A stretch of DNA of 64,000 bases from contig DASUQI010000037.1 in the NCBI GenBank assembly GCA_036280655.1, forward strand, positions 8,735 through 72,734, given 5' to 3'. The notes under the pieces were generated by a model that saw only the letters and a program-made list of their open reading frames with translations, had not been told where the DNA came from and did no database searches. Numbering within the stretch: the stretch's first letter is position 1; every line of letters begins with the position of its first letter. The translations under genes and the position numbers were made by a program. Source of the stretch: Actinomycetota bacterium. GTDB taxonomy: Bacteria > Actinomycetota > UBA4738 > HRBIN12. Below are positions 1-64,000 of the stretch, one piece after another.

Positions 1-1586
1 GCCTTCACCGCGTCCGAGGGCGCACGGTCGACCGTCAGCCGTTCGATCTCCTCGGTCATCTGCAGCACCTCGTACAGCCCGATCCGGCCGCGGTAGCCGG
101 TGTTCGAGCAGGCCCCGCAGCCCGACGGCCGGAACAGCTCGCCGAGATCCGGGATCCGCGATCCCGCGTAGCCGGCCTCGAGCAGCTCGCCCGGATCGGG
201 TGCGTACGCCTTCTTGCACCTCTCGCAGAGCTTGCGGGCGAGCCGCTGCGCGACGATGCAGTCGATCGCAGATCCGACGAGGAACGTCTCGACCTCCATC
301 TCGATCAGGCGCGTGATCGCCGACGGGGCGTCGTTCGTGTGGAGCGAGGAAAGGACGAGGTGGCCGGTGAGGGCCGACTCCACCGCGATCATCGCCGTCT
401 CACGGTCGCGGATCTCACCGATCAGGATGATGTCGGGGTCGGCGCGAAGGATCGAGCGGAGGGCCGACGCGAACGTGAGCCCCGCCTTCGGGTTCACCTG
501 GATCTGGTTGACGCCCGGCAGCCGGTACTCGACCGGGTCCTCGACCGTCACGATGTGGCGGTCCGCCTGGTTCACGATGTTCAAGGTCGCGTACAGGGTG
601 GTGGACTTCCCCGATCCGGTCGGCCCGGTGACCAGGATCGCGCCGTACGGCTTCCGGAACGAGTCCTCGTAGCGGTCGAACGAGTCCGGCTGGAAGCCGA
701 GCTCGGACAGCTGGAGCATCGCGTTGCTCTTGTCCAGGATGCGGATCACGATCTTCTCCCCGTGCACCGTGGGCAGCGTCGCCAGCCGAAGATCAAGGCT
801 CCGGTTGTTCACGCGGAGCGACACGCGGCCGTCCTGGGGGACGCGCTTCTCGGCGATGTTGAGGTCGCCCATGACCTTGAGCCGGCTGATGAGGCCGCCC
901 TGGATGCTCTTCGGCGAGTGCATGACCTCGTGGAGCACGCCGTCCACGCGGAACCGGACCCGGACGTCCTTCTCCGTCGGCTCGATGTGCACGTCGGAGG
1001 CGCGGTCGGCGGCCGCCTGGGTCATGATCGCCTGGACGAGCTTGACGATCGGCGCGTCCTCGACCGCGGCCTCGACCTCCTGGAGCGAGACCTCCTCGTC
1101 GAGCGCCTCGGCGGCCTCGGAGGCGAGCGCCTCGACCTGATCCCCCATCCCGGAGAACTTGGCGATCGCCTGTTCCACGTCGTTCGCCGTGGCGACGACG
1201 GGACGGACCTCGCGACCCGTGATCGTGCGGATGTCGTCGAGCGCGTACACGTTCGCCGGGTCGGACATCGCGACGAGGAGCTTCCCGTCGTCCTCGCCGA
1301 TCGGCAGCGCGCGGTAGCGGCGGCAGAGCGCCTCGGGCAGCAGCGCCGTCGAGGCGGCGTCGATCCGATACTCGGTGAGGTCGACGAACTCGAGCCCCAC
1401 CTGCTCGGCGAGCGCGCGGACGAGGTCGCGTTCGCGGATGTACCCGAGGTCGATAAGCACCCGGCCGAGCGACTTGGGGGTGTTGCGGTGCTCCTCGAGC
1501 GCACGCTGAAGATGCTCCTCGGTGATCAGGCCCTGTTCGATCAGTATCTGACCCAGCTGCTTCGGCTTGCGCTGCGTCGTCATCAT
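1..1586 (-). CDS. pilB: Type IV pilus / type II secretion assembly ATPase (PilB/GspE family). The C-terminus runs past the window start.
   Basis: Minus-strand translation gives MMTTQRKPKQLGQILIEQGLITEEHL..., a Walker A motif LVTGPTGSGKSTT, and a C-terminal tetracysteine (CERCKK...CGACSNTGYRGR) typical of GspE/PilB. The ORF is absent from the track because it is truncated by the window edge. Confidence 0.85.
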   Translation of the reverse strand, partial: MMTTQRKPKQLGQILIEQGLITEEHLQRALEEHRNTPKSLGRVLIDLGYIRERDLVRALAEQVGLEFVDLTEYRIDAASTALLPEALCRRYRALPIGEDDGKLLVAMSDPANVYALDDIRTITGREVRPVVATANDVEQAIAKFSGMGDQVEALASEAAEALDEEVSLQEVEAAVEDAPIVKLVQAIMTQAAADRASDVHIEPTEKDVRVRFRVDGVLHEVMHSPKSIQGGLISRLKVMGDLNIAEKRVPQDGRVSLRVNNRSLDLRLATLPTVHGEKIVIRILDKSNAMLQLSELGFQPDSFDRYEDSFRKPYGAILVTGPTGSGKSTTLYATLNIVNQADRHIVTVEDPVEYRLPGVNQIQVNPKAGLTFASALRSILRADPDIILIGEIRDRETAMIAVESALTGHLVLSSLHTNDAPSAITRLIEMEVETFLVGSAIDCIVAQRLARKLCERCKKAYAPDPGELLEAGYAGSRIPDLGELFRPSGCGACSNTGYRGRIGLYEVLQMTEEIERLTVDRAPSDAVK

Positions 1587-1617
1587 GCCGAGCTACGCCC
1601 TTCGGTCCCAGGGTCGC

Positions 1618-2361
1618 CTAACCATCGGCACCCTCATCGGGGTCCTGTAGGAGCCGCCCGAACTCGCGCGCGAGGGAGAAGCGGTCGACGTCGCTCCGGT
1701 CGTCCGAGAGGTCCCACAGCCCGGCATCGAGCCTGGAGGGCTCCTCGGCCGACGGCTCGGGTGGTCCGGGCGGGGGCCCCTCCCCGGGGGACGGGGCACC
1801 GGTCGGTTCCCCGGTGGTCCCGTCGGCCGGATCCGCCGCTCCCGGGGCGATCGAGCCGAGCGCCTCTGTCGGCCGCCCGGTGCCTTCGCCCGCCGAGGCC
1901 GCGCGCACGGCGGCGGCGACCGCGGCCTCGTCTCCCGCGCCGTTGACGACGGGCTCCCCCGCGGGCCGGTCGGGGTGGAGCGGCGTCCGGCGCCTCGAGG
2001 ACGGGGCGGCGGGCACCACGGGTTCGTCGCCGGCCGGACGGTTGACCCGCGTCTCCTCGGCCGACAGCAGCAGCCGATCCATGTGGTCGATCACGAGCCC
2101 CGGCCGGGCGGCCGGGCCTGCGACGACGAACGCCGCGTACGGGCGACGGCGGACGTAGCACCAGGTCTCGGTCCCGAACTGCACGAAGCCGCGCTCCGGC
2201 TCCCCGACCGCGGCGAACCGGATCCACGCCGGGCGGACGCTCCCTTCGCCGTCGGGCAGGAACGAGCCGACGACCAGGCCGTCCCTGGAGAGGATGAGAC
2301 AGCCGCGGACGTCGCCGACCCCGGCCGCGAGCGTGGACGCGAGACCGCTGAGTTCGTCCAT
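1618..2361 (-). CDS. Roadblock/LC7 (MglB-like) domain protein with a proline-rich, low-complexity C-terminal tail.
   Basis: Internal ATG of ORF 1618..2583: MDELSGLASTLAAGVGDVRGCLILSRDGLVVGSF... (roadblock fold signature), followed by a PGPPEP-rich tail. The N-terminal 74 aa of the track ORF look like high-GC read-through. Confidence 0.6.
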   Translation of the reverse strand: MDELSGLASTLAAGVGDVRGCLILSRDGLVVGSFLPDGEGSVRPAWIRFAAVGEPERGFVQFGTETWCYVRRRPYAAFVVAGPAARPGLVIDHMDRLLLSAEETRVNRPAGDEPVVPAAPSSRRRTPLHPDRPAGEPVVNGAGDEAAVAAAVRAASAGEGTGRPTEALGSIAPGAADPADGTTGEPTGAPSPGEGPPPGPPEPSAEEPSRLDAGLWDLSDDRSDVDRFSLAREFGRLLQDPDEGADG

Positions 2362-2435
2362 CAAAGAGAGTGGGCTCCGACTGAACCATCGGGCCCGCCC
2401 GCGAACGTCTTGAGGACGACTGGGGGTTCGGCGGG

Positions 2436-3254
2436 TCAGGACCCCGAGCTCGAGCCTGGCTCGGCGAGCTCGGCGAGCGCCGCCGCCGACATCACGTCCA
2501 AGGGCGGCACGCGGCCGGTCCACAGCTCGAACGCGATCGCCCCCTGGTGCAGCAGGAGGCCGACGCCGCCGAACGCCGCGCACCCGGCGCGACGGGCCTC
2601 CGACAGGAGCGTCGTCGAGGCCGGCCGCGTGAGCAGATCCACGGCGAGGCCACCCGGGTCGAGCGGCGGGAGCGGCAACGGCTCCCCGCGGGCGCCGAGC
2701 GGCGTCGCGTTCACGACGAGGTTCGCCGGAACCCCGTTCGCGTCCTCGAACGCTACTCCCGACACCTTCGTCCCGAAGGGCTCCACTAGGAGTCCAACCC
2801 TTTCAGCGTGCTCCGGCCTGCGAACCGCCACCGTCAGCGCGGCGAGCCCCCGCCGCGCGAGCGCGAGCGAACAGGCGCGTGCGGCGCCGCCCGCCCCGAG
2901 CACGAGCGCCGTCCGCCCCGAGGGGTCGAACCCCGCGTCGACGTCGAGGAACCGATCGAATCCCGAGACGTCGGTGTTGTGGCCCGCGAGCCCCTCGGCG
3001 CCGACCACGATCGTGTTCACGGCCCGGAGAGCGCGCGCGTCCTCGGAGAGGTCGCCGATCAGGTCGGCGCACTCGGTCTTGTGGGGCATCGTGACGTTCG
3101 CGCCCGAGAACCCGAGCGCGGGCAGGCCGGCCAGCGCGGCCGCCACCTGCCCTGGGGGCACCGGGAATGGCACGTAGACCCAGTCCATCCCGAGCGCCTC
3201 GAACGCCGCGTTGTGGATCGCGGGCGAGAGGCTGTGCTCGACGGGCCAGCCCAT
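2436..3254 (-). CDS. aroE: Shikimate dehydrogenase.
   Basis: MGWPVEHSLSPAIHNAAFEALGMDW...NVTMPHK...LGAGGAARA motifs. Start is taken at the internal ATG (GTG one codon upstream is also possible). The upstream 30 aa of the track ORF would overlap the mltG stop. Confidence 0.85.
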   Translation of the reverse strand: MGWPVEHSLSPAIHNAAFEALGMDWVYVPFPVPPGQVAAALAGLPALGFSGANVTMPHKTECADLIGDLSEDARALRAVNTIVVGAEGLAGHNTDVSGFDRFLDVDAGFDPSGRTALVLGAGGAARACSLALARRGLAALTVAVRRPEHAERVGLLVEPFGTKVSGVAFEDANGVPANLVVNATPLGARGEPLPLPPLDPGGLAVDLLTRPASTTLLSEARRAGCAAFGGVGLLLHQGAIAFELWTGRVPPLDVMSAAALAELAEPGSSSGS

Positions 3255-3333
3255 CACGCCGACCGTGTGCGTGGACCCCGCGACCCTCCCGGGCCGGCCG
3301 GGGACCTCGGTCACCGTTCGGCCCGCCCGGGGC

Positions 3334-4401
3334 TCATTCGCCACACATGACGCGGTTGGCCTCGTGCTCGGCCGCGTTCAGGCCGAACTCGTGATGGCCG
3401 TCCTCGCCGCACAGCACGTAGAAGAGGAACTCCGTGTCGGCCGGAGCCAGCGCCGCTTCGAGCGACGCGCGGCCCGGGCTCGCGATCGGCGTCGGCGGCA
3501 GGCCGGGGTTGATCCTTGTGTTGTAGGGGCTGTCGAACTCGAGGTCCGAGAACGACAGCTGCCCGTCGGGCGTCGGGTCGTCGTACAGCAGCGTCGCGTC
3601 GATCCCGAGCGTCATCGGGATCGCGAGCCGGTTGTAGATCACCCCGGCGATCAGCGCGCGCTCCTCGTCGAGCGCGGCCTCCTTCTCGATCATCGAGGCG
3701 ATCACCACGACCTCGTAGGGCGTGACGCCGAGCTCCTCCGCGCTGTCCCACGGCAGGCCCTCGGCCTCGACCCCGAACTGGTCGAGCAGCTCCTGGATCA
3801 CGTCGCCGGGCCGGGTCTCGCCCTCGACGAACTCGTACGTCTCGGGGAACAGGAACCCCTCGGGGCTCTCGGCGTCCTTCGGCAGGTAGGGCGGGGCCGA
3901 CCAGTTCCCGGACCGGACCGCCTTCATGAACCGCTTCGCCGGGATCCCGAGGGACTCCTGCACGCGTTCGGCGATCTGGGTGAGCCGGTAGCCCTCGGGG
4001 ATCGTCAGCCGGACCGTCGAGACGGGTTCGGGCGGCGTCGTGAGCACCTCGAATGCCGCGTCCGGCGTCATGTTCGTCGTGAGCTCGAACGTCCCCGCGC
4101 GGAACTCGCCCTCGTCGCCGCTCCGCCGCAGGAGCCATTTCGACACGAGGCCGCACCGGACGACGCCCTGCTCGTGGAGCCCGTCGACGATCTCCGATCC
4201 GCTCTGTCCGTCACGGACCTCGAACGTGACGGGGTCCTGCGGTCCGGAGGCCTCCTGGCACCAGTCGTAGTACCGCGCCGACGCGATGCCGAGCCCCACG
4301 AGCGACAGCACCACGACGAGCGCGACCCAGCGGCCCCAGCGCGCGCTGCGTTCGACGCGACGACGTGGAGGGTTTTCCTGCCTGGGGGGAGCTTCCTGCA
4401 T
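3334..4401 (-). CDS. mltG: Endolytic murein transglycosylase MltG (YceG family).
   Basis: N-terminal transmembrane helix then a YceG-like domain (…GYRLTQIAERV…IASMIEKEA…VIYNRL…). It holds the conserved position between ruvX and aroE. Confidence 0.9.
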   Translation of the reverse strand: MQEAPPRQENPPRRRVERSARWGRWVALVVVLSLVGLGIASARYYDWCQEASGPQDPVTFEVRDGQSGSEIVDGLHEQGVVRCGLVSKWLLRRSGDEGEFRAGTFELTTNMTPDAAFEVLTTPPEPVSTVRLTIPEGYRLTQIAERVQESLGIPAKRFMKAVRSGNWSAPPYLPKDAESPEGFLFPETYEFVEGETRPGDVIQELLDQFGVEAEGLPWDSAEELGVTPYEVVVIASMIEKEAALDEERALIAGVIYNRLAIPMTLGIDATLLYDDPTPDGQLSFSDLEFDSPYNTRINPGLPPTPIASPGRASLEAALAPADTEFLFYVLCGEDGHHEFGLNAAEHEANRVMCGE

Positions 4402-4463
4402 CGGCTCGGCAGCATACCGGGCACCCGCGGAAAGGCCGGTTCGGAGCCGGTCAACGCGCGGCG

Positions 4464-4961
4464 TCAGACCGCGCGTTCGGCGTCGAGCCAGGCCTGCAGG
4501 ATCACCGTGGCGGCCGAACGGTCGACCGCGCGCCGGCGATCGCGGCCGGTGGCGCCGGCCTCGCGCAGTGAGCGTTCGGCCTCCGACGTCGAGAGGCGCT
4601 CGTCCTGCAGGACGACGGGGACGGGGACGACGGCGCGCAGGGCGTCCGCGAAGCGCTCGGCGTGGTGTGCCCGGTCCCCGCGCTCCCCCGACAGCAGGAG
4701 CGGGTGGCCGACGACGACCGCAGTGACGGTGTGCTGGTCGACGAGCGCGGCGATCGCCTTCAGGTCCGCCGGCGCGCCCGTGCGGACCGTGCCGAGCGGG
4801 ACCGCGAGTCGCCGATCGTCGTCCGAGATCGCGACGCCGATCCGCGCGTCGCCGAGGTCGAGCCCGAGGACCCGCCCCTCCCCCGGGGGGCTACCGCTCG
4901 CGCGTTCGCGCTCGCATCCGCGTGAGCGCCTTGAGCCCCCCGAGCCCCCCGCCTCAGTCAC
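4464..4961 (-). CDS. ruvX: Putative pre-16S rRNA nuclease / Holliday-junction resolvase-like protein YqgF (RuvX).
   Basis: GRVLGLDLGDARIGVAISD...AVVVGHP motifs. The GTG start overlaps the alaS stop (GTGACTGA, 8-nt overlap). The exact start is uncertain. Confidence 0.8.
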   Translation of the reverse strand: MTEAGGSGGSRRSRGCERERASGSPPGEGRVLGLDLGDARIGVAISDDDRRLAVPLGTVRTGAPADLKAIAALVDQHTVTAVVVGHPLLLSGERGDRAHHAERFADALRAVVPVPVVLQDERLSTSEAERSLREAGATGRDRRRAVDRSAATVILQAWLDAERAV

Positions 4962-7599
4962 CGTCGCGAAGGAGCTCCTCCAGGCGCGGCTCGATCGCCC
5001 TCAGGGCCTTCGCGAACGCCTCCCCCTTCGGGCCGCCGGAGAACGCGAGTCCGGGTTTGCCCCCAGCTCCCCCGCCCACGATCTTCGCGGCGGGGTCGAG
5101 CAGCGCGGGCGCGGTCACGCCCCGTGCCTGCAGGTTCGGCGACGCGGCGGCCACGAGCAGGGCCTTGCCGTCTTGCCCGGTCGCCAGGACGACGGCGGCG
5201 CCCTCCGGGTTCTCGAGGCGGTTCGCCACGTCCTGCGCCAGCGTCCGGAGCTCGTCGGCCGGCGCGTCGTGCTGCAGCGCGACGAGCCTCGCGCCTGCGA
5301 CCACGCCGGGGTCGCTCGCCAGCTGCTCGGCGAGGCCCCGTTGCTGCTCCCGGTCCTTGCGTCCCTGCTCCGCCTCGAGCTGCTTCACGCGTTCCACGTA
5401 GTGCCGCGCGCGCTCGAGGGCGCCCTTGGGATCCGTCCCGAGGGCCTCCGCCACCGCGCGCAGCAGGTCGCGCTCGAGGATGATCTCGCGGACCGCGTCC
5501 GGGCCGACCACCGCCTCGACCCTTCGCATCCCGGCGCCGATCGAGCCCTCGTGCAGGATGTGGACGGTCCCGACCTCGCCGCTGTGGTGCACGTGTGTGC
5601 CGCCGCAGAGCTCGACCGAGTAGTCGCCCACCTCGACCACGCGGACGAAGTCGCCGTACCTCTCGCCGAACAGCGCGATCGCGCCCTGGTTCCTCGCCTC
5701 GTCGAACGTCGTCTCGTAGATCGTGACCTGGTCGTCCGAGGACGTCTTGTCGTTCGCGATCCCCTCGGCCTCCTCGAGCGCGGTCCACCCGACCGGCGCG
5801 TGGTGCGGGAAGTCGAACCGCAGCCGCCCGGGACCCACGAGCGAACCCGCCTGCCGGGCGTGCTCGCCCAGCAGATGCTTCAGCGTCCAGTGGACGATGT
5901 GGGTCGCCGTGTGCGCCCGCGCGGTCGCCTCGCGTCGCCCCGCGTCGACCTCGCCGTGGACCTCCTCACCGGCGCGGAGCTCGCCCGACTCGACGACCCC
6001 GGTGTGCACGATCACGTCGCCGGGGCCGAACTGCGCGTCGAGGACGCGGACGGTCCCCGCTTCGCCGCGGACGAGCCCCTGGTCGCCGACCTGCCCTCCC
6101 GACTCGGCGTAGAACGGCGTGCGGTCCAGGACGAACCGCACCTCGTCCCCCTCCGAGACGACGTCCTTCCTCCCGTCGTCGCCGAGCAACGCCAGTACCC
6201 GCGCGTCCGACTCGGTCGAGCCGTATCCGACGAACTCCGATTTCCCCGACTCGGCCGCGACCGCCGCGAGCTCCTCGTCCGCGCGACCCTTCCGGGCGCT
6301 CCGCTTGGCCCGCTCGCGCTGTTCGGCCATGAGCGCCTCGAAGAGGTCCTCGTCGATCTCGAGGCCGGCGTCCTCGGCGAGCTCGCGCGTGAGCTCCTTC
6401 GGGAAGCCGAACGTGTCGTGCAGCTTGAACACGACGTCGCCCGGGATCCGCGAGCCCGGTTCGGAGCGCACGACCTCGGCGTCGAACAGCGCCATCCCCT
6501 GGCGGAGCGTGCCGGCGAACCGTTCCTCCTCCGACTCCGCCACCTGCTCGACGTACGCGCGGTTCTCCACGAGCTCGGGGTACGTAGCGCCGAACATCTC
6601 GACGACACGCCCGATGATCGGAGGCGTGACATCGTGCTCGATCCCGAGGCGTCCGGCGTGCAAGACGATCCGGCGCAGCATCCGGCGCAAGACGTACCCG
6701 CGGCCCTCGTTCGAAGGCTGGACACCGTCTGCGATGAGGAACGTCGTCGCGCGACCGTGCTCGGCCAGGATCTTCAACGACACGTCGTGGGCCGGATCGT
6801 GCCCGTGGGTCTTCCCGGAGAGCGACTCGCCGACCTCGAGCAGCGGCCGGAGCAGATCCGTCTCGAACACGTTCTCCGCACCCTGCAGCAGCATCGCCAC
6901 GCGCTCGAGCGAGGAGCCCGTGTCCACGTTCTTCGCGGGGAGCGATCCGACCACCTCGAGCCGGTCGTCGACCTGATCCTGGATGAAGACCAGGTTCCAG
7001 ATCTCCATGAACCGCTCCTCGTCGACGTCGGGACCGCCCTCCGGGCCGTACTTCGGACCGCGGTCGATGAAGATCTCGCTGCACGGCCCGCCGGGCCCGG
7101 CAGTATGCGTGTGCCAGTAGTTCGCCAACTCGCCCTCGCCATCGAGGAACCCACGCCGCACGATCCGATCCCGGGCGAGCCCGACACCATCGACCCAACC
7201 TGCGATCGCCTCGTCATCCTGCTCGAAGACGGTCACCCAGAGGAGGTCGTGGTCGATCCCCCACACCTCGGTCACGAGCTCGTGGGCCCAACGGATCGCG
7301 TCGGTCTTGAAGTAGTCCCCGAACGAGAAGTTGCCCAGCATCTCGAAGAAGGTCTCGTGTCGCGCATCGCGCCCCACGATCTCGATGTCCTTGGTCCGCA
7401 TCACCTTCTGGCAGGTCACGGCCCGAGGGTACGGCGGGTCCGCATGGCCCAGGAAGAACGGGATGAACTGGTTCATCCCGGCGTTCGTGAGCAGGAGCCC
7501 CGACTCGGGCGGGGGGATCAGCGATGAGGAGGGCACGACGCGGTGCTGGCGCTCCTCGAAGAAGCGCAGGAACGACGCGCGGATCTCTCGGCCTTCCAT
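4954..7599 (-). CDS. alaS: Alanine--tRNA ligase.
   Basis: 881 aa. MEGREIRASFLRFFEERQHRVVPSSSLIP..., class II motifs, the editing-domain HTATH motif, and a C-terminal DHHA1-like end. Confidence 0.95.
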   Translation of the reverse strand: MEGREIRASFLRFFEERQHRVVPSSSLIPPPESGLLLTNAGMNQFIPFFLGHADPPYPRAVTCQKVMRTKDIEIVGRDARHETFFEMLGNFSFGDYFKTDAIRWAHELVTEVWGIDHDLLWVTVFEQDDEAIAGWVDGVGLARDRIVRRGFLDGEGELANYWHTHTAGPGGPCSEIFIDRGPKYGPEGGPDVDEERFMEIWNLVFIQDQVDDRLEVVGSLPAKNVDTGSSLERVAMLLQGAENVFETDLLRPLLEVGESLSGKTHGHDPAHDVSLKILAEHGRATTFLIADGVQPSNEGRGYVLRRMLRRIVLHAGRLGIEHDVTPPIIGRVVEMFGATYPELVENRAYVEQVAESEEERFAGTLRQGMALFDAEVVRSEPGSRIPGDVVFKLHDTFGFPKELTRELAEDAGLEIDEDLFEALMAEQRERAKRSARKGRADEELAAVAAESGKSEFVGYGSTESDARVLALLGDDGRKDVVSEGDEVRFVLDRTPFYAESGGQVGDQGLVRGEAGTVRVLDAQFGPGDVIVHTGVVESGELRAGEEVHGEVDAGRREATARAHTATHIVHWTLKHLLGEHARQAGSLVGPGRLRFDFPHHAPVGWTALEEAEGIANDKTSSDDQVTIYETTFDEARNQGAIALFGERYGDFVRVVEVGDYSVELCGGTHVHHSGEVGTVHILHEGSIGAGMRRVEAVVGPDAVREIILERDLLRAVAEALGTDPKGALERARHYVERVKQLEAEQGRKDREQQRGLAEQLASDPGVVAGARLVALQHDAPADELRTLAQDVANRLENPEGAAVVLATGQDGKALLVAAASPNLQARGVTAPALLDPAAKIVGGGAGGKPGLAFSGGPKGEAFAKALRAIEPRLEELLRDGD

Positions 7600-7612
7600 C
7601 GGGAAGGCGAGT

Positions 7613-7873
7613 CTACCCGGCGGGTCCCGCCCGGCCGCTCACCGGCTCCTCCTCGGACGCCAGGAGCTCCGCCTCCTTGTCGCGCATCGCCTGCTTGCCC
7701 TCGGCGATCGACTCGGAGACCAGCTTCGCGAGGTCGAGCATCCCGCCGCGAGCCTCGCGGGCGATCCGGGCGGGCGCCACCTTCTCGCGCTGGCGGCGGA
7801 GGAAGCGCGCCGACATGATCGCGGTCACCGCCCCGGCGCCGAGGCCGAGGGCGAGCCAGAACAGCCGCCTCAC
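7613..7873 (-). CDS. Small membrane protein.
   Basis: 86 aa with an N-terminal hydrophobic helix (LFWLALGLGAGAVTAIM). It is 4-nt overlapped with the upstream gene, suggesting translational coupling. Confidence 0.5.
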   Translation of the reverse strand: MRRLFWLALGLGAGAVTAIMSARFLRRQREKVAPARIAREARGGMLDLAKLVSESIAEGKQAMRDKEAELLASEEEPVSGRAGPAG

Positions 7874-8256
7874 GCGCCGGCCTTGCCTCGGCCCTTGCCG
7901 CCGAAGCGACTCGACGCTTTCCGCAGCCCCGCGCCGACCGAGATGATCTTCACGAGCGGCCCCGACACGGCCTGCTCCACGAGGCCGGAGATCCGGCGGA
8001 ACCGTCCGACGATCTCATCGGCCACGACCAGCATCCCGTCGACCCGGTCGAGCTCGCGGTTCGTCCGCTCGACCGACCCCTTGACCTCGCGCAGTAGCGG
8101 AACGGTCTCCTCGCGCATCGCGTCGATGATCAGCTTCGTGCTCTCGAGCACGCGGAACGTGTTGATGAGCACGATGCACAGGAACAGCACGAGCAGTCCC
8201 CAGAAGGCCGAGAGGACGATGAGGGCGACGTCTCCTCCGTCGAGCGCTGCGATCAC
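7870..8256 (-). CDS. DUF948-like membrane protein (N-terminal transmembrane helix plus coiled coil).
   Basis: 128 aa: MIAALDGGDVALIVLSAFWGLLVLFLCIVLINTFRVLESTKLIIDAMREE... This resembles the small membrane proteins commonly found upstream of alaS in Actinobacteria. Confidence 0.55.
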   Translation of the reverse strand: MIAALDGGDVALIVLSAFWGLLVLFLCIVLINTFRVLESTKLIIDAMREETVPLLREVKGSVERTNRELDRVDGMLVVADEIVGRFRRISGLVEQAVSGPLVKIISVGAGLRKASSRFGGKGRGKAGA

Positions 8257-8290
8257 GGCGTGTGCCCTCCTTGCGGCTCGGGTCCGGGCA

Positions 8291-9574
8291 TCATACCGAC
8301 GGCGCCGATCCGGGGTTCTCCTCGGTCTCCTCGGTCTCCTCGGTCTCCTCGGTCTCCTCGCCTTCGCCCGACGGCTCGTAGTAGCGCTCGCCCTCGAACC
8401 GCGCCGGCCGGTACTGCTGCTCGACCACGTGCCCGGGGTAGTCGTGCGGGTACCGGTACTCCTTGCCGAAGCCGAGCTTCTTCAGCCCCGTGTGGCCGGA
8501 CGGCTCCTTCAGGTGGAGCGGCACGGGATCGGCCGAACGCGCGTCCTTGCTCGCCTTGCCGAGCGCGGCGACCACGCTGTTCGACTTCGGGGCCCGGGCG
8601 AGGTAGATCGCCGCCTCGGCGAGGTTCAGCTGCGCCTCGGGCAGCCCGACGTACTCCACCGCGTGGGCGGCGGCCACGGCGACGAGCAACGCCCGGGGGT
8701 CGGCGAGCCCGATGTCCTCGCTCGCGTGCACGACCATCCGCCGCGCGATGTAGCGGGGGTCCTCGCCCGCCTCGATCATCCGCGCGAGCCAGAACAGCGC
8801 CCCGTCAGGGTCCGAGCCGCGGATGCTCTTGATGAACGCCGAGATCACGTCGTAGTGCGCGTCGCCCTGCCGGTCGTACACGATCGCCTTCTGCTGTGCG
8901 GCGTCGGCCGCCCGCTCGAGCGTGACCGTGTCCTCTCCGGCCGAGCTTGCGGCGAGGACCGCCGCCTCGAGCCCGGTGAGCGCGATCCTCGCGTCGCCGC
9001 CGGCGATCTCCACGAGGTGGGCGAACGCCTCGTCCGACACCTCGACGCCCTGCTTGCCGAGCCCCCGGTCCTCGTCGGTGAGCGCGCGTTCGAGCAGGGT
9101 CCGCAGCTCCGCGTCGCGGAGCGGCTCGAGCTGCAGCAGGATGCAGCGCGAGAGCAGCGGCGTGACGAGCGAGAAGTACGGGTTCTCGGTCGTCGCGCCG
9201 AGCAGGGTCACGGTGCCCTCCTCGACGGCGGGGAGGAGCACATCCTGCTGCGCCTTCGACCAGCGATGCACCTCGTCCACGAACAGGACGGTCCGGAACA
9301 GCGCCCCCTTCGCCTGATCGATCACCTTGCGCGCGTCGGCGACCCCGGAGGACACGGCCGAGAGCTGCACGAGCTCGCCGCCGACCGCGTCCGCGAGCAG
9401 GTACGCGAGCGTGGTCTTTCCGGTCCCGGCCGGACCCCAGAGCACGATCGAGGGGAGGTGGCCGCCCTCGAGGAGCTGCGTGAGCGCCTTCCCCGGGCCG
9501 ATCAGATGCGCCTGGCCGACGAACTCGTCGAACGTCCTCGGCCGCAGTCGCGCCGCCAGGGGGACGTCGGCCAC
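8291..9574 (-). CDS. rarA: Replication-associated recombination protein A (AAA+ ATPase RarA/MgsA).
   Basis: LRPRTFDEFVGQ...GPAGTGKTTLA...FVDEVHRW plus a MgsA C-terminal domain. The tail ends EETEETEETEETEE. Confidence 0.9.
   Translation of the reverse strand: MADVPLAARLRPRTFDEFVGQAHLIGPGKALTQLLEGGHLPSIVLWGPAGTGKTTLAYLLADAVGGELVQLSAVSSGVADARKVIDQAKGALFRTVLFVDEVHRWSKAQQDVLLPAVEEGTVTLLGATTENPYFSLVTPLLSRCILLQLEPLRDAELRTLLERALTDEDRGLGKQGVEVSDEAFAHLVEIAGGDARIALTGLEAAVLAASSAGEDTVTLERAADAAQQKAIVYDRQGDAHYDVISAFIKSIRGSDPDGALFWLARMIEAGEDPRYIARRMVVHASEDIGLADPRALLVAVAAAHAVEYVGLPEAQLNLAEAAIYLARAPKSNSVVAALGKASKDARSADPVPLHLKEPSGHTGLKKLGFGKEYRYPHDYPGHVVEQQYRPARFEGERYYEPSGEGEETEETEETEETEENPGSAPSV
8318..8362. 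repeat. Tandem 9-bp repeat (ctcctcggt ×5) inside the rarA 3' end. It encodes (EET)n.
   Basis: The plus strand reads ctcctcggtctcctcggtctcctcggtctcctcggtctcctcg. On the minus strand this gives EETEETEETEETEE at the RarA C-terminus. Confidence 0.85.
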
Positions 9575-9580
9575 CGGACC

Positions 9581-9976
9581 TCAGTCCTTGTAGCGGATCA
9601 CACGGCGGGGGCGGATCCACAGGATCTCGCGCTCCTGCCCCGGGGTGTAGCTGTAACCGTGCCCGTCGTACCGGTGCGACAGCTCGTCGATGTGGCGCTC
9701 GGCACGCTCGCCGGTCTCGAACCGCACGACCGTCCCAGTGACCGAGATCCAGTCGTACGCGTCGCCGCCGTTCATGACCGAGACCGCGACCCGCGGGTTG
9801 GCCTCGCAGTTCCGGTGCTTCACGCGCCCCTTCGCCGTGTTGATCAGGACGTGACCGTCCTCGGCGTCGACCCAGGTGATCGTCGCGTGCGGCGACCCGT
9901 TCGGGCCGATCGTCACGAATGTCGCGTAGTTGGTCCCGGTCAGCATCTCGAGGTCCTTCTGCGTGAGCTCAACCAT
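9581..9976 (-). CDS. PPOX-class (pyridoxamine 5'-phosphate oxidase-like) F420-dependent family protein.
   Basis: 131 aa split-barrel: ...ATFVTIGPNGSPHATITWVDAEDGHVLINTAKGRVKHRN.... Confidence 0.7.
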   Translation of the reverse strand: MVELTQKDLEMLTGTNYATFVTIGPNGSPHATITWVDAEDGHVLINTAKGRVKHRNCEANPRVAVSVMNGGDAYDWISVTGTVVRFETGERAERHIDELSHRYDGHGYSYTPGQEREILWIRPRRVIRYKD

Positions 9977-11771
9977 CGGCCGCCGCTTCCTCCCCTCGCT
10001 CGGGCTTCTCCGGCTTCACGATCACCGCGAGGCCCAGCTCGCGGAGCTGCTCCCCCGACGCCGGCGCCGGGGCGCCGGTGAGGGGGTCGGCGCCGGACTG
10101 CGCCTTCGGGAACGCCGTCACGTCGCGGATCGTCTCCTTGCCCGCCATGAGCATGACGAGCCGGTCGATCCCCATCGCGATCCCCCCGTGGGGGGGAACG
10201 CCGTACCGGAACGCGTTCAGCAGGTGACCGAACTGCTCCTCGATCTCCTCGTCCGACAGCCCGAGCACCTCGAACACGCGGTGCTGCACGTCGGGGCGGT
10301 GGATCCGGATGCTCCCGCCGCCGACCTCATGGCCGTTCAGCACGAGGTCGTAGCCTCGCGACCTCGCGGTCTCCGGGTTCAGGTCGTCGGTGGCCGGCGC
10401 CGTGAACGGGTGGTGGGCCGAGACCCACTTGCCCTCGTCCTCGCTCCACTCGAACAGCGGCGGGTCGACGAGCCAGCAGAACCGCCACTCCCCCTCCGGG
10501 ACGAGGCCGAGCCGGTCGGCCATGAAGCGCCGCAGGCCGTCGAGCGCCACGTGGGTCCGGTCCGTCCGGTCCGCGACGATCAGGACGAGGTCGCCGGGTC
10601 CCGCGTCGGTGGCCTTCCGCACGCCCTCGATCTCGTCGGCGGACAGGTGCTTCTCGACCGGAGAGCGGATGCCGTCGTCCTCGAACGCGAACCAGACGAG
10701 CCCCGCCGCGCCGCGCGACTTCGCCACCTGCACGAGGTCATCGAGCTCCTTGCGCGAGAGCTCGGCGCCCCCCGGCGCGGCCAGCCCCTTCACGAGGCCG
10801 CCGTCCGAGAGCACCGACGCGAACGCGCGGAAGCCGGTGTCCGCGAAGATCTCGCCGAGCTCCACGAGCTCCATCCCGTACCGCAGGTCCGCCTTGTCGG
10901 TGCCGAACCGGGAGACCATCTCCTCGTACGTCATCCTCGGGAACGGGATGCCGACGTCGACGCCCTGCGTCTCGCGGACGACTCGCGCGTAGAGCGGTTC
11001 GATCACCGCGAACACGTCCTCCTGGTCGACGAACGACATCTCGACGTCGAGCTGCGTGAACTCGAAGCTGCGGTCGGCGCGCGGCTGCTCGTCGCGCAGG
11101 CATCGGACGATCTGGTAGTAGCGGTCCTGGCCCGCCACCATCAGGAGCTGCTTCAGCTGCTGCGGCGACTGCGGCAGCGCGTAGAACGTGCCCGGCCACA
11201 GGCGCGAGGGGACCATGAAGTCGCGGGCGCCCTCGGGCGTGCTCCGTCCGAGGATCGGCGTCTCGATCTCGAGGAACCCGCGCGCCTCCATCTCCTCCCG
11301 CACGATCCGGTTGATCGTGTGGCGGAGCGCGAGCACCTTCGTCATCTCGGGACGCCGCAGGTCGAGGTACCGGAAGCGGAGGCGCAGCTCCTCGGAGGCC
11401 TCGATCCGGTCCTCGATCACGAACGGCGGCGTCTCGGCCTCGGACAGGACCTCGAGCCCGGAGACCGCGACCTCTATCTCCCCCGTGGGAAGCTCGGGGT
11501 TCACGGTCCCCGCCGGGCGTTCGCGCACCTCGCCGGTGACGCGGACTACCGTCTCCGACCCCAGGTGTTGGGCGTCCGCGTGCGCCTCGGACGCCTTCTC
11601 CGGATGGAAGACGAGCTGCACGAGGCCCTGCCGGTCGCGAAGGTCGACGAACGTCACGCCGCCGTGATCGCGTCGGCGCCAGACCCAACCGCACAGCGTC
11701 ACCGGCGCGCCGACGTCGCTCGCGCGTAGGTCGCCGCACGCGTGCGTCCGCATCACCGTTCGAAGATTCAT
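9969..11771 (-). CDS. aspS: Aspartate--tRNA ligase.
   Basis: C-terminal 600 aa of track ORF 9969..13331: MNLRTVMRTHACGDL...FVDLRDRQG...class II motifs...GGGSIRIH. Start ATG at 11771 forms an ATGA overlap with the hisS stop (ATG at 11753 is an alternative). The upstream part of the 1120-aa track ORF is read-through in hisS antisense. Confidence 0.92.
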   Translation of the reverse strand: MNLRTVMRTHACGDLRASDVGAPVTLCGWVWRRRDHGGVTFVDLRDRQGLVQLVFHPEKASEAHADAQHLGSETVVRVTGEVRERPAGTVNPELPTGEIEVAVSGLEVLSEAETPPFVIEDRIEASEELRLRFRYLDLRRPEMTKVLALRHTINRIVREEMEARGFLEIETPILGRSTPEGARDFMVPSRLWPGTFYALPQSPQQLKQLLMVAGQDRYYQIVRCLRDEQPRADRSFEFTQLDVEMSFVDQEDVFAVIEPLYARVVRETQGVDVGIPFPRMTYEEMVSRFGTDKADLRYGMELVELGEIFADTGFRAFASVLSDGGLVKGLAAPGGAELSRKELDDLVQVAKSRGAAGLVWFAFEDDGIRSPVEKHLSADEIEGVRKATDAGPGDLVLIVADRTDRTHVALDGLRRFMADRLGLVPEGEWRFCWLVDPPLFEWSEDEGKWVSAHHPFTAPATDDLNPETARSRGYDLVLNGHEVGGGSIRIHRPDVQHRVFEVLGLSDEEIEEQFGHLLNAFRYGVPPHGGIAMGIDRLVMLMAGKETIRDVTAFPKAQSGADPLTGAPAPASGEQLRELGLAVIVKPEKPERGEEAAADG

Positions 11772-13042
11772 CGCTCCGCCGCCCAGTCGGTCCGGGACAG
11801 CCAGTTCACCACATCGTCGATCGGCACCTCGTCCTGCTCGCCGTCGGCCAGCCGACGCATCGTGGCCGCGCCCGCCGCGACCTCGCGTTCGCCGAGGATC
11901 ACCGCATAGGCGGCGCCCGACCGGTCGGCCATCTTCAGCTGCGCCTTCAGCGGTCGCTCCTCGTACGCCGACTCCGCAGGGATCCCGGCCGTCCGGAGGG
12001 CCTCGACGACGCGCGTTCCGACCGCCGCCGCCTCGGTCCCGATCGACACGACGAAGCACGCGACCGGTCGCACGCTCGGACGCTCTCCGCCCTCGGCGTC
12101 GAGCGCGACGAGCGTGCGGTCGAGGCCGAGGGCGAACCCCACGCCGGGCGTCGGCGGACCCCCGAGGACCTCCGCGAGCCCGTCGTACCGGCCGCCCCCG
12201 CACACCGTCGCCTGGGCCTGTGAGAGCGCGCCCGAGACGAACTCGAACGTGGTCCGCGTGTAGTAGTCGAGCCCGCGGACGAGGCGTGGGTCGTGCACGA
12301 ACGCGACCCCCAACGCGTCCAGCCCGTTGCGGACGGCGGCGAAGTGCTCCGCGCAAGGCTGGCACAGGTGATCCGAGATCACCGGCGCCTCCTGCACGAG
12401 CGGGGTCGGACCGTCCACCTTGCAGTCGAACACCCGGAGCGGGTTCGTTCGAAGCCGGACCCGGCAGTCTTCGTCGAGCTCGTCCCGGTGCGGCTCGAGG
12501 TGCGCGATCAGGAGCTCGCGATACGCGGGCCGGCACTCGCCGTCGCCGATCGAGTTCACGCGGAGCGCCAGGTCCGCGAGGCCGCGTCCGCGAAGGTACC
12601 GGTCCCCCACCGCGACGATCTCGACGTCCGCGGCCGGCCCGGCCACGCCGATCATCTCGATCCCGAACTGGCGGAACTCCCGGAGCCGCCCCGCCTGCGG
12701 TCGCCCGTGTCGGAACTGCGTCGCGACGTAGTACGCCTTGAACGGCGTCGGCAGCTCCTGCGCGTGCGCGAGGTACGCGCGAACCACGCTCGCGGTCTGC
12801 TCGGGCCGCAGTGTGAGCGAGCGGCCCCCCTTGTCCTCGAACGTGTACATCTCCTTCGTCACAACGTCGGAGGTCTCGCCCGACGTGCGTGCGAATAGCT
12901 CCGTGTGCTCGAACGTCGGCGTCTCCGCGTACCGGAACCCGTAGAGCCGCGCGATCCGGTGCGCGGCGTCGTACAGGCCGAGCATCGCCTCGGAGTCCGC
13001 TGGGAGGAGGTCGACCGTGCCGCGCGGCGGCTGCAGCTCCAC
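11768..13042 (-). CDS. hisS: Histidine--tRNA ligase.
   Basis: 424 aa: MELQPPRGTVDLLPADS...RYLRGRGL...GGGRYDGL... plus an anticodon-binding domain. Confidence 0.93.
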   Translation of the reverse strand: MELQPPRGTVDLLPADSEAMLGLYDAAHRIARLYGFRYAETPTFEHTELFARTSGETSDVVTKEMYTFEDKGGRSLTLRPEQTASVVRAYLAHAQELPTPFKAYYVATQFRHGRPQAGRLREFRQFGIEMIGVAGPAADVEIVAVGDRYLRGRGLADLALRVNSIGDGECRPAYRELLIAHLEPHRDELDEDCRVRLRTNPLRVFDCKVDGPTPLVQEAPVISDHLCQPCAEHFAAVRNGLDALGVAFVHDPRLVRGLDYYTRTTFEFVSGALSQAQATVCGGGRYDGLAEVLGGPPTPGVGFALGLDRTLVALDAEGGERPSVRPVACFVVSIGTEAAAVGTRVVEALRTAGIPAESAYEERPLKAQLKMADRSGAAYAVILGEREVAAGAATMRRLADGEQDEVPIDDVVNWLSRTDWAAER

Positions 13043-13044
13043 GC

Positions 13045-13662
13045 TCAGAGGTCCTGCAGGAACGGGTTCGTCGCGCGCTCGCGCTCGACGGTGGTCCGGG
13101 GACCGTGTCCGGGCAGCACGTCGAGGCCGTCGGGGAGCTCGAGGAACCGCCGGAGGCTCCGCTGCATCTCTGCCGGGTTCGAGTTCGGGAAGTCGCTGCG
13201 ACCCACCGAGCCGGCGAACACCACGTCGCCCGAGAGCACCCAGCCGTCGGTCCGGAACACGACGCTCCCCGGGGTGTGCCCGGGCGTGTGGAGCACCTCG
13301 ATCCGGAACCCGGCGAACGTGAGCACGTCACCGTCCGAGAGGGTCCGCACGTCCTTCACGGGCAGAGGCGGCACGTCGCGGCTCGCGCCCCACCCCCTCG
13401 GGTCGGTGAGCGCCTGGACGTCGGCCTCATGGATGTGGAATGGCAGGTCGTCGCCGCAGAACTCGTGGGCCGCCCCGACGTGGTCGAAGTGCCCGTGGGT
13501 GGCGAGCACGGCGACGGGACGCTTGCCTTCGCTCTCGAGCATCGCGTGCACCCGCTCCGGCGAGAAGCCGGGGTCGACGACCACGGCGTCGTCCGTGCCG
13601 TCGGCGGCGATCAGCCAGCAGTTGGTCTCGAACGAGTTGTCGGAGAAGACGTCGAGGTACAT
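13045..13662 (-). CDS. MBL-fold metallo-hydrolase (glyoxalase II-like).
   Basis: THGHFDHVGA motif (HxHxDH), ...HTPGHTPGS. Confidence 0.85.
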   Translation of the reverse strand: MYLDVFSDNSFETNCWLIAADGTDDAVVVDPGFSPERVHAMLESEGKRPVAVLATHGHFDHVGAAHEFCGDDLPFHIHEADVQALTDPRGWGASRDVPPLPVKDVRTLSDGDVLTFAGFRIEVLHTPGHTPGSVVFRTDGWVLSGDVVFAGSVGRSDFPNSNPAEMQRSLRRFLELPDGLDVLPGHGPRTTVERERATNPFLQDL

Positions 13663-13739
13663 GCGGGGCAGTCTATCCGCAGGCAGGCGAGGCCCAGCCC
13701 GGCGGGGCTCGTGTCGTCCCCGAGGGGTAGGCTCGCAGG

Positions 13740-14003
13740 GTGAAGGGCGACCGCGTGGAGATCGTCGTGGACTCGGGCGCCGGCGTGCTCACGTACGAGA
13801 TCGAGGCCACGAGGGCGGGGCGCCGCGTTGAGGTCAGCACCTCGCGCGGTGTGATCGAGGTCACCGAGGTCACCAGGAGCGGGGCGCCGGTCCGCAGCGG
13901 CCGGTTCATGGCCGAGCGGGTGGTGGCGCTCGTCGAGCACCCCGCGCCGCTCGTCGCCACGCGGGGCCGGCGGCCGGCGAGGAACCAGGCCCGCCTGCTC
14001 TGA
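13740..14003 (+). CDS. Hypothetical small protein (87 aa).
   Basis: GTG-start ORF in the only gap between the MBL and dtd genes. A GAGGGG motif lies about 15 nt upstream. Composition is reasonable, with no recognisable domain. Confidence 0.3.
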   Translation: MKGDRVEIVVDSGAGVLTYEIEATRAGRRVEVSTSRGVIEVTEVTRSGAPVRSGRFMAERVVALVEHPAPLVATRGRRPARNQARLL

Positions 14004-14021
14004 GCCGCCCGAGCAAGACGG

Positions 14022-14468
14022 TCAGAGCCCGGCCGCGTCGATCCAGAGCGTGACCGGGCCGTCGTTCACGAGCTCCACCCGCATGTGCTCGCGGAACGCA
14101 CCCCGCCTCACCGTCGCGCCCCGGCCCTCGAGCGTCTTCGCGAAGGCCTCGACCCGGTCCTCGGCGACCTCGGGCGGGGCGGCGCCGTCCCACGAGGGCC
14201 GGCGGCCCTTGCGCACGTCGCCGTAGAGCGTGAACTGCGGCACCACGAGGATCTCGCCGCCGACGTCGGAGAGCGAGCGGTTCATCTTGCCCTGCTCGTC
14301 CTCGAACACCCGCAGGTTGAAGACCTTCTCGGCCAGGCGGTCGTACTCCCCGAACGCGTCGTCCTTCCCTACGCCCACGAGGAGCAGGAGCCCGGGTCCG
14401 ATCTCGGCGACGAGCTCGTCGCGGACCCGGACCGAGGCGCGGGAGACCCGCTGGAGCAGGATCCTCAA
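14022..14468 (-). CDS. dtd: D-aminoacyl-tRNA deacylase.
   Basis: 148 aa: (M)RILLQRVSRASVRV...LLLLVGVGKDD...ILVVPQFTLYGD...GRRPSW. A TTG start overlaps the rel stop (TTGA). The rest of the 901-aa track ORF is an artefact. Confidence 0.85.
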   Translation of the reverse strand: MRILLQRVSRASVRVRDELVAEIGPGLLLLVGVGKDDAFGEYDRLAEKVFNLRVFEDEQGKMNRSLSDVGGEILVVPQFTLYGDVRKGRRPSWDGAAPPEVAEDRVEAFAKTLEGRGATVRRGAFREHMRVELVNDGPVTLWIDAAGL

Positions 14469-16723
14469 CGCGGCACGACGCGGAACGCGTCGTAGACGTT
14501 CTCGACCTTCTTCACCGCGCCCAGGATCTCGGCGAGGTGCGCGATGTCCGCGAGCTCGAACGTGAACCGCAGCATCGTCGTCCGGTCGCGCCCGACGGCG
14601 GAGGTGGCCGACAGGATGTTCACGTGGTGGTCCGAGAGCACGGTCGCCACGTCCGAAAGCAGCCGCGTCCGGTCGAGCGCCTCCACCTGGATCGCGACCA
14701 CGAACGAGGTGGGCTTGCCGGCGCGCCACGAGACATCGATCAGGCGCTCGGGCTGGCCGAGCAGCGACTTCGCGTTCGGGCAGTCGGTACGGTGGACGCT
14801 CACGCCCTGGCCGCGGGTCACGAACCCGAGGATCTGGTCGCCGGGCACCGGCGTGCAGCACCGGGCGAGCCGAACCCACACGTCGGCCGAGCCCGGGACC
14901 TCGACGCCCGAGGTGACGTCCGTCGTCGCCGACGGCTCGCCGAGCCGGACGGGGCGCGCGAGCGGCACCTCGGTGACGTCCTCCTCGGTGGTGCCCTGGA
15001 GCGACCGCGCGAGCCGGGCGACGATCGACTGCGGAGAGACGTGTCCCTCGCCGATCGCGACGTACATCGATTCCAGGCTCGGGAACTTCATCTCGTCCGC
15101 GAGCTGCTCGAGCGCCTCCTCGGTGGCCAGGCGCTTGAACGGGACGTTCTGCTTGCGCATCAACCGCTGGAGCTGCTCGCGCCCGTCCTCGAGCGCGTCC
15201 TCGCGGCGCTCGCGGCTGAACCACTGCCGGATCTTGTTGCGTGCCCGCGGCGTCTTCACCCACCGGAGCCAGTCGCGCGAGGGCCCCTCGCCCTGGGCCT
15301 TCGACGTCAGGACCTCGACGGTGTCGCCGGTGCGCAGCTCGTAGTCGAGCGGCACGAGCTTGCCGTTCACCTTGGCGCCGATCGTGCGGTGCCCCACCTC
15401 GGTGTGGATCGAGTACGCGAAGTCGACCGGCGTCGCGCCGGCCGGCAGGTTCAGCACATCGCCCTTCGGGGTGAAGCAGAAGACCTGGCCGCCGTACAGG
15501 TCGATCTTCAGGCCCTCCATGAACTCGCGCGGGTCGGCCATGTCCTTCAGCCACTCGAGCATCTGGCCGAGCCACGCCAGGTCGGCGGCCTCCTTCGCCT
15601 TCTTCCCGTCGCGTCCTTCCTTGTAGCGCCAGTGGGCCGCGATCCCGAACTCGGCCGTGCGGTGCATCTCCCGCGTGCGGATCTGCACCTCGATCGGCCG
15701 ACCCTGCGGACCGACCACGGTGGTGTGCAGCGACTGGTACATGTTGTTCTTGGGCATCGCGACGTAGTCCTTGAAGCGCCCGGGCACGGGCTTCCACAGG
15801 GAATGGACGGCGCCGAGCGCGGCGTAGACGTCGCGGACCGAGTCGACGAGGATGCGGACGCCGGCGAGGTCGTAGATCTCGTTGAACTCCTTGCCGCCGA
15901 TCACCATCTTCTCGTAGATCGAGTACAGATGCTTCGGGCGCCCGATCACCTCGGCCTTGACGCCTGACTCCCGCAGGCGCGTCTCGGCGGCGTCGAGCAC
16001 GGCGTCGACGTACTGCTGCCGTTCGCCGCGACGGCGTTCGACGAGGCTCGCGATCTCGCGGTACGGGCCGGGGTGCAGGGCCTTGAACGAGAGGTCCTCG
16101 AGCTCCCACTTCACCTGCTGGACCCCCAGGCGATGCGCGAGCGGCGCGTAGATCTCGAGCGTCGCCGTCGCGATCCGGCGCTGCTTGTCCGGCGGGAGCG
16201 CGGACAGCGTCCGCATGTTGTGGAGCCGGTCGGCGAGCTTGATCAGCAGGACGCGGATGTCGCCCGCCATCGCGACGATCATCTTGCGGACGTTCTCCGC
16301 CTGTTCGTGCTCCCGGCTGCGGAACGAGAGCGCGTCGAGCTTGGTGAGCCCGTCCACGATCCGCGCGACCTCCGGACCGAAGTCCGTCTCGAGATCGGCG
16401 ATCGTGACGTCGGTGTCCTCGACCGTGTCGTGAAGGAGCGCCGCCTCGAGCGTCGTGGTGTCGAGCCCGAGGTCCGCCAGGATCTGCGCGACGGCCAGGG
16501 GATGCTCGATGAAGTCCTCGCCCGACAGGCGCTTCTGCCCCTCGTGGTGCTCTGCGGCGAACCGGTAGGCCCGCTCGATCTCCTTGAGATCCGCCTTGGC
16601 GTTGTAGCCCTTGACCGTTCGGGTCAGCGCGTCGATCCCGTCGCGCGGCTCCGAGTCGCCGGGCCGCAGGCGCGCGAGCAGGCCCCCCCGTCGCTCGGTC
16701 TTGAGCTGCTCGGAGCCTTCCAC
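14465..16723 (-). CDS. rel: Bifunctional (p)ppGpp synthetase/hydrolase.
   Basis: HD domain (HPLAVAQILADLGLD...LLHDTVEDT), synthetase domain (…RFKDYVAMPKNNMYQSLHTTV…), TGS and ACT domains. Start is proposed at a GTG preceded by GGGGG (RBS-like) 58 nt after apt. The track start at 16828 would overlap apt. Confidence 0.92.
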   Translation of the reverse strand: MEGSEQLKTERRGGLLARLRPGDSEPRDGIDALTRTVKGYNAKADLKEIERAYRFAAEHHEGQKRLSGEDFIEHPLAVAQILADLGLDTTTLEAALLHDTVEDTDVTIADLETDFGPEVARIVDGLTKLDALSFRSREHEQAENVRKMIVAMAGDIRVLLIKLADRLHNMRTLSALPPDKQRRIATATLEIYAPLAHRLGVQQVKWELEDLSFKALHPGPYREIASLVERRRGERQQYVDAVLDAAETRLRESGVKAEVIGRPKHLYSIYEKMVIGGKEFNEIYDLAGVRILVDSVRDVYAALGAVHSLWKPVPGRFKDYVAMPKNNMYQSLHTTVVGPQGRPIEVQIRTREMHRTAEFGIAAHWRYKEGRDGKKAKEAADLAWLGQMLEWLKDMADPREFMEGLKIDLYGGQVFCFTPKGDVLNLPAGATPVDFAYSIHTEVGHRTIGAKVNGKLVPLDYELRTGDTVEVLTSKAQGEGPSRDWLRWVKTPRARNKIRQWFSRERREDALEDGREQLQRLMRKQNVPFKRLATEEALEQLADEMKFPSLESMYVAIGEGHVSPQSIVARLARSLQGTTEEDVTEVPLARPVRLGEPSATTDVTSGVEVPGSADVWVRLARCCTPVPGDQILGFVTRGQGVSVHRTDCPNAKSLLGQPERLIDVSWRAGKPTSFVVAIQVEALDRTRLLSDVATVLSDHHVNILSATSAVGRDRTTMLRFTFELADIAHLAEILGAVKKVENVYDAFRVVPR

Positions 16724-16781
16724 GCACTCACCCCCGTGGAGGCAGTGTACGCCGCGAGCGGCGCGGATCCGGCGCTCGGGT

Positions 16782-17303
16782 TCAGTACCGCAGCAGCGTG
16801 AACAGCTCGTACCCGTCGAGCTTGTCACGCCCGTTCAGGAACGCGAGCTCGATCAGGCAGGCGATGCCGACCACCTTGCCGCCGATACGTTCGACGAGCT
16901 CCGCGGTAGCCTTGGCGGTCCCGCCGGTCGCGAGCACGTCGTCGACGATCAGCACCCGCTCGCCGTGGGCGACCGCGTCGCGGTGGATCTCGAGCGTGGC
17001 GGTGCCGTACTCGAGCGCGTACTCGGCGGCCTCGGTCTCCCAGGGCAACTTGTCGACCTTGCGTACCGGGACGAACCCCGCGCCGAAGTGGTACGCGACC
17101 GGCGACGCGAGGATGAACCCGCGCGCCTCGATGCCCACCACCTTGTCGACGTTGCCGCGCCCGAAGTGCACCACGGTCAGGTCGATCACGGTCGAGAACG
17201 CGAGCTCGTCCGCGAGGAGCGGCGTGATGTCCTTGAAGACGATCCCCTCCTGAGGGAAGTCGGGCACGTCACGCACGAGCGCCTTCAGCTGGTCGAGCTC
17301 CAC
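16782..17303 (-). CDS. apt: Adenine phosphoribosyltransferase.
   Basis: 173 aa: ...VLIVDDVLATGGTAKA... PRTase motif. Confidence 0.9.
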   Translation of the reverse strand: MELDQLKALVRDVPDFPQEGIVFKDITPLLADELAFSTVIDLTVVHFGRGNVDKVVGIEARGFILASPVAYHFGAGFVPVRKVDKLPWETEAAEYALEYGTATLEIHRDAVAHGERVLIVDDVLATGGTAKATAELVERIGGKVVGIACLIELAFLNGRDKLDGYELFTLLRY

Positions 17304-17307
17304 GGGA

Positions 17308-18462
17308 TCACCTCCGCCGACGTTTGGCGGGCGGGCGCCGCTTGCTCTTGGGACGCGGCCTGGACGATGGGGTCCCGGAGCGTCTAGCCGCGGACGACGT
17401 GGCGGCCGTGGACGACGCCGCGGCTGCGAGCTCCTGCTGCACCACCTCCGGCTCCTCCTGCTCGGCGTCCCGGGTGGGGACCGCCCGCAGGCGCCGGGCG
17501 CTCGGGCGCCCCTCGAGCCGTGCCCGGAGCTGCTGGTAGCGCGGCTCGCGCTCCTTGAGGACCACGAGGATCGGCGTGGCCACGAAGATCGACGAGTACG
17601 CGCCGGTCACGACCCCGATCAGCATCGCGAACGCGAAGTCCTTGAGCGTCTGCCCGCCGAAGAGCAGCAGCGACAGGATCGGCAACACGACCACGAGCGA
17701 GGTGTTCACCGAACGCATCAGCACCTGGTTCATCGAGGCGTTCGCGACGGCCTCGTACGTGTCCTTGCCCAGTGCCGCGGTGGACTCGACGTTCTCCTTG
17801 ACCTTGTCGTAGATCACGACGGTGTCGTAGAGCGAGAACCCCAGGATCGTGAGGATCGCGATCACGGTAGCCGGCGAGACCTCCCGGCCGGTGAGCGCGT
17901 ACACCCCCGCCGTGATGATCACGTCGTGGACCATCGCGACCATCGCCCCGAGCGCCATCTTCCACTCGAACCGCAGCGTGATGTAGAGCGTGATCGTGAT
18001 CAGCACGATCAGGAGACCGATCAGCGCCTGCCGCGAGATCTGTTCGCCCCACGTGGGTCCCACGACCTGCGCGCTGATGTCGTCGGCGGGGATCCCCGCC
18101 TGTTCGGCCAGCGCGTCGAACAGCTGCGTCCGCTCCTCGGCCGACAGGTCGGTAAGCGCGGTCGTGCGGATCGAGACCCGGTCGGTGCCGGCGATCTGGA
18201 TCTCGGCGCTCTCCCGCGCGTACGGTTCGGACTCCAGGAGCCCGCGGATGTCCTCGACGCTCGCGCCGGTGGCGAGCCGGTACTCGATCAACGTTCCCCC
18301 CGTGAAGTCGATCGAGTAGTTCAGCCCCCGCCAGAACAACCCCAGCAGGCAGACGGCGATCACGACGCCCGAGACGATCGCCCACCGGCGGCGCTGCTGG
18401 ACGATGTGGAACTCCGGGTGCCGGTATCCGCGGAAGGTGTCGAGTGCGCGACGGAGGCTCAT
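17308..18462 (-). CDS. secF: Protein translocase subunit SecF (with a basic, Ser/Ala-rich C-terminal tail).
   Basis: 384 aa with a six-TM SecF core. 4-nt overlap with secD. Confidence 0.92.
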   Translation of the reverse strand: MSLRRALDTFRGYRHPEFHIVQQRRRWAIVSGVVIAVCLLGLFWRGLNYSIDFTGGTLIEYRLATGASVEDIRGLLESEPYARESAEIQIAGTDRVSIRTTALTDLSAEERTQLFDALAEQAGIPADDISAQVVGPTWGEQISRQALIGLLIVLITITLYITLRFEWKMALGAMVAMVHDVIITAGVYALTGREVSPATVIAILTILGFSLYDTVVIYDKVKENVESTAALGKDTYEAVANASMNQVLMRSVNTSLVVVLPILSLLLFGGQTLKDFAFAMLIGVVTGAYSSIFVATPILVVLKEREPRYQQLRARLEGRPSARRLRAVPTRDAEQEEPEVVQQELAAAASSTAATSSAARRSGTPSSRPRPKSKRRPPAKRRRR

Positions 18463-20465
18463 CCGGAGCCTCCGGCGATCGCGGGGGCCGGCTCGGGAGC
18501 GCTGGGCGAGACCTCGCGATCGGCGGCGAGCCCCGCCTTGACGCCGAACCAGCGCCAGTTCACGGCCCGGTCGCTCCGGACCAGGAGCGAGACGGCCGGC
18601 CGCTTGAAGAAGTACACGACGAACAGGTCGAGCAGGACCGACACCCCGAGAGTCAGCGCGAACCCTCGGACGGAGGAGATCGCCGTGAGGTAGAGCACGA
18701 GCGCCGCGATCGCGGTGACGAAGTCCGCCGCGACGATCGTCTTGAACGAGCGCTGGAAGCCCGGCCCCACCGCCGAGCGAGGCGACTTGCCGGCATGGAC
18801 CTCGTCCTTCAGCCGCTCGAAGAACACGATGTACGAGTCGGCGGTCACACCCAGCGAGATCACGAGGCCGGCGACGCCGGCGAGCGTCAGGTTGTAGCCG
18901 ATCGTCAGACCGGCGAGCGCCACGAGCGCGATCGCGAGGAAGCCCCAGATCGCCATCCCGACCCAGGCCACGATCGCGAGCACCCGGTAGTAGAAGAGGA
19001 GGTACAGGTAGAGCAGGATGAGGCCCGCCACGGCCGCGACGAGCCCCTGCTGGAGCGACTCGTCGCCGAGCGTCGGGCTCACCGTCTGCACCTGCTCGGT
19101 CGTGAGCGCCACCGGGAGGGCCCCTGCGTTCAGCTGGGTCGCGAGGTCCTTCGCGCGCGCTTCGGTGAAGCTGCCGGTGATCACGCCGACCCCGCCGGTG
19201 ATCGCGTTCTGCACCGTTGGTGCCGAGATCACCTCCTGGTCGACGACGATCGCGAGCTGGCGACCCTCCAGCCGCGTCGTCACGTCGGCGAACGTGTCCG
19301 CGCCCTCATCGGTCATGTCGAATTGGATCTGCCAGCCCTGGCCGACGGCCGCCCCTCCCCCCGTGTCGAAGATGGCGGTCGCGCGGTTGATCGCGTCGCC
19401 GGTGATCTCGACCGGGCCGAGCCGGTACTTCGTCTGGCCGTCGCGGTCCAGGAACACGACCTCCTCGCCGGCCAGCCGCTCGAACGAGCACTCGGCCGTC
19501 TCCCGCTCGGCCTCCGTCGAGCACGTGACGCCGGCGGCGTCGTACCCCGGCGTGGCCGGCGCGAGCACCTCGAGCACCTCGCGTTGCTCGAGCCGGGCCG
19601 TCTGGCCGATGACCTGCAGGAGGCGCTCCTGCCCCGTTTCCTGCAGGCGGGCCTCGGCGTCCTCCCGCGAGAGGAAGCAGCCGAGGTTCTCGCCCGCCGA
19701 GCTCAGCACGCAGTACTCCGCGTCCGACCGCTGGACGGTCAGCTCGGAGAGCAGCGCCTCCGCCTCCTCGGCCGTGGGGAAGCACGCGGGGCCGACGTCG
19801 CTCGACAGCGTCGCGTCACCCCTGCCCGTGACGCAGAAGGTCTGCGTCTCCTCCGTCTCGATCGCCGCGAGCTCGGTCTCGGCCTCGGCGCGCGTCGGGA
19901 AGCAGGGGCCCGCCCCGCCAAGCGCGTCGCCGGCGAAGCAGAACTCCCCCTCCTGCCGTTGGACCGAGAGGCCTTGGATCGCGGCGTCGGCCTCCTCCTG
20001 GGTCGGGAAGCAGAGGGGGTCGTCCGCGAACGGATCCCCCGCGAGGCAGACCGAGGTCACCACCGGACCGGAGGTGGCGTCGGCGAGCTGGGAGTCGGCC
20101 GCCTGCTCGCGGTCGAAGCACCCGTAGGTGACGTCCTCCGTATCGACGAGGCAGAACTGGGTCTTGTCGCGCTCCTCGATCGTCCCGCGGGCGAGCCCCG
20201 GGATCTGGACCTCGATCGTGTCGCCCGTGACGAACAGCAGGGGCTCGGCCGTGCCGAACGCGTCGATGCGGCCACGGATGTTCTCGAGCGCCTGGTCCAT
20301 CACGTCCTCGGGCGTCCCCTCGGGCGCCGAGAGGATCACCGAGATGCCGCCCTTCAGGTCGAGCCCCAGCACGGGCCGCGTCCCGGTGACGAGCAGGGCG
20401 ACGCCGGCGACGACGAGCACCAACACGAAGACGATCGACGTCCAGAGCGCGCGTGGCTTCTTCAT
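18459..20465 (-). CDS. secD: Protein translocase subunit SecD (668 aa, with an unusual Cys-rich repeat insertion in the periplasmic head).
   Basis: N-terminal TM helix, periplasmic P1 domain, C-terminal six-TM bundle (…GYNLTLAGVAGLVISLGVTADSYIVFFERLKDE…). Confidence 0.92.
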   Translation of the reverse strand: MKKPRALWTSIVFVLVLVVAGVALLVTGTRPVLGLDLKGGISVILSAPEGTPEDVMDQALENIRGRIDAFGTAEPLLFVTGDTIEVQIPGLARGTIEERDKTQFCLVDTEDVTYGCFDREQAADSQLADATSGPVVTSVCLAGDPFADDPLCFPTQEEADAAIQGLSVQRQEGEFCFAGDALGGAGPCFPTRAEAETELAAIETEETQTFCVTGRGDATLSSDVGPACFPTAEEAEALLSELTVQRSDAEYCVLSSAGENLGCFLSREDAEARLQETGQERLLQVIGQTARLEQREVLEVLAPATPGYDAAGVTCSTEAERETAECSFERLAGEEVVFLDRDGQTKYRLGPVEITGDAINRATAIFDTGGGAAVGQGWQIQFDMTDEGADTFADVTTRLEGRQLAIVVDQEVISAPTVQNAITGGVGVITGSFTEARAKDLATQLNAGALPVALTTEQVQTVSPTLGDESLQQGLVAAVAGLILLYLYLLFYYRVLAIVAWVGMAIWGFLAIALVALAGLTIGYNLTLAGVAGLVISLGVTADSYIVFFERLKDEVHAGKSPRSAVGPGFQRSFKTIVAADFVTAIAALVLYLTAISSVRGFALTLGVSVLLDLFVVYFFKRPAVSLLVRSDRAVNWRWFGVKAGLAADREVSPSAPEPAPAIAGGSG

Positions 20466-20475
20466 CGGCCGACCC

Positions 20476-21198
20476 TCATGCGAGCTCCGCGCCGTTGATG
20501 AGGAGCTTGAACCGGCAGTCGAGCACCTCGGCCGCGAGGCGGCACAGCTGCATGCGGCCGAGGAAGATCTCGAAGTACTCCATGACCTGGCTGATCTGGG
20601 TATCGATCGTGAGCTCGAGGCTCACGGTCTTGGCCGCGGAGTCCACGCGCAGGAACGACTGTTCGGCCGCGAAGTTCACGCGGTCGTGGATGTCGAACTC
20701 GATCTGCCCGGACTTGCGGACCCGGCTCCGGTGCACGTCGGACTTGTCGGCCAGGATCACGGCCGCCGAGACCGGCGACACCGCGTAGCCGTTGTCCTCC
20801 TCGTGGTTGGCGATCGCGGAGACGATCAGCGCGAGGTCGGCGGCCGGGACACGGTCCTTGAGCGACTGGTAGACCAGCACGGCGCCGGTCTGCCCGTGCG
20901 CGTACCGGCTGACCATGTTGCCGACGTCGTGGAGGTAGCCCGCCACGCACGCGAGGTTCGCCGTGTGCTCGTCGAACCCGGCACGCGTCAGGACGTTGTA
21001 CGCGATCCGCGCGGTGAGGTTGGCGTGTCGGAACCCGTGCTCCGTGTAGCCGAGCCCCTCCATCACGCGGTCGGCCGCGGTGATGAACGACGAGAGCTCG
21101 GGGTCGTCCTGGACGAGGTCGAGGGTGATGCCTTCGGGCTCGACCGTCGGTTCGACCGGCTCGATCGGGCGCGCGCCGGGCGCTGCTTCCGTGCTCAC
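20476..21198 (-). CDS. HD-domain phosphohydrolase family protein.
   Basis: Real part of track ORF 20476..21603: ...HGFRHANLTARIAYNV...YLHDVGN... (H..HD signature). The GTG start overlaps the yajC stop (GTGA). Confidence 0.72.
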   Translation of the reverse strand: MSTEAAPGARPIEPVEPTVEPEGITLDLVQDDPELSSFITAADRVMEGLGYTEHGFRHANLTARIAYNVLTRAGFDEHTANLACVAGYLHDVGNMVSRYAHGQTGAVLVYQSLKDRVPAADLALIVSAIANHEEDNGYAVSPVSAAVILADKSDVHRSRVRKSGQIEFDIHDRVNFAAEQSFLRVDSAAKTVSLELTIDTQISQVMEYFEIFLGRMQLCRLAAEVLDCRFKLLINGAELA

Positions 21199-21566
21199 GG
21201 TCCCCGGTCGACCCCTTCTTCGTCCTCGGCATCGCCGCTCTCGTCCTCGTCGTACTGCTCGTCCTCGACGAAGCGCTGCGCGATGCCCTGCCGGACCATC
21301 CTGACGCGGGTGCCGGGGGCGATCTCGACCGTGACGGTTCCCTCGTCGTCGTCGATCTCGACGATCGTGCCGTAGATGCCGCCCGTGGTCATGACCTCGT
21401 CTCCGACCTCCAGCGAGGCGAGCAGTGTCTGCTGGGCGCGCTGGCGGTTGCGCTGCGGCCGGATGAGCAGGAAGTAGAAGCCCACGATCATCAGGACCGG
21501 GAGCGCCAAGCCGATCAGCGAACCGCCGGCCTGCCCTCCCTCTTGGGCAAGGATCCCGAACACCAT
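21195..21566 (-). CDS. yajC: Preprotein translocase subunit YajC.
   Basis: 123 aa, a single TM helix, then ...LEVGDEVMTTGGIYGTIVEIDDDEGTVTVEIAPGTRVRM..., with an acidic tail. Confidence 0.85.
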   Translation of the reverse strand: MVFGILAQEGGQAGGSLIGLALPVLMIVGFYFLLIRPQRNRQRAQQTLLASLEVGDEVMTTGGIYGTIVEIDDDEGTVTVEIAPGTRVRMVRQGIAQRFVEDEQYDEDESGDAEDEEGVDRGP

Positions 21567-21642
21567 GGTTTGACGAGCCTCCTCGGGGATGACGAGGCAG
21601 CATACAGGCTACCGCTCGGTTCGCCGCAGGTAGCGGGCCGGT

Positions 21643-22674
21643 TCAGCCCAGCGGGAGCGCCCCCTCGCGGGCCACGCCGAGGTGCCGGTAGGCGCGCTCG
21701 GTGGCCAGGCGGCCCCGCGGGGTGCGCTGGAGGAACCCGAGCTGCAGCAGGTACGGCTCGACGACGTCCTCGACCGTGTCGGTCTCCTCCCCGACCGCGG
21801 CCGCCAGGGTGGACAGGCCGACCGGCCCGCCCCCGAACTTGCCCACGATCGTCGACAGGATCGCGAGGTCGAGCTTGTCCAGGCCTTCGTCGTCCACCTC
21901 GAACAGCTCGAGCCCGTCGCGGGCGACCTCGGCGGTGACATCGCCGTCGTGGCGGACCTCGGCGAAGTCCCGGACCCGCCGCAGGAGGCGGTTCGCCACC
22001 CGGGGCGTTCCCCGCGATCGACGGGCGATCTCCCCGGCCCCCTCGGCGTCCACGCTCACCGAGAGGATCCCGGCGGAGCGGTGCACGATCGCGCCGAGGT
22101 CCTCGACCGAGTAGTAGTCCAGGCGCGGGGAGAACCCGAACCGCTCGCGCAGCGGCAGCGTGATCCGGCCCGGCCGGGTGGTCGCGCCGACGAGCGTGAA
22201 CCGCGGCAGGTCGAGACGGATGCTCCGGGCGCTCGGGCCCTTGCCGAGCACGACGTCGAGCTTGAAGTCCTCGAGCGCCGGATACAGGACCTCCTCGACG
22301 GCGCGCGGCATCCGGTGGATCTCGTCGACGAACAGGACGTCGCCCTCCTCGAGGTTCGTGAGGATCGCCGCGAGGTCGCCCGGCCGGTCGAGCGCCGGGC
22401 CGGACGTCGGCTGGAACCCGACGCCGAGCTCGTTGGACACGATCCCGGCGAGCGTCGTCTTGCCGAGCCCGGGGGGACCTGAGAACAGGAGGTGGTCGAC
22501 CGTCTCGCCGCGGGCGCGGGCGCCGTCCACCAGCAGCGCCAGCTGCTCCTTGATCCGCTCCTGCCCGACGAACTCGTCGATCCGCCGCGGGCGGAGCGCG
22601 GCGTCGAACTCGCGCTCCTCCTCGGGCAACTCGGCGTCGACGATCCGCGGTTCGTCGGTCACGTCGCGCATCAC
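21643..22674 (-). CDS. ruvB: Holliday junction branch-migration helicase RuvB.
   Basis: [19 protein letters not shown]...[11 protein letters not shown]...FVDEIHR. Confidence 0.95.
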
Positions 22675-22693
22675 CCTACCCCCGTCCCGCTTC

Positions 22694-23266
22694 CTAGACC
22701 CCGCCCACCCGCTGCAGCGCCTCCCGCAGGAGGTCCTCGACGGAGCGGTCGCCGTTCGGCGCGAGGCCGTGCATCGCCTCGCTCGCCTCCTGCGGCGACA
22801 GGCCGAGCGCGAGCAGCGCCTCGCGGACGTCCGCGAGCGGACCGTCGACGATCACGATCTCGTCGCCGCCGAGCTTGTCCTTCAGGTCGAGCGCCACCCG
22901 CTGGGCGACCTTCTTGCCGACCCCGGGGACCATCGTGAGCGCCGCGACGTCGCCCGAGGAGACCGCGCGCCGCAGCGCGTCCGGCGTCATGACCGAGAGG
23001 AACGACAGCGCGACCTTCGGGCCGATGCCGTTCACCGTGACGAGGAGGTCGAACAGCTCGCGCTCGTCCGCGTTCGCGAACCCGTACAGGACCATCGCGT
23101 CGTCGCGGACGACCATCCGCGTGTACATGCGCGTCGGCCGTCCCACCGGCGGGAGCTTCGAGAGCACGGAAGCCGGGACGAGCGCCTCGTAGCCGACGCC
23201 GCCGACCGAGATCACAACGCGGCCGCCCGAGCGCTCGGCGACGTCGCCCTCGAGGAACGAGATCAC
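22694..23266 (-). CDS. ruvA: Holliday junction DNA helicase RuvA.
   Basis: [28 protein letters not shown]... plus HhH motifs ([18 protein letters not shown]). Confidence 0.9.
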
Positions 23267-23748
23267 GTGGCCGCCGCCTGCCTCAGCCGGGACTGGGTCA
23301 GGTGGCAGAGCGCGATCGCCACGGCGTCCACGGCATCCGGCTCGTCGGGGAGGTCGCGCAGGCCGTGGAAGCGTTCGAGCGCGTCGCGGACCTGTGCCTT
23401 GTTGGCGTTCCCCTGCCCGGTCACCGCCATCTTCACCTCGAGCGAGCCGTACTCCTCCACCCGCAGGCCCGCCTCGGCGGCGGCGAGGAGCGCCACCCCG
23501 CTCGCCCGCGCGACCCCCATCGCGCTCACGTGGTTCTTGTTCCAGGCGAGCCGCTCGATCGCGAGCGAAGCAGGCCCGTGCACGGCGATCGCGTCGCGGA
23601 CCGCCTCATAGAGGACCCGGAGGCGATCACTCTCGGGGAGGTCCGATGGGGTCCGAACCGTCTGGGCGGACAGCAGGACCGGGCTGCGGTCCTTCCGGCC
23701 GACCGCCCCCAGGCCGAGCGCGGAGACGCCCGGGTCGACCCCGAGCAC
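23263..23748 (-). CDS. ruvC: Crossover junction endodeoxyribonuclease RuvC.
   Basis: (M)LGVDPGVSALGLGAV... The GTG start at 23748 matches the usual RuvC N-terminus. The track ORF start at 23835 adds 29 atypical residues. 4-nt overlap with ruvA. Confidence 0.87.
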   Translation of the reverse strand: MLGVDPGVSALGLGAVGRKDRSPVLLSAQTVRTPSDLPESDRLRVLYEAVRDAIAVHGPASLAIERLAWNKNHVSAMGVARASGVALLAAAEAGLRVEEYGSLEVKMAVTGQGNANKAQVRDALERFHGLRDLPDEPDAVDAVAIALCHLTQSRLRQAAAT

Positions 23749-23821
23749 GCACGAATCGAACACCTGTTCAGTCTGTTCGATGCCCGAGGCCCGGTCAATC
23801 ACCCACAGGCACGTCCGGGTC

Positions 23822-25204
23822 TCACGCGACGCCATCGGTCAGCTCGACGAGTGAGCGCTTGACGCCCTCGGCGAGCTCGGGCAGCTCCGGGATCGCCTCG
23901 CCGTCCGCGCAAAGGCCGATCGCGATCCGCCCGCCGAACGAGATCGCGCTCACCCGGAGCGCGTGGTGCGGGGCGATCTCGGCGAGCGAGTAGACATCTC
24001 GGATCTGCCCTCCGGCGATGTACTGCGTGCCTGCGGGACCGCGCACGTTCGAGACGGAGAGCGCGAAGACGTGCGGATTCGACGCGATGCGGTGCGCGAG
24101 GCCGAACAGGTGCTTCGACACCTGACCGACGTCCGCGAAGACCGCGTAGAGCTGCTCGGCGTCGTGATCCTGCTTCCGCGCCCGCATCTGCTCGTTGACG
24201 GCTAGCACGCGCCGGGCTGCGTCGGCCTCCTGGACGGGGAGGTCGATGTTGACGAAGGAGTCCCGGTTCGGGACCGCGCCGGGCGCCTCCCCCTCCCGAT
24301 GCATGCTCACCGGCACCTGGACGCGCAGGCGCCCGATCGAGCCGTGGCGTTCCTCGAGCCATCGCCGCAGCCCGCCGGCGACCACGCCGAGCAGGAGGTC
24401 GTTGATCGTCACCCCCTCACCCAGGGCCTTCGAGGCGCGATGCACGGCGTCGAACGGATGGTCGACGAACGCGACCTGACGCCGTCGCCCGGCGGGCGCG
24501 TTCAGCGGCGACGTGTCACGTTCGGGAACCAGCTCGCGTCGGATCGCGCCCGGGGCGCCGCGGAGCTCCTCGAGGCTCTCCCGCAGGCGGCTGCGCGACG
24601 CGACCCGACGTCGGATCTTGTGAGCGGTGTCGCGGACCGCGTGGGCCCGGTCCGAGAGCGCGGCCGCGATCAGCTCGTTCGGCGCGGGCAACGGCTCGGC
24701 CGGGGGAAGGGGCGGGGGGTCGGGCTCGGGGTCGGTCGAGTCGCTCCACAGCAGCGCCGAACCGATCGCCATCGCCGCCTGCCCGTCGGCCATCGCATGG
24801 TGGATGCGCCAGAGCACGGCCCTGCCGCCGTCCGCGAGCGGCTCGACGACGTCGATCGACCACAGGGGCCGGTCGCGCGGCAGCCGTTCCGCCATCAGTC
24901 CGGCGACGATCTCGCGCAGCTCGCCGGCACCGACCGGGCCGGTGACGGGCACCTCGCGGACGTGGCGGCGAACGTCGAAGTTCGGGTCGTCCGCCCACAC
25001 CGGCGCGTCGAGGCGGTAGGGAGTGGTGACGATCCGCCGCCGGCAGCTCGGCGCGAGCGCGATGCGACGCGCGATCCGGTCACGGAGGAACTCGACGCCG
25101 TCGCCGGTGCGCTCGGCGACCACGACCTTGCACGTGTGGCCGACGATCGATCTGGACTCGAGCGCGAGGATGCGGGAGTCCTCGGGCGACAGTCGCTCCG
25201 CCAT
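23822..25204 (-). CDS. Wax ester synthase / diacylglycerol O-acyltransferase (WS/DGAT) family protein.
   Basis: 460 aa with the catalytic HHAMADG (HHxxxDG) motif. Confidence 0.85.
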   Translation of the reverse strand: MAERLSPEDSRILALESRSIVGHTCKVVVAERTGDGVEFLRDRIARRIALAPSCRRRIVTTPYRLDAPVWADDPNFDVRRHVREVPVTGPVGAGELREIVAGLMAERLPRDRPLWSIDVVEPLADGGRAVLWRIHHAMADGQAAMAIGSALLWSDSTDPEPDPPPLPPAEPLPAPNELIAAALSDRAHAVRDTAHKIRRRVASRSRLRESLEELRGAPGAIRRELVPERDTSPLNAPAGRRRQVAFVDHPFDAVHRASKALGEGVTINDLLLGVVAGGLRRWLEERHGSIGRLRVQVPVSMHREGEAPGAVPNRDSFVNIDLPVQEADAARRVLAVNEQMRARKQDHDAEQLYAVFADVGQVSKHLFGLAHRIASNPHVFALSVSNVRGPAGTQYIAGGQIRDVYSLAEIAPHHALRVSAISFGGRIAIGLCADGEAIPELPELAEGVKRSLVELTDGVA

Positions 25205-25252
25205 CGCGTTGGTTCTATCACGACGCCGAACGGCGCCGGCCGGAGCGTGCCG

Positions 25253-25588
25253 CTACCGCTTCGCGGGGAGCGAGCGCGCGTAGGTCGCGCCGAGCGTGAC
25301 CCACTTCGAGAGCTGTCGCTTCGTGCGCAGGTCCTCCGGCGCGACGCGGAGCCACCCCGCCATCTCCCGGCCCCGCATCTCCATCGGGCGAGCGCTCGTC
25401 GACGCGACGATCGAGTCGGACCGCTCCGGGTCGACTCGGACCAGGGCACCACCTTGGCCGCTCGCGGCGACGGCCATGTTGCCCCCGACCAGGAACGCGA
25501 GTCCCCCGAACATCTTCCGCTCGGTCACGCCACGCTCGCCGGTCAGGAGCTCCCGGATGCGGCCGGCCAGGGCCTCGTCGTACGCCAT
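25253..25588 (-). CDS. TfoX N-terminal domain family protein.
   Basis: 111 aa: MAYDEALAGRIRELL...KMFGGLAFLVGGNMAV.... Confidence 0.65.
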   Translation of the reverse strand: MAYDEALAGRIRELLTGERGVTERKMFGGLAFLVGGNMAVAASGQGGALVRVDPERSDSIVASTSARPMEMRGREMAGWLRVAPEDLRTKRQLSKWVTLGATYARSLPAKR

Positions 25589-25640
25589 GACGCGATGGTA
25601 CGCCCGGTGCGTCCGTGGCGTCCGAGTGGGGCGCTCGCGG

Positions 25641-26723
25641 CTAGGGCGTCCCCCAGTCGGGGCGCTCTGCCTGGACGCCGGGGGCGCCGGTCACCTTCCG
25701 AAGGCCGGTCCCGTCGGGTCGGATCATGAAGATCTGGCCCCGGTCCGCGCGCTGGAGGCTGAACACGATCCACTCCCCGTCGGGGGACCACGATGGTTCC
25801 AACGCGCCCTCGCCTGCTTCGAGCCGGAGCGGGATCTGATGGAGCTGGGAGCCGTCCGGACGCACGAGATACAACCGCCCGTACGGCCTCTGGAAGACGA
25901 TCCAGGCGCCGTCGGGCGACCATGCGTGGTCGTCGAACGCATAGCCCCACGGGGTGATCCGGACCGGGTCGGAGCCGTCGGCTCCCATCACGAACAGTGC
26001 CCCGGATCCCGTCGGGCTCACGCCCTGCTTCGTTCCGAAGAAGCTGAGTCGGGTGCCGTCGGGGGAATACCAGGGAGGTGCGACGGTGCCTCGGAGCAGC
26101 CGGACAAGCCCACCGCCGTCCGAGGCCCGGACCGAGTAGATCCCGTCGAGGTTGGGGTGACCGTCCTGGCCGAAGCCTTCCAGGGCGATCCGGGTCCCGT
26201 CGGGCGAAACGTCTCCGCATCCGAGGTTCAGGTCGGGGTTCTCGGTGGCGTCGAGGGGGCGAAGGTTCGATCCGTCGGGATCTACGACGGCTGGGCGCAG
26301 CGGCGCCGCCGGTCCCGCAGCGTCGTCGTTGGTGATCAGGATGCCGCTCCCGTCCGGGTACCAGACGGCGCAGGTGGTTTCGATGCCCAGATCGCGGACG
26401 GCGGTGCCGTCCGGACGCACCGTGAACCAGGCCGCGAGCCCCTCGGAGCTCGCGTCGGCGTAGAGGATGCGCCCGCCGGGGACGGCGGGGGCCGCCGGCT
26501 CTCCTCGACCGACCGGCGCGAACACCTTCCCCAGGAACACGATCGCCGCGACGGTGACGGCGGCGGCCACGAGCCCGGCCCCGATCCGGCGGTTCCGATG
26601 CTTCCGAGCGCGGATCCGCTCGAAGCGCGCGAAGGAGCCGCGGTCGGGCTGCGACGAGCCGAGGTGATCGACTTCACGGCGGAGATCGGCACCGGCGCGA
26701 CGGCCACGAGCGTCGAGCGTCAT
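25641..26723 (-). CDS. Putative anti-sigma factor: short cytoplasmic N-terminus, one TM helix, then a TolB-like (PD40) beta-propeller.
   Basis: The TM helix is IGAGLVAAAVTVAAIVFLG. Repeated SPDGTRIA / SPDGTRLSF / SPDGAWIVF / SPDGEWIVF blades follow. It sits directly downstream of an ECF sigma gene with a 4-nt overlap. Confidence 0.7.
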   Translation of the reverse strand: MTLDARGRRAGADLRREVDHLGSSQPDRGSFARFERIRARKHRNRRIGAGLVAAAVTVAAIVFLGKVFAPVGRGEPAAPAVPGGRILYADASSEGLAAWFTVRPDGTAVRDLGIETTCAVWYPDGSGILITNDDAAGPAAPLRPAVVDPDGSNLRPLDATENPDLNLGCGDVSPDGTRIALEGFGQDGHPNLDGIYSVRASDGGGLVRLLRGTVAPPWYSPDGTRLSFFGTKQGVSPTGSGALFVMGADGSDPVRITPWGYAFDDHAWSPDGAWIVFQRPYGRLYLVRPDGSQLHQIPLRLEAGEGALEPSWSPDGEWIVFSLQRADRGQIFMIRPDGTGLRKVTGAPGVQAERPDWGTP

Positions 26724-27349
26724 CCTTCCTCCTCCTCCGATCCCAGCCGGCGCGCGAGCGTCCGACGCCCGTCATGCAGCTGTCGTTTCACGGTCCCGGG
26801 CGTCACGTCGAGGATCTCGGCGACCTCGAGGACCGATCGATCCTCCAGGTAGTACAGCGTCAGGACCTGAGCCTGTCGTCGGGGAAGCGATCGGATCGCC
26901 GCCCAGAACTCCGGGTCCGCATCTGCGAGGTTCGGCAGGGCCTCCTCACGGCCGAACGCGATGCGCGCGAGGGCCTTCGCCTCGGCCGCGCGGCGCCGGA
27001 ACGACGACACGGAGAGGTTCGCCACGACGCGGCGCACCCAGGCTCCAGGCTTGTCGTACAGACCGATCCGGTCCCAGTCGCGATGGGCCGCCATGAACGC
27101 CTCCTGGGCCAGGTCCTCCGCCCCCCAGCGGGAACCGGACAGGGCATAGGCGAGGCCGACCACGCCCAGGTACTCCCGGGCGTAGAAATCCTCGAACGCC
27201 TCCGGCACCGGCCGGATCAGCGGTTCCGAACGTTCCAGCACGAGCCTGCTCCTCGCGGTGTGCTGCGGCCGCCGCACATCTTCGTACGTGAGGGTCACTC
27301 GCGCGAAGTCGTCCGGAGGTTGAATCGGAGGCTGACTGCTCGGGCGCAA
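26720..27349 (-). CDS. ECF (sigma-70 family, group 4) RNA polymerase sigma factor.
   Basis: Region 2 (…FEDFYAREYLGVVGLAYAL…AEDLAQEAFMAAHRDW…) and region 4 HTH (…QAQVLTLYYLEDRSVLEVAEILDVTPGTVKRQL…). The exact start is uncertain. Confidence 0.8.
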   Translation of the reverse strand: MRPSSQPPIQPPDDFARVTLTYEDVRRPQHTARSRLVLERSEPLIRPVPEAFEDFYAREYLGVVGLAYALSGSRWGAEDLAQEAFMAAHRDWDRIGLYDKPGAWVRRVVANLSVSSFRRRAAEAKALARIAFGREEALPNLADADPEFWAAIRSLPRRQAQVLTLYYLEDRSVLEVAEILDVTPGTVKRQLHDGRRTLARRLGSEEEEG

Positions 27350-27421
27350 CCCCTACGTGGGCGCATCCGGCCACCGGAGGAGCAGGCTCCGATGGCCGGA
27401 GTGCGCCGATCCGCTATGCCG

Positions 27422-28441
27422 TCAGGCAGGTGGCATCCCCCAGTCGGGCTGATGGTCGAAGCTCCCATCGGTGACCTGGAGCAGACCGCTGCCGTCCACG
27501 TTCACGATGGAGATGTTCGCTTCCCCGTCCGCGTTCGAGCGGGCGAACACGATCTGCGACCCGTCGGGCGACCACGCGGGATCGAAGCACCCGAACGAGT
27601 TCGGATCGGAGAAGGGGCCTCCACACGCCGGGGTGATCGGCAGCTCGTGTGCCGAGCTGCCGTCGGCGTTCACGACCCAGATCTCACTGTGGTCTTCGGA
27701 GGCGCTCGTCTCGAGCAAGATCTGGCTTCCGTCGGGCGACCACGCCCCGGCGGGCTCGACCTGGAGGTCCGGCGGCGACACCCGCTGCAGCCCGGATCCA
27801 TCGAGGTTGGTCACGAAGATTCCGGTGGCACCATCATCGGTCGATCGGAAGAACACGAGTCGCGTGCCGTCGGGCGAGTAGTCGCCGGGGATGTCTTCTC
27901 CTCTGGGATTCGTCGTGATCCTCTCGAGTCCACCTCCACCGGAGACACGGATCGAGTAGATGCCGTTCAGGCTCGGATCGCCCACGCCATAGCCCTCGCA
28001 GGCGATCCGCTCGCCGTCGGGAGACCATGCTCCGCCACAGAATGTCTCCAGCTTCCGTTCCGGCTGCGGCAGGGTGCGCACGATGGCACCGGTTTCGGGA
28101 TCCACGAAGTGCGCGGGCATCCCGTCGTCGCAGCAGTTGATCTGGATCTCGGTGCCGGATGGAGCCCAGAGGGGACCTTCCGATCGCCCCTCGAAGAACA
28201 GCTGCTCCTCGTCGCTCCCATCGGGGTTCACCGTGTACGTGATGGCCTCTCCCTCCTCGGGGTCACCGCGCACGAACGCGATCCGGCCGTCGACCGCGGA
28301 CGCATCCGTCTCCGTCGGCTGTGCCGATCGGTTGCCACCAGCGTCGGTCTCGCCGTCGCCGCAGGCGACGAGGACGAGCGAACCGAGGATCGATACGAGC
28401 GCTCCAATCCACCATCGTGTCAACGCACTGCCCTTCGTCAC
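27422..28441 (-). CDS. Beta-propeller lipoprotein (PD40/TolB-like repeats).
   Basis: GTG start preceded by AGGAGG at the right spacing: (M)TKGSALTRWWIGALVSILGSLVLVACG (lipobox LVAC). SPDG[ST] blades follow. The upstream 150 aa of the track ORF overlap yebC and are an artefact. Confidence 0.72.
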   Translation of the reverse strand: MTKGSALTRWWIGALVSILGSLVLVACGDGETDAGGNRSAQPTETDASAVDGRIAFVRGDPEEGEAITYTVNPDGSDEEQLFFEGRSEGPLWAPSGTEIQINCCDDGMPAHFVDPETGAIVRTLPQPERKLETFCGGAWSPDGERIACEGYGVGDPSLNGIYSIRVSGGGGLERITTNPRGEDIPGDYSPDGTRLVFFRSTDDGATGIFVTNLDGSGLQRVSPPDLQVEPAGAWSPDGSQILLETSASEDHSEIWVVNADGSSAHELPITPACGGPFSDPNSFGCFDPAWSPDGSQIVFARSNADGEANISIVNVDGSGLLQVTDGSFDHQPDWGMPPA

Positions 28442-28533
28442 GGCCGCCTCCTCCACAGAGTCGAGTCGAGGAATCACTCGCGCGGGCGGGGCTCGGGGTT
28501 GAGTCGTCGGCTGGGATCGGTGGATCGAGGTCC

Positions 28534-29286
28534 TCAGCCGAGCTCGGCCATCACCGATTCCGGGATGTCGAAGTTCGCGTAGACGTTCTGGACGTCGTCG
28601 AGCTCCTCGAGCGCCTCGAGCAGCGAGAGCACCTGGCGCGCCTGCCCGCCCTCGACCGGCACAGTGCTCTGCGGCAGCATCGTGAGCTCGGCCGAGAGCA
28701 TCGGGACCCCGGCCGCCTCGATCGCGTCGCGCACGGCCGTGAACGCCGAGGGATCCGTCGTGATCTCCCAGGTGCTCTCGGCGTCGTTCAGGTCCTCGGC
28801 GCCAGCCTCGAGCGCGATCTCGAGCAGCCGCTCCTCGTCGGGGGCCGCCGACTTCTCGAGCTGGATCGAGCCCTTGCGCGAGAACATCCACGCAGTGCTC
28901 CCGCCCTCGCCGAGGGTGCCGCCGTTGCGCGTGAAGGCGTGCCGCACGTCCTGGCTCGTCCGGTTGCGGTTGTCCGTGAGCGTCTCGACGAAGAGCGCCA
29001 CGCCGCCCTGACCGTAGCCCTCGTACGAGACCTCCTCGTACCTGGCGCCGCCCGCGAGCTCACCGGTCCCCCGCTTGATCGCTCGATCGATGTTGTCCGT
29101 CGGCACGGACGCGTCGCGCGCCTTCTCGACCGCGGACGCGAGCGTCATGTTCCCCTCGACGCTGCCGCCGCCCTCGCGAGCGGCCACCTCCACCGCTCGC
29201 AGCAGCTTCGCGAACAGGTTGCTGCGCCTGGCGTCCGCGGCGCCCTTCTTGCGCTTGATCGTCGACCACTTCGAGTGGCCGGACAT
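28534..29286 (-). CDS. yebC: YebC/PmpR-family transcriptional regulator.
   Basis: MSGHSKWSTIKRKKGAADARR.... Confidence 0.93.
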   Translation of the reverse strand: MSGHSKWSTIKRKKGAADARRSNLFAKLLRAVEVAAREGGGSVEGNMTLASAVEKARDASVPTDNIDRAIKRGTGELAGGARYEEVSYEGYGQGGVALFVETLTDNRNRTSQDVRHAFTRNGGTLGEGGSTAWMFSRKGSIQLEKSAAPDEERLLEIALEAGAEDLNDAESTWEITTDPSAFTAVRDAIEAAGVPMLSAELTMLPQSTVPVEGGQARQVLSLLEALEELDDVQNVYANFDIPESVMAELG

Positions 29287-29843
29287 CAGGCCTTCCCCAG
29301 CAGGTAGCCGTGGAGCCCGGTCTCGCCGACGAGCTCGGGGTGGAACGATGCGAGGAGCAGGTTCCCCTGCTCGAGGACGACGGGTCGCCCCTCGTGCGAC
29401 GCGAGTACCCGGACGCCCTCGCCGACGGCCTCCACGACCGGCGCGCGGATGAACACGCCCCGGACCGGATGCTCGATGCCGTCGACCTCGAGATCGGCCT
29501 CGAACGAGTCGACCTGGCGGCCGTAGGCGTTCCGCCGCACGGTCACTTCGACGAGTCCGAGCAGCGGCTCGCCGTCCTCGACCCGTTCGGCCATGACGAT
29601 CATCCCCGCGCAGGTGCCGAGGATCGGCATCCCCGCGTTCGCGCGCTCGACGATCGGCTCGACGAGCGCGGCGCTCCGAGCGAGCTTGGAGATCGTGGTC
29701 GACTCGCCACCGGGGATCGCGAGCACGTCGACGCCCGCGAGATCAGCGGGGACACGCACCTCCATCGGCGACGCGCCGAGGTCCGCGAACACGCGGGCGT
29801 GCTCCCGGAAGTCTCCCTGCAGCGCGAGGACGCCGGCCTTCAC
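29286..29843 (-). CDS. pdxT: Pyridoxal 5'-phosphate synthase glutaminase subunit PdxT.
   Basis: …GVLALQGDFREH…LAIPGGESTT…GTCAGMI…. Confidence 0.93.
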   Translation of the reverse strand: MKAGVLALQGDFREHARVFADLGASPMEVRVPADLAGVDVLAIPGGESTTISKLARSAALVEPIVERANAGMPILGTCAGMIVMAERVEDGEPLLGLVEVTVRRNAYGRQVDSFEADLEVDGIEHPVRGVFIRAPVVEAVGEGVRVLASHEGRPVVLEQGNLLLASFHPELVGETGLHGYLLGKA

Positions 29844-29849
29844 GCCGAC

Positions 29850-30737
29850 CTACCAGCCGCGGGTCTGGAGCAGACCCTCCTCGCCGAGCTCCTTGATGTC
29901 GAGCCCGTGCATCGGCTCGCCGAGGCCGCGCGAGACCTTCGCCAGGGCATCGGGGTCCTGGAAGTGGGTGGTCGCCTCGACGATCGCGCGGGCCCGAGGT
30001 GCGGGGTCCTCCGACTTGAAGATCCCCGAACCGACGAACACCCCGTCGACGCCGAGCTGCATCATGAGCGCAGCGTCGGCCGGGGTCGCGAGACCGCCGG
30101 CGGCGAAGTTCACGACCGGCAACCGGCCCTGCTCCGCGACCATCCGCACGAGGTCCACCGGCGCGCCGAGCTCCTTGGCCGCGGTCACGAACTGCTCGGG
30201 GCGCGCGGTCTGCAGTGCGCCGAGCTCTCGAAGGATCGTCCGCTGGTGGCGCACGGCCTCGACGACGTTGCCCGTGCCGGCCTCGCCCTTGGTCCGGATC
30301 ATCGCGGCGCCCTCGGCGATCCGCCGCAGCGCTTCGCCCAGGTTTCGGGCGCCACACACGAACGGGACCGTGAACGCCCACTTGTCGATGTGGTGCTCCT
30401 CGTCGGCGGGCGTGAGGACCTCGGACTCGTCGACGTAGTCGACGCCGAGGGCCTGGAGGATCTGCGCCTCGACGAAGTGACCGATCCGCGCCTTGGCCAT
30501 CACCGGGATCGAGACCGCGTTCATGATCTCCTCGACCTTGGTTGCGTCGGCCATGCGCGCGACGCCGCCCTCGGCACGGATGTCGGCGGGAACGCGTTCG
30601 AGCGCCATCACGGCGACGGCACCGGCGTCCTCCGCGATCTTGGCCTGGTCGGCCGTCGTGACGTCCATGATGACGCCGCCCTTGAGCATCTCGGCCAGGC
30701 CGGACTTCACCCGGAAGGTGCCTGTTTCGCGCTCCAC
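29850..30737 (-). CDS. pdxS: Pyridoxal 5'-phosphate synthase lyase subunit PdxS.
   Basis: …[24 protein letters not shown]…[36 protein letters not shown]…. Confidence 0.95.
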
Positions 30738-30815
30738 GGTCTCCTCCTCAGAACGAGGCTCGGTGCCTGCGACTGAGTGTACCGCCGGGCCTGGGGCCCT
30801 CCCGAGCCGCGATCT

Positions 30816-31913
30816 TCAGCGCGAGAACTCGACGGCAACCCAGGTCGGGAGCAGCTGGACCCAGGTCCGGCCGGGCGCGAGCGAGATCTCCTCCCCACCC
30901 TTGGCGACGAAGGTGGTCACCTCACCCATGCCCGAGCGCTCCCAGCGCCCCACTACCACCCGGCCGTCCCGGAGGACGTACGCACGTCCGGAACCCGTGA
31001 GCTGCACGTTCGGCGACGGGTTCCCCGCGGCGTCGACGATCTCGCTGTCGGTGACCTCCACGACCTGGATCACGACGTTGCTCGCCGACACCTGTTCGCC
31101 GCCGTCGAGCATGTGGGCCACGTCCCCGTGCGAGCGGAACCACGCGTGCTTGGCCGGCCGCCAGGTCCAGACGACGTCGGAGACCGAGGAGTACGGCAGG
31201 TGGACGGTATCCGCGCGACGGGACCTGCCCTCCCACGTCTCCGAGTACGAGAACAGCGCGTCGGGCGCGCCCCTCTGCTTGCCGCCCGCCTTGCGCAGCG
31301 TCTTCGTGGTCGAGTACAGGTCGTGCGGCGCCGAACGCGTGGGGTCGTGGGTATAGGCACCCGGGGCGACCCCGGTGTTCACGTCCACGAGGTCCTCCCT
31401 GGCGAGTTGTTCCATCACGCGGGGGTTGCCGCCCGAGAAGGCGAACACCGTCGGCCCCAACTGGCGGAGGTAGTCGGGATCGGTCGTGCGCACGCTTCGG
31501 ATCGGGCCGACGCGCTCGGAGTTGCCGCACTGGAAGATCGCGATGAACCGCGTGTAGCCGCCCTCGACCGGCTCCTCGACGACGACGTCCGCGTCGTTCA
31601 GCGATGCCTGCGGTCGCGCCTCGGGCGCGTTCTCCACCTTGACCGCGAGCGCCGGTCGGTCCGGGACGCGACGGCTCGCCATCACCTCGCCGGTGAGCGG
31701 ACACGTTGCCGGGGTCTCGACCTCGTCGGGTTCGGCCAGTCCGACGCTCACGAGCGTCTTCTGGACGAACGCCGGCGCCTGCTTGGGGAACAGCGTGAAG
31801 TACCCGAGCCCCGCCACGAGCGCGAGCGACGCGGTGATCGCGACGACCTTGCCTCGGCGCGACAGTCGCCCGCGACGGTGTCGGGCCGAACGTGGACGAT
31901 CGGTTTCGGGCAT
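30816..31913 (-). CDS. DUF3048-family secreted/membrane-anchored protein.
   Basis: 365 aa. An N-terminal signal/TM segment (VVAITASLALVAGLGYFTLF) is followed by a DUF3048-like core. The call rests on memory of that family. Confidence 0.65.
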   Translation of the reverse strand: MPETDRPRSARHRRGRLSRRGKVVAITASLALVAGLGYFTLFPKQAPAFVQKTLVSVGLAEPDEVETPATCPLTGEVMASRRVPDRPALAVKVENAPEARPQASLNDADVVVEEPVEGGYTRFIAIFQCGNSERVGPIRSVRTTDPDYLRQLGPTVFAFSGGNPRVMEQLAREDLVDVNTGVAPGAYTHDPTRSAPHDLYSTTKTLRKAGGKQRGAPDALFSYSETWEGRSRRADTVHLPYSSVSDVVWTWRPAKHAWFRSHGDVAHMLDGGEQVSASNVVIQVVEVTDSEIVDAAGNPSPNVQLTGSGRAYVLRDGRVVVGRWERSGMGEVTTFVAKGGEEISLAPGRTWVQLLPTWVAVEFSR

Positions 31914-32061
31914 CGCTGAACTCCTGGGATCGGGGTGGGTATGTCCGGGGCCTCCCGGCGCGATTCCGAGGTGCGGGCAAGCGGACGCCGATGCTACCCG
32001 CGGTCCTTGGCCGACTCAACGACCTTCGGTCAGTCCATCCCATCCACCGCCGGCCGCGGCC

Positions 32062-32970
32062 TCACATCTCCTCGAGTCGCCGGATGCGTTCGGCGATCGG
32101 CGGGTGGGTGCTGAACAGCTTCTCGAGCGGGCCCATCCCCTCGCCCTGGATCCGCGACGGCTGGTTCAGCCACAGGTGCGCCGTCGCGTTGTTCGCCGAG
32201 CGCATCGGGATCGCCGACGCGGCGCCGATCTTGCGGAGCGCGCTCGCGAGCCCCGGCGGGTAGCGGGTGAGCATCGCGCCCTGCGCGTCGGCGAGGAACT
32301 CGCGCTGCCTCGACACCGCGAGCCGGATGATCTGCCCGACGATCGGTGCGAGCACCAACAGGACGAGCCCGATCGCGAAGATGATCGCCTCGGCCCCGCC
32401 GCCGCTGCGGTCGCCGCCCCGTCGGCCGCGGAAGCCGCCCCACCACCACGAGCGCATGAAGAACTCGCTGATCAGCACGATGGCGCCGACGAGCGTCGCC
32501 ACGATCGTCCCGACCAGGATGTCCCGGTCGACGACGTGCGCGAGCTCGTGGCCGATCACGCCCTCGAGCTCGACCCGGTTCATCGTCTCGAGCAGCCCCT
32601 CGGTGACCGCGACCGACGAGTGCTCGGGGTTGCGGCCGGTCGCGAACGCGTTCGGCGCGCGCTCGGGGATCACGTAGACGCGGGGCTTGGGGATCCCAGC
32701 GGCGATCGAGAGCCCCTCGACGATGTTGTGCAGCCGCGGCTGCTCCTGCGGGGTGACCTGCTTGGCCCTCGTCGAGGCGAGCACGATCCGGTCGCCCGCG
32801 AAATACGAGGTGAACGAGAGCACGATCGCGAGCGCCACCGCGCCGACGAGGCCGTACGGTCCGCTCGCGTAGAGCAGCCCCAGGACGTAGCCCACCGCAC
32901 CCAGCAGGACGATCGCCCCGAAGATGAGCAGGAACGTCTTGCGCTTGTTCGCCGCGATCTGTTCGTACAC
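32062..32970 (-). CDS. htpX: Zinc metalloprotease HtpX (M48 family).
   Basis: HELAHV (HExxH) motif with four TM segments. Confidence 0.9.
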   Translation of the reverse strand: MYEQIAANKRKTFLLIFGAIVLLGAVGYVLGLLYASGPYGLVGAVALAIVLSFTSYFAGDRIVLASTRAKQVTPQEQPRLHNIVEGLSIAAGIPKPRVYVIPERAPNAFATGRNPEHSSVAVTEGLLETMNRVELEGVIGHELAHVVDRDILVGTIVATLVGAIVLISEFFMRSWWWGGFRGRRGGDRSGGGAEAIIFAIGLVLLVLAPIVGQIIRLAVSRQREFLADAQGAMLTRYPPGLASALRKIGAASAIPMRSANNATAHLWLNQPSRIQGEGMGPLEKLFSTHPPIAERIRRLEEM

Positions 32971-32973
32971 GCG

Positions 32974-33534
32974 CTAACCCGGGAAGTCGACCACCGACGG
33001 TCCGCGCGCCGGGTCCTCGATGTCGAAGAACTCGCGGTCCCGGAAGTCGAACACCTTCGCGACGAGGTTCGACGGGAACGAACCGATCAGCGTGTTCAAC
33101 CGCATCACCTGGTCGTTGTAGAACTGGCGCGCGTACGCGATCTTCGACTCGGTGCCGGTGAGCTCCTCCTGGAGCGCGAGGAAGTTCTCGTTCGCCTTCA
33201 GGTCCGGGTAGTTCTCCGCGACGGCGAGCAGCTGCCGCAGCCCGCGGGTGACCTGGTTCTCGGCCTGCGCCTGGTCCGGCACCGCGTTCGCATCCATCGC
33301 CCGCGCCCGGGCCTCGGTGACGTGCTCGAACAGCTCGCGCTCGTGGGTGGCATAGCCCTGGACCGTCTCGACGAGGTTCGGGATCAGGTCGTAGCGCCGG
33401 CGGAGCTGGACGTCGATCTGCGACCAGCCGTTGTCGACCCGGTTCCGCAGCGCGACCAGCCGGTTGTAGACGAGGATGCCCCCGATGAGCAGGAGGACGA
33501 CGACCACGATGACGATCCACAGCCACGCCGGCAC
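32974..33534 (-). CDS. lemA: LemA-family protein.
   Basis: N-terminal TM helix then the LemA core (…RRRYDLIPNLVETV…LAVAENYPDLKANENF…). Confidence 0.85.
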   Translation of the reverse strand: MPAWLWIVIVVVVLLLIGGILVYNRLVALRNRVDNGWSQIDVQLRRRYDLIPNLVETVQGYATHERELFEHVTEARARAMDANAVPDQAQAENQVTRGLRQLLAVAENYPDLKANENFLALQEELTGTESKIAYARQFYNDQVMRLNTLIGSFPSNLVAKVFDFRDREFFDIEDPARGPSVVDFPG

Positions 33535-33543
33535 GGCGGCATC

Positions 33544-34665
33544 CTATCCGGCCTCCGCGGACGAGCCGTCGGGCCCCGCCACCCGCTCGTAGACGGCTTC
33601 GAGCCGCGGCAGGACGGCGTCCCAAGAGTACGCGGCGGCGCGCGCCCGGCCGGCCTCGGCCAGCGACGACGCGAGCTCCGCGTCGCCCAGGACGCGGGCG
33701 AGCGCGTCGGCGAGGGCGGCGGGGTCGTTCGGCGGGACGAGGAGCCCCTCGACGCCGTCGCGGACGACCTCGCGGTACCCGTGGATGTCGGTGCAGACCA
33801 CCGGGACCCCGGCGGCCATCGCCTCCACGAGGACGATGCCGAAGCTCTCCTGTCCCACGGCGGGTGAGACGAACGCGTCCGCGACCGCATGGTAGGCGGG
33901 CAGCAGGTCGTGGGCCACGGTGCCGAGGTGCAGGACCCGCGGCCGGATCCGTTCGGGCAGTGACCGCAGCGCCTCCCGATCCCGGCCGTCCCCCACGACC
34001 ACCAGGTGGACATCATCGAGGTCGGCCGGCAGGCGCTCGAACGCGTCGAGCATCACGCGGAACCCCTTCTGGGGGTCGAGGCGGTTCACCCACAGGACCT
34101 TTCGGCCGGCGGGGAGCCCGTGCGCCGGCGCGCCCGGGTGCGCGAACCGACCGACGTCCACCCCGTTGGGCACGATCTCGACCGGCACGGGGATCACGCG
34201 GCGGAGGAACTCGGCGGCCGCGTCCGAGACCGCGATCCCGGCGTCGATCCGCCGCGAGACCCGCCGGAGCGCCGGGCCGGCGAGCTCCATCAGGCGCGAG
34301 CGGTCGAGGTAGGCGTGGAACGTCGCCACCACCGGTGCGCTCGCGGCGAGGGCCGCGAGCATCGACGTGCTGGGCGTAAGCGGCTCGTGCACGTGGACGA
34401 TCTCCGGGCCGAACGACCGCATCGCCGAGCGGACCCGCCGCCACGCGCCGGGCGAGAACGAGATCGGCGCCACGGTCCCGTTGTACGGGACCCGGACCGG
34501 ACGACCGACGATCCGGATCCATGGCTCGGGTGCCGGACCGCTCCCTGGCGCCACCACCCGCGTGTCGTGACCCCGGCGACGGAGTCCCTCGGCCAGCTGC
34601 CGCACGTGCACCTGGACGCCGCCGGGGGCTCCCCAGTCGTAGGGGCAGGCGAGCAGGACCTTCAC
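33544..34665 (-). CDS. GT4-family glycosyltransferase (phosphatidylinositol mannosyltransferase PimA-like).
   Basis: 373 aa with a GT-B fold and EX7E-type motif (…ESFGIVLVEAMAAGVPVV…). It sits next to PatA-like and PgsA1-like genes, as in the mycobacterial pgsA1-patA-pimA locus. Confidence 0.8.
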   Translation of the reverse strand: MKVLLACPYDWGAPGGVQVHVRQLAEGLRRRGHDTRVVAPGSGPAPEPWIRIVGRPVRVPYNGTVAPISFSPGAWRRVRSAMRSFGPEIVHVHEPLTPSTSMLAALAASAPVVATFHAYLDRSRLMELAGPALRRVSRRIDAGIAVSDAAAEFLRRVIPVPVEIVPNGVDVGRFAHPGAPAHGLPAGRKVLWVNRLDPQKGFRVMLDAFERLPADLDDVHLVVVGDGRDREALRSLPERIRPRVLHLGTVAHDLLPAYHAVADAFVSPAVGQESFGIVLVEAMAAGVPVVCTDIHGYREVVRDGVEGLLVPPNDPAALADALARVLGDAELASSLAEAGRARAAAYSWDAVLPRLEAVYERVAGPDGSSAEAG

Positions 34666-34687
34666 GGCGCCGCGGCGGTCGCGTCCG

Positions 34688-35671
34688 TCACCGACGCTCG
34701 GCGGCCGTCGCCTCGACCGTCGCAGTCGCGCCCGAGTCCTCCCACGCAGGCTGGAACATGTGCCAGTCCGTGGGGCGGGCGGCGATCGCTCGCTCGAAGC
34801 GTTCGGCCATGACCCGCGAGAGTTCGGCCACGTCGGTGCGGATGGTGCCGGTGCGTTCGATCTCGAGCGGCGCCTCGAAGCGGACCTCCCAGCCGCGGTC
34901 GAGCGTCGCGGTCGGTGCCGGCAGGATCGGCGCGCCGGAGGTGAGCGACAGCAGCGCCGGACCCGCCGGGACCTTGCGCGGCGCGCCGAACATCTCGACC
35001 TCGATGCCGCGCCCGGAGAGGTCGCGGTCGGCGACGAGCGCGACCATCCAGTTGTCGGCGAGGAGCTGCTTCAGCTGCGTTCCGACGTGCGCGTCCTTCT
35101 CGAGCCCGATCACCCGCATCCCGAGCTCCTCTCGGTGCCGGGTGAACAGCTCGTACAGGCGGGGGGGGCGGAGCTCCTCGGCGACCGCGGCGATCCGGTA
35201 GCCGTTCGCGCCGAACCAGTGCCCGCCGGCGTCCCAGTTCCCGAGGTGCGGCAGGACCGCGATGCATCCCTTCCCGGTCTCGAGCGCGCGGTCGACGTGC
35301 TCCACCCCGATCACCCTGATGCGCGCGTTGAACTCGTCCGTCGACATCCTCCGGATCCGGAAGGTGTCGAACCAGTACCGCGCGTATAGCTCGAATGCCT
35401 CCCGGGTCGCGAGCGCCACCCGTTCGTCCGCCGGGTCCATCCCCAGGACCCGGGCCTGGTTCGCTGCCACGGTCGCGCGGAGGTTCGGCAGCGAGCGGTA
35501 CGCGGTCCTCCCGAGCGCCTCGAACCCCCGCCTCCCGATCCGTTCGGGCAGGGCCATCGCCAGGCGCTCGAGCGAGCGGTAGCCCCAGTAGGCGGCGGAT
35601 TCTTTCGGCGTCTCGCCCCTCACGACCTCAGCACCGCTCCTCCTTGAACACCTGGCTGGCCCGAACGCCAC
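34688..35671 (-). CDS. Lysophospholipid (lauroyl/myristoyl) acyltransferase family protein (PatA/HtrB-like).
   Basis: 327 aa with an LPLAT signature (…AVLPHLGNWDAGG…). Confidence 0.78.
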   Translation of the reverse strand: MAFGPARCSRRSGAEVVRGETPKESAAYWGYRSLERLAMALPERIGRRGFEALGRTAYRSLPNLRATVAANQARVLGMDPADERVALATREAFELYARYWFDTFRIRRMSTDEFNARIRVIGVEHVDRALETGKGCIAVLPHLGNWDAGGHWFGANGYRIAAVAEELRPPRLYELFTRHREELGMRVIGLEKDAHVGTQLKQLLADNWMVALVADRDLSGRGIEVEMFGAPRKVPAGPALLSLTSGAPILPAPTATLDRGWEVRFEAPLEIERTGTIRTDVAELSRVMAERFERAIAARPTDWHMFQPAWEDSGATATVEATAAERR

Positions 35672-36155
35672 ACGCGAGCAGCATGAGCACCGCGACCACC
35701 CACACCGTCCATCGCCAGCCGGCGACCAGCCCGACCCCGACGAGCCCGTACCGAAGCACGGGAGTCACGATCCCCTCCTCGATCCCGTAGCCGAGCGACC
35801 CGCCGCGAGCCCGGATGTAGGAGGCGAGGAACCCTGCCGCGAGCGCCAGCAGCGCGCCGGCCGCGACCCACCCGTCGACCGTGCGGGTCACCCACGCGAG
35901 CGCGCCGAGCACGCAGCCGTCGAACAGCCGGTCGGCGAACGAGAGCAGGACGCGCCCGAGCCGATCGGCGGGACGCAACAGTATGCCCCCGGCGACGAGG
36001 GCGGCACCCGCGGCGAGCGCCGCCCACCCGGCCACCACCGGCTCCCGCGCGAGCAGGGCCCACGTGGACGCGCCGATCGCGAGTGCGGCGGCCATGCACA
36101 GGAGCGGCACCGCCGCGCGCTCGCCGACCTGCCCGCGCGCGCTCACCTCGACCAC
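35628..36155 (-). CDS. CDP-alcohol phosphatidyltransferase (phosphatidylinositol-phosphate synthase PgsA1-like). The N-terminus/start is uncertain.
   Basis: C-terminal motifs …FADRLFDGCVLGALAWV… and …SYIRARGGSLGYGIEEGIV… match mycobacterial PgsA1 from memory. The expected first half of the D-G-x2-A-R motif is not recognisable in this reading frame. Confidence 0.65.
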   Translation of the reverse strand: MVEVSARGQVGERAAVPLLCMAAALAIGASTWALLAREPVVAGWAALAAGAALVAGGILLRPADRLGRVLLSFADRLFDGCVLGALAWVTRTVDGWVAAGALLALAAGFLASYIRARGGSLGYGIEEGIVTPVLRYGLVGVGLVAGWRWTVWVVAVLMLLACGVRASQVFKEERC

Positions 36156-36250
36156 GCGCCGGACCCTACCACCGGGTCCCGCCGTGGCCGCAGGTCACCC
36201 GTGCCTGCCGCGCTAGACTCAGCGGTCCCCGGCCCGAACGGAGCCCCGAC

Positions 36251-38338
36251 GTGAAGACCTACGAAGCCTCGGACATCCGCAACGTCCTGCTGGTCGGCCA
36301 CGGCGGGGCCGGCAAGACGACGCTCCTGGAGGGGATGCTCTTCACGGCCGGCGCAACCACGCGCATGGGCACGGTCGAGGACGGCAGCACCGCGAGCGAC
36401 TTCGAACCCGAGGAGGTCAAGAAGGGCATCAGCGTCTCGCTCGCGATGGCCCCGATCGAGTGGAATGGCGTCAAGGTCAACGTATTGGACGCGCCGGGCT
36501 ACGCCGACTTCGTCGGCGACGTTCGATCGGCGATCCGGGCGGTCGACGCGGTCCTGCTGGTGGTCTCCGCGGTCGACGGCGTCGAGGTGCAGACCGAGGT
36601 GGCCTGGGAGCTCGCCGTCGAGGCCGGCCTGCCGCGGGCGATCCTGATCAACAAGCTCGACCGCGAGCGCGCGTCGTTCCAGACCACGCTCGACCAGCTC
36701 GTGCAGTCGTTCGGGACCCAGGTCGCGCCGCTCGAGCTGCCGCTCGGCGAGGAGCACGAGTTCGAGGGCGTGGCGGACCTGCTCTCCAGGAAGGCCTACC
36801 GCTACGGCTCGGGGCCGAAGGCCGAGGAGGGCGAGTGGCCCGACGACATCTCGGGCAAGGCCGATCCGTACCGGGAGAAGCTCATGGAGGCGGTGGCCGA
36901 GTCCGACGACGCGCTGATCGAGAAGTACCTCGAGGAGGGAGAGCTCTCCGAGGAAGAGGTCGTGCACGGCGTGAAGCGCGGATTCGCCTCCGCCACGATC
37001 GCGCCGGTGCTGTGCGCGGCGGCGGCCAAGCCGATCGGCGTCGACCGCGTGCTGCAGTTCATCGCCGACGAGTTCCCCTCCCCCGCCGACCGCGGCGCGG
37101 TCACCGTGGTCGGCAAGGACGGGGAGGAGCAGGAGCGGGCCTGCGATGCGAACGAGAAGCTCGCCGCGTACGTCTTCAAGACGGTGTCCGACCCCTACGT
37201 CGGGCACATCACGATGTTCCGCGTGTTCTCCGGCAAGATGCGGCCGGACGCCCCCGTGTACAACGCGACGAAGAACACGGAGGAGCGCGTCGGCCAGCTG
37301 TTCACGCTCCGCGGCAAGGAGCACGATACGGTCTCGGAAGTGCCGGCCGGCGACATCGCGGCCGTCGCCAAGCTCTCGCACACGACGACCGGCGACACGT
37401 TCTCGACGAAGGACGCCCCGGTGACGCTCCCGCCGGCCGAGATGCCGGAGCCGCTGCTCGCGTTCGCGATCGAGCCGAAGACCAAGGGCGACGAGGACAA
37501 GCTCTCGACGGCGCTCGCGCGCCTGCGTGAGGAGGACCCCACGCTGCGGATCGAGCGCTCCGACGAGACGCACCAGACCGTGATGTACGGGATGGGCGAG
37601 GCGCACCTCGACGTCCAGATCGAGCGGATGAAACGCAAGTTCGGCGTCGAGGTGGCGACGGCGCCGGCGAAGATCGCCTACCGCGAGACGATCCGCGGCC
37701 CCGGCAAGGGGCTCGGGCGGCACGTGAAGCAGACCGGCGGTCACGGCCAGTACGCGGTCTGCAACATCGAGGTCGAGCCGCTCCCGCGCGGCGAGGGGTT
37801 CGAGTACGTCGACAAGATCTTCGGCGGCGCGATCCCCAACCAGTTCATCGGCTCGGTCGAGAAAGGAATCGTGAAGACGATGTCCGGCGGCGTGATCAGC
37901 GGGAACCCGATGGTGGACATCCGGTGCACGCTCGTGGATGGCAAGTTCCACTCGGTGGACTCGTCCGACATGGCGTTCCAACTCGCTGGCTCGCTCGCGC
38001 TCAAGGACGCGGCACAGCAGGCGGGCGTTGTCCTGCTCGAGCCGATCGTCGAGGTCGAAGTGGTGGTGCCCGAGTCCCACACGGGCGACATCATGGGCGA
38101 CCTGAACTCCAAGCGCGCCAAGATCCAGGGCATGGAGTCGGCCGGCGCCGGCAAGCAGCGCGTGAAGGCCCTCGTGCCGCAGGCCGAGGTGGCGCGCTAC
38201 TCGATCGACCTGCGCTCCATGACCGGCGGGCGGGCGGCGTTCTCGATGAAGTTCTCGCACTACGAGGAGGTCCCGAGCCACCTCGCGGAGAAGGTCATCG
38301 CGGCGGCGCAGCAGGAGAAGGAAGAAGCGAAGAAGTAG
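36251..38338 (+). CDS. Elongation factor G-like GTPase (EF-G paralogue, FusA2-like).
   Basis: GTG start: VKTYEASDIRNVLLVGHGGAGKTTLLEGML… plus G-domain motifs (DAPGYADF, NKLD) and EF-G domains II-V. It is the only long plus-strand gene in a minus-strand backbone. Confidence 0.9.
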   Translation: MKTYEASDIRNVLLVGHGGAGKTTLLEGMLFTAGATTRMGTVEDGSTASDFEPEEVKKGISVSLAMAPIEWNGVKVNVLDAPGYADFVGDVRSAIRAVDAVLLVVSAVDGVEVQTEVAWELAVEAGLPRAILINKLDRERASFQTTLDQLVQSFGTQVAPLELPLGEEHEFEGVADLLSRKAYRYGSGPKAEEGEWPDDISGKADPYREKLMEAVAESDDALIEKYLEEGELSEEEVVHGVKRGFASATIAPVLCAAAAKPIGVDRVLQFIADEFPSPADRGAVTVVGKDGEEQERACDANEKLAAYVFKTVSDPYVGHITMFRVFSGKMRPDAPVYNATKNTEERVGQLFTLRGKEHDTVSEVPAGDIAAVAKLSHTTTGDTFSTKDAPVTLPPAEMPEPLLAFAIEPKTKGDEDKLSTALARLREEDPTLRIERSDETHQTVMYGMGEAHLDVQIERMKRKFGVEVATAPAKIAYRETIRGPGKGLGRHVKQTGGHGQYAVCNIEVEPLPRGEGFEYVDKIFGGAIPNQFIGSVEKGIVKTMSGGVISGNPMVDIRCTLVDGKFHSVDSSDMAFQLAGSLALKDAAQQAGVVLLEPIVEVEVVVPESHTGDIMGDLNSKRAKIQGMESAGAGKQRVKALVPQAEVARYSIDLRSMTGGRAAFSMKFSHYEEVPSHLAEKVIAAAQQEKEEAKK

Positions 38339-38428
38339 TCAATCTGATCAGCGCCGGCACTCACGGGGTCAGTGGCGGCTGCTCTGGGCTCCCAGGAATC
38401 GGCGTCGTGTCCGGCGCCGTCGGTGGAA

Positions 38429-38665
38429 TCAGCTTCTGTTACTGCGCGCGCGCATCCGGTCGACAAGCCCGGCCTTCCCAAAGGCGTTGAGTCCATAGTC
38501 GATCGCGACGAGGAGGATTGGCACCGAAAGGGCGAGCCACCATCCGATCCCAGAGCGCACGAGCCGAGAGATGAGCCAGCCTCCGATAAGGAGCGTCACA
38601 TCCAAGCCGATCGCTGCTCCCACTCGTTCCCTGCTCATTCGATCACCCACATCGCTCAGGGTCAT
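38429..38665 (-). CDS. Small two-TM membrane protein (78 aa).
   Basis: Two hydrophobic helices (LLIGGWLISRLV, WWLALSVPILLVAIDYGL). No strong RBS. Confidence 0.35.
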   Translation of the reverse strand: MTLSDVGDRMSRERVGAAIGLDVTLLIGGWLISRLVRSGIGWWLALSVPILLVAIDYGLNAFGKAGLVDRMRARSNRS

Positions 38666-38737
38666 GCAGACATGTGTTCGACCGAAGGTGCACAGGGCTT
38701 GATCAGCAGCCCCAGACTTCGGGGCTCAAGCATGCGC

Positions 38738-39562
38738 CTACGAAACGTCCGCGAGGAACCCCAGCACCACGCGGTCGAACTCGTCCGGCCGCCGCAAATT
38801 GATCACGTGATCCGTCTCGGGGATCCGGACGAGCCGGGCGTTCGGGATCCGTTCGGAGAGCGCCAAAGCGATCGGCTCCATCTCGGGCGGATCGTGATCG
38901 GCGGGCAGGACGAGCGTCGGCACCGAGATCTCTCCGAGCCGCTCGAACGCCGGCGGGTCGAGCCGCTCCTGCGCGCTCTCGTCCATCGTGAGCTCGTGCA
39001 GGTTGTCGAACGCGATGTCCCGGATCCTCCGTCCGCCCTCGTCGCCGGTGCCCAGCCGCGCCCACATCGTCGAGAGCCGGAGGTCCTGCGCCCGCTCGAG
39101 GTCGCCGGCCTCGACCGCCGCGTCGACCGGCGCGTCGTGCTCGGTCCACCACGCCTCCCAGTCGGCCTCCTGCTCCGGCGTCCCCTCGAAGCCGCTCGGG
39201 CCCGCTGCGGCGAGCACGAGCGCCGCGACCCGCTCCGGATGGACGATCGTGAAGTCGATCGCGGTCGCGCCGCCCATCGAGCAGCCGACGAGCGCCGCGC
39301 GTTCGATCCCGGCGTCGTCGAACACCGCGAGCAGGTCCCGCGCGTGCGAGTAGGGGACGCCGGGCTCCGGGCGGCTCGAGCGCCCGTACCCCCGCGCGTC
39401 GAGCCGGAGCACCCGGTATCGCTCGGCGAACGTGGCGAACTGCGGGTCCCACGTCCGCGAGTCCCAGAGCCCGGGGTGCAGGAAGACCACGGCGTCGCCG
39501 GAGCCCGCCTCCTCGACGTAGAGCCGGCCGCCCTCAACGTCGACGAACCGCGACCCCGTCAT
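38738..39562 (-). CDS. Alpha/beta hydrolase-fold protein.
   Basis: MTGSRFVDVEGGRLYVEEAGSGDAVVFLHPG…GCSMGG nucleophile elbow. The ATG start overlaps the HIT stop (ATGA). The upstream 158 aa of the track ORF are an artefact. Confidence 0.85.
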   Translation of the reverse strand: MTGSRFVDVEGGRLYVEEAGSGDAVVFLHPGLWDSRTWDPQFATFAERYRVLRLDARGYGRSSRPEPGVPYSHARDLLAVFDDAGIERAALVGCSMGGATAIDFTIVHPERVAALVLAAAGPSGFEGTPEQEADWEAWWTEHDAPVDAAVEAGDLERAQDLRLSTMWARLGTGDEGGRRIRDIAFDNLHELTMDESAQERLDPPAFERLGEISVPTLVLPADHDPPEMEPIALALSERIPNARLVRIPETDHVINLRRPDEFDRVVLGFLADVS

Positions 39563-40056
39563 CGCGCCTCCTCGAACCGCGGCCGCAACCGCGCGCCGGT
39601 CTCCTCGAGCAGCTCGGGCAGCACGCGCGTCTGACCGACGACCGGCATGAAGTTCGTGTCGCCGTTCCACCGCGGCACGACGTGCCAGTGCACGTGGCCG
39701 GGGATCCCCGCGCCCGCGACGCGACCCAGGTTCATCCCGAGGTTGTAGCCGTGCGGCTGCATCTCGTCGTCGAGCACCCGGATCGAACGCGCGACGAGCG
39801 CGTCGACCTCCGCGAGCTCCTCCGCCTCGAGCGCCCCGAACTCCCCGACGTGCCGGAACGGCGCCACCATCAGGTGCCCCGGGTTGTACGGGAACGAGTT
39901 CAGGATCACGAACGCGAGCTCGCCGCGCGAGAGGATCTTCGTCCGCTCGTCGTCGTCCTCGGCCGGCAGGTCGCAGAAGATGCAGCCTTCGTCGTCGGTC
40001 GCCCGCTTGGCGGCCTCGATGTACTCCATCCGCCACGGCGACCAGATGCGTTCCAC
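39559..40056 (-). CDS. HIT-family (histidine triad) hydrolase.
   Basis: …IWSPWRMEYI…CIFC… and the histidine triad GHVHWHVVPR. Start is taken as a GTG just after the thrS stop. The long N-terminal extension in the track ORF is antisense to thrS. Confidence 0.82.
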   Translation of the reverse strand: MERIWSPWRMEYIEAAKRATDDEGCIFCDLPAEDDDERTKILSRGELAFVILNSFPYNPGHLMVAPFRHVGEFGALEAEELAEVDALVARSIRVLDDEMQPHGYNLGMNLGRVAGAGIPGHVHWHVVPRWNGDTNFMPVVGQTRVLPELLEETGARLRPRFEEAR

Positions 40057-40061
40057 CTCCG

Positions 40062-41981
40062 TCAGAACACCGACTGGGTGAGCCGCCGGGTGCCCGCCTC
40101 CTCGACGAGCGCCGCGGCGAACGCGTCGAACGCCACGCCCTTGGTCTCGGTCCCCTCGCGTTCTCTGACCGTAAGCTCGCCCGACTCGATCTCCCGGTCG
40201 CCGATCACGAGCACGTAGGGCGCCTTCGCGACCTGCGCCGAGCGGACCTTCTTGCCCACGGTCTCGCCGCTCTCGTCGACAAACGGACGCAGGCCCGCCT
40301 CGCGGAGGCGCGCCGCGAGCCCGCGCGCATGCTCGACGTGCCGGTCCGCGACCGGGACGAGCCGGACCTGCTCCGGCGCGAGCCAGAGCGGGAACGCACC
40401 CGCGTAGTGCTCGATCAGGACCGCGGTGAACCGCTCGAGCGAGCCGAGGATCGCACGATGGATCATCACCGGCCGGTGGCGCTGGTTGTCCTCGCCCACG
40501 TACTCCATCTCGAACCGGTCCGGCAGGCCGAAGTCGCACTGCACGGTCGTGAGCTGCCACAGTCGCCCGATCGCGTCGCGGAAGTGGAAGTCGACCTTCG
40601 GGCCGTAGAACGATCCCTCGCCCTCGGCCACCCGGTACTCGAGCCCGCTCCGCTCGAGGGCGTCGCGGAGCGCGCCTGTCGCCCGCTCGGCCATCTCGGG
40701 GCTCACGATCGTGTCGCCCGGCAGGGTCGAAAGCTCGACCGCGGCATCGGTAAACCCGAACGTCGCGTGCACTGCCTGCGTGAACTCGAAGACGCGCAGG
40801 ATCTCGTCGACGAGCTGGTCGGGCGTGCAGACGATGTGGGCGTCGTCGATCGAGAGACCGCGGAGCCGGAGCAGGCCGTGGAGGGTCCCCACCCGCTCGT
40901 GCCGATACACCGCACCGAGCTCCGAGAGCCGCATCGGCAGATCACGGTAGGACCGCGTCTGCGACTTGTAGACGAGCACGTGGAACGGGCAGTTCATCGG
41001 CTTCGCGTAATAGTCGCCGGTCTCGGTCTGCATCGGCGGGTACATGTTCGCCCCGTACTTGTCGAGATGGCCGCTCGTCTCCCAGAGCACCGAGCGGGCG
41101 ATGTGCGGCGTCAGGACCAGGTCGTAGCCGCCGGCGACGTGGACCTCGCGCACGAAGTCCTCGAGCTGCCTCCGCAGGATCCCGCCCTTCGGGTGCCAGA
41201 TCCACAGGCCGGGGCCGAGCTCGTCCGGGCTCGAGAACAGGTCGAGCTCGCGGCCGAGCCGGCGGTGGTCGCGCTTCTCGGCCTCCTCGAGGCGCTGCAG
41301 GTACCCGTCGAGGTCGTCCTGCGTCGCCCATGCGGTGCCGTAGATCCTCGTCAGCATCGTGCGGGTCTCGTCGCCGCGCCAGTACGCGCCGGCGAGTTTG
41401 GTCAGCTTGAAGGCGCCGAGGCGGCCGGTCGACGGGACGTGCGGGCCGAGGCAGAGATCCGACCAGCCGCCGTTCCGGTACACGGTGACCGTCTCGCCGC
41501 CGCCGACCTCGCCCTCCTCGAGGGTCTCGACGATCTCACGCTTGTACGGCTGGTCGGCGAATCGCTCGAGCGCCTCCGCGCGCGAGAGTTCCTCGCGGAC
41601 GAACGGCTGGTCCGCGTCCACGAGCTCGCGCATCCGGTCCTCGATCTTCGGCAGGTCGGTCTCGGAGACCGGACCATGGAGCTCGAGGTCGTAGTAGAAG
41701 CCGTCCTCGACCGGCGGGCCGATCGCGTACCTCGCGCCCGGGAACAGGTCGCACACCGCCTGCGCCATCACGTGCGCCGCCGAGTGGCGCAGCACGTGGA
41801 GCCCGTCGGGGTCGTTCGGCAGGACCGGCGCGACCTCGCCGTCGCCGGACGGGACGAACGACAGGTCCACCAGGCGCCCTTCCGCCCGCGCGGCGATCGC
41901 CTCGGGCGGCAAGACGGAGCCGACCGGCTCCCCGTCGGGGAGCTCGGTCGTGGTGCCGTCGGCACGCGTGAGCTTCGGCAT
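40062..41981 (-). CDS. thrS: Threonine--tRNA ligase.
   Basis: MPKLTRADGTTTELPDGEPVG… (TGS domain), editing domain HxxxH, class II core, anticodon-binding domain. The 92 residues upstream in the track ORF are read-through. Confidence 0.95.
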   Translation of the reverse strand: MPKLTRADGTTTELPDGEPVGSVLPPEAIAARAEGRLVDLSFVPSGDGEVAPVLPNDPDGLHVLRHSAAHVMAQAVCDLFPGARYAIGPPVEDGFYYDLELHGPVSETDLPKIEDRMRELVDADQPFVREELSRAEALERFADQPYKREIVETLEEGEVGGGETVTVYRNGGWSDLCLGPHVPSTGRLGAFKLTKLAGAYWRGDETRTMLTRIYGTAWATQDDLDGYLQRLEEAEKRDHRRLGRELDLFSSPDELGPGLWIWHPKGGILRRQLEDFVREVHVAGGYDLVLTPHIARSVLWETSGHLDKYGANMYPPMQTETGDYYAKPMNCPFHVLVYKSQTRSYRDLPMRLSELGAVYRHERVGTLHGLLRLRGLSIDDAHIVCTPDQLVDEILRVFEFTQAVHATFGFTDAAVELSTLPGDTIVSPEMAERATGALRDALERSGLEYRVAEGEGSFYGPKVDFHFRDAIGRLWQLTTVQCDFGLPDRFEMEYVGEDNQRHRPVMIHRAILGSLERFTAVLIEHYAGAFPLWLAPEQVRLVPVADRHVEHARGLAARLREAGLRPFVDESGETVGKKVRSAQVAKAPYVLVIGDREIESGELTVREREGTETKGVAFDAFAAALVEEAGTRRLTQSVF

Positions 41982-42019
41982 CGGCGGCCATGATATCGGC
42001 CGCCCGGAGGCGGGCCGAC

Positions 42020-44554
42020 CTACTCGTACGAGATCGCGTTCAGCACGTTGAGCTTGGCCGCGCGCCGCGCCGGGAAGATCGCGAACACGACGCCGAGCAC
42101 GGCCGCGAACACGACGTAGAAGACGAGCTGCCCGCCCGGGATCCCGAGCTCGCTGAACCCCTCGGGCGCGAGCGCTTGCTGGAGCGCCACCCCGAACAGG
42201 ATGCCGATCACGACGCCGAGCACCGCGCCCATGATCGAGATGATCACGGCCTCCCATCGAACCATCGACCGCGTCTGCCGGCGCGTGAGCCCGACGGCCC
42301 GCAGCAGCCCGAGCTCACGGGTGCGTTCGTAGATCGAGAGGTAGAGCGTGTTCATCACGCCGAACAGCGCGATGATCACCGCGAACAGGAGCAGCGCCGT
42401 GACGAGGTTCAGCAGTTGGTTGAGGAAGTCCGCGTACATGTCGCGGAACGAGGCCTGGTCCTGCACGTCAATGTTCGGGTAGATCTCGAGCGCCGACTCG
42501 AGGTCCGACTGGACCGCGGCGATGTCGGCCCCCGGCTCGGCCTTGATGAGCACGAAGAGGTCGAGCACCTGCGCGACGTTCGCGTCGTAGGTCTCGAGCG
42601 ACGTCACCCAGTCGCCGACCAACCCGTTCTCCTCGTAGATCACCGCGACCTCGAGGTCCACCTCGCCGGTCGCGGGCCACTCGACCGTGACCGTGTCGCC
42701 GATCCCCCATCCCTCGTTCGCGGCGACGTCCTGGTGGACCGCGATCGTGTTCGGCGCCCCGAGGTCGCTGACCGAACCCTCGAGGACGCCCATCTCGGAG
42801 ACCGAGTCGAACGTCTCCGGATCGATCCCGGTCATGAACACGGTCCCGCCGTCCACCTTGGCCTCGGCCTGGCGGACCTCCGAGACCGTCTCGACGCCCC
42901 CCACCGTCCGCAGGTCCTCGGCGGCCGAGGTGCTGAAGCCGGTGAACGTCGGCGAGGTCAGGATGAAGTCCGCCTTCAACGTGCGCTCGAGGACGACCGT
43001 GGTCGAGGCCTTCGCCGAGGCGCCGAACACCGCGACGAACACGACGAGCCCGAGCCCGATCATGAGCGCCGAGGCGGTCGCGGCCGTCCGGCGCGGGTTC
43101 CGCATCGAGTTCTCTCGTCCGAGCTTCCCGGGCACCCCGGTGCGGCGGATCGGAAGCCCCAGGGTGCCCGCCATGGGCCGGGCGAACAGCGGCGTGAGCA
43201 TCGCCACGCCGACGAAGGTGAGTGCGACGCCGATGCCGACGAACTGCAACGCGTTGTCCGGCCGCCCGAACAGGCCGTACAGCAGTGGGAGCACGCCGAG
43301 CGCCAGGACGACGGCGCCCGAGACGATCCGGAACCGCAGCGAGCGGCCCGGACGGTCCTGCGCCTCGCGCAGGGCCTCGATCGGCGCGACGCGAGCCGCC
43401 CGGCGGGCCGGCACGAGGGCGGCCACCACCGTGACGATCGTCCCGACGAGGATCGAGACGATGAAGGTCCGGGGCAGGATCGCCGTTCCCGACGACGGGA
43501 TCACGAACCCGGCCGCATTCAGCGCGGACTGCAGCAGGAACGCGATCCCGATCCCGACGAGGACCCCGATCAGCGAGGACAGGATGCCGATCACCACGGC
43601 CTCGACCAGCACGGAGGTCATCACCTGGCGCCCGCTCGCACCGAGGGCACGGAACAGCGCGAGCTCCCGGGTCCGCTGCGCGACGATGATCGCGAACGTG
43701 TTGAAGATGATGAACGCGCCGACGAACAGTGCAACGAACGCGAACACGAGGAACGCGGTCCGAAGGAACCCGAGCCCCGTGCTGATCTGGTCCTGCGCCT
43801 CCGAGGTGACGGTCGCGGCGGTCACCGCCTCGGCGCCCGGGGGCAGGACCTCCGCGATCCGGCCTTGCAGCTCGATCCCGGAGACGCCCTCGTCGGCTAC
43901 GACGGATATCGAGTCGAGCTCGCCCTCCTTGCCGAGCAGCTGCTGCGCCGTCGGCAGGTCGAACAGCGCCCACGTGGCGCCGAATATGGACCCGCCGTCC
44001 CCGTAGCTCGCGATCCCCACGACGTCGAACTCACCGGGCGGGCCCTGGAACAGGATCCGTACCCGGTCGCCGACCGAGATGCCGGCGGTCTCGGCCGTGT
44101 CGGCGTCGATCACGACCTGGTCGGGACCCTGCGGCGGCGAGCCGCCCGGCTCGAGCGTGAACCCGTTCAGGTCGTTCCATCCGGAGGCCGCGGTCGGCGG
44201 CCCGAACGTCCCGATCACGTCCCCGGTCGTGGGGTCGACGATCTGCGCGTAGCCGAGGACGTCGCCGACGGCCCTCGCGACACCGGGGACGGCCTCCACC
44301 TCCTGCAGCACGGACTCGGGGATCGACTCGCGCTCATCGAGGCTGCTCGTCTGCGCGGTGAACGCGTTCTCGCTGCGGACGAGCACGTCGATCTGCGAAT
44401 ATGTGCTCTCGAACAGGTCGTTGAACGCCCGGGTCATCGTGTCGGTGAGCACGAACGTCCCCGCCATGAACCCGACCCCGAGCACCACCGACAGGCCGGT
44501 GAGCAGCAGCCGGACCTTCCTCGCGAGGAGGCTGCGGATCGCGGCGCGGAACAC
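42020..44554 (-). CDS. ABC transporter permease with two FtsX-like domains (MacB/YbbP-type, 844 aa).
   Basis: Two repeats, each an N-terminal TM helix, a large extracytoplasmic domain, then three TM helices. 4-nt overlap with the ATPase gene. Confidence 0.9.
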   Translation of the reverse strand: MFRAAIRSLLARKVRLLLTGLSVVLGVGFMAGTFVLTDTMTRAFNDLFESTYSQIDVLVRSENAFTAQTSSLDERESIPESVLQEVEAVPGVARAVGDVLGYAQIVDPTTGDVIGTFGPPTAASGWNDLNGFTLEPGGSPPQGPDQVVIDADTAETAGISVGDRVRILFQGPPGEFDVVGIASYGDGGSIFGATWALFDLPTAQQLLGKEGELDSISVVADEGVSGIELQGRIAEVLPPGAEAVTAATVTSEAQDQISTGLGFLRTAFLVFAFVALFVGAFIIFNTFAIIVAQRTRELALFRALGASGRQVMTSVLVEAVVIGILSSLIGVLVGIGIAFLLQSALNAAGFVIPSSGTAILPRTFIVSILVGTIVTVVAALVPARRAARVAPIEALREAQDRPGRSLRFRIVSGAVVLALGVLPLLYGLFGRPDNALQFVGIGVALTFVGVAMLTPLFARPMAGTLGLPIRRTGVPGKLGRENSMRNPRRTAATASALMIGLGLVVFVAVFGASAKASTTVVLERTLKADFILTSPTFTGFSTSAAEDLRTVGGVETVSEVRQAEAKVDGGTVFMTGIDPETFDSVSEMGVLEGSVSDLGAPNTIAVHQDVAANEGWGIGDTVTVEWPATGEVDLEVAVIYEENGLVGDWVTSLETYDANVAQVLDLFVLIKAEPGADIAAVQSDLESALEIYPNIDVQDQASFRDMYADFLNQLLNLVTALLLFAVIIALFGVMNTLYLSIYERTRELGLLRAVGLTRRQTRSMVRWEAVIISIMGAVLGVVIGILFGVALQQALAPEGFSELGIPGGQLVFYVVFAAVLGVVFAIFPARRAAKLNVLNAISYE

Positions 44555-44556
44555 GC

Positions 44557-45321
44557 TCAGCCCTCCAGCGACTTCAGGCGGTCGAGCACGCGTTCCGTCG
44601 TCGGCTCCAGCATCTCGTCCACGACCTTGCCGTCGCCGAGGAACACGATCCTGTCGGCGAAGCTCGCCGCCGACGCGTCGTGCGTCACCATCACGATCGT
44701 CTGATCGTGGTCCTTCACGGCCGCCCGGAGAAAGGCGAGGATCTCCTGCCCCGCCTTCGAGTCCAGGGTCCCGGTGGGCTCGTCGGCGAACACGATCTCG
44801 GGCTTGCTGACGAGGGCCCGCGCACTGGCGACCCGCTGCTGCTGTCCGCCCGACAGCTCCATCGGCCGGTGCGAGAGGCGGTCCCGGATCCCGGTCGTGT
44901 CGACCACCTGATCGAACCAGGCCTGGTCCGGGTCCTCCCCCGCGATGTCGAGCGGGAGCGTGATGTTCTCCCGGGCAGTGAGCGTGGGCACGAGGTTGTA
45001 GGCCTGGAAGACGAAGCCGACCTTCTGCCGGCGCAGGAGCGTGAGGGCCTTCTCCGAGAGCATCGTGAGGTCCACGTCGCCGATGAAGACCTGGCCGGAC
45101 GTCGGGGTGTCGAGGCCGGCCATGCAGTGCAGGAGGGTCGACTTGCCGGACCCCGACGGCCCCATGATCGCGGTGAACCTCGCGCGCTCGAAATCGACCG
45201 AGACGTCGTCGAGCGCCCGGACGGCTGCGTCACCCTCGCCGTAGACCTTGCTGAGCCCGACGGCGCGCGCCGCGATCCCGGTCCGAGCCTCGGGCGGCGC
45301 GATCTCGTTGGTTGCGGACAT
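44557..45321 (-). CDS. ABC transporter ATP-binding protein (MacB/LolD-like).
   Basis: Walker [11 protein letters not shown]-loop, signature LSGGQQQRV, Walker [13 protein letters not shown]. Confidence 0.93.
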
Positions 45322-45358
45322 CTGCTCTCCCCTCGGACGGCATCGTGCTGCGGCCGGG

Positions 45359-45430
45359 TGGGCGCGGCAGGTTTTGAACCTGCGACCTCTCGCGTGTGAG
45401 GCGAGCGCTCTCCCGCTGAGCTACGCGCCC
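45359..45430 (-). tRNA. tRNA-Val (anticodon CAC).
   Basis: Reverse complement: GGGCGCGTAGCTCAGCGGGAGAGCGCTCGCCTCACACGCGAGAGGTCGCAGGTTCAAAACCTGCCGCGCCCA. It has a 7-bp acceptor stem, an anticodon stem CTCGC/GCGAG with loop CU-CAC-AC, and a GGTTCAAAACC T-arm. Confidence 0.8.
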
Positions 45431-45665
45431 GGAGTTCGACAGGGTAGCAACCGAGGCTGGGGGCGACCGGATGGTAGCCCCCCGAATAGGAGACGGCGGC
45501 GCGTGCCCGCGTCGCGCCGCCGTCCATCGCCGAGCGTCGTAGCTCGGACGTCTTGGTTCGAACTATGCACCGGCGCGGGCGACCGACGCAAGCCCGGATT
45601 TCGTCAACCCATTGCGCCGGAGCGCATCCCGACCCTCAGAGCCAGCAACAGGCAGGCTGTCGACC

Positions 45666-46106
45666 TCAGGCGTAAGGGCGACCCGACGGCTCGGGGCGGG
45701 GCGCCCTCGGGTCGTCGGCGATGCCCCCCGGGACGAACAGCTCCGCGCGTGTGGTCAGCCCCCAGATGATGAGGACGTCCAGCGCGATGATCAGCGTGGA
45801 CCCGAGCGGATGCGCGCCGAGCGAGGCGAACGAGATGATCACCGAGGCGCCCGCGAGGAAGATCCCGAGCGTCCGCCCGGACGTGGCGCGCCCGACGATC
45901 AGGTACGCGGCGCCGATCTGGAGGATGCCGAGGACGAGCCAGATCCAGCCCCACACCTGGAGGTTCTCGTACAGGAGCGAGCTCTCGTCGAAGTACTCCT
46001 TCTTGAAGATCGCGGCCATCCCGTGGATCGCGTTGAGGAACCCCACGAGCGTGAACAGCACCGCGGCGAAGCTGACGATCCCGCTGCTCGGTGTCCGGCT
46101 CGACAT
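45666..46106 (-). CDS. Hypothetical four-TM membrane protein.
   Basis: 146 aa with four clear hydrophobic helices. No recognisable catalytic motif. Confidence 0.5.
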   Translation of the reverse strand: MSSRTPSSGIVSFAAVLFTLVGFLNAIHGMAAIFKKEYFDESSLLYENLQVWGWIWLVLGILQIGAAYLIVGRATSGRTLGIFLAGASVIISFASLGAHPLGSTLIIALDVLIIWGLTTRAELFVPGGIADDPRAPRPEPSGRPYA

Positions 46107-46151
46107 CGTTGCCCTCCTCGCTCGCGTCGTGGCGGTTCTACCACGGGCGGG

Positions 46152-46511
46152 TCAGCCCTCGCCGACGACCGTTCGCAGCGCCGCGTCGAACGAGTCCTCG
46201 AACGCGACCACGTCCCGGGCACCGGCCATCGTGAGGACGCCGCGGACCCGCGACCCCTCCGGGGCCACCACGGCGAGCCGCTGCTCGCGCCAGCGGAGGC
46301 GTTCGGCCATCTCGCCCAGCATGCGGATGCCGGCGCTGTCCAGGTAACTCACACCCGTCAGGTCGACGACCATCCCCGCGGCGGTGTTCGGGACCGCGTC
46401 GAGCATGGAACGCTCGAGCGTCGCCGCGTTCGACAGGTCGATCTCGCCGGTGACGCGGGCCACGACCGCGCCGTCCTGCTCCTCCACGGCGAGGTCGGCG
46501 AGCCGGCTCAC
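46152..46511 (-). CDS. STAS-domain anti-sigma-factor antagonist (RsbV/SpoIIAA-like).
   Basis: …VVARVTGEIDLSNAATLERSML…VVDLTGVSYLDSAGIRMLGE…. The GTG start overlaps the upstream gene's stop (GTGA). Confidence 0.78.
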   Translation of the reverse strand: MSRLADLAVEEQDGAVVARVTGEIDLSNAATLERSMLDAVPNTAAGMVVDLTGVSYLDSAGIRMLGEMAERLRWREQRLAVVAPEGSRVRGVLTMAGARDVVAFEDSFDAALRTVVGEG

Positions 46512-49165
46512 GGAGCGACCTTCGTTCGGACCGGTCGACGCATCCGAACCTCCGTGCCCGAGCCGCCCCGGTCGATCTCGACCGATCCCATGCATGCCTC
46601 GATCACGGAAAGGCCTCGCCCACCGCGACCGCGGGGAGCCCGCCAGCGGCCTCGGTCGCGGACGACGACATGGACCTCGTCGTTCGAGATCGCCGCTTCC
46701 AGCTCGACCCAGGCCTTCGACGGACCGTACGCGTGACGGATGCTGTTCGCGGCCGCCTCCGAGGAGGCGAGCACCACGTCGCCCTGCACGTCGGCGGGGA
46801 CGCCGGCCGCGTCGAGCCAGCGCGCGAGGCGTCGACGCATCTCCGACAGCGCGTCGGGCTCAGCGGGGATCCTCAGGCGGAGGTCGCCGGGGGGCGTGGG
46901 CGTGAGGCAGACGGCGAGCAGGGCGATGTCGTCCGAGACGTCGCCCGACACCATCGCCCCCAGGATCCGGTCGCACAGCTCTTCCGGATCGGCGTCGCGG
47001 TTGGCCTCGGCCGCCGCGATCAGCCGTCGCAGGCCCTCGTCGATCGCGAGGTCGTGCCGGTCGATCAGCCCGTCCGTGTAGAGGAGCACCATCTCGCCCG
47101 TCTCGAGCGACGCGGTCGAGGCGCCGAACCTCGCGTGCGGCCCGAAACCGAGCGGCGGGGCGAGCTCCATGTCGAGCAGTCGAGCCCCGCCCGGGCCGAG
47201 CGCGATCGGCGGCGGGTGCCCCGCGCTCACGATCGTGGCGGCGCGGGCCCCGACGTCGAGCGCGACGAGCAGGATCGTGGCCATCTCGTCCTCGGCGACC
47301 TCGTGCATCAAGGCGTCCGTGCGCTCCGCGACCACGGTCGGCGAGTGCCCCTCGAGTGCGTACGCGCGCACGGCCGTCCGCAGCTGCCCCATCAGACTCG
47401 CGGCATCGAGCCCGTGGCCGGCGACGTCGCCGATCACCAGGACGACCCGCTCGCCCCCGAGCGCGATCACGTCGTACCAGTCGCCCCCGGCCGCGACGCC
47501 GAGCTCCGCCGGCATGTACCGGGCCGCGATGAGCACGCCGTCCATCTCCGGGAACGACGACGGGAGCAACGAACGCTGGAGGGTGTCGGCGATCCGGTGC
47601 TCGCGTTCGAACTCGTGGCGTTCGGTCACGTCCTGCACGGTGCCGAACATCCGCACGGGCGTCCCGTCGTCGGCGAGCGAGAACCGCGCCCTCGCGTGGA
47701 GGTGCTTCGTCCGTCCGTCGGGCAGCTCGATCCGGTAATCCACGTCCGGCACGTCGGCGCGGCGCTGCTCGAGCGCGACCTCGGTGGTGCGGCGGATGCG
47801 TGCCCGGTCCGCCTCCGCGACGAATCCGATCGCCTTGTCGAACGTCACCGGGAACGCGCCGGGCTCGACGCCGTGGATCCGGAACATCTCCTCCGACCAC
47901 GACACCTCTCCGCTCGCGAGGTCCCATTCCCACGCCCCGATCCCCGCCACCTCGTGGGCTTCGGCGAGTTGCCGTTCGCTGCGGCGGAGCTTGGACTCGG
48001 CTTCCCGTCGCTCGGCGATCTGCGCGGCGAGCCGCTGGTTCGCGTCGGAGAGCTCCGTCGTCCGTCGTTGCACGCGGGCCTCGAGGTCCGCCGCGCCGCG
48101 TTCGAGGGCCTCCCGCGACCGGGCGCGCTCGGAGACGAGCGCGGCGAGGAAGAACGCGGTGAACGCGACGGTGGCGTTGAAGCCCAGGAGGGTGATCATC
48201 CGGTCGACGAGGTCAGTACCTTGGAATGGTCCCCGGTCCCCGACCGCCGCCCAGGTCGCCGCGCTGGAGACCAGCAGTGCGGCCGGCGCCGCCCCCGACT
48301 GCTCGAAGCGCCACGACGCCCAGCCGACGAACGGCAGCGCGACGAAGAGCAACGAGACGTCGGCCGTCACGGCGAACAGCGCGACGCCCGCGAGGACCGC
48401 GAGCACGACGAACAGCTCCAGCAGTTCGAGCCGGCGGGGCGGAAGGTAGCGGTGGTGGGCTCGGTTCCACGCCACCAGGAGGAACGGCGCGACCACCAGA
48501 ACCCCCATCGAGTCGCCCGCCCACCACACGGACCACGAGGTCCAGAACTCGCCCGATGCGAGCTGATCGGACAAGACGAGCGACGCCGCCCCGATCGTCG
48601 CGCTCAGGAGCATGCTCGAGAGCGCCGCGAACAGGAGCACGACGACGTCGCGGGGCCGGTCGAGCTCGGTCCGGAACCGGGCGCGCCGGAGGATCCACAC
48701 GGTGAGCAGCGGGGCGAGCGTGTTCCCGACCGCAGTGATGACGGCCGCGAACGGCGACTCTGTGATCGGGAGGTTGACGGCCAGAGCGCCGATCGCGATG
48801 CCCGGCCACCACCGGGTGCCGAAGAGCAGCAGCACGGCCACCGCGATACCCGTCGGCGGCCAGAGCGGCGTGATGTTCTCCTCGACGAGCGCGAGGCGGA
48901 GGCTGAAGAAGGCCGCCAGCCCGTAGACGCCCGCGAGCAGCGCGAAGCCCCCGATGGTTCTGAGGGTGCGGCGTCGCGTGTCGTCCTCGGGGCGCACGTT
49001 CCCCGCCGTGCCGTTTCCCCTGTTCGCGTCCACGGTGGCGCCACCATGCCCCAGAACGGCCCGGTGCGCCAACCCTCGCGCGGCCTCACGCCTCCGATGC
49101 GGTTCAGATCGGGACGATCGTCCCGAGGCCGAACGGCGCACCGCCCGACGGTAGGCTGAGGCCAT
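46508..49165 (-). CDS. Multidomain signalling protein: MASE1 membrane sensor, coiled coil, PAS, PP2C (SpoIIE-like) phosphatase, HATPase_c (RsbW-like kinase).
   Basis: MASE1 helices (…ITPLWPPTGIAVAVLLLFG…). PAS (…GIGAWEWDLASGEVSWSEEMFRIHG…). PP2C (…GGDWYDVIALGGERVVLVIGDVAGHGLDAA…LLYTDGL…). HATPase (…EAAANSIRHAY…VHVVVRDRGRW…). The N-terminal start is approximate. Confidence 0.83.
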   Translation of the reverse strand: MASAYRRAVRRSASGRSSRSEPHRRREAARGLAHRAVLGHGGATVDANRGNGTAGNVRPEDDTRRRTLRTIGGFALLAGVYGLAAFFSLRLALVEENITPLWPPTGIAVAVLLLFGTRWWPGIAIGALAVNLPITESPFAAVITAVGNTLAPLLTVWILRRARFRTELDRPRDVVVLLFAALSSMLLSATIGAASLVLSDQLASGEFWTSWSVWWAGDSMGVLVVAPFLLVAWNRAHHRYLPPRRLELLELFVVLAVLAGVALFAVTADVSLLFVALPFVGWASWRFEQSGAAPAALLVSSAATWAAVGDRGPFQGTDLVDRMITLLGFNATVAFTAFFLAALVSERARSREALERGAADLEARVQRRTTELSDANQRLAAQIAERREAESKLRRSERQLAEAHEVAGIGAWEWDLASGEVSWSEEMFRIHGVEPGAFPVTFDKAIGFVAEADRARIRRTTEVALEQRRADVPDVDYRIELPDGRTKHLHARARFSLADDGTPVRMFGTVQDVTERHEFEREHRIADTLQRSLLPSSFPEMDGVLIAARYMPAELGVAAGGDWYDVIALGGERVVLVIGDVAGHGLDAASLMGQLRTAVRAYALEGHSPTVVAERTDALMHEVAEDEMATILLVALDVGARAATIVSAGHPPPIALGPGGARLLDMELAPPLGFGPHARFGASTASLETGEMVLLYTDGLIDRHDLAIDEGLRRLIAAAEANRDADPEELCDRILGAMVSGDVSDDIALLAVCLTPTPPGDLRLRIPAEPDALSEMRRRLARWLDAAGVPADVQGDVVLASSEAAANSIRHAYGPSKAWVELEAAISNDEVHVVVRDRGRWRAPRGRGGRGLSVIEACMGSVEIDRGGSGTEVRMRRPVRTKVAP

Positions 49166-49217
49166 CGAGGCGCCGAGGAGGAACCCATCGACCGACGGGA
49201 CGAGCTCATCCGTGCCG

Positions 49218-50307
49218 GCGTGGAGGTCGCCTCCGAGCACGACCTCTCGGCGATCCTTCGGCGAATCGTCGAGCTCGCGTCCAGCTGACCGACGCGCGGT
49301 ACGGCGCGCTCGGCGTCCTCGGTGCCAACGGCGGGCTGTCGGATTTCATCAGCACCGGCGTGACCGACGAGCAGCGCGCCGCGATCGGCGATCCCCCGCA
49401 CGGCCGGGGGATCCTCGGACTGCTCGTCAGCGAGGCGCGGCCACTGCGCCTGCGCAATATCGCCGATCATCCGAGCTCCGTCGGGTTCCCGCCGAACCAC
49501 CCGCCGATGCGGTCGTTCCTCGGCGCTCCGGTGAGCGCCCGGGGCAGCGTCTTCGGCAACATCTACCTCACCGACAAGCAGGGGGCGGTCGAGTTCGACG
49601 AGGGCGACGAGGAGACCCTGGTCGTGCTGGCGACGCAAGCCGGCGTCGCGATCGAGAACGTCCGACTGCTGGAGGAGACGGAGAGCGCGCAGGAGCGGCT
49701 CCGGGAACTGTCCGTCCTCGAGGACCGGGAGCGGATCGCGCGGGAGTTGCACGACGGCGTGATCCAGTCGCTGTTCGCCGCCGGCATGAGCCTCCAGGGA
49801 GCGGCCGCGATGACGGCGACGCCAACCTCGGCGGGCCGGATCGAAGGCGTGGTCACGGACCTCGACCGGACGATCGGCGATCTCCGCAACTACATCTTCG
49901 GGCTCCGGCCGGGTCCGCTCGCCGACCGCGAGCTCGACCGGGCACTGCGCGACCTCGCGGAGGACTTCCAGGAGCGGACCGGGATCGTGACCGTCGTCGA
50001 GGTGCAGCCGGCGACCGCCGCCGCGATCTCTGCCGAGGCGGGCGACGTGCTCCAGATCGTCCGCGAGGCGCTCTCCAACGTCGGGCGTCACTCCGGGGCG
50101 GAGACGTGCCGGCTCGTGCTCCGGCAGGCGAACGGGATCGCCACGCTCGAGGTCGACGACGACGGCGCGGGCTTCGGTTCGGCGTCAGTGGAAGGCAGCG
50201 GCCTCCCCAACCTCCGTGCACGCGCCGAGCGCATCGGCGCGACGCTCGCGATCGACAGCTCGGGCAACGGGACCACCGTGCGCCTCGAGATCCCCCTTCT
50301 GCGCTGA
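49218..50307 (+). pseudogene. Sensor histidine kinase (GAF + HisKA_3 + HATPase_c, DevS/NarL-partner type) with an apparent frameshift.
   Basis: Frame A encodes …EVASEHDLSAILRRIVELASS* and frame B continues LTDARYGALGVLGANGGLSDFI… (GAF), then …ERIARELHDGVIQSLF… (HisKA_3) and …GSGLPNLRARAERIGATL… (HATPase). One base seems to be missing near 49276 (agc[c]tgacc). Confidence 0.7.
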
Positions 50308-50349
50308 CCGGAAGCCCCGTCCCCGGCGGGACCAGGAGCCCTCCTCCAT

Positions 50350-50860
50350 GTGGCCCCGGTCCGGGACGATCGACGCGTGTTCGTCCGGTACTTCGTCGAG
50401 CTGCCGCTGGCGCACGAGATCGTGGCCGAGCGCCTGGAGGCCGACCCGCAGTCGTGGCTCCCGCCGATCGCCGGATCCACGAGCGAAGACGGCGAGGCCC
50501 TGCTCGCCGAGGTCGGCTTCGGCGAGCGGCCGCGCATCGCGCGACGCGTGGTCGTCGAGACCGGGACCGTCGCCCACCTCGGCGGGACCACGGTCCTGCC
50601 CTTCACCTGGATTGCCTCGAGCGGCGCGGCGCTCTTCCCGCGGCTCGCGGCCGACCTCGAGGTCGCGCCGATCCTGCCGACGCGGACATAGCTCGCGATC
50701 AGCGCGGTGTACGAGCCACCCCTCGGCCTCGTGGGCCGGGCGGCCGACCGCGCGCTCCTGCACCGGGTCGCCGAGGCGACCTTCAAGGACTTCCTCGAGC
50801 GGGTCGCGACCCGGCTCGCCGAACGCGCCGGCGACGAACGGCCGGCGTCCGTGTCTGGGT
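50350..50860 (+). pseudogene. Hypothetical protein interrupted by an in-frame TAG.
   Basis: 113-aa ORF …LEVAPILPTRT, then TAG (about 50689-50691), then the same frame continues for 55 well-formed codons (LAISAVYEPPLGLVGRAADRALLHRVAEATFKDFLERV…) to a stop at 50858-50860. Confidence 0.45.
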
Positions 50861-50863
50861 AGC

Positions 50864-51535
50864 ATGGCGACGATGACGAAGGCGCCGCCGCTCCGCGTGA
50901 TGCTCGTCGACGACCACGAGGTCGTGCGGGACGGCATCCGCGCGATGCTCGAACCCGAGGAGGACGTCGTCGTCACGGCCGAGGCCGGAACGGTCCGCGA
51001 GGCCGTGGACGAGGCCTCGCGCACCCGTCCGGACGTGATCGTGATGGACGTGCGGCTCGCGGACGGCAGCGGGATCGAGGCAACGCGCGAGATCCGCGCG
51101 ATGCTGCCCGAAACGCGCGTGCTGATGCTGACGTCGTTCGCCGACGACGAGGCCCTGTTCCTCGATCATGGCCGGCGCGTCGGGGTACGTGCTCAAGCAG
51201 GTCCGCTCTGGCGAGCTGCTCCGGGCGATCAAGCAGGTGGGCGACGGCCGCTCGCTCCTGGATCCCGAGGTCACCGGCTCGGTCCTCGAGCGTCTGCGGA
51301 AGGGCAAGCACCTCCTGAAGGACGAGCGGCTCGCCAGGCTGTCTCCACAGGAGGAGCGAATCCTCAACATGGTCGCGGAGGGCCGGACGAACAAGGAGAT
51401 CGGCGACGAGCTCGGCCTGGCCGAGACCGTCAAGAACTACGTCTCGAGCATCCGTCTAAGCTCGACGTCGCGAGACGAGCCGAGGCGGCCGCTTATCTGG
51501 CAAGGCACACGACCACGCCGGGCTCGGTCGAGTAG
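50864..51535 (+). pseudogene. NarL/FixJ-family response regulator (REC + LuxR HTH) with two compensating frameshifts.
   Basis: Frame 1: MATMTKAPPLRVMLVDDHEVVRDGIRAM…DVIVMDVRLADGSG…LMLTSFADDEALF. Frame 2 (about 51169-51458): MAGASGYVLKQ…LSPQEERILNMVAEGRTNKEIGDELGLAETVKNYVSSI. Then back to frame 1: …SKLDVARRAEAAAYLARH*. Confidence 0.75.
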
Positions 51536-51579
51536 CCGGCAGAGCGTTCTCCGCGATCGCCTTCGTATGCTCGGTTGTC

Positions 51580-52248
51580 GTGTCGAGACTCGCCAATGTT
51601 GCGGTTCCCTGCTCTGTTGCCGTCCTCCTGCTCGCGGCCTGCACGGGCGAGGACGCGACGGGACCCGCCGCGTCCGGTTCCGATCGCTCCTCGGCATCAC
51701 CATCGCCGACGCCGTCCCCCTCGGAAGGGTCCTCGCGGAGGGGCACCAGCCCGATCTTCACCACCGCCAACGAGTTCGTCCTGGCGCCAGAGGACACGCC
51801 GTACCCGTACACCAGGCCGATCTCGCCGCGGACGCGGACCCCCCTCGACGGGACGTACCTGCGGATCCTCACGATCGAGGACGTGGACGGCCTGCTGCCG
51901 TTCCGGTGCCTGCGATGTCCCCCCTTCTTCCTGAACGCCGGCGTGAGCACGATCGCCTTCCACAGGGGCAGCTACTGGCTGAACCACCAGCTCTCGGGGT
52001 TCAAGTCGCTCGGGATGTATACGGTCGAACGGAACCGGGTCACGTTCTTCAACGACCCGTGGTGTCCGCAGGACCGGGGCACCTACCGGTGGGACGTCCG
52101 CGATGGCGCGCTCTTCTTCGAGCCGGTCTCCGGCACGTGCGTCTACGAGGAGGCGCGGGCCAAGGACCTCACGAAGAGCCCCTGGACGAAGATCAAGCCC
52201 TGCGTCTACCTGATCGAGCACCTCTGGCCCGGCCCGATCGCCTGCTGA
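51580..52248 (+). CDS. Cys-rich lipoprotein (hypothetical).
   Basis: Signal peptide with lipobox (VAVLLLAAC), a Pro/Ser-rich linker, and eight Cys in the mature domain. Confidence 0.6.
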   Translation: MSRLANVAVPCSVAVLLLAACTGEDATGPAASGSDRSSASPSPTPSPSEGSSRRGTSPIFTTANEFVLAPEDTPYPYTRPISPRTRTPLDGTYLRILTIEDVDGLLPFRCLRCPPFFLNAGVSTIAFHRGSYWLNHQLSGFKSLGMYTVERNRVTFFNDPWCPQDRGTYRWDVRDGALFFEPVSGTCVYEEARAKDLTKSPWTKIKPCVYLIEHLWPGPIAC

Positions 52249-52393
52249 GGGCCAGCTCGGGCGACACACTGCGGATCCGTTGCCGGCGGGAGGCGTAACA
52301 CGTCGCCAGAGCGAGCGGCGCGGCCCACGGAGACCTCCACCGTTCACCTAGAGTTCATCGGTCGATGACGCGATCCGAACCCGACCCGATGCC

Positions 52394-52894
52394 GTGAAGG
52401 AAGCGGCTCCCATCCTTCGAGGGCTGACCGTCGAGGACGCCGCAGCATGTGACGCGATCGTCGCCGGCCTGCCGTATCACTTCGGGAACGAGCGCGGCGT
52501 CGCCGCGTGCGCGGAGGCCGTTCGTAGCCAGGAAGGGTTCGTCGCGGCGATCGACGAGCGGGTCGTCGGCTTCCTCACGTTCGAGGCTCACTCGGCCGAG
52601 AGCGTTGAGATCACGTGGATGGCCGTGCACGCCGAGCATCGTCGGCGTGGCATCGGACGTTCGATGATCGAGCACGCATCCGCCAACCTGGCCGCGCGGG
52701 GCGTCCGGTTCGTCTCCGTCCTCACGCTTGGACCCTCCGTCCCTGAGGACGTCCCGGACGGGTACGACGGAACCCGGCGCTTCTATCGAGCGGTTGGGTT
52801 CACGCCCTTGCGCGAGCTGGATCTGCGCTCCTGGGACGACGAGTCGGCGCTGCTCCTGGTCCGCGCACTCGGTCCGAGCCACACGATCGAGTGA
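52394..52894 (+). CDS. GNAT-family N-acetyltransferase.
   Basis: …WMAVHAEHRRRGIGRSMIEHA… acetyl-CoA binding motif (R/Q-x-x-G-x-G/A). Confidence 0.8.
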   Translation: MKEAAPILRGLTVEDAAACDAIVAGLPYHFGNERGVAACAEAVRSQEGFVAAIDERVVGFLTFEAHSAESVEITWMAVHAEHRRRGIGRSMIEHASANLAARGVRFVSVLTLGPSVPEDVPDGYDGTRRFYRAVGFTPLRELDLRSWDDESALLLVRALGPSHTIE

Positions 52895-53412
52895 TCGATC
52901 GGTTGCGTAGATCATGGACAGCCGGTCGTGTTCCCTTGGCTCGACGGACAGGAGCCTTAGGTACCGCCGATCGGTCACGCTTCCGAACAGAGGCTTCCCT
53001 CCACCAAGGAGCACGGGGTTCACGATGAGCCGGATGTCATCGATCAACCCGATGTTGATCATGCTAGAGACGAGCAGCGCTCCTCCAACCACGTAGATGT
53101 TCTTGCCGGAGTGCTCTTTCAGCTTCCGGATCTCTCGAGGTCCGGCGCGACGCGTGAGTTACTCCACGCAACATCCATCGGCTTGCGAGAGACGACGATG
53201 TGGGGCCTCCTGGACGCCCACGTCGCATATTCGATCTCCTTGGGCGTCGCCGGCTTCCCGCTCAAAGGCAGCGAGGCTTCGGGGTCTTCCAAGACCGCCG
53301 TCCAGTACTCCTCCCAGCCCGGATGGAAGGACCGGTGGGTTGGCGAAGCATCCTCGCGATGCCGGGCGGATCTGAGCTTGCCCTCTGGCAAGCGAAGCGC
53401 TGACGAGGGCAT
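52895..53412 (-). pseudogene. Dihydrofolate reductase-family (RibD_C-like) gene fragmented by a frameshift.
   Basis: The N-terminal part is in ORF 53119..53412 (…GWEEYWTAV…IVVSRKP…). The C-terminal part is at the start of ORF 52355..53092 (MVGGALLVSSMINIGLIDDIRLIVNPVLLGGGKPLF…YATDR) in another frame. An intact paralogue is at 62302..62907. Confidence 0.5.
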
Positions 53413-53419
53413 CGTCGCG

Positions 53420-53464
53420 TGGTGGGCGCTAGAGGAATTGAACCTCTGACCTCTTCCGCGTCAA
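53420..53464 (-). repeat. 45-bp partial copy of the tRNA-Val(GAC) 3' half (island attR-type direct repeat).
   Basis: tggtgggcgctagaggaattgaacctctgacctcttccgcgtcaa is identical to 60288..60332, the 3' end through the anticodon loop of the intact tRNA. Confidence 0.85.
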
Positions 53465-53667
53465 AGAACGAACAGGCAACGCTGTGACCAGCGCTCTCGC
53501 AGTTCAGTGGCCGTTGGAGGAGCCACAGATGTACCGCTGGGTACAGCCTGGTCCCGTCGGCTCCTGACCAGATATTGACCGACAGTCCCTCGCTCGATCG
53601 GATGGCTCCTGAGCGGGCACATCATTCCCGGGTCACAGGAGACGCGAAGTGTTCCTCCACCGTCCGA

Positions 53668-54147
53668 CTAGCCTCGTAGGGCGGCGAGGCGAGGCGAGAG
53701 CATTCCAAAGAGCGTCGAAACCAGCTGCATACCGTTAAGGATGATCGCCAGCATCGCCAACGTGCGACCGAGACGGTCCGAGGCTCGGACCTCACCCCAG
53801 ATCGCGAAGATCAGCCCGACGGCATATCCCGCCGGCATGAGGATCAGCCCGGCCGCCCCGGAAGGGACCGGGGCAATCCATCCCCAGAACCATCCCAGGA
53901 GGAGCGAGGCCCAAACTATCGGTGGGACTGCCGGACGCCTGTCCGTCTCGGAGGGTTTGAAAGGAGCGGGAACGCGCTCGGAGGTCGGCAGAACGCCGTT
54001 CGGTCCCCACACATCGCCCAACCGCGAGGCCCCGACCGGCGCCCTTGGCGCAGCCCACGCGGGAGCCTCGGCGGGATTCTTGTGGCATGTGGGACAGACG
54101 GTCGCCTCGTCCCGCAGTTCCTCGGCGCAGTGCGGACACACCTTCAC
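53668..54147 (-). CDS. Zinc-ribbon (CPHC…CPTC) N-terminal domain protein with C-terminal TM helices.
   Basis: MKVCPHCAEELRDEATVCPTCHK…, then a Pro-rich linker and two or three hydrophobic helices. Confidence 0.5.
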   Translation of the reverse strand: MKVCPHCAEELRDEATVCPTCHKNPAEAPAWAAPRAPVGASRLGDVWGPNGVLPTSERVPAPFKPSETDRRPAVPPIVWASLLLGWFWGWIAPVPSGAAGLILMPAGYAVGLIFAIWGEVRASDRLGRTLAMLAIILNGMQLVSTLFGMLSPRLAALRG

Positions 54148-54204
54148 GCTGATTGTTTCGGCACGCGGTCGCGGTTGCCTTACGGAAGGGTCCGCCGCCG
54201 GCGG

Positions 54205-54783
54205 TTAGGCCGGCTCGCCGATGAAGCGACGGTAGCGGTCGCGGCACTCAACTGCCGGCTCGCCAGATCGGAACAGGAATGAGACGGGCGAGAGCTCGCC
54301 GCTTCTGTCGTGGCGCTTCAACACCACGGCGTACCGCTCCTCCTGGGAAGTCTCTAACTCGCGGATTGGGTCGATCAGCGCGTCGGCCACCTCGAGACCG
54401 TCTTCGTCGACGATCACGGCATGCGTGATGCTCTCGCGGGGGAGGCGTGCGAATTCGGCCTCGGGATCGTGGTTCCAGTTATCGAGCAGCACGAAGTCCT
54501 GAGCCGTAACCGCGACCAGAATCGAGCGGAACTCTCCGTCGACCCGAGCGAGGCCCGAGAAGAACGTGGCCTCCGATGCAATCGCTCGGAGTTTCTCGGT
54601 CCGACGCATAGCCGCCTCATGGCGGAGGGCCTCATCCTCCGTGAGGGATGCCATCGCCGCGCGGGCGTCATCGAGCTCGAGGTCGTGCAGGCCACCCCAA
54701 ATCACGTACGCGACGCCGGCACGTCTCGCACCTGGGAGAACATTGCCCAAGGCTGACCCGATCGCCTCAATCGCGTCGCTCAT
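54205..54783 (-). CDS. Hypothetical protein (192 aa).
   Basis: Long ORF with island-type codon usage. No recognisable motif. Confidence 0.4.
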   Translation of the reverse strand: MSDAIEAIGSALGNVLPGARRAGVAYVIWGGLHDLELDDARAAMASLTEDEALRHEAAMRRTEKLRAIASEATFFSGLARVDGEFRSILVAVTAQDFVLLDNWNHDPEAEFARLPRESITHAVIVDEDGLEVADALIDPIRELETSQEERYAVVLKRHDRSGELSPVSFLFRSGEPAVECRDRYRRFIGEPA

Positions 54784-55216
54784 GCGTCCCCTTCATGCGG
54801 ACCTGCCTTGCGCCTATCGGAAATCATCGGCTGAGCCCCCTCCCGGCATGAATAGGCGCGTGGTCAACGACGTCCATCGTGCTTCGTTACCAAGCCGGGT
54901 GTCGCAGCTTGCGCCCGATTGAGCTGATCCACGGCTACGGGAGCGGCACCTGAGCGACTGCGAGGAGGACAGGACACGGCGGGCCGTCCTGATCGGGATG
55001 CTACGGGAGATGGATGCCGAGAGTTGGCGGCTACTCCCCGTCTGACCGCACCCAACGAGCAACCGTGTCGGCCAACCCCTTCGTCGGCCACCATGTCACC
55101 ATGAACAGTCGACCGGTTGAGAACCTGCCGATGACCCACCATCCGAAGTGCTTACCGCGTCGGAAGGTGGCGTTGCGGTTACTCATGGGCCTCCTTCGGG
55201 TCGCCTAGGATCGCGA

Positions 55217-55684
55217 TCAGATCGCCGACGACTTCATCGAGCGGTCGGCTTGCATCCAGTTCATGCGTGCAGCCCTTCTGAGGAGCGGCTCGACCTCAGC
55301 GAGGTCCGCCAAGATCATCGCTCGTTCCGACGGAGTTCTCCCGTTGGTGTTCGTCGTTCTGCGTGCAACCCGGTCAAGGATCACGTCAGCAGGGGCGCTG
55401 AGCAGGACGACCGCGTCGAAGCGATCGCAGAACTTCGACTGGTTCCACACGCACCCTTCAACGAAGAGCGAGCGACCATCATCGGAGTCCAGTAGCTCGG
55501 TGATCTTCTCCTCGACCCAGAGCCACTCCCCGAGGTGCAACTCGTCTGAGGGCTCAAGATACGCGCGATACTCGCTCCAGCCCGGATCATCGGTGTCTAC
55601 GACGCGATAACCGCGACGGGCAAGCTCGGCGAGCGCCGACGACTTGCCGGTTCCCGACATACCAGTCACCAAGACCCTCGACAC
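55217..55684 (-). CDS. P-loop NTPase (AAA_33 / small kinase-like).
   Basis: MSRVLVTGMSGTGKSSALAELARRGYRVVDTDD… Walker A at the N-terminus. Confidence 0.68.
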   Translation of the reverse strand: MSRVLVTGMSGTGKSSALAELARRGYRVVDTDDPGWSEYRAYLEPSDELHLGEWLWVEEKITELLDSDDGRSLFVEGCVWNQSKFCDRFDAVVLLSAPADVILDRVARRTTNTNGRTPSERAMILADLAEVEPLLRRAARMNWMQADRSMKSSAI

Positions 55685-55813
55685 AGTGGAACGCTACCGA
55701 GTGTCAAGCGGCGGCGTCGCGGGCGCGGCCTCCGCCCCAAAGTCAGCGGCGGGATGGGCGCGTGAAGTCGGTCACGCTTCGGGAACGTACATCTGACGGG
55801 ACGTCAAGGCGCC

Positions 55814-56260
55814 TCAGGCAGTCAGGACGGGATCAGGTCGCCGCCTATCACCGCTGCCACTTGGGGTTGCGGCGAGTTGATTCGTCGTCGCCACCAACCA
55901 GTTGGTACCAACCACCGACGGGGTGTGACGCGCCGCCTCCCCGAGGTTTGTCGGTCGAGCGACGCCCTTCCATACATGAAGCGTCACCGTGGCTGACCCG
56001 ACCTCACACAGTGCGGCGTCGTGGTCCGCCGAAATCTGCAAGTCGATTGGGTAGACACGCGAGCATCCGATGCCGTGTGCGTCGATATCCCCTGCCAGAG
56101 CCTGGGTCGAGGAGTAGGAGGGAGCCGTCTCATCCCGGTCACCGGGCGCGAGACCCAGGGCGACAATGACCACGAGGCCAACCGCCACACCCACGACGCG
56201 CCTGACCATCCCGCCCAAAGGATGGCACCCAGCTAACTCTTCGTGCTGGCCGCGTGACAC
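55814..56260 (-). CDS. Hypothetical secreted/membrane protein.
   Basis: Internal start MVRRVVGVAVGLVVIVALGLAP is signal-peptide-like. No other motif. Confidence 0.38.
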   Translation of the reverse strand: MSRGQHEELAGCHPLGGMVRRVVGVAVGLVVIVALGLAPGDRDETAPSYSSTQALAGDIDAHGIGCSRVYPIDLQISADHDAALCEVGSATVTLHVWKGVARPTNLGEAARHTPSVVGTNWLVATTNQLAATPSGSGDRRRPDPVLTA

Positions 56261-57150
56261 CGGTCACGCGTCCGTACATGTTGTCGCACCGGGCTGCTAC
56301 GGCCTGAGCTACCCAGGGCCGTGTCGGACCCCAGCGCTACCTGTCGATTCTCGGCGTGACAGGGGGACTAGCGATGCGATGCCCGCGGGGCTCAGAACGC
56401 CGAAACGTCCGACGAGTCAGGCGGATCCGCGTGAGACACCCGCGCTAGGAGTCGTCCTCAATCAGGAGCGCCGGACCTGCAGCATCCTCCATGTTCGGCG
56501 GGATGGCATCCAACTGTGCGTACAGATGAGTTGCTGATCGACTGCGAGGAGGACCGAGTCGTCCGGGCGGTGCTGATCGGGATGCTGCTGGAGGGCGATA
56601 GGCCGCCGTCCCTAGGGCCGCCCGGGACTTCAACGCACCTCGGGGACGGTCAAAGGAGTGAAGCGGTCAAGCGCCGGGACTAGCGACCCTATGGAGCCAC
56701 CCCCAGCCCGAGCTCTTGACACGCTCAACGACCTCGCTCACATGATCTACAACCAACGCCTACCCCGCGGATCGAGGAAGTAGTTCAGGGCCGCGCTCAA
56801 ATTGAGTCCCGGTTGTCCTCCGCGAACGCGGTTCCCGTCTCGCGGAGGCGCCTTGAATCCTCCCTGACCGACACCGCAGCCTCGCGCACGGCGACGGCTT
56901 CTTCGCGAAGGTTGGCCAACCGCGCCCGGAGACGCGCTGCAGACTCGCGGAGACTGGCAACCGATTCCACGGCCGCTCCTCTCGAACAGGTCGAAAGGGC
57001 GACCGGTTAGGCGTGCGCCAACCGTCCAGACGACGTTACGAGCACCGTGTCACACTGCGAGCGACTGACGCAAGGCGTCTCGTGAGAGTAGCCCCCGACG
57101 CGTTCCCATCCTGAGAGGGAGGGGTAGGGCCAAGGGCGTTAGCGCGGATC

Positions 57151-57339
57151 CTAGCCACCTCGGGTCCGGGGGGGCTCGCTGGCGAGGTGACCATACGCCT
57201 CAGCGAGATGGAGGATCACCCTTGCAATCTCCTCGTTCTCCGCCTGGGCCGTGAGCGTTGTGATCTTCTTGGCGATCTCCTGGCGGGCCGTCGCTGCCGC
57301 AGCTGCGGCCCTGATCTGAGCGTCGGTATGCGACGTCAT
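57151..57339 (-). CDS. Hypothetical small helical protein (62 aa).
   Basis: Ala-rich with a helical pattern. Weak evidence. Confidence 0.25.
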   Translation of the reverse strand: MTSHTDAQIRAAAAAATARQEIAKKITTLTAQAENEEIARVILHLAEAYGHLASEPPRTRGG

Positions 57340-57519
57340 TTTGGTATCACCCCCGCGACTAGATGCTACTCGTCCACGTACGCAACCCGCCAGACGCAGG
57401 CTCGTCTGCTACTGGGGCGCGAGACGCGGCAGTGGTTCAGTGACCAGCTCATCCAACCGTGTTCCTGTTAGAGTCCTCCGGTAGCATTTCCGGCTCGGTT
57501 CGCATCGAGCGACCGTCCG

Positions 57520-57756
57520 ATGGCCATCGCTCCTCTGTCGTCGGCCCTTGTTCCCTACGGATCGACGAACAGGAGGGAGCACGATGGCCACCGCTCTCCG
57601 CGAGTTGGATTGGCGTTTTTCTGCCCGATCTGTGGGATTCCCCTCGAACGGTTCGACTTCGACAAGGCTTCCGAGGATTACTCCTGCCCGTTCTGCTGCT
57701 CGCAGCAGCGACCCTCACGGGTTGCGGCTCGCGCCGGGTGGGAGAACCCGGATTAG
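57520..57756 (+). CDS. Small zinc-ribbon protein (CPICG…CPFCC).
   Basis: 78 aa. Two CxxC pairs spaced for a zinc ribbon. Confidence 0.35.
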   Translation: MAIAPLSSALVPYGSTNRREHDGHRSPRVGLAFFCPICGIPLERFDFDKASEDYSCPFCCSQQRPSRVAARAGWENPD

Positions 57757-57951
57757 GTGGCGCATCGGATGAGCACGCACATCTACGGTTCACCACTGAA
57801 GGAAGGACAGGTCGAGACGTATCCTGAGAAACGAACGTGCTCGGAGGAAGGGTGCTCGACCCGACTCTCCATCTACAACCCGTCGAAGCAGTTCTGTTGG
57901 CTCCACGAATGGGTCGGTCCGCGACGTGGCGACTCACCTACTCGGTCATAG
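57757..57951 (+). CDS. Small Cys/His-rich protein (64 aa).
   Basis: …CSEEGCSTRLSIYNPSKQFCWLHEW… a zinc-finger-like C-x4-C…C-x2-H arrangement. Its start abuts the stop of the previous ORF. Confidence 0.35.
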   Translation: MAHRMSTHIYGSPLKEGQVETYPEKRTCSEEGCSTRLSIYNPSKQFCWLHEWVGPRRGDSPTRS

Positions 57952-58651
57952 GGACCCTGTGTCCGCGGAAGGACTCTCGCCGAAGAGCGTTAGAGCACCT
58001 GTAGGCCAGCTCAATTCACTCTGTTCATGTGGCCACTCGGAGTTCGTTCATTAGCGACCGCCGAGGACGTCCCTGCCTCTTCAACAGATGTCCCTGCCAG
58101 CGGCTCTGTCCCATCCACAAGGTGCTTATGCCAGCGGCGCGATCGCACGCAGTGTGATCGAGTGCGAGGACCGAGTCGTCCGGGCGGTGTTGGTCGGGAT
58201 GCTGCGGGGGACCGACCGTTAAGAGCGGATACGCTCTTCTATCTCAGCCAGAGATTCAGGGTGAAGCGGCCCCCACAGTCTCGTTTACTCGGAGTCATCA
58301 AAATGCGTGATCGGTGACCCTTCCACTTACGGCTGGAACGTCATCAGCGACCTTCCGGGCTGGACACCTACAAGGTCCGCGACTGCCGCCGAACTCTCGT
58401 CTCCCGGCCTCCCCTGACGACCCCTCACCCGTCACAACGGGGCCGACCTCCACCGGGCCAACCTCGACGGGACGAACCGCGACAGGTCCAACCTCGACGG
58501 GGCCGACCGCGACAGGGAGCACGTAGCACGACCTTCCCTGCCCCCTTGGGTCATCACCTCGAGCAGCCGCTCCTGATCGACGCCGAGGAGGCCGGACGCT
58601 CCGGGCGGTTCTGGTCGAGATGCTGCGGGATGACGGAGCGGGAGTAGCGAC

Positions 58652-58984
58652 CTAACCCCGAGGGTCGGTTCGAGTGGCTACCTCCGCAGGCGTCCCCTCC
58701 CGTTTGGCCACGAGGACGAATCGGTCGTTCTCCTCAACGACTGCCTCGACGTCCTGAATGACATGCTCGTGGACAACACAGAACTGGCGAGGGTCGTTCC
58801 GGACCCGCTCGTACTCGTCCTTCATCACCGCAATAACCTCGTCGCACCTCTCGTATCCGCACTCGCAGGCGATGTGCATGAACGAGCTGTCGGGAAGGGA
58901 TTCGCGGGTCTGGTCGATCTGTTCGTTGATCCCCCTCGCAACCGCCTCGTTCTTCGCGATCCGTTCCTCCCTGAAGCCCATCAC
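58652..58984 (-). CDS. Small CxCG-motif protein, paralogue 1.
   Basis: 110 aa: …HIACECGYERCDEVIAVMKDEYERVRNDPRQFCVVHEHV…. It is paralogous to 59438..59770. Confidence 0.5.
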   Translation of the reverse strand: MMGFREERIAKNEAVARGINEQIDQTRESLPDSSFMHIACECGYERCDEVIAVMKDEYERVRNDPRQFCVVHEHVIQDVEAVVEENDRFVLVAKREGTPAEVATRTDPRG

Positions 58985-59210
58985 GGTTCTCCCAACTCTT
59001 TCCTGGGTGCCAACCCAACGGATACCCGAAGTCGCGTGCCGGGAACCCCGAGCTGCTCATCGACCGCGAGGAGGGACCGGACGCTGCGGGCGGTGCTGGT
59101 CGGGATGCTGCGGGAAGCGGTCCGCTAGGCTGCCAGGCGGTCGATCTCGAACCACACAGTCTTACGTCCCTCGAGGGAGCGCCCCCAGCGGTCGGCCAAC
59201 TTATCCACGA

Positions 59211-59480
59211 CTACCAAGCCGAGTGGGGTCGATCCTTGTGCCCGTCCAAGTTGAGCCGGTCGAAGGTGAACCAAGGCCCACCGTCTACGACCGTCACGCG
59301 GATCACGGCGTCCCTCGCCTCGAGCTGCAGACCGATCTGGCCGTCTGCCTCAGGGCCGCCATGTCGAGCCGCGTTGTCGACGATCTCGGAGACCATCAGG
59401 ACGACCTCGTCGGAGCGGGCGGCCGGGAGCCGGTCGCTCACGAAATCCGCCGTGATCTTGCGGGCAATCCCCGGAGCGGT
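59211..59480 (-). CDS. RsbW-like anti-sigma factor / Ser-protein kinase (HATPase_c). Start is approximate.
   Basis: …VVLMVSEIVDNAARHG…IRVTVVDGGPWF…. The N-terminal part of the track ORF overlaps the neighbouring gene in another frame. Confidence 0.62.
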   Translation of the reverse strand, partial: TAPGIARKITADFVSDRLPAARSDEVVLMVSEIVDNAARHGGPEADGQIGLQLEARDAVIRVTVVDGGPWFTFDRLNLDGHKDRPHSAW

Positions 59481-59770
59481 CTGCTCATAAGGCAGCCGGT
59501 GCTCCACATCATGACGCTGATCACCGAGTCGATCTCCGGGTTCTCGTGATCGAGTGCGAGCGCGAAGCGGGTGGCCTCGCTCCGGATACCCTCGTACTCC
59601 GCTCGGGTGAGTCGGATCGGATCGGAGCATCGCACGTCTCCGCACTCACAGAGGTACGTGTCCATCGCACGCTCGAGCCCCTCACGACCGTCGGTGTCGT
59701 CCTCCGTCCACTCGTTCATCTCGCGGAAGATCGTCTGGTTGATGGCCTCCTGAGCTCGATAGTCAGCCAT
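59438..59770 (-). CDS. Small CxCG-motif protein, paralogue 2.
   Basis: Internal start MADYRAQEAINQTIFREMNEW…YLCECGDVRCSDPIRLTRAEYEGIRSEATRFALALDHE… shares the CECG-x2-RC…EYE…HE pattern with 58652..58984. Confidence 0.5.
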   Translation of the reverse strand: MADYRAQEAINQTIFREMNEWTEDDTDGREGLERAMDTYLCECGDVRCSDPIRLTRAEYEGIRSEATRFALALDHENPEIDSVISVMMWSTGCLMSRPLRGLPARSRRIS

Positions 59771-60113
59771 CGGGATGCCCGTCGAGGTCGGCCGATGAGC
59801 GCGACGAACCAGGAGCACGCTGCGTGAAGCGGGCGAGGAGCCGCACCCCTTCTCGCTCATCGACGACGTACTCGGTCGCGGTCACCTGGAGGATCTTCCT
59901 GAGCTGGTCGCTCGCGCCAATCAGGGCCAGGCGATGTCCGTTGTCCTTCGCACGGCGCTGTGCGTTCAAGAACGTGCGCAGCCCCGTGGAATCGACGAAG
60001 GTCAGGTCTCGAAGATCGAGGAGCACCCCCCCGACGTCGTCCTGCTCGACCCGCGTCAGGTGCTGTTCGAGCGTCGGAGCGGTTGCTAGGTCGAGTTCGC
60101 CCCAAAGGGCCAA
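59763..60113 (-). CDS. STAS-domain anti-sigma-factor antagonist (RsbV-like).
   Basis: …GGVLLDLRDLTFVDSTGLRTFLNAQRRA…HRLALIGASDQLRKIL…. Confidence 0.72.
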   Translation of the reverse strand: MALWGELDLATAPTLEQHLTRVEQDDVGGVLLDLRDLTFVDSTGLRTFLNAQRRAKDNGHRLALIGASDQLRKILQVTATEYVVDEREGVRLLARFTQRAPGSSRSSADLDGHPDG

Positions 60114-60287
60114 TCGGACGACCTCGTTCCTGCGGTCGTCATAGGATGTCGAACAAGGAGCGGGACGGGACCCCCATGTTGGCTCCCCTCTGCGTGTCGG
60201 CGCTCTCTCGCCGATCGGGTGGTGAACCAGAAGTTGGGGTTCCCACGCGCCAGACCGTGGGTCCGGGTCCGGCGCGAACAGTCTACC

Positions 60288-60362
60288 TGGTGGGCGCTAG
60301 AGGAATTGAACCTCTGACCTCTTCCGCGTCAAGGAAGCGCTCTACCCCTGAGCTAAGCGCCC
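60288..60362 (-). tRNA. tRNA-Val (anticodon GAC), with CCA encoded. This is the island integration target.
   Basis: Reverse complement: GGGCGCTTAGCTCAGGGGTAGAGCGCTTCCTTGACGCGGAAGAGGTCAGAGGTTCAATTCCTCTAGCGCCCACCA. The anticodon stem is CTTCC/GGAAG with loop UU-GAC-GC. Confidence 0.88.
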
Positions 60363-60389
60363 GAGATCCGGCATCGTACCGCCGGGCCG

Positions 60390-60460
60390 AGGCGGGGACC
60401 GGAATTGAACCGGTGTAGAGGGTTTTGCAGACCCTTGCCTAACCACTCGGCCACCCCGCC
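60390..60460 (-). tRNA. tRNA-Cys (anticodon GCA).
   Basis: Reverse complement: GGCGGGGTGGCCGAGTGGTTAAGGCAAGGGTCTGCAAAACCCTCTACACCGGTTCAATTCCGGTCCCCGCCT. It has a 7-bp acceptor stem, U8, an anticodon stem AGGGT/ACCCT with loop CU-GCA-AA, and U73 discriminator. Confidence 0.85.
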
Positions 60461-60524
60461 GTGCGCGGCAGGTGCCGCGGCAGGAAAGTGTAGCGGCCCC
60501 TGCCACTGATGGGCCGGGCTCAGG

Positions 60525-61331
60525 TCATGCCCCGAAGAACCGTTCGAGCTCGGGGGCCAGCACCTTCGCGTCGACCATGTGCCACTGCCCCTCGAGGATG
60601 GCCCGCTCCGCGTTCGGGACCGCAGCCGCGATCTCCTCTGCCGCTCGGCCGAAGAAGTCGACCGGCACCTCTCCCATGTAGTTCGGGTCTGGTGCGACAT
60701 CGCCGGTGACCACGAGCGTGGGCTGCTTGATCGTGGCCAGCCGCTCCCCCGGGGGCGGTCCGTCCCCGATGCACGCCGCGTCGTAGGCGAGCGTGTGCGC
60801 CAGCGCCACAGCTCCCGCCCAGTGCTCGGACGCCTTCGCCCCCTCGATGATCTCGTCGCTGGTACCGACCATCCGCATGAACAGCTCGACCGCCTCGCTC
60901 CGTTGGCCGGCCGCGAGCGCAGCAGTCAGCTCCTCGACGTAGGTTCGCCACGCCTTCTGGAAGACCTCATCCGTCTGGTACGGCACCTCGTACACGGCGA
61001 GCCGGTCCGCGGCAACGCCCGCCGCTGCGGCCTCAAGCACGAGGGCGCCGCCGGAGGAGACGCCGTACAGGTGCGCCGACCCGCCGGCCTCGGCGATCAG
61101 CGCGGCGATGTCCTCGATCTCGCGCTCGAGCGCGTAGGGCTGCGTGTCACTGCTCTCGGACCTGCCGCGTCGGTCGTAGTTGTACGTGGTGAACGAGCTC
61201 GCCAGCTCGGCGGAGAGCGGGGCGTTCTCCGACCGGTCGACGAGGCCTCCGCCCACGAGGATGACGGCGGGCCCGCTCCCCTGAGGTTCGAACGCGATCG
61301 ACGTCCCGTCCTTCGAGATCACCCGGTCCAT
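60525..61331 (-). CDS. Alpha/beta hydrolase-fold protein.
   Basis: Internal start MDRVISKDGTSIAFEPQGSGPAVILVGG…HLYGVSSGG (GxSxG). The N-terminal 58 aa of the track ORF are low-complexity read-through. Confidence 0.8.
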   Translation of the reverse strand: MDRVISKDGTSIAFEPQGSGPAVILVGGGLVDRSENAPLSAELASSFTTYNYDRRGRSESSDTQPYALEREIEDIAALIAEAGGSAHLYGVSSGGALVLEAAAAGVAADRLAVYEVPYQTDEVFQKAWRTYVEELTAALAAGQRSEAVELFMRMVGTSDEIIEGAKASEHWAGAVALAHTLAYDAACIGDGPPPGERLATIKQPTLVVTGDVAPDPNYMGEVPVDFFGRAAEEIAAAVPNAERAILEGQWHMVDAKVLAPELERFFGA

Positions 61332-61365
61332 GTCGGTACCCTCCTCTTCGAACACCAGCTCCCGG

Positions 61366-61890
61366 TCAGCGCAGCGACCGCGCGACCTGCTCGAGCTTGG
61401 CCCATCCCTCCTGCATACCCGTTTCCATGCCCGACTCCATGATGGCGTCCCGGACGTCCTTGCTCGGGCACTCCACGAGCAATGAGAGCGTCGTGCGCCC
61501 ATCAACCTCGTCGAAGGTCGCCGTGTTGATCGTGCCCTCCTCCTCGCCCGGCGGGTACGTGTCGCCCTCGAGCGGCTCCGACGCGCCTTCGTAGACCTCC
61601 GTGAACACGAGCCGCTCCGCGGTCACGATCTCGCGGAACTCCCCGTGGAAGGCGACCTCGAACCCGTCGTGGTCCTGGTGCACGTACCGCCACACTCCGC
61701 CGACCCTCAGATCGACCTCGACCAGCGTGGTGATACCCCGCTCGCCGCTCCACCACCGCTTGATGAGCTGTGGCGTGGTCCACGCCTGGTAGACGAGCTC
61801 CTTCGGCGCGTCGAACTCCCGGGAGATCAGGATCTGCCGATCGGTCGGGAGCGTGATCGTCGCCATCTGACTACTCGCCATCGCCGCCAT
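61366..61890 (-). CDS. SRPBCC-superfamily protein (AHSA1/Aha1-like).
   Basis: …ISREFDAPKELVYQAWTTPQLIKRWW…. The ArsR + SRPBCC gene pairing is typical. Confidence 0.78.
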   Translation of the reverse strand: MAAMASSQMATITLPTDRQILISREFDAPKELVYQAWTTPQLIKRWWSGERGITTLVEVDLRVGGVWRYVHQDHDGFEVAFHGEFREIVTAERLVFTEVYEGASEPLEGDTYPPGEEEGTINTATFDEVDGRTTLSLLVECPSKDVRDAIMESGMETGMQEGWAKLEQVARSLR

Positions 61891-62227
61891 CGCCTTCCTC
61901 CTTCCGTTGCAGGTCCTCGAGGACCGCGTCCATCCGGTCGAACCGCTCCGACCACGTCCGCTCGTAGTCCTTCACCCAGTCGTGGATGGGCTTGAGGGCG
62001 TGGCCGTTCAATCGATACAGCCTCCTGCGTCCGTCCTCGCGCACGTCGACTGCCCCCACCTCTCGCAGCACGCGCAGATGCTTGGACACGAGCGGCTGCG
62101 CGAGCCCCAGCTCGCGGACCAGGTCGTTCACCGGCCGCTCCCCCTCGACGAGCTCGTCGAGGATCTGCCGCCGCCGGGGTTCGGCCACCGCGTTGAACGC
62201 GTCCGCCGTCGTCGCCGCTCGTGCCAT
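61871..62227 (-). CDS. ArsR/SmtB-family metalloregulator-type transcriptional repressor.
   Basis: Winged HTH …RRQILDELVEGERPVNDLVRELGLAQPLVSKHLRVLREVGAV…. Start is taken at MARAA, because the 12 upstream codons of the track ORF lie in the AT-rich promoter patch. Confidence 0.83.
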   Translation of the reverse strand: MARAATTADAFNAVAEPRRRQILDELVEGERPVNDLVRELGLAQPLVSKHLRVLREVGAVDVREDGRRRLYRLNGHALKPIHDWVKDYERTWSERFDRMDAVLEDLQRKEEGDGGDGE

Positions 62228-62301
62228 GGCCAAGAAATATATACCGATATCGACATATGTCAACTGAGAACCAAGACCTCGGCTGTTTCAGTGTCCGGCT
62301 G
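62228..62301. promoter_or_regulatory. AT-rich intergenic patch with short palindromes (GATATC, CATATG). Probably the arsR promoter/operator.
   Basis: …ccaagaaatatataccgatatcgacatatgtcaactgag… is about 35% GC inside a 70% GC genome, immediately upstream of the ArsR start. Confidence 0.45.
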
Positions 62302-62907
62302 CTAGCCGAACGAGCCCGTGACGATCTCGCCGGCGGGCTCGTACGTGGCGATCAGCACGCCGGTCGTCGAGACCCTGCTGTCGACGAGCTTCAGCGCGCC
62401 CGGGAGGGTGCCCTCCGCGAACAGGCGCTTACCCGACCCGATCACCACGGGGAAGACCATCAGGCGGAATCGGTCGACGAGTTCGTGGGCGAGGAGCGTC
62501 TGGGTCAGGTTCGCGCTGCCGTGCACCTGCAGCTCGGGCCCGTCCTCTTCCTTCAGCTTCGCAAGCCCCTCCGCCGCGTCGCCCTCGATCAGGACGGAGT
62601 TGCTCCACCCGAGCGTGGGCCGGCCTCGGGACGCGACGTACTTCGTGGCCTCGTTGAACACCTTGCCGCCGGCCTCCTCCGGCGCGGTCGGCCAGTAGGC
62701 GGCGAAGATGTCGTAGGTCCTGCGCCCGAGCACCATCGCGAACGGCGTGCTCGTCGCCTCGGCCATGTAGCTGTCCACCACGTCGTCCCAGAGGTTGACG
62801 GACCACCCTCCGAGCGCGAATCCGGTCTCGGCATCCTCGTCCGGCCCGCCAGGCGCCTGCATCACCCCGTCGAGGGTCAGGAACGTGCTGACGATCAGCT
62901 CTCGCAT
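62302..62907 (-). CDS. Dihydrofolate reductase-family protein (RibD C-terminal domain-like).
   Basis: MRELIVSTFLTLDGVMQAPGG…LGRRTYDIFAAYWP…VHGSANLTQTLLAHELVDRFRLMVFPVVIGSGKRLF…. Confidence 0.85.
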   Translation of the reverse strand: MRELIVSTFLTLDGVMQAPGGPDEDAETGFALGGWSVNLWDDVVDSYMAEATSTPFAMVLGRRTYDIFAAYWPTAPEEAGGKVFNEATKYVASRGRPTLGWSNSVLIEGDAAEGLAKLKEEDGPELQVHGSANLTQTLLAHELVDRFRLMVFPVVIGSGKRLFAEGTLPGALKLVDSRVSTTGVLIATYEPAGEIVTGSFG

Positions 62908-62937
62908 CGTCGCTCCTTCGGATTGTGGGACCCGGAG

Positions 62938-63330
62938 CTACCGCTCGGCGGGCTGGAAGATCTCCACCGCGTTGCCTGCGGGATCCTCGACCAGGATCTG
63001 CTTGCCTCCGGGGCCGGTCACGATGTCGTTACGGAACCTCAGCCCGGCGGCGCGGAGCCGTTCGACCTCCTTCGAGATGTCGTCGACCACGAACTCGATC
63101 CGGTTCCAGCCGCCCGGTTCGGGCTTGCGACCGTCCGGCATGGGTCGCCCGGCCGAGCTCTGCGGGCCGCTGAGCAGAAGACGGAGGGGACCACGGGTGA
63201 CGTCGGCGAACGCAGGAGCGGCGTTCGTGCCGAGTTCGAAGCCGAAGTGTTTCGTGTAGAAGTCGACGGCGGCATCAACGTCGTCGACCATGTACCGGAC
63301 GTTCACGGTGTCTGAGGGGATCCGGCTCAC
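62938..63330 (-). CDS. VOC-family (glyoxalase/bleomycin-resistance fold) protein.
   Basis: 130 aa with a βαβββ pair pattern: …VDDVDAAVDFYTKHFGFEL… …NRIEFVVDDISKEVERLRAAG…. Confidence 0.83.
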   Translation of the reverse strand: MSRIPSDTVNVRYMVDDVDAAVDFYTKHFGFELGTNAAPAFADVTRGPLRLLLSGPQSSAGRPMPDGRKPEPGGWNRIEFVVDDISKEVERLRAAGLRFRNDIVTGPGGKQILVEDPAGNAVEIFQPAER

Positions 63331-63420
63331 CTCCCTGATCGCGCGCGGATGAGGCCCATCCTTGGGGCTCTGCCCCGGACCGCCCCGGGCGAAACATCGC
63401 GCGGCACCTCTGGACGGTCG

Positions 63421-63993
63421 CTATCCGGCCGAGGCGGCGAACAGCTCCCACTCCCCCGGGACACCGCGGAGCCCGACGGCGCCGAGCGGAGTGAACGCGA
63501 GGTCGGTTCCCGTCACGAGGTCCCGGACGGTTCGCGTGACGACGACCTCACGCTCGCCCGCCTCACCGAGTGCCCGGGCGGCGATGTGCACGCCGATCCC
63601 TCCAACGTCCTCGTCGCGGATCTCGATCTCGCCCGTGTGGATCGCCGAGCGGATCGCGAGCCCGAGGTCCCCGCACGCGGCGGTGAACCCGAATGCACAC
63701 CGGAGCGCTCGGGTCGGCGCGTCGAAGGTCGCCAGGATGCCGTCGCCGGTGGACTTCACGAAGCGTCCACGGAACCGTTCCACTTCCTCCCGCCCGATGC
63801 GATCGTGGCGATCCAGGAGCCGCCTCCATCGCTGGTCACCCAGGTCGGCAGCCTGCTCCGTGGATCGAACGATGTCCGTGAACAGGACGGTCGCGAGGAC
63901 GCGATCCGCGTCCTGTGCCGCCTGCCACGACTGCATCTGCTCCTGGGTCCAAGCGAACGCCTCTACGTATCTGCTCGCCGGAGCCCGGTCCAC
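63421..63993 (-). CDS. Class III adenylate/guanylate cyclase catalytic-domain protein.
   Basis: …ATVLFTDIVRSTEQAADLGD…VKSTGDGILATFD…IRSAIHTGEIEI… (CHD signature). Confidence 0.8.
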   Translation of the reverse strand: MDRAPASRYVEAFAWTQEQMQSWQAAQDADRVLATVLFTDIVRSTEQAADLGDQRWRRLLDRHDRIGREEVERFRGRFVKSTGDGILATFDAPTRALRCAFGFTAACGDLGLAIRSAIHTGEIEIRDEDVGGIGVHIAARALGEAGEREVVVTRTVRDLVTGTDLAFTPLGAVGLRGVPGEWELFAASAG

Positions 63994-64000
63994 CGGCTGG

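Follow-up and report, generated by a model that had tools for sequence, protein, structure and literature searches.

The secD gene in the stretch of Actinomycetota DNA analyzed here (64,000 nucleotides, referred to as the window) encodes a protein that is best explained as a functional SecD with an extra domain, an ancient and lineage-specific insertion composed of five Cys-paired units. The domain is real, and no description of it was found in the literature searched, in agreement with the original prediction, made from the sequence alone, that such an insertion is unusual. In the bacterial Sec machinery, SecDF acts as the proton-driven puller, and its mechanism relies on movements of the P1 head over the P1 base. 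The extra domain is inserted in the base, and its coordinates and those of the surrounding features are collected in Table 1.

The length of 668 residues given originally was borne out by the reading frame. The protein scored 313.6 bits against TIGR01129 (cutoff 244.4), the match being split into two parts on either side of the insert, and contains the Pfam domains SecD_1st (PF21760), SecDF_P1_head (PF22599), and SecD_SecF_C (PF02355; residues 454-626, E = 1.8e-10). It aligned with T. thermophilus SecDF (3AQP) at E = 1.4e-58, and its full-length AlphaFold2 model matched SecDF crystal structures in Foldseek searches at E values of about 1e-20 (6e-20). The 3AQP alignment pairs Asp543 with T. thermophilus SecDF Asp340 ('GAAVDGN' / 'GVTADSY' segment), the essential TM4 aspartate of the proton pathway (PMC5974789). 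Common to this protein and canonical SecD/SecDF (3AQP/5YHF; Deinococcus radiodurans 5XAN) are TM1, the P1 base, the P1 head, and TM2-6, as well as the TM4 Asp, an adjoining secF, and a yajC upstream of secD. The local gene order is yajC, an HD-domain gene, secD, and secF; the interposed HD-domain gene is a conserved neighbor of secD in the clade, its slot being filled in 78 of 80 related loci. The SecD_1st match is incomplete, covering only profile positions 1-37 of 60 and ending at residue 91. This interruption marks the protein as an insertion variant of SecD and is not grounds for leaving it out of the family.

Table 1. Features of the secD locus, in window coordinates; residue numbers refer to SecD.
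Feature	Position	Strand	SecD residues	Evidence or remark
secF	17308..18462	minus		PF02355, E 4e-63; overlaps the secD stop codon
secD	18459..20465	minus	668 aa	TIGR01129 and Pfam domains
TM helices 2-6	18576..19064	minus	468-630	PF02355 and PF03176; AlphaFold2 helices; without Cys
P1 head subdomain	19110..19448	minus	340-452	PF22599, E 1e-28
Separate Cys pair	19461..19535	minus	C315/C326	just upstream of the Pfam P1-head match; non-repeat
Canonical P1-base helix and strand	19566..19634	minus	278-300	GQERLLQVIGQTARLEQREV; resumes after the insert
Lineage-specific insertion	19644..20183	minus	95-274 (~180 aa)	splits the P1 base (SecD_1st)
U5	19635..19724	minus	248-277	C252/C263; most conserved unit
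U4	19725..19847	minus	207-247	C211/C228; hhalign, phage-unit HMM
U3	19848..19952	minus	172-206	C176/C188; hhalign, phage-unit HMM
U2	19953..20060	minus	136-171	C140/C152; hhalign, phage-unit HMM
U1	20061..20165	minus	101-135	starts KTQFCLVDTEDVTYGCFDREQAAD; C105/C116
HD-domain gene	20476..21150	minus		directly upstream of secD; Pfam HD, E 1.1e-5
yajC	21195..21566	minus		PF02699, E 1.3e-28

To locate the insertion we used the same 3AQP alignment, in which query residues 12-94 pair with 3AQP residues 14-98 and query residues 275-628 with 3AQP residues 96-425. The insertion site is the P1-base loop that connects strand 2 (IEVQIPG) to helix 2 (QERLLQVIG), and its counterpart in T. thermophilus SecDF lies at residues ~96-98. 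There the base loop is just 'LSQAD', whereas here it holds ~180 extra residues with five Cys-pair units. The base picks up again at residue 275-279, and the segment that follows, GQERLLQVIGQTARLEQREV, aligns with T. thermophilus SecDF DQDRALKLIGQRAVLEFRIV and is nearly invariant among orthologues. The insertion therefore lies, as had been predicted, in the extracytoplasmic P1 domain of a genuine SecD, but the split SecD_1st match and the 3AQP alignment put the array in the P1 base instead of the P1 head. The range proposed for it, 19475-20150, also falls short, as the insert begins ~30 nt beyond it. Long SecD/SecDF models exist, including PRK12911 (1403 positions), PRK13024.1-5 (993), and an RND_1 variant (1237), here compared by length; none of them covers residues 95-274 of this protein. 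We take the widely differing lengths of SecD/SecDF models to mean that lineage-specific additions are common.

The 12 Cys of SecD all fall within residues 105-326, where they form six C-x10-16-C pairs. Given a Cys frequency of 0.65% in the other predicted proteins of the window, the binomial P for 12 Cys within 222 residues is 3.7e-8. Five of the pairs belong to tandem units of ~36 aa each (U1-U5, spanning residues 101-277) that are mutually homologous by hhalign (probability 88-98.5%). U1 matched U2-U5 at a probability of 97-98.5% (E 5e-11 to 3e-15) and is domain 1 in the match of the phage-unit HMM, described below, to SecD. The claim of an internally duplicated insertion with about five Cys-pair repeats thus stands as to duplication and number, but its list of units has to be amended: the first four units listed correspond to U2-U5, U1 was missing, and the fifth was the C315/C326 segment, VTCSTEAERETAECSFERL. 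As a further repeat this segment was rejected, with an hhalign probability of at most 1.1% both against U1-U5 and against the phage module. It is a separate Cys pair, additional to canonical SecD/SecDF and present with both Cys in all 69 aligned orthologues. Streptomyces SecD appears to carry a Cys pair at the same position. No tandem repeat was detected at the DNA level in 19400-20250 beyond a trivial 9-nt repeat, indicating that the duplication is old rather than recent.

Modeled alone with AlphaFold2, the insert gave a confident fold (mean pLDDT 90.6, pTM 0.67), and within the full-length model it had a pLDDT of 80-90. Each unit is predicted to consist of a long strand with the first Cys, a turn, a short strand with the second Cys, and a helix starting at [FY]-x-[TS]-x-x-E-A. 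In the model, the U5 helix runs on into the canonical base helix QERLLQVIG as a single helix (residues 267-286). Foldseek searches with the insert model returned no match in the PDB at E <=1e-3 (TM-score <=0.2) and short local matches only in BFVD; local matches to small phage proteins had an rmsd of 0.7-2.2 Å. Neither the unit profile nor a phage module yielded anything meaningful against PDB sequences, and no significant Pfam, NCBIfam, or PHROG family was found on the insert. One SPOR match (14.9 bits, E 0.033) was confined to a helix and rejected. Mean-field DCA on inter-unit contacts (Meff 72) was noisy and its output was not used.

A GTDB scan found SecD relatives with the insert in at least 129 species-level genomes; 80 were fetched, all of them uncultured metagenome-assembled genomes. 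Complete chromosomes with the insert are OY969934.1 and OY969099.1. Metagenomes yielded over 120 protein clusters at identities of >=67%. The carriers are uncultured soil Actinomycetota, and the array is kept in more than a hundred soil species. Its copy number is fixed at five, with Cys and core residues invariant in orthologues down to ~35% identity, which points to long-term purifying selection on the fold. No loss of the array was seen among orthologues of the 80 fetched loci, and no module was found outside SecD frames in 888 kb of related loci. Conservation is uneven: mean pairwise identity is 0.56 in U5 and 0.34-0.39 in U1-U4, as compared with 60-78% in the SecD core. The conserved positions of U1-U4 are those of the core only, namely the Cys, an Ala at +7, and positions +11 and +16, which are hydrophobic. 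U5 in addition has a surface-like hairpin motif, VSSAG-x-x-LG, that is 94-99% conserved. The shortest and longest inserts have 175 and 252 aa. In deep-branching orthologues, flexible linkers rich in Pro, Ser, Thr, and Ala lie at the U2-U3 junction and within the U4 hairpin, the loop of the latter reaching 55-60 low-complexity residues. Conserved acidity was considered as a functional clue and discarded, the net charge of the insert spanning +5 to -32 across orthologues.

All 12 Cys are kept in 185 of 192 distinct full-length orthologues. Among six Cys-loss events, five removed both partners of one unit and one was a singleton; pair 1 was lost in L028 and L039, pair 3 in P0115, and pairs 2 and 4 in P0144, with E/T, A/V, D/H, or R/T in their place. 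The loss of Cys as within-unit pairs supports hairpin disulfides, and together with the invariance of the Cys and their extracytoplasmic site, assigned by homology, it indirectly favors the disulfide that had been presumed for each unit. The even extracytoplasmic Cys counts of the window's exported proteins are further indirect support. In mycobacteria, DsbA and VKOR are known to form disulfides (PMC12421883); no CxxC thioredoxin-like candidate for a DsbA- or VKOR-like gene was seen among the window's 49 predicted proteins. Against the disulfide, units that lost their pair in the four orthologues survive without Cys. The Cys pair is also kept in many phage homologues, which are presumably cytoplasmic, and it therefore need not be oxidized for the module to fold. 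The module apparently folds with or without the staple.

The phage homologues emerged from an exhaustive HMMER search of 1.84 billion proteins with the unit profile, in which the 82 matches were these SecDs and 19 phage proteins. The latter were head-maturation protease, scaffold, or capsid proteins (E 1.7e-13 to 1e-3); a 900-aa HYR-like repeat protein (P0168) was a false positive. When an HMM built from phage units only was run against the 898 six-frame ORFs of the window, SecD was the sole match (E 1.5e-31, five domains), a reciprocal test that is partly circular because the phage units had first been picked with the SecD profile. By hhalign, SecD and phage units matched with a probability of 95-98%, and U5 matched the phage module at 98.4%. 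Both share the motif G-x-[FWY]-C-[VIL]-x(8-11)-G-C-[FHY]-x-[TS]-x-x-E-A-x-A-x-[LM]. Judged from these profile comparisons, SecD units and phage copies were shown to be the same type of module. The settings differ: the tailed-phage proteins (head-maturation protease, Mu gpI-like, scaffold, and capsid fusions) carry one to three copies at termini or linkers, and these copies are presumably cytoplasmic, whereas the SecD array is extracytoplasmic. Many phage homologues retain the Cys pair, while the related stand-alone phage ORFs RCIP0023_00443 and MAM_026 (the latter from Serratia phage phiMAM1) are without it.

The phage module occurs in 255 cultured-phage records and is covered by phrog_3684, annotated by PHROG as 'unknown function'. 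Phage proteins bearing the Cys pair matched this family (P0182, 4.4e-14; P0205, 3.5e-12; P0191, 1.5e-5), whereas the SecD insert itself had no match to it at E <=1, so that the link from SecD to phrog_3684 is transitive only. DUF2188 (PF09954), a family of uncharacterized small bacterial and phage proteins, has this hairpin too, with a helix after it that starts at 'T-x-x-E-A'. Stand-alone and protease modules of phages scored 15-22.2 bits against DUF2188 (gathering cutoff 22 bits); one was above the cutoff, at 22.2 bits with no single stretch passing, and the others were below it. The SecD insert did not match DUF2188 at E <=10. The phage copies thus look weakly and distantly DUF2188-like.

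Core-only conservation in U1-U4, drifting surfaces, and a copy number of five make a static structural accessory domain the most likely role for the array. We put the chance that it is a rigid, disulfide-stapled domain of this kind on the P1 base at about one in two. Once the P1 domain has been exported, the Cys pair of each hairpin would be oxidized to a disulfide staple, and the outcome would be a rigid folded array that resists denaturation and protease. It would leave the base via U1 and re-enter via the U5 helix, and it may flank the swinging P1 head and the polypeptide that emerges, in the manner of a buttress or wall. Enzymatic activity is unlikely, as is a site for a specific ligand. 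The flexible linkers of deep-branching orthologues argue against a single rigid body, and the conserved U5 motif could reflect a specific contact or function that a passive-scaffold view understates. That motif is also among the points in favor of a multivalent binding module. As a holdase or tether, it would use each of its units to engage a repetitive component of the envelope, a foldase partner, or unfolded polypeptide on its exit from SecY. Such a module would echo a scaffold- or chaperone-like role of its relatives in phage head-maturation proteases; phage carriers act on assembling capsid proteins, and in the deep branches the linker-rich arrays look like beads on a string. U1-U4, however, have weakly conserved surfaces, the net charge of the insert varies, no known binding-domain family matches the insert (the SPOR score being the one given above), and the phage counterpart is itself without an assigned function. 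We consider a binding role doubtful. It would be a long shot that SecD of this lineage took over a mini-domain of phage capsid assembly and expanded it to five units that serve as a holdase or guide for chains on their way out of SecY, in parallel with an as yet unrecognized chaperone or scaffold role in the phage proteases.

The rapid evolution of U1-U4 and the widely varying linker lengths would also suit a near-neutral passenger, a phage-derived mini-domain that entered a permissive SecD loop, was amplified, and is kept since its removal would destabilize the fold, contributing nothing to translocation. The family models of SecD/SecDF have between 397 and 1403 positions, and sizeable additions specific to a lineage thus appear to be tolerated. 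With the copy number fixed, the Cys and core invariant, and the array never lost among the fetched loci, a passenger seems unlikely. A sensor, in which the Cys pairs gate SecDF according to extracellular redox state or metal availability, draws on the ten Cys within a compact exposed domain and on the finding that SecDF is inactivated when engineered disulfides limit how the P1 region moves (PMC5974789). Here each pair lies within a single hairpin, so that head and base would not be linked by it; CxxC and His-rich motifs are absent, the residues that replace lost pairs are not ligand-like, and units persist without Cys, making a sensor very improbable. Frequent frameshifts in database fragments of this gene might suggest that the repeats are artefactual, arising from assembly, frameshift, or low complexity. 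This is refuted by the set of 192 orthologues and has next to no probability left: there is an independent deposit of an identical protein (P0017, a cluster with 18 members), the secD ORF has a GC3 of 0.96, and the predicted fold is confident.

Besides describing a new form of SecD, these results provide the first link of a widespread orphan phage module (phrog_3684, DUF2188-like) to a cellular protein. The ~36-aa unit, compact and confidently predicted, may also interest protein engineers. Should the domesticated-holdase proposal be true, the translocon would have a subunit with a built-in chaperone on its trans side, and a function would be assigned to the phage module. For the SecD family itself, the natural variant offers a ready-made test of how much decoration the P1 base tolerates and of whether accessory surfaces on the trans side aid secretion in monoderm soil bacteria.

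The reading frame that carries the cysteine-rich repeats is unambiguously secD. Its product scored above the cutoff for TIGR01129 (313.6 bits; cutoff 244.4), contains the Pfam domains SecD_1st, SecDF_P1_head (E 1e-28) and SecD_SecF_C, and was aligned with Thermus thermophilus SecDF (structure 3AQP) at E 1.4e-58. Asp543 falls on TM4 Asp340 in this alignment, which is an essential residue of the Thermus protein (PMC5974789). An AlphaFold2 model of full-length SecD also matched SecDF crystal structures in Foldseek (E about 1e-20). The gene order is ruvC-ruvA-ruvB-yajC-(HD-domain gene)-secD-secF-apt. The HD-domain gene (Pfam HD E 1.1e-5; TIGR00277 under cutoff) was found between yajC and secD in 78 of the 80 related loci, making this arrangement a second conserved peculiarity of the secD neighbourhood in insert-bearing genomes. 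At locus L063 (CAVSJR010000003.1), the SecD reading frame is 1028 aa long, approximately the length of SecD plus SecF, pointing to a fusion of the two proteins or to loss of the stop codon. Elsewhere in the window, the stretch ~52000-60300 has a GC content of 0.64 versus about 0.70 for the remainder, few confident ORFs and a single AAA_18 match. This could be an island beside tRNA genes that was acquired horizontally or has degraded.

All 12 cysteines of SecD lie within residues 105-326, arranged as six C-x10-16-C pairs, with zero elsewhere in the protein. Given that Cys makes up 0.65% of the other 49 predicted window proteins, 12 in 222 residues corresponds to P = 3.7e-8. Six candidate units were delimited by aligning 69 orthologues, and hhalign was used to compare their profiles. 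Five of them (U1-U5) were all mutually related (probability 88-98.5%, pairwise E 3e-6 to 3e-15). The original prediction of about five tandem Cys-pair repeats was thus right in number but not in every unit: the pair it took as the fifth, C315/C326, is not a repeat unit (probability of relatedness to U1-U5 at most 1.1%), and U1 had gone unlisted. The unit consensus is [FY]-C-[LVI]-x-G ... C-[FY]-x-[TS]-x-x-x-A-x-x-A-[LI]-x-x-[IL]-x-V, with the cysteines essentially invariant, Ala at +7 in 87-100% of cases and hydrophobic residues at +11 and +16. No DNA-level repeat remains in the array region, indicating that the duplication is old. The C315/C326 pair was kept in 69/69 aligned orthologues. Two Cys apparently occupy a similar place in Streptomyces SecD, so that C315/C326 may be an older trait of Actinobacteria.

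The repeats had been placed in the P1 head. This was wrong: the array lies in the P1 base, and the Pfam P1-head match begins only at residue 340, with C315/C326 in the segment immediately upstream. The SecD_1st match covers profile positions 1-37 of 60 only and ends at residue 91, while the TIGR01129 match picks up again at residue 279. In the 3AQP alignment, SecD residues 12-94 correspond to Thermus 14-98 ('...IVVELPGLSQA') and residues 275-628 to Thermus 96-425 ('SQADQDRALKLIGQRAVLEFRIV...'). The interrupted domain matches and the split alignment together indicate that the additional residues are inserted in a P1-base loop, only a few residues long in Thermus SecDF, between strand IEVQIPG and helix QERLLQVIG.

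Positions of secD, its insert and repeat units, and other features discussed in the text (Cys counts of exported or anchored proteins are extracytoplasmic)
Feature	Position (window unless stated)	SecD residues	Strand	Remarks
secD	18459-20465		minus	668-aa ORF
Insert	19644-20183	95-274	minus	about 180 residues; from 3AQP alignment and domain matches
U1		101-135		related to other units (hhalign)
U2		136-171		related to other units (hhalign)
U3		172-206		related to other units (hhalign)
U4		207-247		related to other units (hhalign)
U5		248-277		related to other units (hhalign)
C315/C326 pair	19461-19535	311-335	minus	upstream of Pfam P1-head match
HD/HDIG-domain gene	20476-21150		minus	between yajC and secD; 3' end 10 bp before secD start
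Exported/anchored protein	3334-4401			4 Cys
Exported/anchored protein	25641-26723			2 Cys
Exported/anchored protein	30816-31913			2 Cys
Exported/anchored protein	51580-52248			6 Cys (mature lipoprotein)
tRNA-Val(gac) and tRNA-Cys	60288-60460			end of low-GC stretch
Klebsiella phage RCIP0023_00443	589-750 of locus L081		plus	stand-alone ORF, annotated hypothetical
Serratia phage phiMAM1 MAM_026	556-744 of locus L082		plus	stand-alone ORF, annotated hypothetical

Structure prediction of the insert, as proposed with the original prediction, returned a confident fold: a model of the insert alone, built with 34 orthologous sequences, had a mean pLDDT of 90.6 (pTM 0.67), and in the full-length AlphaFold2 model the insert is the best-predicted extracytoplasmic part (pLDDT 80-90). 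According to DSSP, each modelled unit consists of a long strand with Cys1 close to its end, followed by a turn, a short strand bearing Cys2 and a helix of 9-10 residues. After each unit helix comes a strand that extends directly into the opening strand of the following unit; the helix of U5 (267-286) and the canonical base helix form a single continuous helix.

When one genome per GTDB species was scanned, 129 genomes were found to encode a relative. The 80 top-ranking genomes are without exception MAGs, almost all titled unclassified Actinomycetota or Actinomycetes and many from soil surveys; three, on very short contigs with other taxon names, may be binning errors. A full-protein word-index search gave more than 120 clusters at ≥67% identity (660-685 aa), including the identical deposited protein, annotated merely as SecD. 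The six Cys pairs keep their positions in the fetched loci down to ~35% identity over the N-terminal half, and all 12 Cys are kept in 185 of 192 distinct full-length orthologues. Every orthologue has five units, with insert length ranging from 175 to 252 aa. In deep-branching members, low-complexity stretches rich in Pro, Ser, Thr and Ala separate U2 from U3 and lengthen the U4 hairpin. At L043, L061, L067, L072, L075 and L078, the U4 Cys pair encloses a low-complexity loop of 55-60 residues, which, were the pair oxidised, would amount to a disordered loop closed by a disulfide and, speculatively, could be a glycosylation-type linker. Mean pairwise identity is 0.34-0.39 for the fast-evolving U1-U4, 0.56 for U5, 0.60 for the P1 head and 0.78 for TM2-6, and the net charge of the insert is unconserved. 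The module was not found outside SecD reading frames in 888 kb of related loci.

Missing cysteines among the 192 orthologues mostly go as both partners of one unit, which points to within-unit disulfides. Pair 1 is lost in L028 (D/H) and L039 (R/T), pair 3 is replaced by A/V in P0115, and pairs 2 (E/T) and 4 are both lost in P0144, a 684-aa orthologue; P0032 is the only sequence in which just one Cys is missing. L054, which is frameshifted, and L068, whose deviation is an alignment artefact (12 Cys by count), were excluded from this tally. Homology places the insert outside the cytoplasm, and the number of extracytoplasmic Cys is even in all five Cys-containing membrane-anchored or lipoprotein-like window proteins (4, 2, 2, 6 and 12), an anecdotal signature of an organism making extracytoplasmic disulfides. 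In mycobacteria, DsbA and VKOR are known to form disulfides (PMC12421883). On the other hand, units lacking the Cys pair clearly survive, and no thioredoxin-like CxxC protein is evident within the 64-kb window, both of which count against disulfides.

With a profile of the unit (A3; 35 positions, 50 units), HMMER found only 82 matches at E ≤1e-3 in 1.84 billion representative proteins. The majority were SecDs of the insert-bearing clade or fragments of them, many frameshifted; one, a HYR-like repeat protein, was a false positive. Nineteen were phage proteins: HK97-type prohead proteases (Peptidase_S78), Mu gpI-like proteases, tiny ORFs and scaffold- or capsid-fused proteins (PHROGs 976, 80, 328, 18402, 859, 133), with 1-3 copies of G-x-[FWY]-C-[VIL]-x8-11-G-C-[FHY]-x-T-x-x-E-A-x-A-x-L. 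Reciprocally, an HMM built solely from 37 phage units, with the caveat that these had initially been picked with the SecD profile, had SecD as its sole match among 898 six-frame window ORFs (E 1.5e-31, five domains on U1-U5). In hhalign the phage units matched U1-U5 at 95-98% probability and the sixth pair at 0.4%. The unit type is thus common to the SecD insert and phage head-assembly proteins. Among PHROGs, the phage module corresponds to phrog_3684, of unknown function; against DUF2188, which is uncharacterised in the literature searched, it scores 15-22 bits, just short of the cutoff of 22. The SecD insert matched neither family, and membership in them is therefore not claimed. Sequences similar to the N-terminal module of the phage protease P0205 occur in 255 cultured-phage records (tblastn), among them jumbo Klebsiella phages and Ackermannviridae; in Vibrio phage CP-T1 the similar sequence falls within an ORF annotated 'portal protein'. 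Translation of the two stand-alone phage ORFs gave products of 53-62 aa without Cys ('KWEV...GTH'). The E/T substitution in U2 of P0144 is the pair found at the same positions in these products, suggesting that the Cys pair and the E/T pair are two interchangeable ways to close the hairpin. Sequence searches returned no solved structure of the unit or phage module.

The original observation is therefore real, though corrected, and an artefact was rejected: in a functional-looking SecD, the P1 base carries an insert of five units that is ancient, present across the clade and confidently predicted to fold. The array would leave from the base strand and come back via the helix fused to the base helix, with hairpin Cys pairs oxidised outside the cell stapling each unit. 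This mode of entry and return and the constant number of units are suggestive of a defined domain, not an open-ended stalk. Because conservation in U1-U4 is limited to core positions, the array most likely provides the P1 base with a rigid accessory surface or buttress, beside the moving head; a role as a catalytic site, or as a site that binds a specific ligand, is unlikely. That the tandem units form a multivalent binding or holdase array is a less likely reading, and we consider it rather improbable that they are a near-neutral passenger. A redox or metal switch formed by the Cys pairs is very improbable.

The carriers are all uncultured, and the function of the array rests on inference. 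By the searches made, which found no description of the insert in the literature, SecD with this novel inserted repeat domain is undescribed. Its link to phage proteins and its status as a naturally occurring decoration of the P1 base merit structural and biochemical attention.

Follow-up and report, generated by a model that had tools for sequence, protein, structure and literature searches.

The window (the whole stretch of DNA that was analysed, 64,000 nucleotides in length) lies on an 83,818-nt TPA contig at NCBI, part of the metagenome-assembled genome of an uncultured soil Actinomycetota species. It carries a 2.3-kb module of three genes, which encode a sensor histidine kinase, a conserved 161-aa protein (the middle gene) and a response regulator, and this copy is broken in all three (Table 1). 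A scan of GTDB species representatives for the kinase returned no conspecific genome, the best match being 61% identical, and the order of kinase, middle gene and regulator is kept in the related species. The comparison set consisted of 37 short-read loci, with conspecific haplotypes at ≥98.7% nucleotide identity and a relative that is ~85% identical.

Table 1. Genes and lesions of the module (feature, coordinates in the window, strand, remark)
Sensor histidine kinase pseudogene (haem-type GAF, HisKA_3, HATPase_c)	49187..50307	+	
Kinase frameshift, 1-nt deletion	49278..49279	+	Original frame stops at TGA 49286-88
Kinase compensating indel pair	49816..49830	+	HisKA_3 hairpin loop
Middle gene, 161-aa conserved protein, pseudogene in the window	50377..50862	+	Predicted START/SRPBCC-like helix-grip fold
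Middle-gene nonsense codon, TAG	50689..50691	+	In-frame; CAG (Gln105) in all relatives
NarL/DevR-type response regulator pseudogene	50864..51535	+	REC plus LuxR-type helix-turn-helix
Regulator 2-nt deletion	51160..51162	+	Alignment; between beta5 and alpha5 of the REC domain
Regulator 3-nt deletion	51423..51426	+	Alignment; DNA-binding domain
Regulator 1-nt deletion	51453..51454	+	Alignment
Additional C, divergent intergenic region upstream of the kinase	49122..49122	.	Specific to the window haplotype

In intact alleles, the annotated start of the kinase is a GTG at 49220, upstream of which lie 11 conserved in-frame codons from an ATC at 49187. The intact allele P0001 matches the Pfam families GAF, HisKA_3 (E 2e-15) and HATPase_c (E 4e-8), with its sole GAF domain at residues 6-146 and HisKA_3 from residue 170. 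The GAF domain matches DosT GAF-A (2VZW) at E 3e-44 and DevS GAF-A at ~1e-38, and the kinase core matches DesK (3GIG) at E 1e-16. Alignment to 2VZW and 2Y8H identifies the haem-pocket residues as the His of HPPMR and the Tyr of IYLTDK, 22 residues apart. It appears from this homology that the domain is DosT/DevS-like and would bind haem, with autophosphorylation under the control of a gas. For the window, NCBI annotates a 340-aa kinase product that keeps the GAF domain only from model position 19 and retains both HisKA_3 and HATPase_c. A truncated kinase product could therefore be made.

The middle protein has more than 1,264 homologues, although it gave no Pfam or NCBIfam match at E≤0.01 and matched no curated superfamily family. 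Its AlphaFold model (pLDDT 82, pTM 0.80) has the element order beta-alpha-alpha-beta6-alpha. A Foldseek search with this model returned 115 PDB matches at E≤1e-3, and nearly all of the top 50 listed are START, Bet v 1 or cyclase folds, with a probability of ~1 and TM-scores of only 0.35-0.56. The model thus predicts a START/SRPBCC/Bet v 1 helix-grip fold, at the level of a distant resemblance.

Intact alleles of the regulator are 225 aa in length and combine the Response_reg and GerE domains, both of which were found in L003, L004 and L033. The best PDB match is M. tuberculosis DevR (3C3W, E 4e-53), which exceeds the next match, VraR, by ten orders of magnitude. This shows a similarity to DevR/DosR and is read as such, not as orthology.

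When aligned to intact alleles, the kinase is seen to lack 1 nt near its start (GCC GTC to GCGTC). In three-frame translation, frame A reads LSAILRRIVELASS and then meets the TGA, and frame B runs on past the deletion as LTDARYGALG. The compensating pair further downstream consists of the loss of an A at 49816/17 and the gain of a G at 49830, and recodes TDDANL to TATPTS. In the middle gene, the ATG start at 50377 has become GTG, and the TAG replaces a Gln that is invariant across 40 homologues. This removes the most conserved, C-terminal third of the protein (RVAEATLKDFL), and the two halves of the gene are annotated by NCBI as HEX5903034.1 and HEX5903035.1.

The regulator carries three deletions. 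The 2-nt deletion at ~51161/62 changes CTGTTCGCCTCG to CTGTTCCTCG. The 3-nt deletion at ~51424 is the loss of one AGA copy from GAGAAGACC and takes out the Lys of L-A-E-K-T-V-K-N-Y, within the conserved E-K-T-V-K-N motif. The 1-nt deletion changes ATCCTGTCT to ATCCGTCT. As the 2-nt and 1-nt losses sum to three, the regulator remains one unbroken 223-codon ORF in which 98 codons are out-of-frame and the last 26 codons are back in the original frame. The 223-aa product covers Response_reg positions 1-83 of 111 and has no GerE match, and GerE positions 2-41 of 57 sit in another frame. REC and GerE are therefore no longer found in one polypeptide in the window copy, and the NCBI record holds no regulator protein for the window.

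An earlier, sequence-only reading of this DNA had reported four independent lesions in the module. All four are present in the three-frame translation, with coordinates that were off by a few bases: the kinase shift proposed near 49276 lies at 49278/49279, the in-frame TAG at about 50689 occupies 50689-50691, and the regulator shifts near 51169 and 51458 correspond to the deletions at ~51161 and 51453/54. The out-of-frame regulator segment that it described is the stretch of 98 codons. The total was too low, since the window bears at least eight lesions; the indel pair at 49816/49830, the deletion at ~51424, the ATG to GTG change at 50377 and the extra C at 49122 had been missed. Nor are all of the lesions private or independent, as the regulator 2-nt deletion is also present in L001.

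The same reading had proposed a comparison with orthologous loci, and both conspecific haplotypes and the ~85%-identical relative keep open frames. In the sister species L003 the kinase is intact, and the middle gene and regulator are open over 161 and 213 aa. Intact alleles are also found within the species (L001, L033 and L034), with open frames of 362, 161 and 225 aa in L033 and L034; the L001 regulator does carry the 2-nt deletion. The base at 49278 is retained in L001, L002, L004-L009, L012, L033 and L034, and its deletion is common to L013, L014 and L015. The 49816/49830 pair is common to L012-L017 and L020-L022. Because L012 has this pair and lacks the 49278 deletion, the pair is older than the kinase frameshift. 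The extra C at 49122 also occurs in L012-L015.

The regulator 2-nt deletion is common to the window, L001, L023, L026, L031 and L032, and is missing from L003, L004-6 and L033-38. L023, L026, L031 and L032 also share the 3-nt deletion. The 1-nt deletion is common to L023-L026, L031 and L032, so that L023, L026, L031 and L032 carry all three; the ancestral T at 51453/54 persists in L001, L004-6, L027-30 and L033-36. Judged from this nesting, the 2-nt deletion is the oldest disabling lesion on the window lineage, and would have arisen early because the sister haplotype L001, otherwise intact, shares it.

Other lineages have been damaged in other ways. Sub-lineages L015 and L020 have lost the H-box through a 77-nt deletion, and L012 has lost two residues beside the haem His. 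The other clade has a middle-gene frameshift and three missense changes, two of which fall at invariant residues. As some damage is present in each lineage for which all three genes were recovered, the decay looks species-wide, with the window carrying the most eroded haplotype.

The indels are concentrated in the module. Among seven long haplotypes, all seven coding indel events fall within its 2.3 kb and none in ~10.5 kb of flanking coding sequence, for which the probability by chance is 0.178^7, about 6e-6. An indel census of the 37 short-read loci counted ten events in the module and none in ten other coding genes, the remainder being intergenic. McDonald-Kreitman-type counts, which like the window-branch counts below use a simple per-site classification without multiple-hit correction, gave Pn/Ps 23/17 against Dn/Ds 87/195 in the module (OR 3.0, p=0.0013) and Pn/Ps 36/71 against Dn/Ds 407/765 in the flanks (p=0.92). 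This excess of amino-acid polymorphism looks like relaxed purifying selection on the module, species-wide and beyond this genome.

On the window branch, divergence is 0.90% in the locus versus 0.25% in the flanks. The window-specific changes are nine nonsynonymous and ten synonymous in the locus (pN/pS 0.33) and eight nonsynonymous and 16 synonymous in the flanks (pN/pS 0.18). The difference is not significant (Fisher p=0.53), and the use of window-branch dN/dS as a proof of neutrality was dropped. The substitutions in the locus do not look fully neutral. At six sites of the locus the window shares its state with the outgroup L003 and differs from every conspecific, so that an older or recombined allele, and not drift after inactivation, may account for some of the extra divergence.

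The sequence-only reading had also stated that all housekeeping genes of the window are intact, and the intactness of the other genes stands as far as the frame scan, Pfam and the indel census reach. A crude codon-position frame scan of the 64 kb found a stop-free frame switch nowhere except at this locus. Ten same-frame neighbouring ORFs are, by Pfam, separate genes, nine of which match a domain essentially end to end; the ORF at 63424-63999, which is cut by the window edge, has a weak, partial match. Further candidate frameshifts were rejected. The overlapping same-strand ORFs at 2.4-5, 7.6-9.6 and 11.7-13.8 kb are adjacent genes, as are those at 25-27, 34.7-36.2 and 60.5-62.3 kb, all with their own starts and stops. 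An apparent replacement of RibD_C by GNAT in relatives is a different antisense-strand gene call on the same sequence. Phase variation was also discarded, since the indels are not in long homopolymers or repeat tracts; nothing longer than a 3-G run (at the clade-A insertion) and the AGA repeat of two copies accompanies them. Scans for Rfam families and tRNAs found only three tRNAs, all outside the locus.

The locus is very probably the eroded remnant of a cytoplasmic two-component module for haem-based gas or redox sensing. By homology, the ancestral single-GAF kinase would have held haem through the conserved proximal His and distal Tyr, and would have autophosphorylated at the H-box His of its HisKA_3 domain. 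The phosphate would then have passed to the Asp of the DevR-like NarL-family regulator, which would have contacted DNA through its LuxR-type helix-turn-helix. The START/SRPBCC-like protein encoded between them was presumably co-transcribed. On the window lineage, the 2-nt deletion would early on have uncoupled the receiver from the DNA-binding domain, and the kinase deletion would next have cost the first GAF helix. A nonsense codon has arisen at the invariant Gln of the middle gene, and the regulator has gathered two further deletions. These lesions are real mutations, fixed in a widespread haplotype, and the unit would no longer work. Independent damage is present in other conspecific lineages, and purifying selection on the module therefore appears to be relaxed species-wide.

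It is improbable, though conceivable, that a partly functional remnant persists. The module could have been remodelled, for example with a truncated kinase restarting downstream and signalling to another regulator, or with the free 123-aa helix-turn-helix protein of the L001 type, starting at the ATG of MAGASGYVLK, acting as a constitutive regulator. The HisKA_3 plus HATPase_c core is intact in the window and annotated as a protein, the gene caller predicts the 123-aa GerE protein in L001, and the window-branch pN/pS lies below 1. However, the window helix-turn-helix is itself destroyed by the 3-nt and 1-nt deletions, and the internal ATG, on inspection of the sequence, is not preceded by a ribosome-binding motif. 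The losses of the H-box (L015, L020) and beside the haem His (L012) strike the kinase itself, and all three genes show indels and excess amino-acid polymorphism.

There is a small chance that the contig is a chimera which joins co-occurring strains, each of which might keep the module partly working. Single runs do contain multiple haplotypes, as SRR35668503 gives both L014 (window-type) and L029 (ancestral at 51454), and the ends of Logan contigs at 49777 and 51153 coincide exactly with variant boundaries. No one independent contig covers all of the lesions, and their linkage is built from overlapping tiles of different runs together with the window contig. These tiles nonetheless interlock. 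L013 (SRR36622072) and L014 (SRR35668503) equal the window over 47350-50720 with no indel, so that one contig in each joins the 49122, 49278, compensating-pair and TAG lesions. In L015-L019 the TAG is linked to sites 50850 and 50853, which are window-specific, and L016, L018 and L022 are 100% identical to the window over ~49.8-51.15 kb. L031 (SRR27341225), which is 100% identical over 50799-52278, joins 50850/50853 to all three regulator deletions. Each segment, even alone, has a disabling lesion in a different gene.

That a locally poor metagenome contig produced false indels and a false stop is very unlikely. The source is a metagenome-assembled genome, and noisy long-read assemblies of the species (L010, L011) do have spurious frameshifts; the kinase fragments P0133, P0137 and P0138, considered as independent pseudogenisation, were rejected as such long-read error with all genes fragmented. 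Those assemblies, however, break all genes including the neighbours, with 33-45 gap openings over 5-6 kb, whereas the 10 kb adjoining the module in the window is indel-free against L001, L004-6 and L033/34. Every lesion is seen again, with exactly the same bases changed, in assemblies made independently from single runs, and several sequencing runs are represented (L013-L026, L031, L032). The 113-aa TAG-truncated middle product is identical on 17 Logan contigs, of which ten were fetched, each from a different run. The preference of the sequence-only reading for genuine pseudogenisation over sequencing or assembly error is supported by this recurrence, and assembly error is excluded as far as assemblies alone allow.

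Programmed recoding, in which ribosomal frameshifting and TAG read-through would yield full-length proteins, has a negligible probability: its one favourable point is that the regulator shifts add up to three bases, so that a frame of 223 codons stays open, but conspecific and orthologous genes read straight through at every shift and stop site, the shift sites on inspection have no slippery motif, the 98 out-of-frame codons are without homology, and TAG is a genuine stop here, being the terminator of the middle gene (50860-62) as well as of the regulator (51533-35).

Decay of a signalling module is already well known. Mycobacterium leprae has two-component pseudogenes amid genome-wide decay, with multiple frameshifts and stops in signalling genes that are no longer needed. 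The module shares these multiple frameshifts and stops, whereas its decay is locus-specific, the adjoining 10 kb being intact and the 64-kb window intact as far as tested. The eroded module also resembles the DesK-DesR and NarL-family HisKA_3 systems in its DesK-matching kinase core and in a regulator of REC plus LuxR-type helix-turn-helix; unlike in DesK-DesR, the sensor input would be a soluble haem-type GAF domain and not membrane helices.

The module is related to DosS(DevS)/DosT-DosR(DevR) of M. tuberculosis, which senses O2, NO and CO through haem. The GAF domain matches DosT GAF-A and DevS, the kinase core is likewise HisKA_3 plus HATPase_c, and the regulator is nearest DevR 3C3W. The proximal His and distal Tyr have the same 22-residue spacing (HPPMR...FGNIYLTDK) as in DosS, where the haem pocket is formed with His149 and Tyr171 (PMC4082495). 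Unlike DosS and DosT, the locus kinase has one GAF domain and no GAF-B, and relatives with two GAF domains (~533 aa) cover just 69% of its length in alignment. The locus further differs in its conserved START/SRPBCC-like gene between kinase and regulator, in its uncultured soil host, in a haem binding that is predicted from sequence, and in being broken in all three genes.

A natural dosT frameshift is described for Beijing-lineage M. tuberculosis in the part of PMC4779234 that cites Fallow et al. 2010. As far as that account goes, it resembles the present case as a lineage-specific frameshift that disables a DosT-type kinase and has reached fixation in a lineage that is widespread and successful. 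In the same account it is a single lesion in one of two redundant kinases, with the regulator kept. Here, by contrast, the regulator, kinase and accessory gene are all damaged, and the lesions differ between lineages.

A further reading is that a cosmopolitan soil Actinomycetota species has lost the module several times over in independent events, and that the loss of DosS/DosT-type oxygen/NO sensing was selected and not just tolerated. This is doubtful. The lineage-specific hits in such a reading are the regulator deletion in one clade, the middle-gene frameshift and missense changes in the other, and the kinase deletions in sub-lineages. If it were true, the order in which the unit collapsed would be preserved in the nested haplotypes, regulator first, then sensor and accessory gene.

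The eroded module adds one more case to a known phenomenon, and would not surprise a specialist. Its value lies partly in method: even where raw reads are not used, frameshifts in short-read metagenome-assembled genomes can be tested by looking for the same lesions and truncated products in independent per-run assemblies, and this comparison settled the question of artefact at this locus. The annotation overstates the genome, as the NCBI entries still include a "GAF domain-containing sensor histidine kinase" of 340 aa and two fragments labelled hypothetical. The nested haplotypes, from open frames through single-lesion to multi-lesion alleles, form a natural series for the decay of a two-component system after one partner fails. 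A functioning hypoxia/NO response of the DosS/DosT–DevR type should not be attributed to the organism on the strength of this locus.

Between 49.1 and 51.6 kb, in a window with a G+C content of 69.9%, lie three consecutive plus-strand genes: a sensor histidine kinase, a middle gene and a NarL/DevR-type response regulator. Three-frame translation finds all three interrupted. The kinase frame reads ...LSAILRRIVELASS to a stop, after which the kinase continues in another frame from LTDARYGALG.... The middle ORF meets a TAG and goes on in the same frame (LAISAVYEPPLG...) until a second TAG. The regulator reads MATMTK...FADDEALF in a first frame, MAGASGYVLK...NYVSSI in a second and SKLDVARR...GSVE in the first again, in agreement with the sequence-only reading, which had placed the central segment out of frame with both ends. 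The four lesions claimed in that reading are all present within a few bases of where it located them. Its list was incomplete, however, as base-level comparison with comparator loci (public contigs carrying the same region) adds the upstream insertion, the compensating pair, the start change and the 3-nt deletion (table).

Features of the three-gene module and its surroundings, in window positions
Position	Strand	Feature	Remark
46152-46511		STAS gene	first partner-switching set
46508-49033		MASE1-PAS-PP2C-HATPase_c_2 fusion	first partner-switching set
49122		extra C	upstream of kinase
49176-49222	+	eleven codons (PIDRRDELIRAG)	in frame, upstream of the kinase's annotated GTG start
49187	+	ATC	5 nt after GGAGGA motif (AGGAAGG in L003)
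49278/79	+	1-nt deletion	kinase frameshift
49286-88	+	TGA	stop of first kinase frame
49503-49508	+	6-nt in-frame deletion	L012; Pro-Met after putative haem-ligand His lost
49700-49776	+	77-nt deletion	L015, L020; includes H-box His codon 49750-52
49816/17 and 49830	+	compensating pair, -A / +G	HisKA_3 hairpin loop; five residues recoded, TDDANL to TATPTS
50305-07	+	stop of second kinase frame	
50377	+	ATG to GTG	middle gene start
~50591	+	+G frameshift	middle gene, L004-L008
50689-91	+	TAG (CAG to TAG at 50689)	middle gene
50723, 50734, 50749	+	L to P, G120 to C, R125 to G	middle gene, L004-6 and L033/34
50860-62	+	second TAG	middle gene
~51161	+	2-nt deletion	regulator
~51424	+	3-nt deletion	regulator DNA-binding domain; Lys of conserved E-K-T-V-K-N stretch lost
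51453/54	+	1-nt deletion	regulator
52394-52894		GNAT acetyltransferase gene	
~52895-53178	-	RibD_C-type reductase remnant	C-terminal part; 1-nt indel at 53134 relative to other haplotypes
52900-60540		low-G+C stretch	~7.6 kb
58652-60113	-	second partner-switching set	putative
58652-58984, 59438-59860	-	small Cys-rich proteins	paralogous, both with CECG...C motif
59211-59645		anti-sigma-type ATPase-like ORF	small; by eye
59763-60113		STAS-type antagonist-like ORF	by eye
60288-60460		tRNA-Val(GAC), tRNA-Cys(GCA)	
62305-62937		RibD_C paralogue	intact

As the 2-nt and 1-nt deletions sum to -3, the regulator is a continuous 223-codon ORF with its central 98 codons out of frame. Pfam searches of this ORF find receiver positions 1-83 of 111 and no GerE domain; a GerE match (positions 2-41 of 57) sits in a different frame. 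The kinase product keeps its GAF domain from model position 19 onward only. In the middle gene, the Gln codon turned to TAG is invariant among 40 homologues, and the lost C-terminal third contains the most conserved motif of the family. A protein search with the repaired kinase returned the NCBI annotation of the window kinase (340 aa, 100% identical) and an intact 362-aa protein (97% identical). Exact look-ups show the middle ORF split into HEX5903034.1 (104 aa) and HEX5903035.1 (51 aa), and recover the downstream lipoprotein and acetyltransferase. The regulator protein is absent from the record for the window, which fits a pseudogene call.

The eleven codons upstream of the annotated kinase start differ from those of L003, an 85%-identical sister species, at four third positions only, and thus appear to be translated. 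Neither the window species nor L003 has an ATG, GTG or TTG ahead of them. The kinase may begin at the ATC, a non-canonical AUC start; more distant homologues start MAPIDRR or MVDRR.

A single GAF domain accompanies HisKA_3 and HATPase_c in the intact kinase. The GAF resembles the haem-binding GAF-A of DosT (2VZW, E 3e-44) and DevS (E ~1e-38), and the His of HPPMR lies 22 residues from the Tyr of FGNIYLTDK, a spacing identical to that of proximal His149 and distal Tyr171 in DosS (PMC4082495). Mycobacterial DosS/DosT-DosR is a related system and works alike in the inferred intact form, but its kinases carry tandem GAFs, whereas no second GAF is found in the intact kinase here; two-GAF relatives (~533 aa) cover just 69% of it in alignment. 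A DosT-type kinase is naturally inactivated in Beijing-lineage M. tuberculosis, according to the passage of PMC4779234 that cites Fallow et al. 2010. The intact regulator consists of REC and GerE, with M. tuberculosis DevR as its best solved-structure match (3C3W, E 4e-53); its NCBIfam matches (MadR, MctR, NarL) all fall under cut-off. A further difference from DosS/DosT-DosR is the START-like gene between kinase and regulator. Its homologues number more than 1,264, and it matches no curated family in Pfam or NCBIfam. Its AlphaFold model (pLDDT 82) is beta-alpha-alpha-beta6-alpha, the order of the START/SRPBCC/Bet v 1 helix-grip fold, and this superfamily dominates the Foldseek matches, with TM-scores of only 0.35-0.56. 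The gene order recurs in the nearest GTDB species-level relatives, where the kinase is 49-61% identical and the regulator 79-85%, the latter pointing to strong long-term constraint.

Comparison with orthologous loci of relatives, a check proposed alongside the sequence-only reading, found the kinase, the 161-aa middle gene and the 213-aa regulator all intact in L003 (ENA, ~85% nt identity). L001, from farmland soil (ENA, 99.46% over 13.8 kb), shares the 2-nt regulator deletion. L004-L009 and L033-L039 (ENA, JGI and Logan, 98.7-99% nt identity to the window) are other haplotypes of the species, and L012-L032, mostly Logan per-run assemblies, are of the window type. In the flanks the window and L001 diverge from each other by 0.11-0.55% and from the other clade by 0.4-1.6%, which makes them sisters; the shared deletion is therefore the oldest disabling lesion on the window lineage. 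The window-type locus L012 (JGI) carries the compensating pair without the kinase frameshift, so the pair is older. Its restored frame suggests that the kinase was still under selection when it arose; the loop concerned varies among orthologues. Sub-lineages of the window type, L015/L020 and L012, have lost more of the kinase (table). Other lineages carry damage of their own. Five contigs of the other clade share a frameshift in the middle gene. L004-6 and L033/34, with open ORFs, all have three missense changes there within 27 nt, two of which replace G120 and R125, residues invariant in 40 homologues. No lineage that yielded all three genes is free of hits in the module. That sensor loss is recurrent and driven by selection across this widespread soil species seems improbable.

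A McDonald-Kreitman-type count (simple and uncorrected; seven haplotypes, outgroup L003) gave Pn/Ps 36/71 and Dn/Ds 407/765 in the flanks (p=0.92), and 23/17 and 87/195 in the module (odds ratio 3.0, p=0.0013). Module and flanks also differ in their polymorphism ratio (p=0.013). These polymorphism counts indicate that purifying selection on the module is relaxed within the species. By three-point distances, the window branch measures 0.90% in the locus and 0.25% in the flanks, a 3.6-fold difference. Window-specific substitutions (9 nonsynonymous/10 synonymous in the locus, 8/16 in the flanks; p=0.53, uncorrected) are equivocal, so it is chiefly the disruptive lesions and the pattern of polymorphism, rather than window-branch dN/dS, that support pseudogenisation. 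At six sites the window equals the outgroup against all conspecifics, a hint of an older or recombined allele.

The other genes of the window had been described as intact, and this holds as far as tested. A crude hidden-Markov scan on codon position, run over all 64 kb, picked out the regulator lesions as the only frame switches lacking a stop close by; its two further flags were boundary imprecision at ordinary gene junctions. Overlapping same-strand ORFs elsewhere, considered as frameshifts, resolve into adjacent genes. Ten same-frame neighbours are separate genes by Pfam. Nine match a domain essentially end to end (LemA, M48 peptidase, DUF3048, PdxS, PdxT, RibD_C, glyoxalase, PNPOx, RarA), and the tenth, a cyclase-like ORF truncated at the window boundary, has a weak partial match only. 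Across 37 short-read loci, all indel polymorphisms at 39.2-53.3 kb fall in the module or in intergenic DNA, with none in the ten other protein-coding genes there. The module accounts for ten events, including the 6-nt and 77-nt deletions.

Some gene callers stretch the RibD_C remnant into a 274-aa ORF antisense through the acetyltransferase gene. The low-G+C stretch (64-65% vs 70%) has a weak codon-position signal and sparse genes, ends at the two tRNAs, and is rearranged relative to L004 and L005, with blast pieces out of order. It probably represents a variable island that adjoins the decaying module on its downstream side. Within it, the Cys-rich genes adjoin the ATPase- and STAS-like ORFs in what looks like a second partner-switching set. 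In L003 the MASE1-PP2C gene and the kinase are separated by a Flavodoxin_5 gene (9152-9646 of that contig), which no haplotype of the window's species has; in these haplotypes the two lie ~185 nt apart.

That part of the module still functions, for instance through an orphan truncated kinase, is disfavoured, as lesions go on accumulating in all three genes. A strain chimera is unlikely: linked by window-specific marker sites, the overlapping contigs L013/14, L015-L019 and L031 together cover the whole locus. Most simply, one haplotype carries all the lesions, although none of these contigs independently spans every one. Many Logan contigs start at 49777 or stop at 51153, where the 77-nt deletion variant and the 2-nt deletion have their boundaries; this implies that several haplotypes of the locus coexist in the same soil samples.

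An artefact of a locally low-quality assembly, the alternative offered in the sequence-only reading, is as good as ruled out. Because Logan builds its contigs run by run from public sequencing data, the question can be answered without raw reads. The exact 113-aa truncated middle-gene product of the window occurs on 17 Logan contigs, and the ten fetched represent ten runs. L013 and L014 (5.3-kb contigs; SRR36622072 and SRR35668503) show zero indels against the window from 47350 to 50720, and thus hold the upstream insertion, kinase frameshift, compensating pair and TAG on one contig. L031 (SRR27341225) is 100% identical to the window across 50799-52278, and all three regulator deletions are also in L023, L026 and L032. 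True noise looks different. In L010 and L011, two public contigs of the species with record names that point to long-read assemblers (contig_21766_segment0, tig00002071), 33-45 gap openings per 5-6 kb shatter all genes, an 841-aa neighbour included, whereas the neighbours in the window are untouched. In ~10.5 kb of flanking coding sequence, the window has no indel against L001, L004-6, L033 or L034. Pseudogenisation is thus supported over sequencing error. Kinase fragments of the L010/L011 type (P0133, P0137, P0138) share 90% clusters with real proteins, and such fragments can mimic pseudogenes. Programmed recoding is excluded, since every site is read straight through in relatives, TAG is here the terminal stop of the middle gene as well as of the regulator, and the out-of-frame stretch is without homology.

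By analogy, the intact kinase would be DosT-like, with haem state setting autophosphorylation. The phosphate would then pass to the Asp of the regulator, which would bind DNA in the LuxR-type manner. Judged from its reading frames, the window allele would be able to complete neither autophosphorylation control, nor phosphotransfer, nor DNA binding. Decay of signalling genes is commonplace. The window locus is a fresh case of this already known phenomenon, for which the pseudogenisation reading is both supported and sharpened.

Follow-up and report, generated by a model that had tools for sequence, protein, structure and literature searches.

What is the DNA that separates a tRNA-Val(GAC) gene from a displaced copy of its own 3' half, and does it constitute a working mobile system or the remains of one? 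We addressed this question in a window of 64,000 nucleotides from an uncultured Actinomycetota bacterium (features in Table 1). The distal 45-mer, spanning the anticodon loop to the CCA of the tRNA, is identical to 60288-60332 (45/45, same orientation), as had been noticed from the sequence earlier; it is found downstream of the intact gene at a distance of 6,868 nt, and with the next 4 nt the match grows to 49 nt at 98 %. No third copy was found in the window with up to 3 mismatches allowed and, since two matches occurred in 0 of 100 shuffles, a chance origin of this same-orientation repeat is not expected. Directly past the tRNA-identical part, both displaced copies (the second, from related strains, is described below) read 'GAACG' and the tRNA itself 'GAAGC'. 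Logan contigs with the gene neighbouring the distal repeat all break inside the repeat, at about 53435. Actinomycete integrative elements and temperate phages (pSAM2/AICE type, mycobacteriophage L5 type) target tRNA 3' ends, and the locus resembles them in an att identity of a few tens of nucleotides, from the anticodon loop to the tRNA end, and in the restored tRNA; however, these elements carry int/xis and replication, transfer or virion genes, none of which are present here.

Base composition supports the foreign nature of the enclosed DNA. GC content is 0.644 in the island (53465-60287) and 0.709 in positions 1-51000, with 0.667 in the left flank (51000-53419) and 0.685 in the right. In 3.4-kb windows, GC is 0.638-0.651 in the island against 0.688-0.739 elsewhere, and island tetranucleotides correlate with the bulk at 0.89-0.93, those of the other windows at 0.95-0.99. 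The GC gap given in the earlier note (58-62 % against 72 %) is therefore real in kind but overstated in size (64.4 % against 70.9 %). Both anomalies are limited to about 51-61 kb and peak inside the repeats, leaving the island distinct and the signature across the interval non-uniform; the GC drop sets in some 2 kb to the left of the distal repeat, which counts against the reading favoured below. An exact 3'-half repeat around compositionally foreign DNA supports the proposed integration scar at the tRNA.

Table 1. Features of the tRNA-Val(GAC) locus, in window coordinates
Feature	Position	Strand	Remarks
RibD_C-family pseudogene	52890..53412	-	chromosomal flank; begins 8 nt from distal repeat
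Distal direct repeat	53420..53464	-	exactly tRNA-Val positions 31-75; attR-type scar
Element B (putative)	53465..56309		distal, 2.85 kb; between middle repeat (its position deleted in window) and distal repeat
159-aa protein, N-terminal zinc ribbon	53668..54147	-	partner of 192-aa gene
192-aa conserved protein, function unassigned	54205..54783	-	orthologues 100% to 65% identity across lineage
78-aa ORF 3' fragment	54946..55017	+	sole copy in element B
Small P-loop NTPase	55217..55684	-	AAA_18, E = 3.5e-12
148-aa orphan ORF	55814..56260	-	1-nt difference at 55863; no call in L041
Deletion junction	56308..56310		299 nt of sister strains missing, middle tRNA-Val fragment included
Element A (putative)	56310..60287		tRNA-proximal; in sister strains bounded by tRNA and middle copy
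78-aa ORF 3' fragment	56530..56601	+	
Two small orphan ORFs	56797..57339	-	57 aa, 62 aa
Two adjacent zinc-ribbon mini-ORFs	57520..57951	+	78 aa and 60-64 aa; conserved in L018
78-aa ORF 3' fragment	58153..58220	+	3-nt deletion
Pentapeptide-repeat gene remnant	58437..58517	+	15-nt tandem repeat
78-aa ORF 3' fragment	58569..58637	+	1-nt deletion; convergent with CxCG1 stop
CxCG1	58652..58981	-	109 aa, intact
78-aa ORF 3' fragment	59052..59125	+	1-nt insertion; convergent with RsbW-like gene end
RsbW-like HATPase_c_2 pseudogene	59125..59507	-	frameshift: 1-nt deletion at 59221/59222
CxCG2	59438..59770	-	divergent CxCG-family paralogue, 23% identity
STAS anti-sigma-factor antagonist	59763..60113	-	116-aa ORF from TTG; Pfam profile positions 16-92
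Intact tRNA-Val(GAC)	60288..60362	-	proximal att site (attL-type) of composite island; ARAGORN; Rfam tRNA 70.1 bits
tRNA-Cys(GCA)	60389..60460	-	26 nt upstream of tRNA-Val; chromosomal anchor outside island; ARAGORN, Rfam

In strains about 98 % identical to this genome, known from other metagenomes, a third tRNA-Val 3' copy (47/49 nt) occurs at a position equivalent to window 56309, and was seen in the independent contigs L018 (232-284), L041 (8284-8330), L042, L043 and L045. Since this copy lies inside the segment deleted here, where the junction shows only 'GC' as microhomology, the interval, tRNA-integrated as claimed, would comprise not a single island but two tandem insertions, with the internal tRNA-fragment boundary kept in sister strains. 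Element A (3.98 kb here, 5.56 kb in L018 and 6.65 kb in L041) would be the younger and element B the older. Serial copies of the 3' part up to the CCA, in direct orientation around foreign DNA, are the signature of tyrosine-integrase insertion. Formation of the fragments without integration, for instance by local duplication or gene conversion of a tRNA pseudogene, would agree with the failure to find either an empty site or an integrase that proves integration, yet it is extremely unlikely, as the copies are exactly the 3' part to the CCA in direct orientation, bracket compositionally foreign DNA and stand three in series, and the same geometry is seen at tRNA-Gly in another species.

We therefore favour, at roughly seven chances in ten, the view that two site-specific integrations into the tRNA-Val(GAC) 3' half, tandemly accreted and of CIME type, left the interval as their decayed composite relic. 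An integrase-bearing element B would have recombined with tRNA-Val first, its own tRNA 3' half rebuilding the gene and the host's original half being displaced to 53420-53464. Element A would later have used the rebuilt tRNA likewise, pushing B outward and placing the middle tRNA fragment between A and B. Both elements may then have lost their recombination genes, along with any transfer or replication genes, by deletion; the 299-nt deletion in this genome would have removed the middle fragment afterwards, and erosion of the cargo presumably continued through frameshifts, nonsense mutations and kilobase indels differing between strains. As it stands the island has no self-mobility, and the most it could undergo on this analysis is excision or co-mobilisation upon arrival of an element with a matching integrase, which would make it cis-mobilisable and CIME-like.

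Integrative elements are known to accrete in tandem and then to decay into CIMEs that keep flanking att sites but have no integrase (PMC5704250), the ICESt1-related CIME19258/CIME302 of Streptococcus thermophilus being cases in point (Pavlovic et al. 2004, reviewed in PMC5704250). Like CIMEs, which are read as decayed descendants of integrative elements, the interval has attL- and attR-type repeats of the target-gene 3' end, tandem units with an internal att copy, and no integration or transfer genes; however, an uncultured Actinomycetota tRNA here takes the place of the streptococcal fda gene as target, no related intact ICE/IME is known, the lost modules have left no trace, and mobilisation in cis is putative. 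Partial tRNAs and degenerate remnants are also documented in tRNA-linked islands (bioRxiv 10.1101/2020.12.28.424599). In the tycheposon remnant arrays of Prochlorococcus described there, successive integrations at the same tRNA push older elements outward with partial tRNA copies between them, and these islands likewise hold degenerate remnants and scattered extra partial tRNAs. Tycheposons are, however, defined by a tyrosine recombinase and a replication module, with fragmented integrases among their remnants, neither of which is detectable here.

A six-frame Pfam search of 52880-60300 gave no recombinase or transposase domain, in line with the reported absence of a recognisable tyrosine or serine recombinase; it matched only STAS, HATPase_c_2, AAA_18, a zinc ribbon, a weak pentapeptide match and a RibD_C remnant, the last sitting outside the island, where it would be the gene directly after tRNA-Val in an empty site. 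The largest strain variant likewise showed no recombinase in 10 of 12 frames of its additional DNA, and there was no integrase remnant in elements A and B, so that the parent elements are hypothetical, which counts against a relic. Plasmid and phage records did not match the island DNA save for a pentapeptide repeat. The search for an empty site was unsuccessful: the exact junction pattern had 0 matches in metagenome contigs, and the island is present in every sampled strain, always at the same site. The lack of an empty site counts against our best explanation; a scan of genome contigs gave no syntenic relative. Between the two options of the earlier note, an old island that lost its integrase is nevertheless the better fit to the evidence of decay.

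The other option is that A and B are functional integrase-less mini-elements (satellites or hitchers), moved in trans via tRNA-derived att sites by an integrase supplied from another locus of the genome or by a helper. It gains from the absence of an integrase in both tandem elements, from the well-kept att copies (45/45 and 47/49) and from the gene pair of element B. Orthologues of the 192-aa protein adjoin a zinc-ribbon gene wherever examined, and the hydrophobic C-terminal half of the 159-aa partner is likely membrane-spanning, judging by its sequence. In a related species, this pair is flanked by tRNA-Gly(TCC) on one side and by a 34-nt copy of the tRNA-Gly 3' end on the other, in a low-GC interval with too little space for an integrase and of nearly the same size as element B (~2.85 kb); in a more distant relative it adjoins a third tRNA (Ser). 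Two such integrase-less, tRNA-bounded intervals need two parallel decays or another mechanism, which counts against a relic, as does the graded orthologue series, which could mean that the 192-aa gene has long resided in the lineage and was not imported recently. Movement in trans is still rather unlikely: relative to the tRNA, the pair has opposite orientations at Gly and Val, which argues against a conserved element architecture; the att-flanking arms are alike for only ~5 nt, where their common sequence ends; the site is the same in every sampled strain, with no empty or alternative junction found; IMG/VR contigs lack the tRNA 3' half and hence show no attP-bearing helper; and the cargo is undergoing pseudogenisation.

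This last point was evident on examination of the genes next to the tRNA. The cargo listed previously (STAS, RsbW-like, two CxCG, zinc-ribbon mini-proteins, P-loop NTPase and repeats) is indeed present, but the RsbW-like gene is frameshifted and CxCG2 truncated. CxCG2 has lost its C-terminus here through a 133-nt deletion at 59514/59515, and in sister strains (L041 type) it retains the C-terminus and has a nonsense codon. The STAS gene, open in the window, carries four small disruptive deletions in L041-type strains; the RsbW-like gene is intact (127 aa) in L018/L041, and the independent contig L001 has the same truncated call as the window. In each strain type no more than one of the three upstream genes is unbroken and, as the inactivating mutations differ between strains, the STAS/CxCG/RsbW-like module appears to be decaying and not a working system. 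CxCG1, 100 % conserved in five contigs, belongs to a family of >100 clusters in uncultured Actinomycetota, with neither a Pfam nor a structural match. CxCG homologues are found in unrelated contexts, solitary in L011-L013 and next to a HATPase_c_2 gene in L014-L017.

A working accessory module delivered by the island, such as a partner-switching stress or defence switch of STAS antagonist, RsbW-like kinase and CxCG zinc proteins, would suit the tight, co-directional packing of STAS, CxCG2, RsbW-like and CxCG1, the HATPase_c_2 neighbours in L014-L017 and the conservation of CxCG1. It is very unlikely, however, in view of the different broken genes per strain type, the solitary CxCG genes, the lack of a sigma factor and a PP2C phosphatase in the six-frame Pfam search of the island, and the lack of a PADLOC match. 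PHROGs gave nothing relevant, and the STAS and RsbW-like scores are all far under NCBIfam equivalog cut-offs. RsbV/RsbW (SpoIIAA/SpoIIAB) modules similarly have a STAS-domain antagonist near a small HATPase_c_2 kinase-type protein, but here a CxCG gene sits between them, the cognate sigma factor and phosphatase are absent, a frameshift interrupts the kinase-type gene, and sister strains have a broken STAS gene. The lack of a relevant PADLOC or PHROGs match, together with the strain-specific inactivations, the unrelated CxCG contexts and a repeat family that is not island-specific, speaks against the suggested undescribed accessory system. Having no moving enzyme and several broken genes, the locus is probably the relic of an ordinary island, not a new system in working order.

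The dispersed repeats do exist, but they are fragments of a lineage-wide gene: each corresponds to the 3' end of a 78-aa ORF whose hyper-abundant family is found throughout this uncultured Actinomycetota lineage. The arrangement convergent with the CxCG1 stop is also seen in L001, L011, L012 and L013. Recombination at these fragments could have built a cassette array, a lineage-specific analogue of integron arrays in which the tRNA fragments are one of several 3'-end attachment scars. Five fragments lie in the island in the same orientation, 0.4-1.6 kb apart, with similar arrays in L011, L012, L013 and L041; their 5' boundaries cluster at ORF nucleotides 151-167 (>20 copies); the CxCG-plus-fragment unit recurs beside different neighbours; and in L035 a full gene is followed by three genes and then a 3' fragment 1.8 kb on. 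Integron cassette arrays and CALINs (attC clusters without integrase) are alike in their ~65-nt one-orientation repeats among small orphan genes with no integrase nearby. Unlike those of CALINs, the island repeats come from the 3' part of a protein-coding ORF, are not imperfect palindromes and lack a conserved attC-like hairpin (consensus energy -4.4, -3.0 kcal/mol). Strain gain and loss ignore their boundaries, no strain-specific island indel boundary falling at a fragment; 5' fragments and frameshifted full-length copies exist, as ordinary decay of a multi-copy gene predicts; no associated recombinase was seen; and the tRNA repeats are left unexplained. A cassette array is accordingly a decidedly unlikely origin.

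Within the decayed composite relic that we favour, the cargo is a patchwork of small lineage-endemic genes and not one functional system. Island indels between the ~98 %-identical strains measure 299 nt, 1.1 kb, 242 nt, 0.5-1.5 kb and 133 nt, and the 1.55 kb right of tRNA-Val has zero large indels in the same comparison. Positions 56766-57008 of the window are missing from sister strains, and the spot of the pentapeptide remnant varies from ~25-110 nt here to 572 nt in L018 and 1.58 kb in L041.

The 45 nucleotides at 53420-53464 are identical (45/45), and in the same orientation, to 60288-60332, the part of the intact tRNA-Val(GAC) that comprises tRNA positions 31-75 from the anticodon loop through CCA, exactly as the earlier note had claimed. 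The similarity extends to 49 nucleotides at 98 %, two matches to the 45-mer were obtained in none of 100 dinucleotide shuffles, and tRNA-Val(GAC) and the adjoining tRNA-Cys(GCA) are the only Rfam matches. Within the window, neither a third copy of the tRNA 3' part (allowing up to 3 mismatches) nor, in a more sensitive search, further degenerate tRNA fragments were detected. The enclosed island (53465-60287) stands out from the bulk in both windowed GC and tetranucleotide comparisons. Its GC content is 0.644, as against 0.709 for 1-51000, 0.667 for the 2.4 kb to its left and 0.685 for the 3.5 kb to its right, and in 3.4-kb windows it forms the GC minimum of the 64 kb (0.638-0.651 vs 0.688-0.739 elsewhere). 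Tetranucleotide correlation with the bulk is 0.89-0.93 for the island and 0.95-0.99 for the other windows, and GC3 of the island ORFs is about 0.73-0.79 compared with 0.83-0.98 for the other listed genes of the window. The lower GC is therefore real, although weaker than the 58-62 % against 72 % initially described, and its onset lies ~2 kb to the left of the distal repeat rather than at it.

Features of the island and of related loci (window positions unless a contig is named; L-numbers denote metagenome contigs used for comparison, from sister strains or other organisms)
Feature	Location	Strand	Detail
tRNA-Val(GAC), intact	60288-60362	-	ARAGORN, confirmed by Rfam
tRNA-Cys(GCA)	60389-60460	-	ARAGORN, confirmed by Rfam
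Middle tRNA-Val fragment	L018 232-284; L041 8284-8330		Equivalent of window 56309
Element A (tRNA-proximal)	56310-60287		3.98 kb in window; 5.56 kb in L018; 6.65 kb in L041
Element B (distal)	53465-56309		2.85 kb in window; not covered in L018; about 3.0 kb in L041
STAS	59763-60113	-	Pfam E = 6e-15
CxCG2	59438-59770	-	
HATPase_c_2 match	ORF 59211-59645		Pfam E = 5e-10
RsbW-like gene	59125-59507	-	
AAA_18	55217-55684		Pfam E = 3.5e-12
192-aa gene	54205-54783	-	
Zinc ribbon	N-terminus of 53668-54147	-	Pfam
Indel 1	56309		299 nt
Indel 2	56383-56389		1.1 kb; takes most of a 114-aa ORF from window
Indel 3	56766-57008		242 nt
Indel 4	58412-58520		About 0.5-1.5 kb
Indel 5	59514/59515		133 nt
Dispersed repeat, five copies, ~65-70 nt	54946-55017, 56530-56601, 58153-58220, 58569-58637, 59052-59125	+	
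Full-length 78-aa ORF gene (237 nt)	L011:8733-8969	-	
Full-length 78-aa ORF gene (237 nt)	L013:11860-12099	+	
Full-length 78-aa ORF gene (237 nt)	L035:4949-5185	+	
Convergent CxCG1 + 78-aa copy	58652-58981 + 58569-58637	- and +	
Convergent CxCG + 78-aa copy	L001:642-1022 + 1035-1115		
Convergent CxCG + 78-aa copy	L013:10001-10330 + 10345-10573		
Convergent CxCG + 78-aa copy	L011:10001-10330 + 10343-10571		
tRNA-Gly(TCC)	L047 12595-12667		Boundary of low-GC interval
tRNA-Gly 3'-end copy	L047 9704-9737		Other boundary; 34 nt, 94 %

Conspecific contigs from other samples were collected by exact-protein look-ups and one DNA-pattern scan; three (L001, L020, L021) are ~99.9 % identical to the window and two further groups (L018/L019 and L041-L046) ~98 % identical. 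A metagenome search with the exact tRNA-Val/tRNA-Cys spacer led to two strain contigs, both island-bearing, which revealed a third tRNA-Val 3' copy (47/49 nt), present in L018, L041, L042, L043 and L045. This middle fragment sits within the 299-nt segment that sister strains carry at 56309 and that is absent from the window, so that the order in the L041 type is tRNA-Val, element A, middle fragment, element B, distal fragment. As the junction at 56309 shows two bases of microhomology only, the window is the product of a simple deletion in which the middle fragment was lost. Both displaced copies read 'GAACG' just past the tRNA-identical part, where the tRNA itself reads 'GAAGC'; apart from this motif, the arms of A and B share no similarity. 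The scar of integration is thus supported, but what was taken for a single island consists of two tandem insertions.

We consider the island to be a two-unit tandem relic, arising from integration, decay to a CIME and accretion of a second element, and assign this reading a probability of about 70 %. Insertion into the tRNA would have been carried out by a tyrosine integrase and repeated once, the first integrated element decaying to a CIME before the second accreted. Such a succession is an established route (PMC5704250), and remnants separated by partial tRNAs have been described in tRNA-linked islands (bioRxiv 10.1101/2020.12.28.424599). Like a CIME, the island keeps attL and attR, lacks integration and transfer genes and, in sister strains, forms a tandem with an internal att copy, although that internal copy is deleted in the window itself. 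As in tRNA-integrated islands in general, a repeat, an intact tRNA and a distinct composition are present, whereas a recombinase gene is not. The involvement of the 3' part of the tRNA up to CCA, the direct orientation, the foreign composition, the three serial copies and the recurrence at a tRNA of another species together constitute a tyrosine-integrase signature; a non-integrative origin of the tRNA repeats is, beside these features, extremely unlikely.

Pfam was run on the plausible ORFs and on a six-frame translation of 52880-60300 with stops masked. Besides STAS, HATPase_c_2, AAA_18 and zinc-ribbon domains, no plausible island ORF had a match, and the six-frame scan added a weak pentapeptide match and a RibD_C remnant outside the island, directly left of the distal repeat. 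No integrase, resolvase, transposase or integrase remnant was detected in 52880-60300, in agreement with the absence of a recombinase asserted before, and Pfam detected no recombinase either in 10 of 12 frames of the additional DNA that the L041 variant carries. Searches with Pfam, PADLOC and PHROGs likewise gave no integration or transfer genes in the island and most of the extra strain-variant DNA; PHROGs returned generic ATPase and anti-sigma-like matches only, and no hallmark of phage satellites (PICI or P4-like), namely an integrase, primase/replicase or packaging-interference gene, was found with Pfam or PHROGs. The rest of the window is core chromosome, with alaS, ruvABC, secDF, relA and hisS-like genes. 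The lack of a recombinase, together with strain-specific knock-outs and the indel load, indicates a relic.

Among strains differing by 1-2 % in sequence, the island carries five large indels, whereas the 1.55-kb stretch right of tRNA-Val is free of them. On base-level comparison, the STAS gene of the L041 type was found to contain four small deletions, and its CxCG2 gene a nonsense codon with the family-like C-terminus kept. In the window, the 133-nt deletion removes the CxCG2 C-terminus together with the sequence preceding the RsbW-like gene, and a 1-nt deletion at 59221/59222 frameshifts the RsbW-like gene itself; L018 and L041 carry an intact version of this gene, with 127 aa. Since the same truncated RsbW-like call occurs in the independent contig L001, the frameshift is not a MAG assembly error. 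The STAS/CxCG2/RsbW-like module is thus knocked out by different mutations in both strain types. The CxCG1 product, identical on five contigs, is the only one for which an unchanged protein sequence has been demonstrated, and the 192-aa gene is intact across strains with 95-100 % identity.

These observations bear on the suggestion that the cargo forms a functioning module for partner switching or defence. By NCBIfam, the STAS protein belongs to the anti-sigma-antagonist superfamily and the kinase-type protein falls far under every equivalog cut-off; neither a cognate sigma factor nor a PP2C phosphatase was found in any island frame. An RsbV/RsbW-type module requires a STAS antagonist and an intact kinase, whereas a frameshift disrupts the kinase-type gene of both the window and L001, and the L041 type has a broken STAS gene. 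A functional module is therefore very unlikely, and the earlier proposal of an undescribed accessory system is not supported, the genes being broken differently in each strain type and none of 10 island proteins matching a PADLOC family. A complete partner-switching locus lies on the core chromosome at 46152-49240 (-), 7-14 kb from the island and beside tRNA-Val(CAC) (45357-45430); it encodes an 841-aa MASE1-PAS-SpoIIE-HATPase_c_2 protein and, after it, a 119-aa STAS protein, which makes the island's broken STAS and RsbW-like genes redundant extras.

Some further variable spots were noticed. One hypervariable spot (window 58412-58520, L018:3382-3954, L041:3600-5182), recognisable by a pentapeptide-repeat remnant that contains a 15-nt tandem repeat, measures about 25-110 nt, 572 nt and 1.58 kb in the three strain types, and its longest version additionally encodes an orphan ORF of some 200 aa. 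Left of the island, a NarL/LuxR-type response regulator (about 50863-51534, +) beside a GAF/HisKA_3 kinase is frameshifted in the window, missing 2, 3 and 1 nt at 51160, 51424 and 51454, and is an intact 225-aa gene in L041-L046. The RibD_C-family gene (52355-53412, -), whose start lies 8 nt away from the distal repeat, is disrupted in the window, where compared with L045/L046 some 82 nt are missing near 53256-53325. The open frame of this gene continues antisense across a GNAT acetyltransferase gene (52394-52894, +), and gene callers accordingly alternate between a 274-291-aa 'RibD_C' and a 166-aa GNAT.

The island is present in all ~10 strain contigs that reach the site, and the exact empty-junction pattern (left flank plus full tRNA) had 0 matches in metagenome contigs. 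A probe with the flanking alpha/beta hydrolase gave no syntenic relative among genome contigs, only non-syntenic loci with 36-59 % identity, and orthology of the locus to L011/L012, contigs of other organisms, was rejected as the GNAT is just 49 % identical and the hydrolases are unrelated. An identical zinc-ribbon product is recorded in 35 index blocks, although some strain contigs lack a call for it; nine of the ten Logan contigs shown for this gene stop exactly at 53435, within the distal repeat and 233 nt past the gene, because the 45-nt repeat exceeds the assembler k-mer, which renders empty-site or alternative junctions invisible in such assemblies. The tRNA 3'-half 45-mer and a 31-mer are absent from IMG/VR contigs, the 192-aa family from viral contigs, and the island DNA and the 78-aa ORF (discussed below) from plasmid and phage collections, save one pentapeptide repeat; the plasmid, phage and viral collections likewise yielded no parent ICE or IME.

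The main rival, which we consider unlikely, treats A and B as elements without integrases that are mobilised in trans. It derives support from the 192-aa gene and its zinc-ribbon partner, as another species has these two genes together in a second interval that lacks an integrase and is bounded by a tRNA fragment. Orthologues of the 192-aa protein, whose AF2 model (pLDDT 55) is too poor for structure search, form a graded series from 100 % down to 65 % identity. In L047, from a related species, the 192-aa protein is 82 % and the partner 76 % identical, and the pair (10001-11126) lies in a 2.86-kb low-GC interval between tRNA-Gly(TCC) and a copy of its 3' end, which leaves no room for an integrase. 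Against movement in trans, the pair is inverted relative to the tRNA when compared with the window, the arms of A and B are unrelated, the island is fixed in all strains and no attP-bearing contig was found, and we prefer the tandem relic. In L048, a more distant relative (71 % and 49 % identity, respectively), the pair (10001-11120) is 193 nt from the 5' end of tRNA-Ser(TGA) (9723-9808), with no repeat and normal GC. The pair (window 53668-54783, -) hence adjoins three different tRNAs (Val, Gly, Ser) in three related organisms, twice inside a ~2.85-kb integrase-less tRNA-fragment-bounded interval and in opposite orientations.

The dispersed repeat family noted before is present in five copies, but it is not specific to the island, since loci from other organisms (L011-L013, L035, L047) contain several copies of it and L001 has two just past the right end of the window. 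Aligned with its flanks, the repeat corresponds to the final ~22 codons and stop of a 78-aa ORF, MRSDELERRLQERLDALGPAPRAELLHVLMLPDFERADRIGEFWGYPQSRTFAELLIDCEEDRTLRAVLVGMLREIER. This ORF has no Pfam or NCBIfam match and is represented in metagenomes by 5,995 clusters at 90 % identity (2,529 representative matches at 50 % identity, many partial). It is ~88-90 % conserved between organisms at the nucleotide level, conservation being coextensive with the ORF, and the distribution of mismatches over codon positions (37/20/51 for positions 1/2/3) is that of coding sequence. Each of the five window copies lacks its 5' part; two of them contain frameshifts and another an in-frame loss of 3 nt. Truncation points across loci cluster at ORF nt 151-167, and 5' fragments as well as frameshifted full-length copies exist too. 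We regard the window copies as debris of a multi-copy gene. An attC site or structured RNA was rejected, RNAalifold on 16 copies giving -4.4 and -3.0 kcal/mol with essentially no covariation and no conserved hairpin in either orientation.

The 3' fragments form same-orientation arrays scattered over variable regions, as might be expected if the island were a cassette array assembled at 78-aa-ORF fragments. This explanation is improbable: the attC of an integron cassette array or CALIN folds as a hairpin from an imperfect palindrome and the island repeats do not. The fragments were also considered as boundaries of the strain-specific island indels and rejected, as the indels do not end there.

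A 78-aa ORF copy abuts the stop codon of the 109-aa CxCG gene in all five loci examined 3' of the gene (window, L001, L011, L012, L013), these copies being full-length but frameshifted, diverged, or a 3' fragment only, so CxCG and the 78-aa ORF look like a conserved gene pair with one partner usually degenerate. The CxCG1 family comprises more than 100 clusters, all from uncultured Actinomycetota, with an invariant C-E-C-G...C signature and an N-terminal REERIAKNEA motif. Its neighbours differ: in L011-L013 the gene stands alone, and in L014-L017 it faces a HATPase_c_2 gene in convergent orientation. CxCG1 gave no structure or fold match, and the structure models in this analysis were of low confidence.

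As a relic, the island adds one more case of elements accreting in tandem and decaying at a tRNA hot spot and matters little, although it cleanly illustrates the speed of erosion, with five large indels and independent knock-outs of the same genes among ~98 %-identical strains, and cautions that a tidy gene cluster in an island need not be a "system". Its host belongs to a soil Actinomycetota lineage known from metagenomes only, and the interest of the locus lies mainly in the side observations rather than in the relic itself. One lead is the recurrence of the 192-aa and zinc-ribbon pair in integrase-less tRNA-fragment-bounded intervals at different tRNAs, and the other is a 237-nt ORF in thousands of near-identical variants with 3' ends scattered through variable regions. 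If either reflected active trans-acting recombination, it would amount to a new path for gene flux in a group of phylum level about which little is known. On a rather doubtful extension of this thought, the lineage would shuffle small integrase-less cassettes between host-gene 3' ends (tRNA-Val, tRNA-Gly, 78-aa ORF) through a trans recombinase, the island being a live two-unit array instead of a dead relic and the gene pair a recurrent passenger or stabilising module.

The variable region runs on past the window, 4-6 kb beyond its right end, where L001:642-2966 contains an additional CxCG paralogue abutted by a 78-aa-ORF fragment, plus one more fragment of greater length. The tRNA-Val island thus lies within a larger patch of such material.
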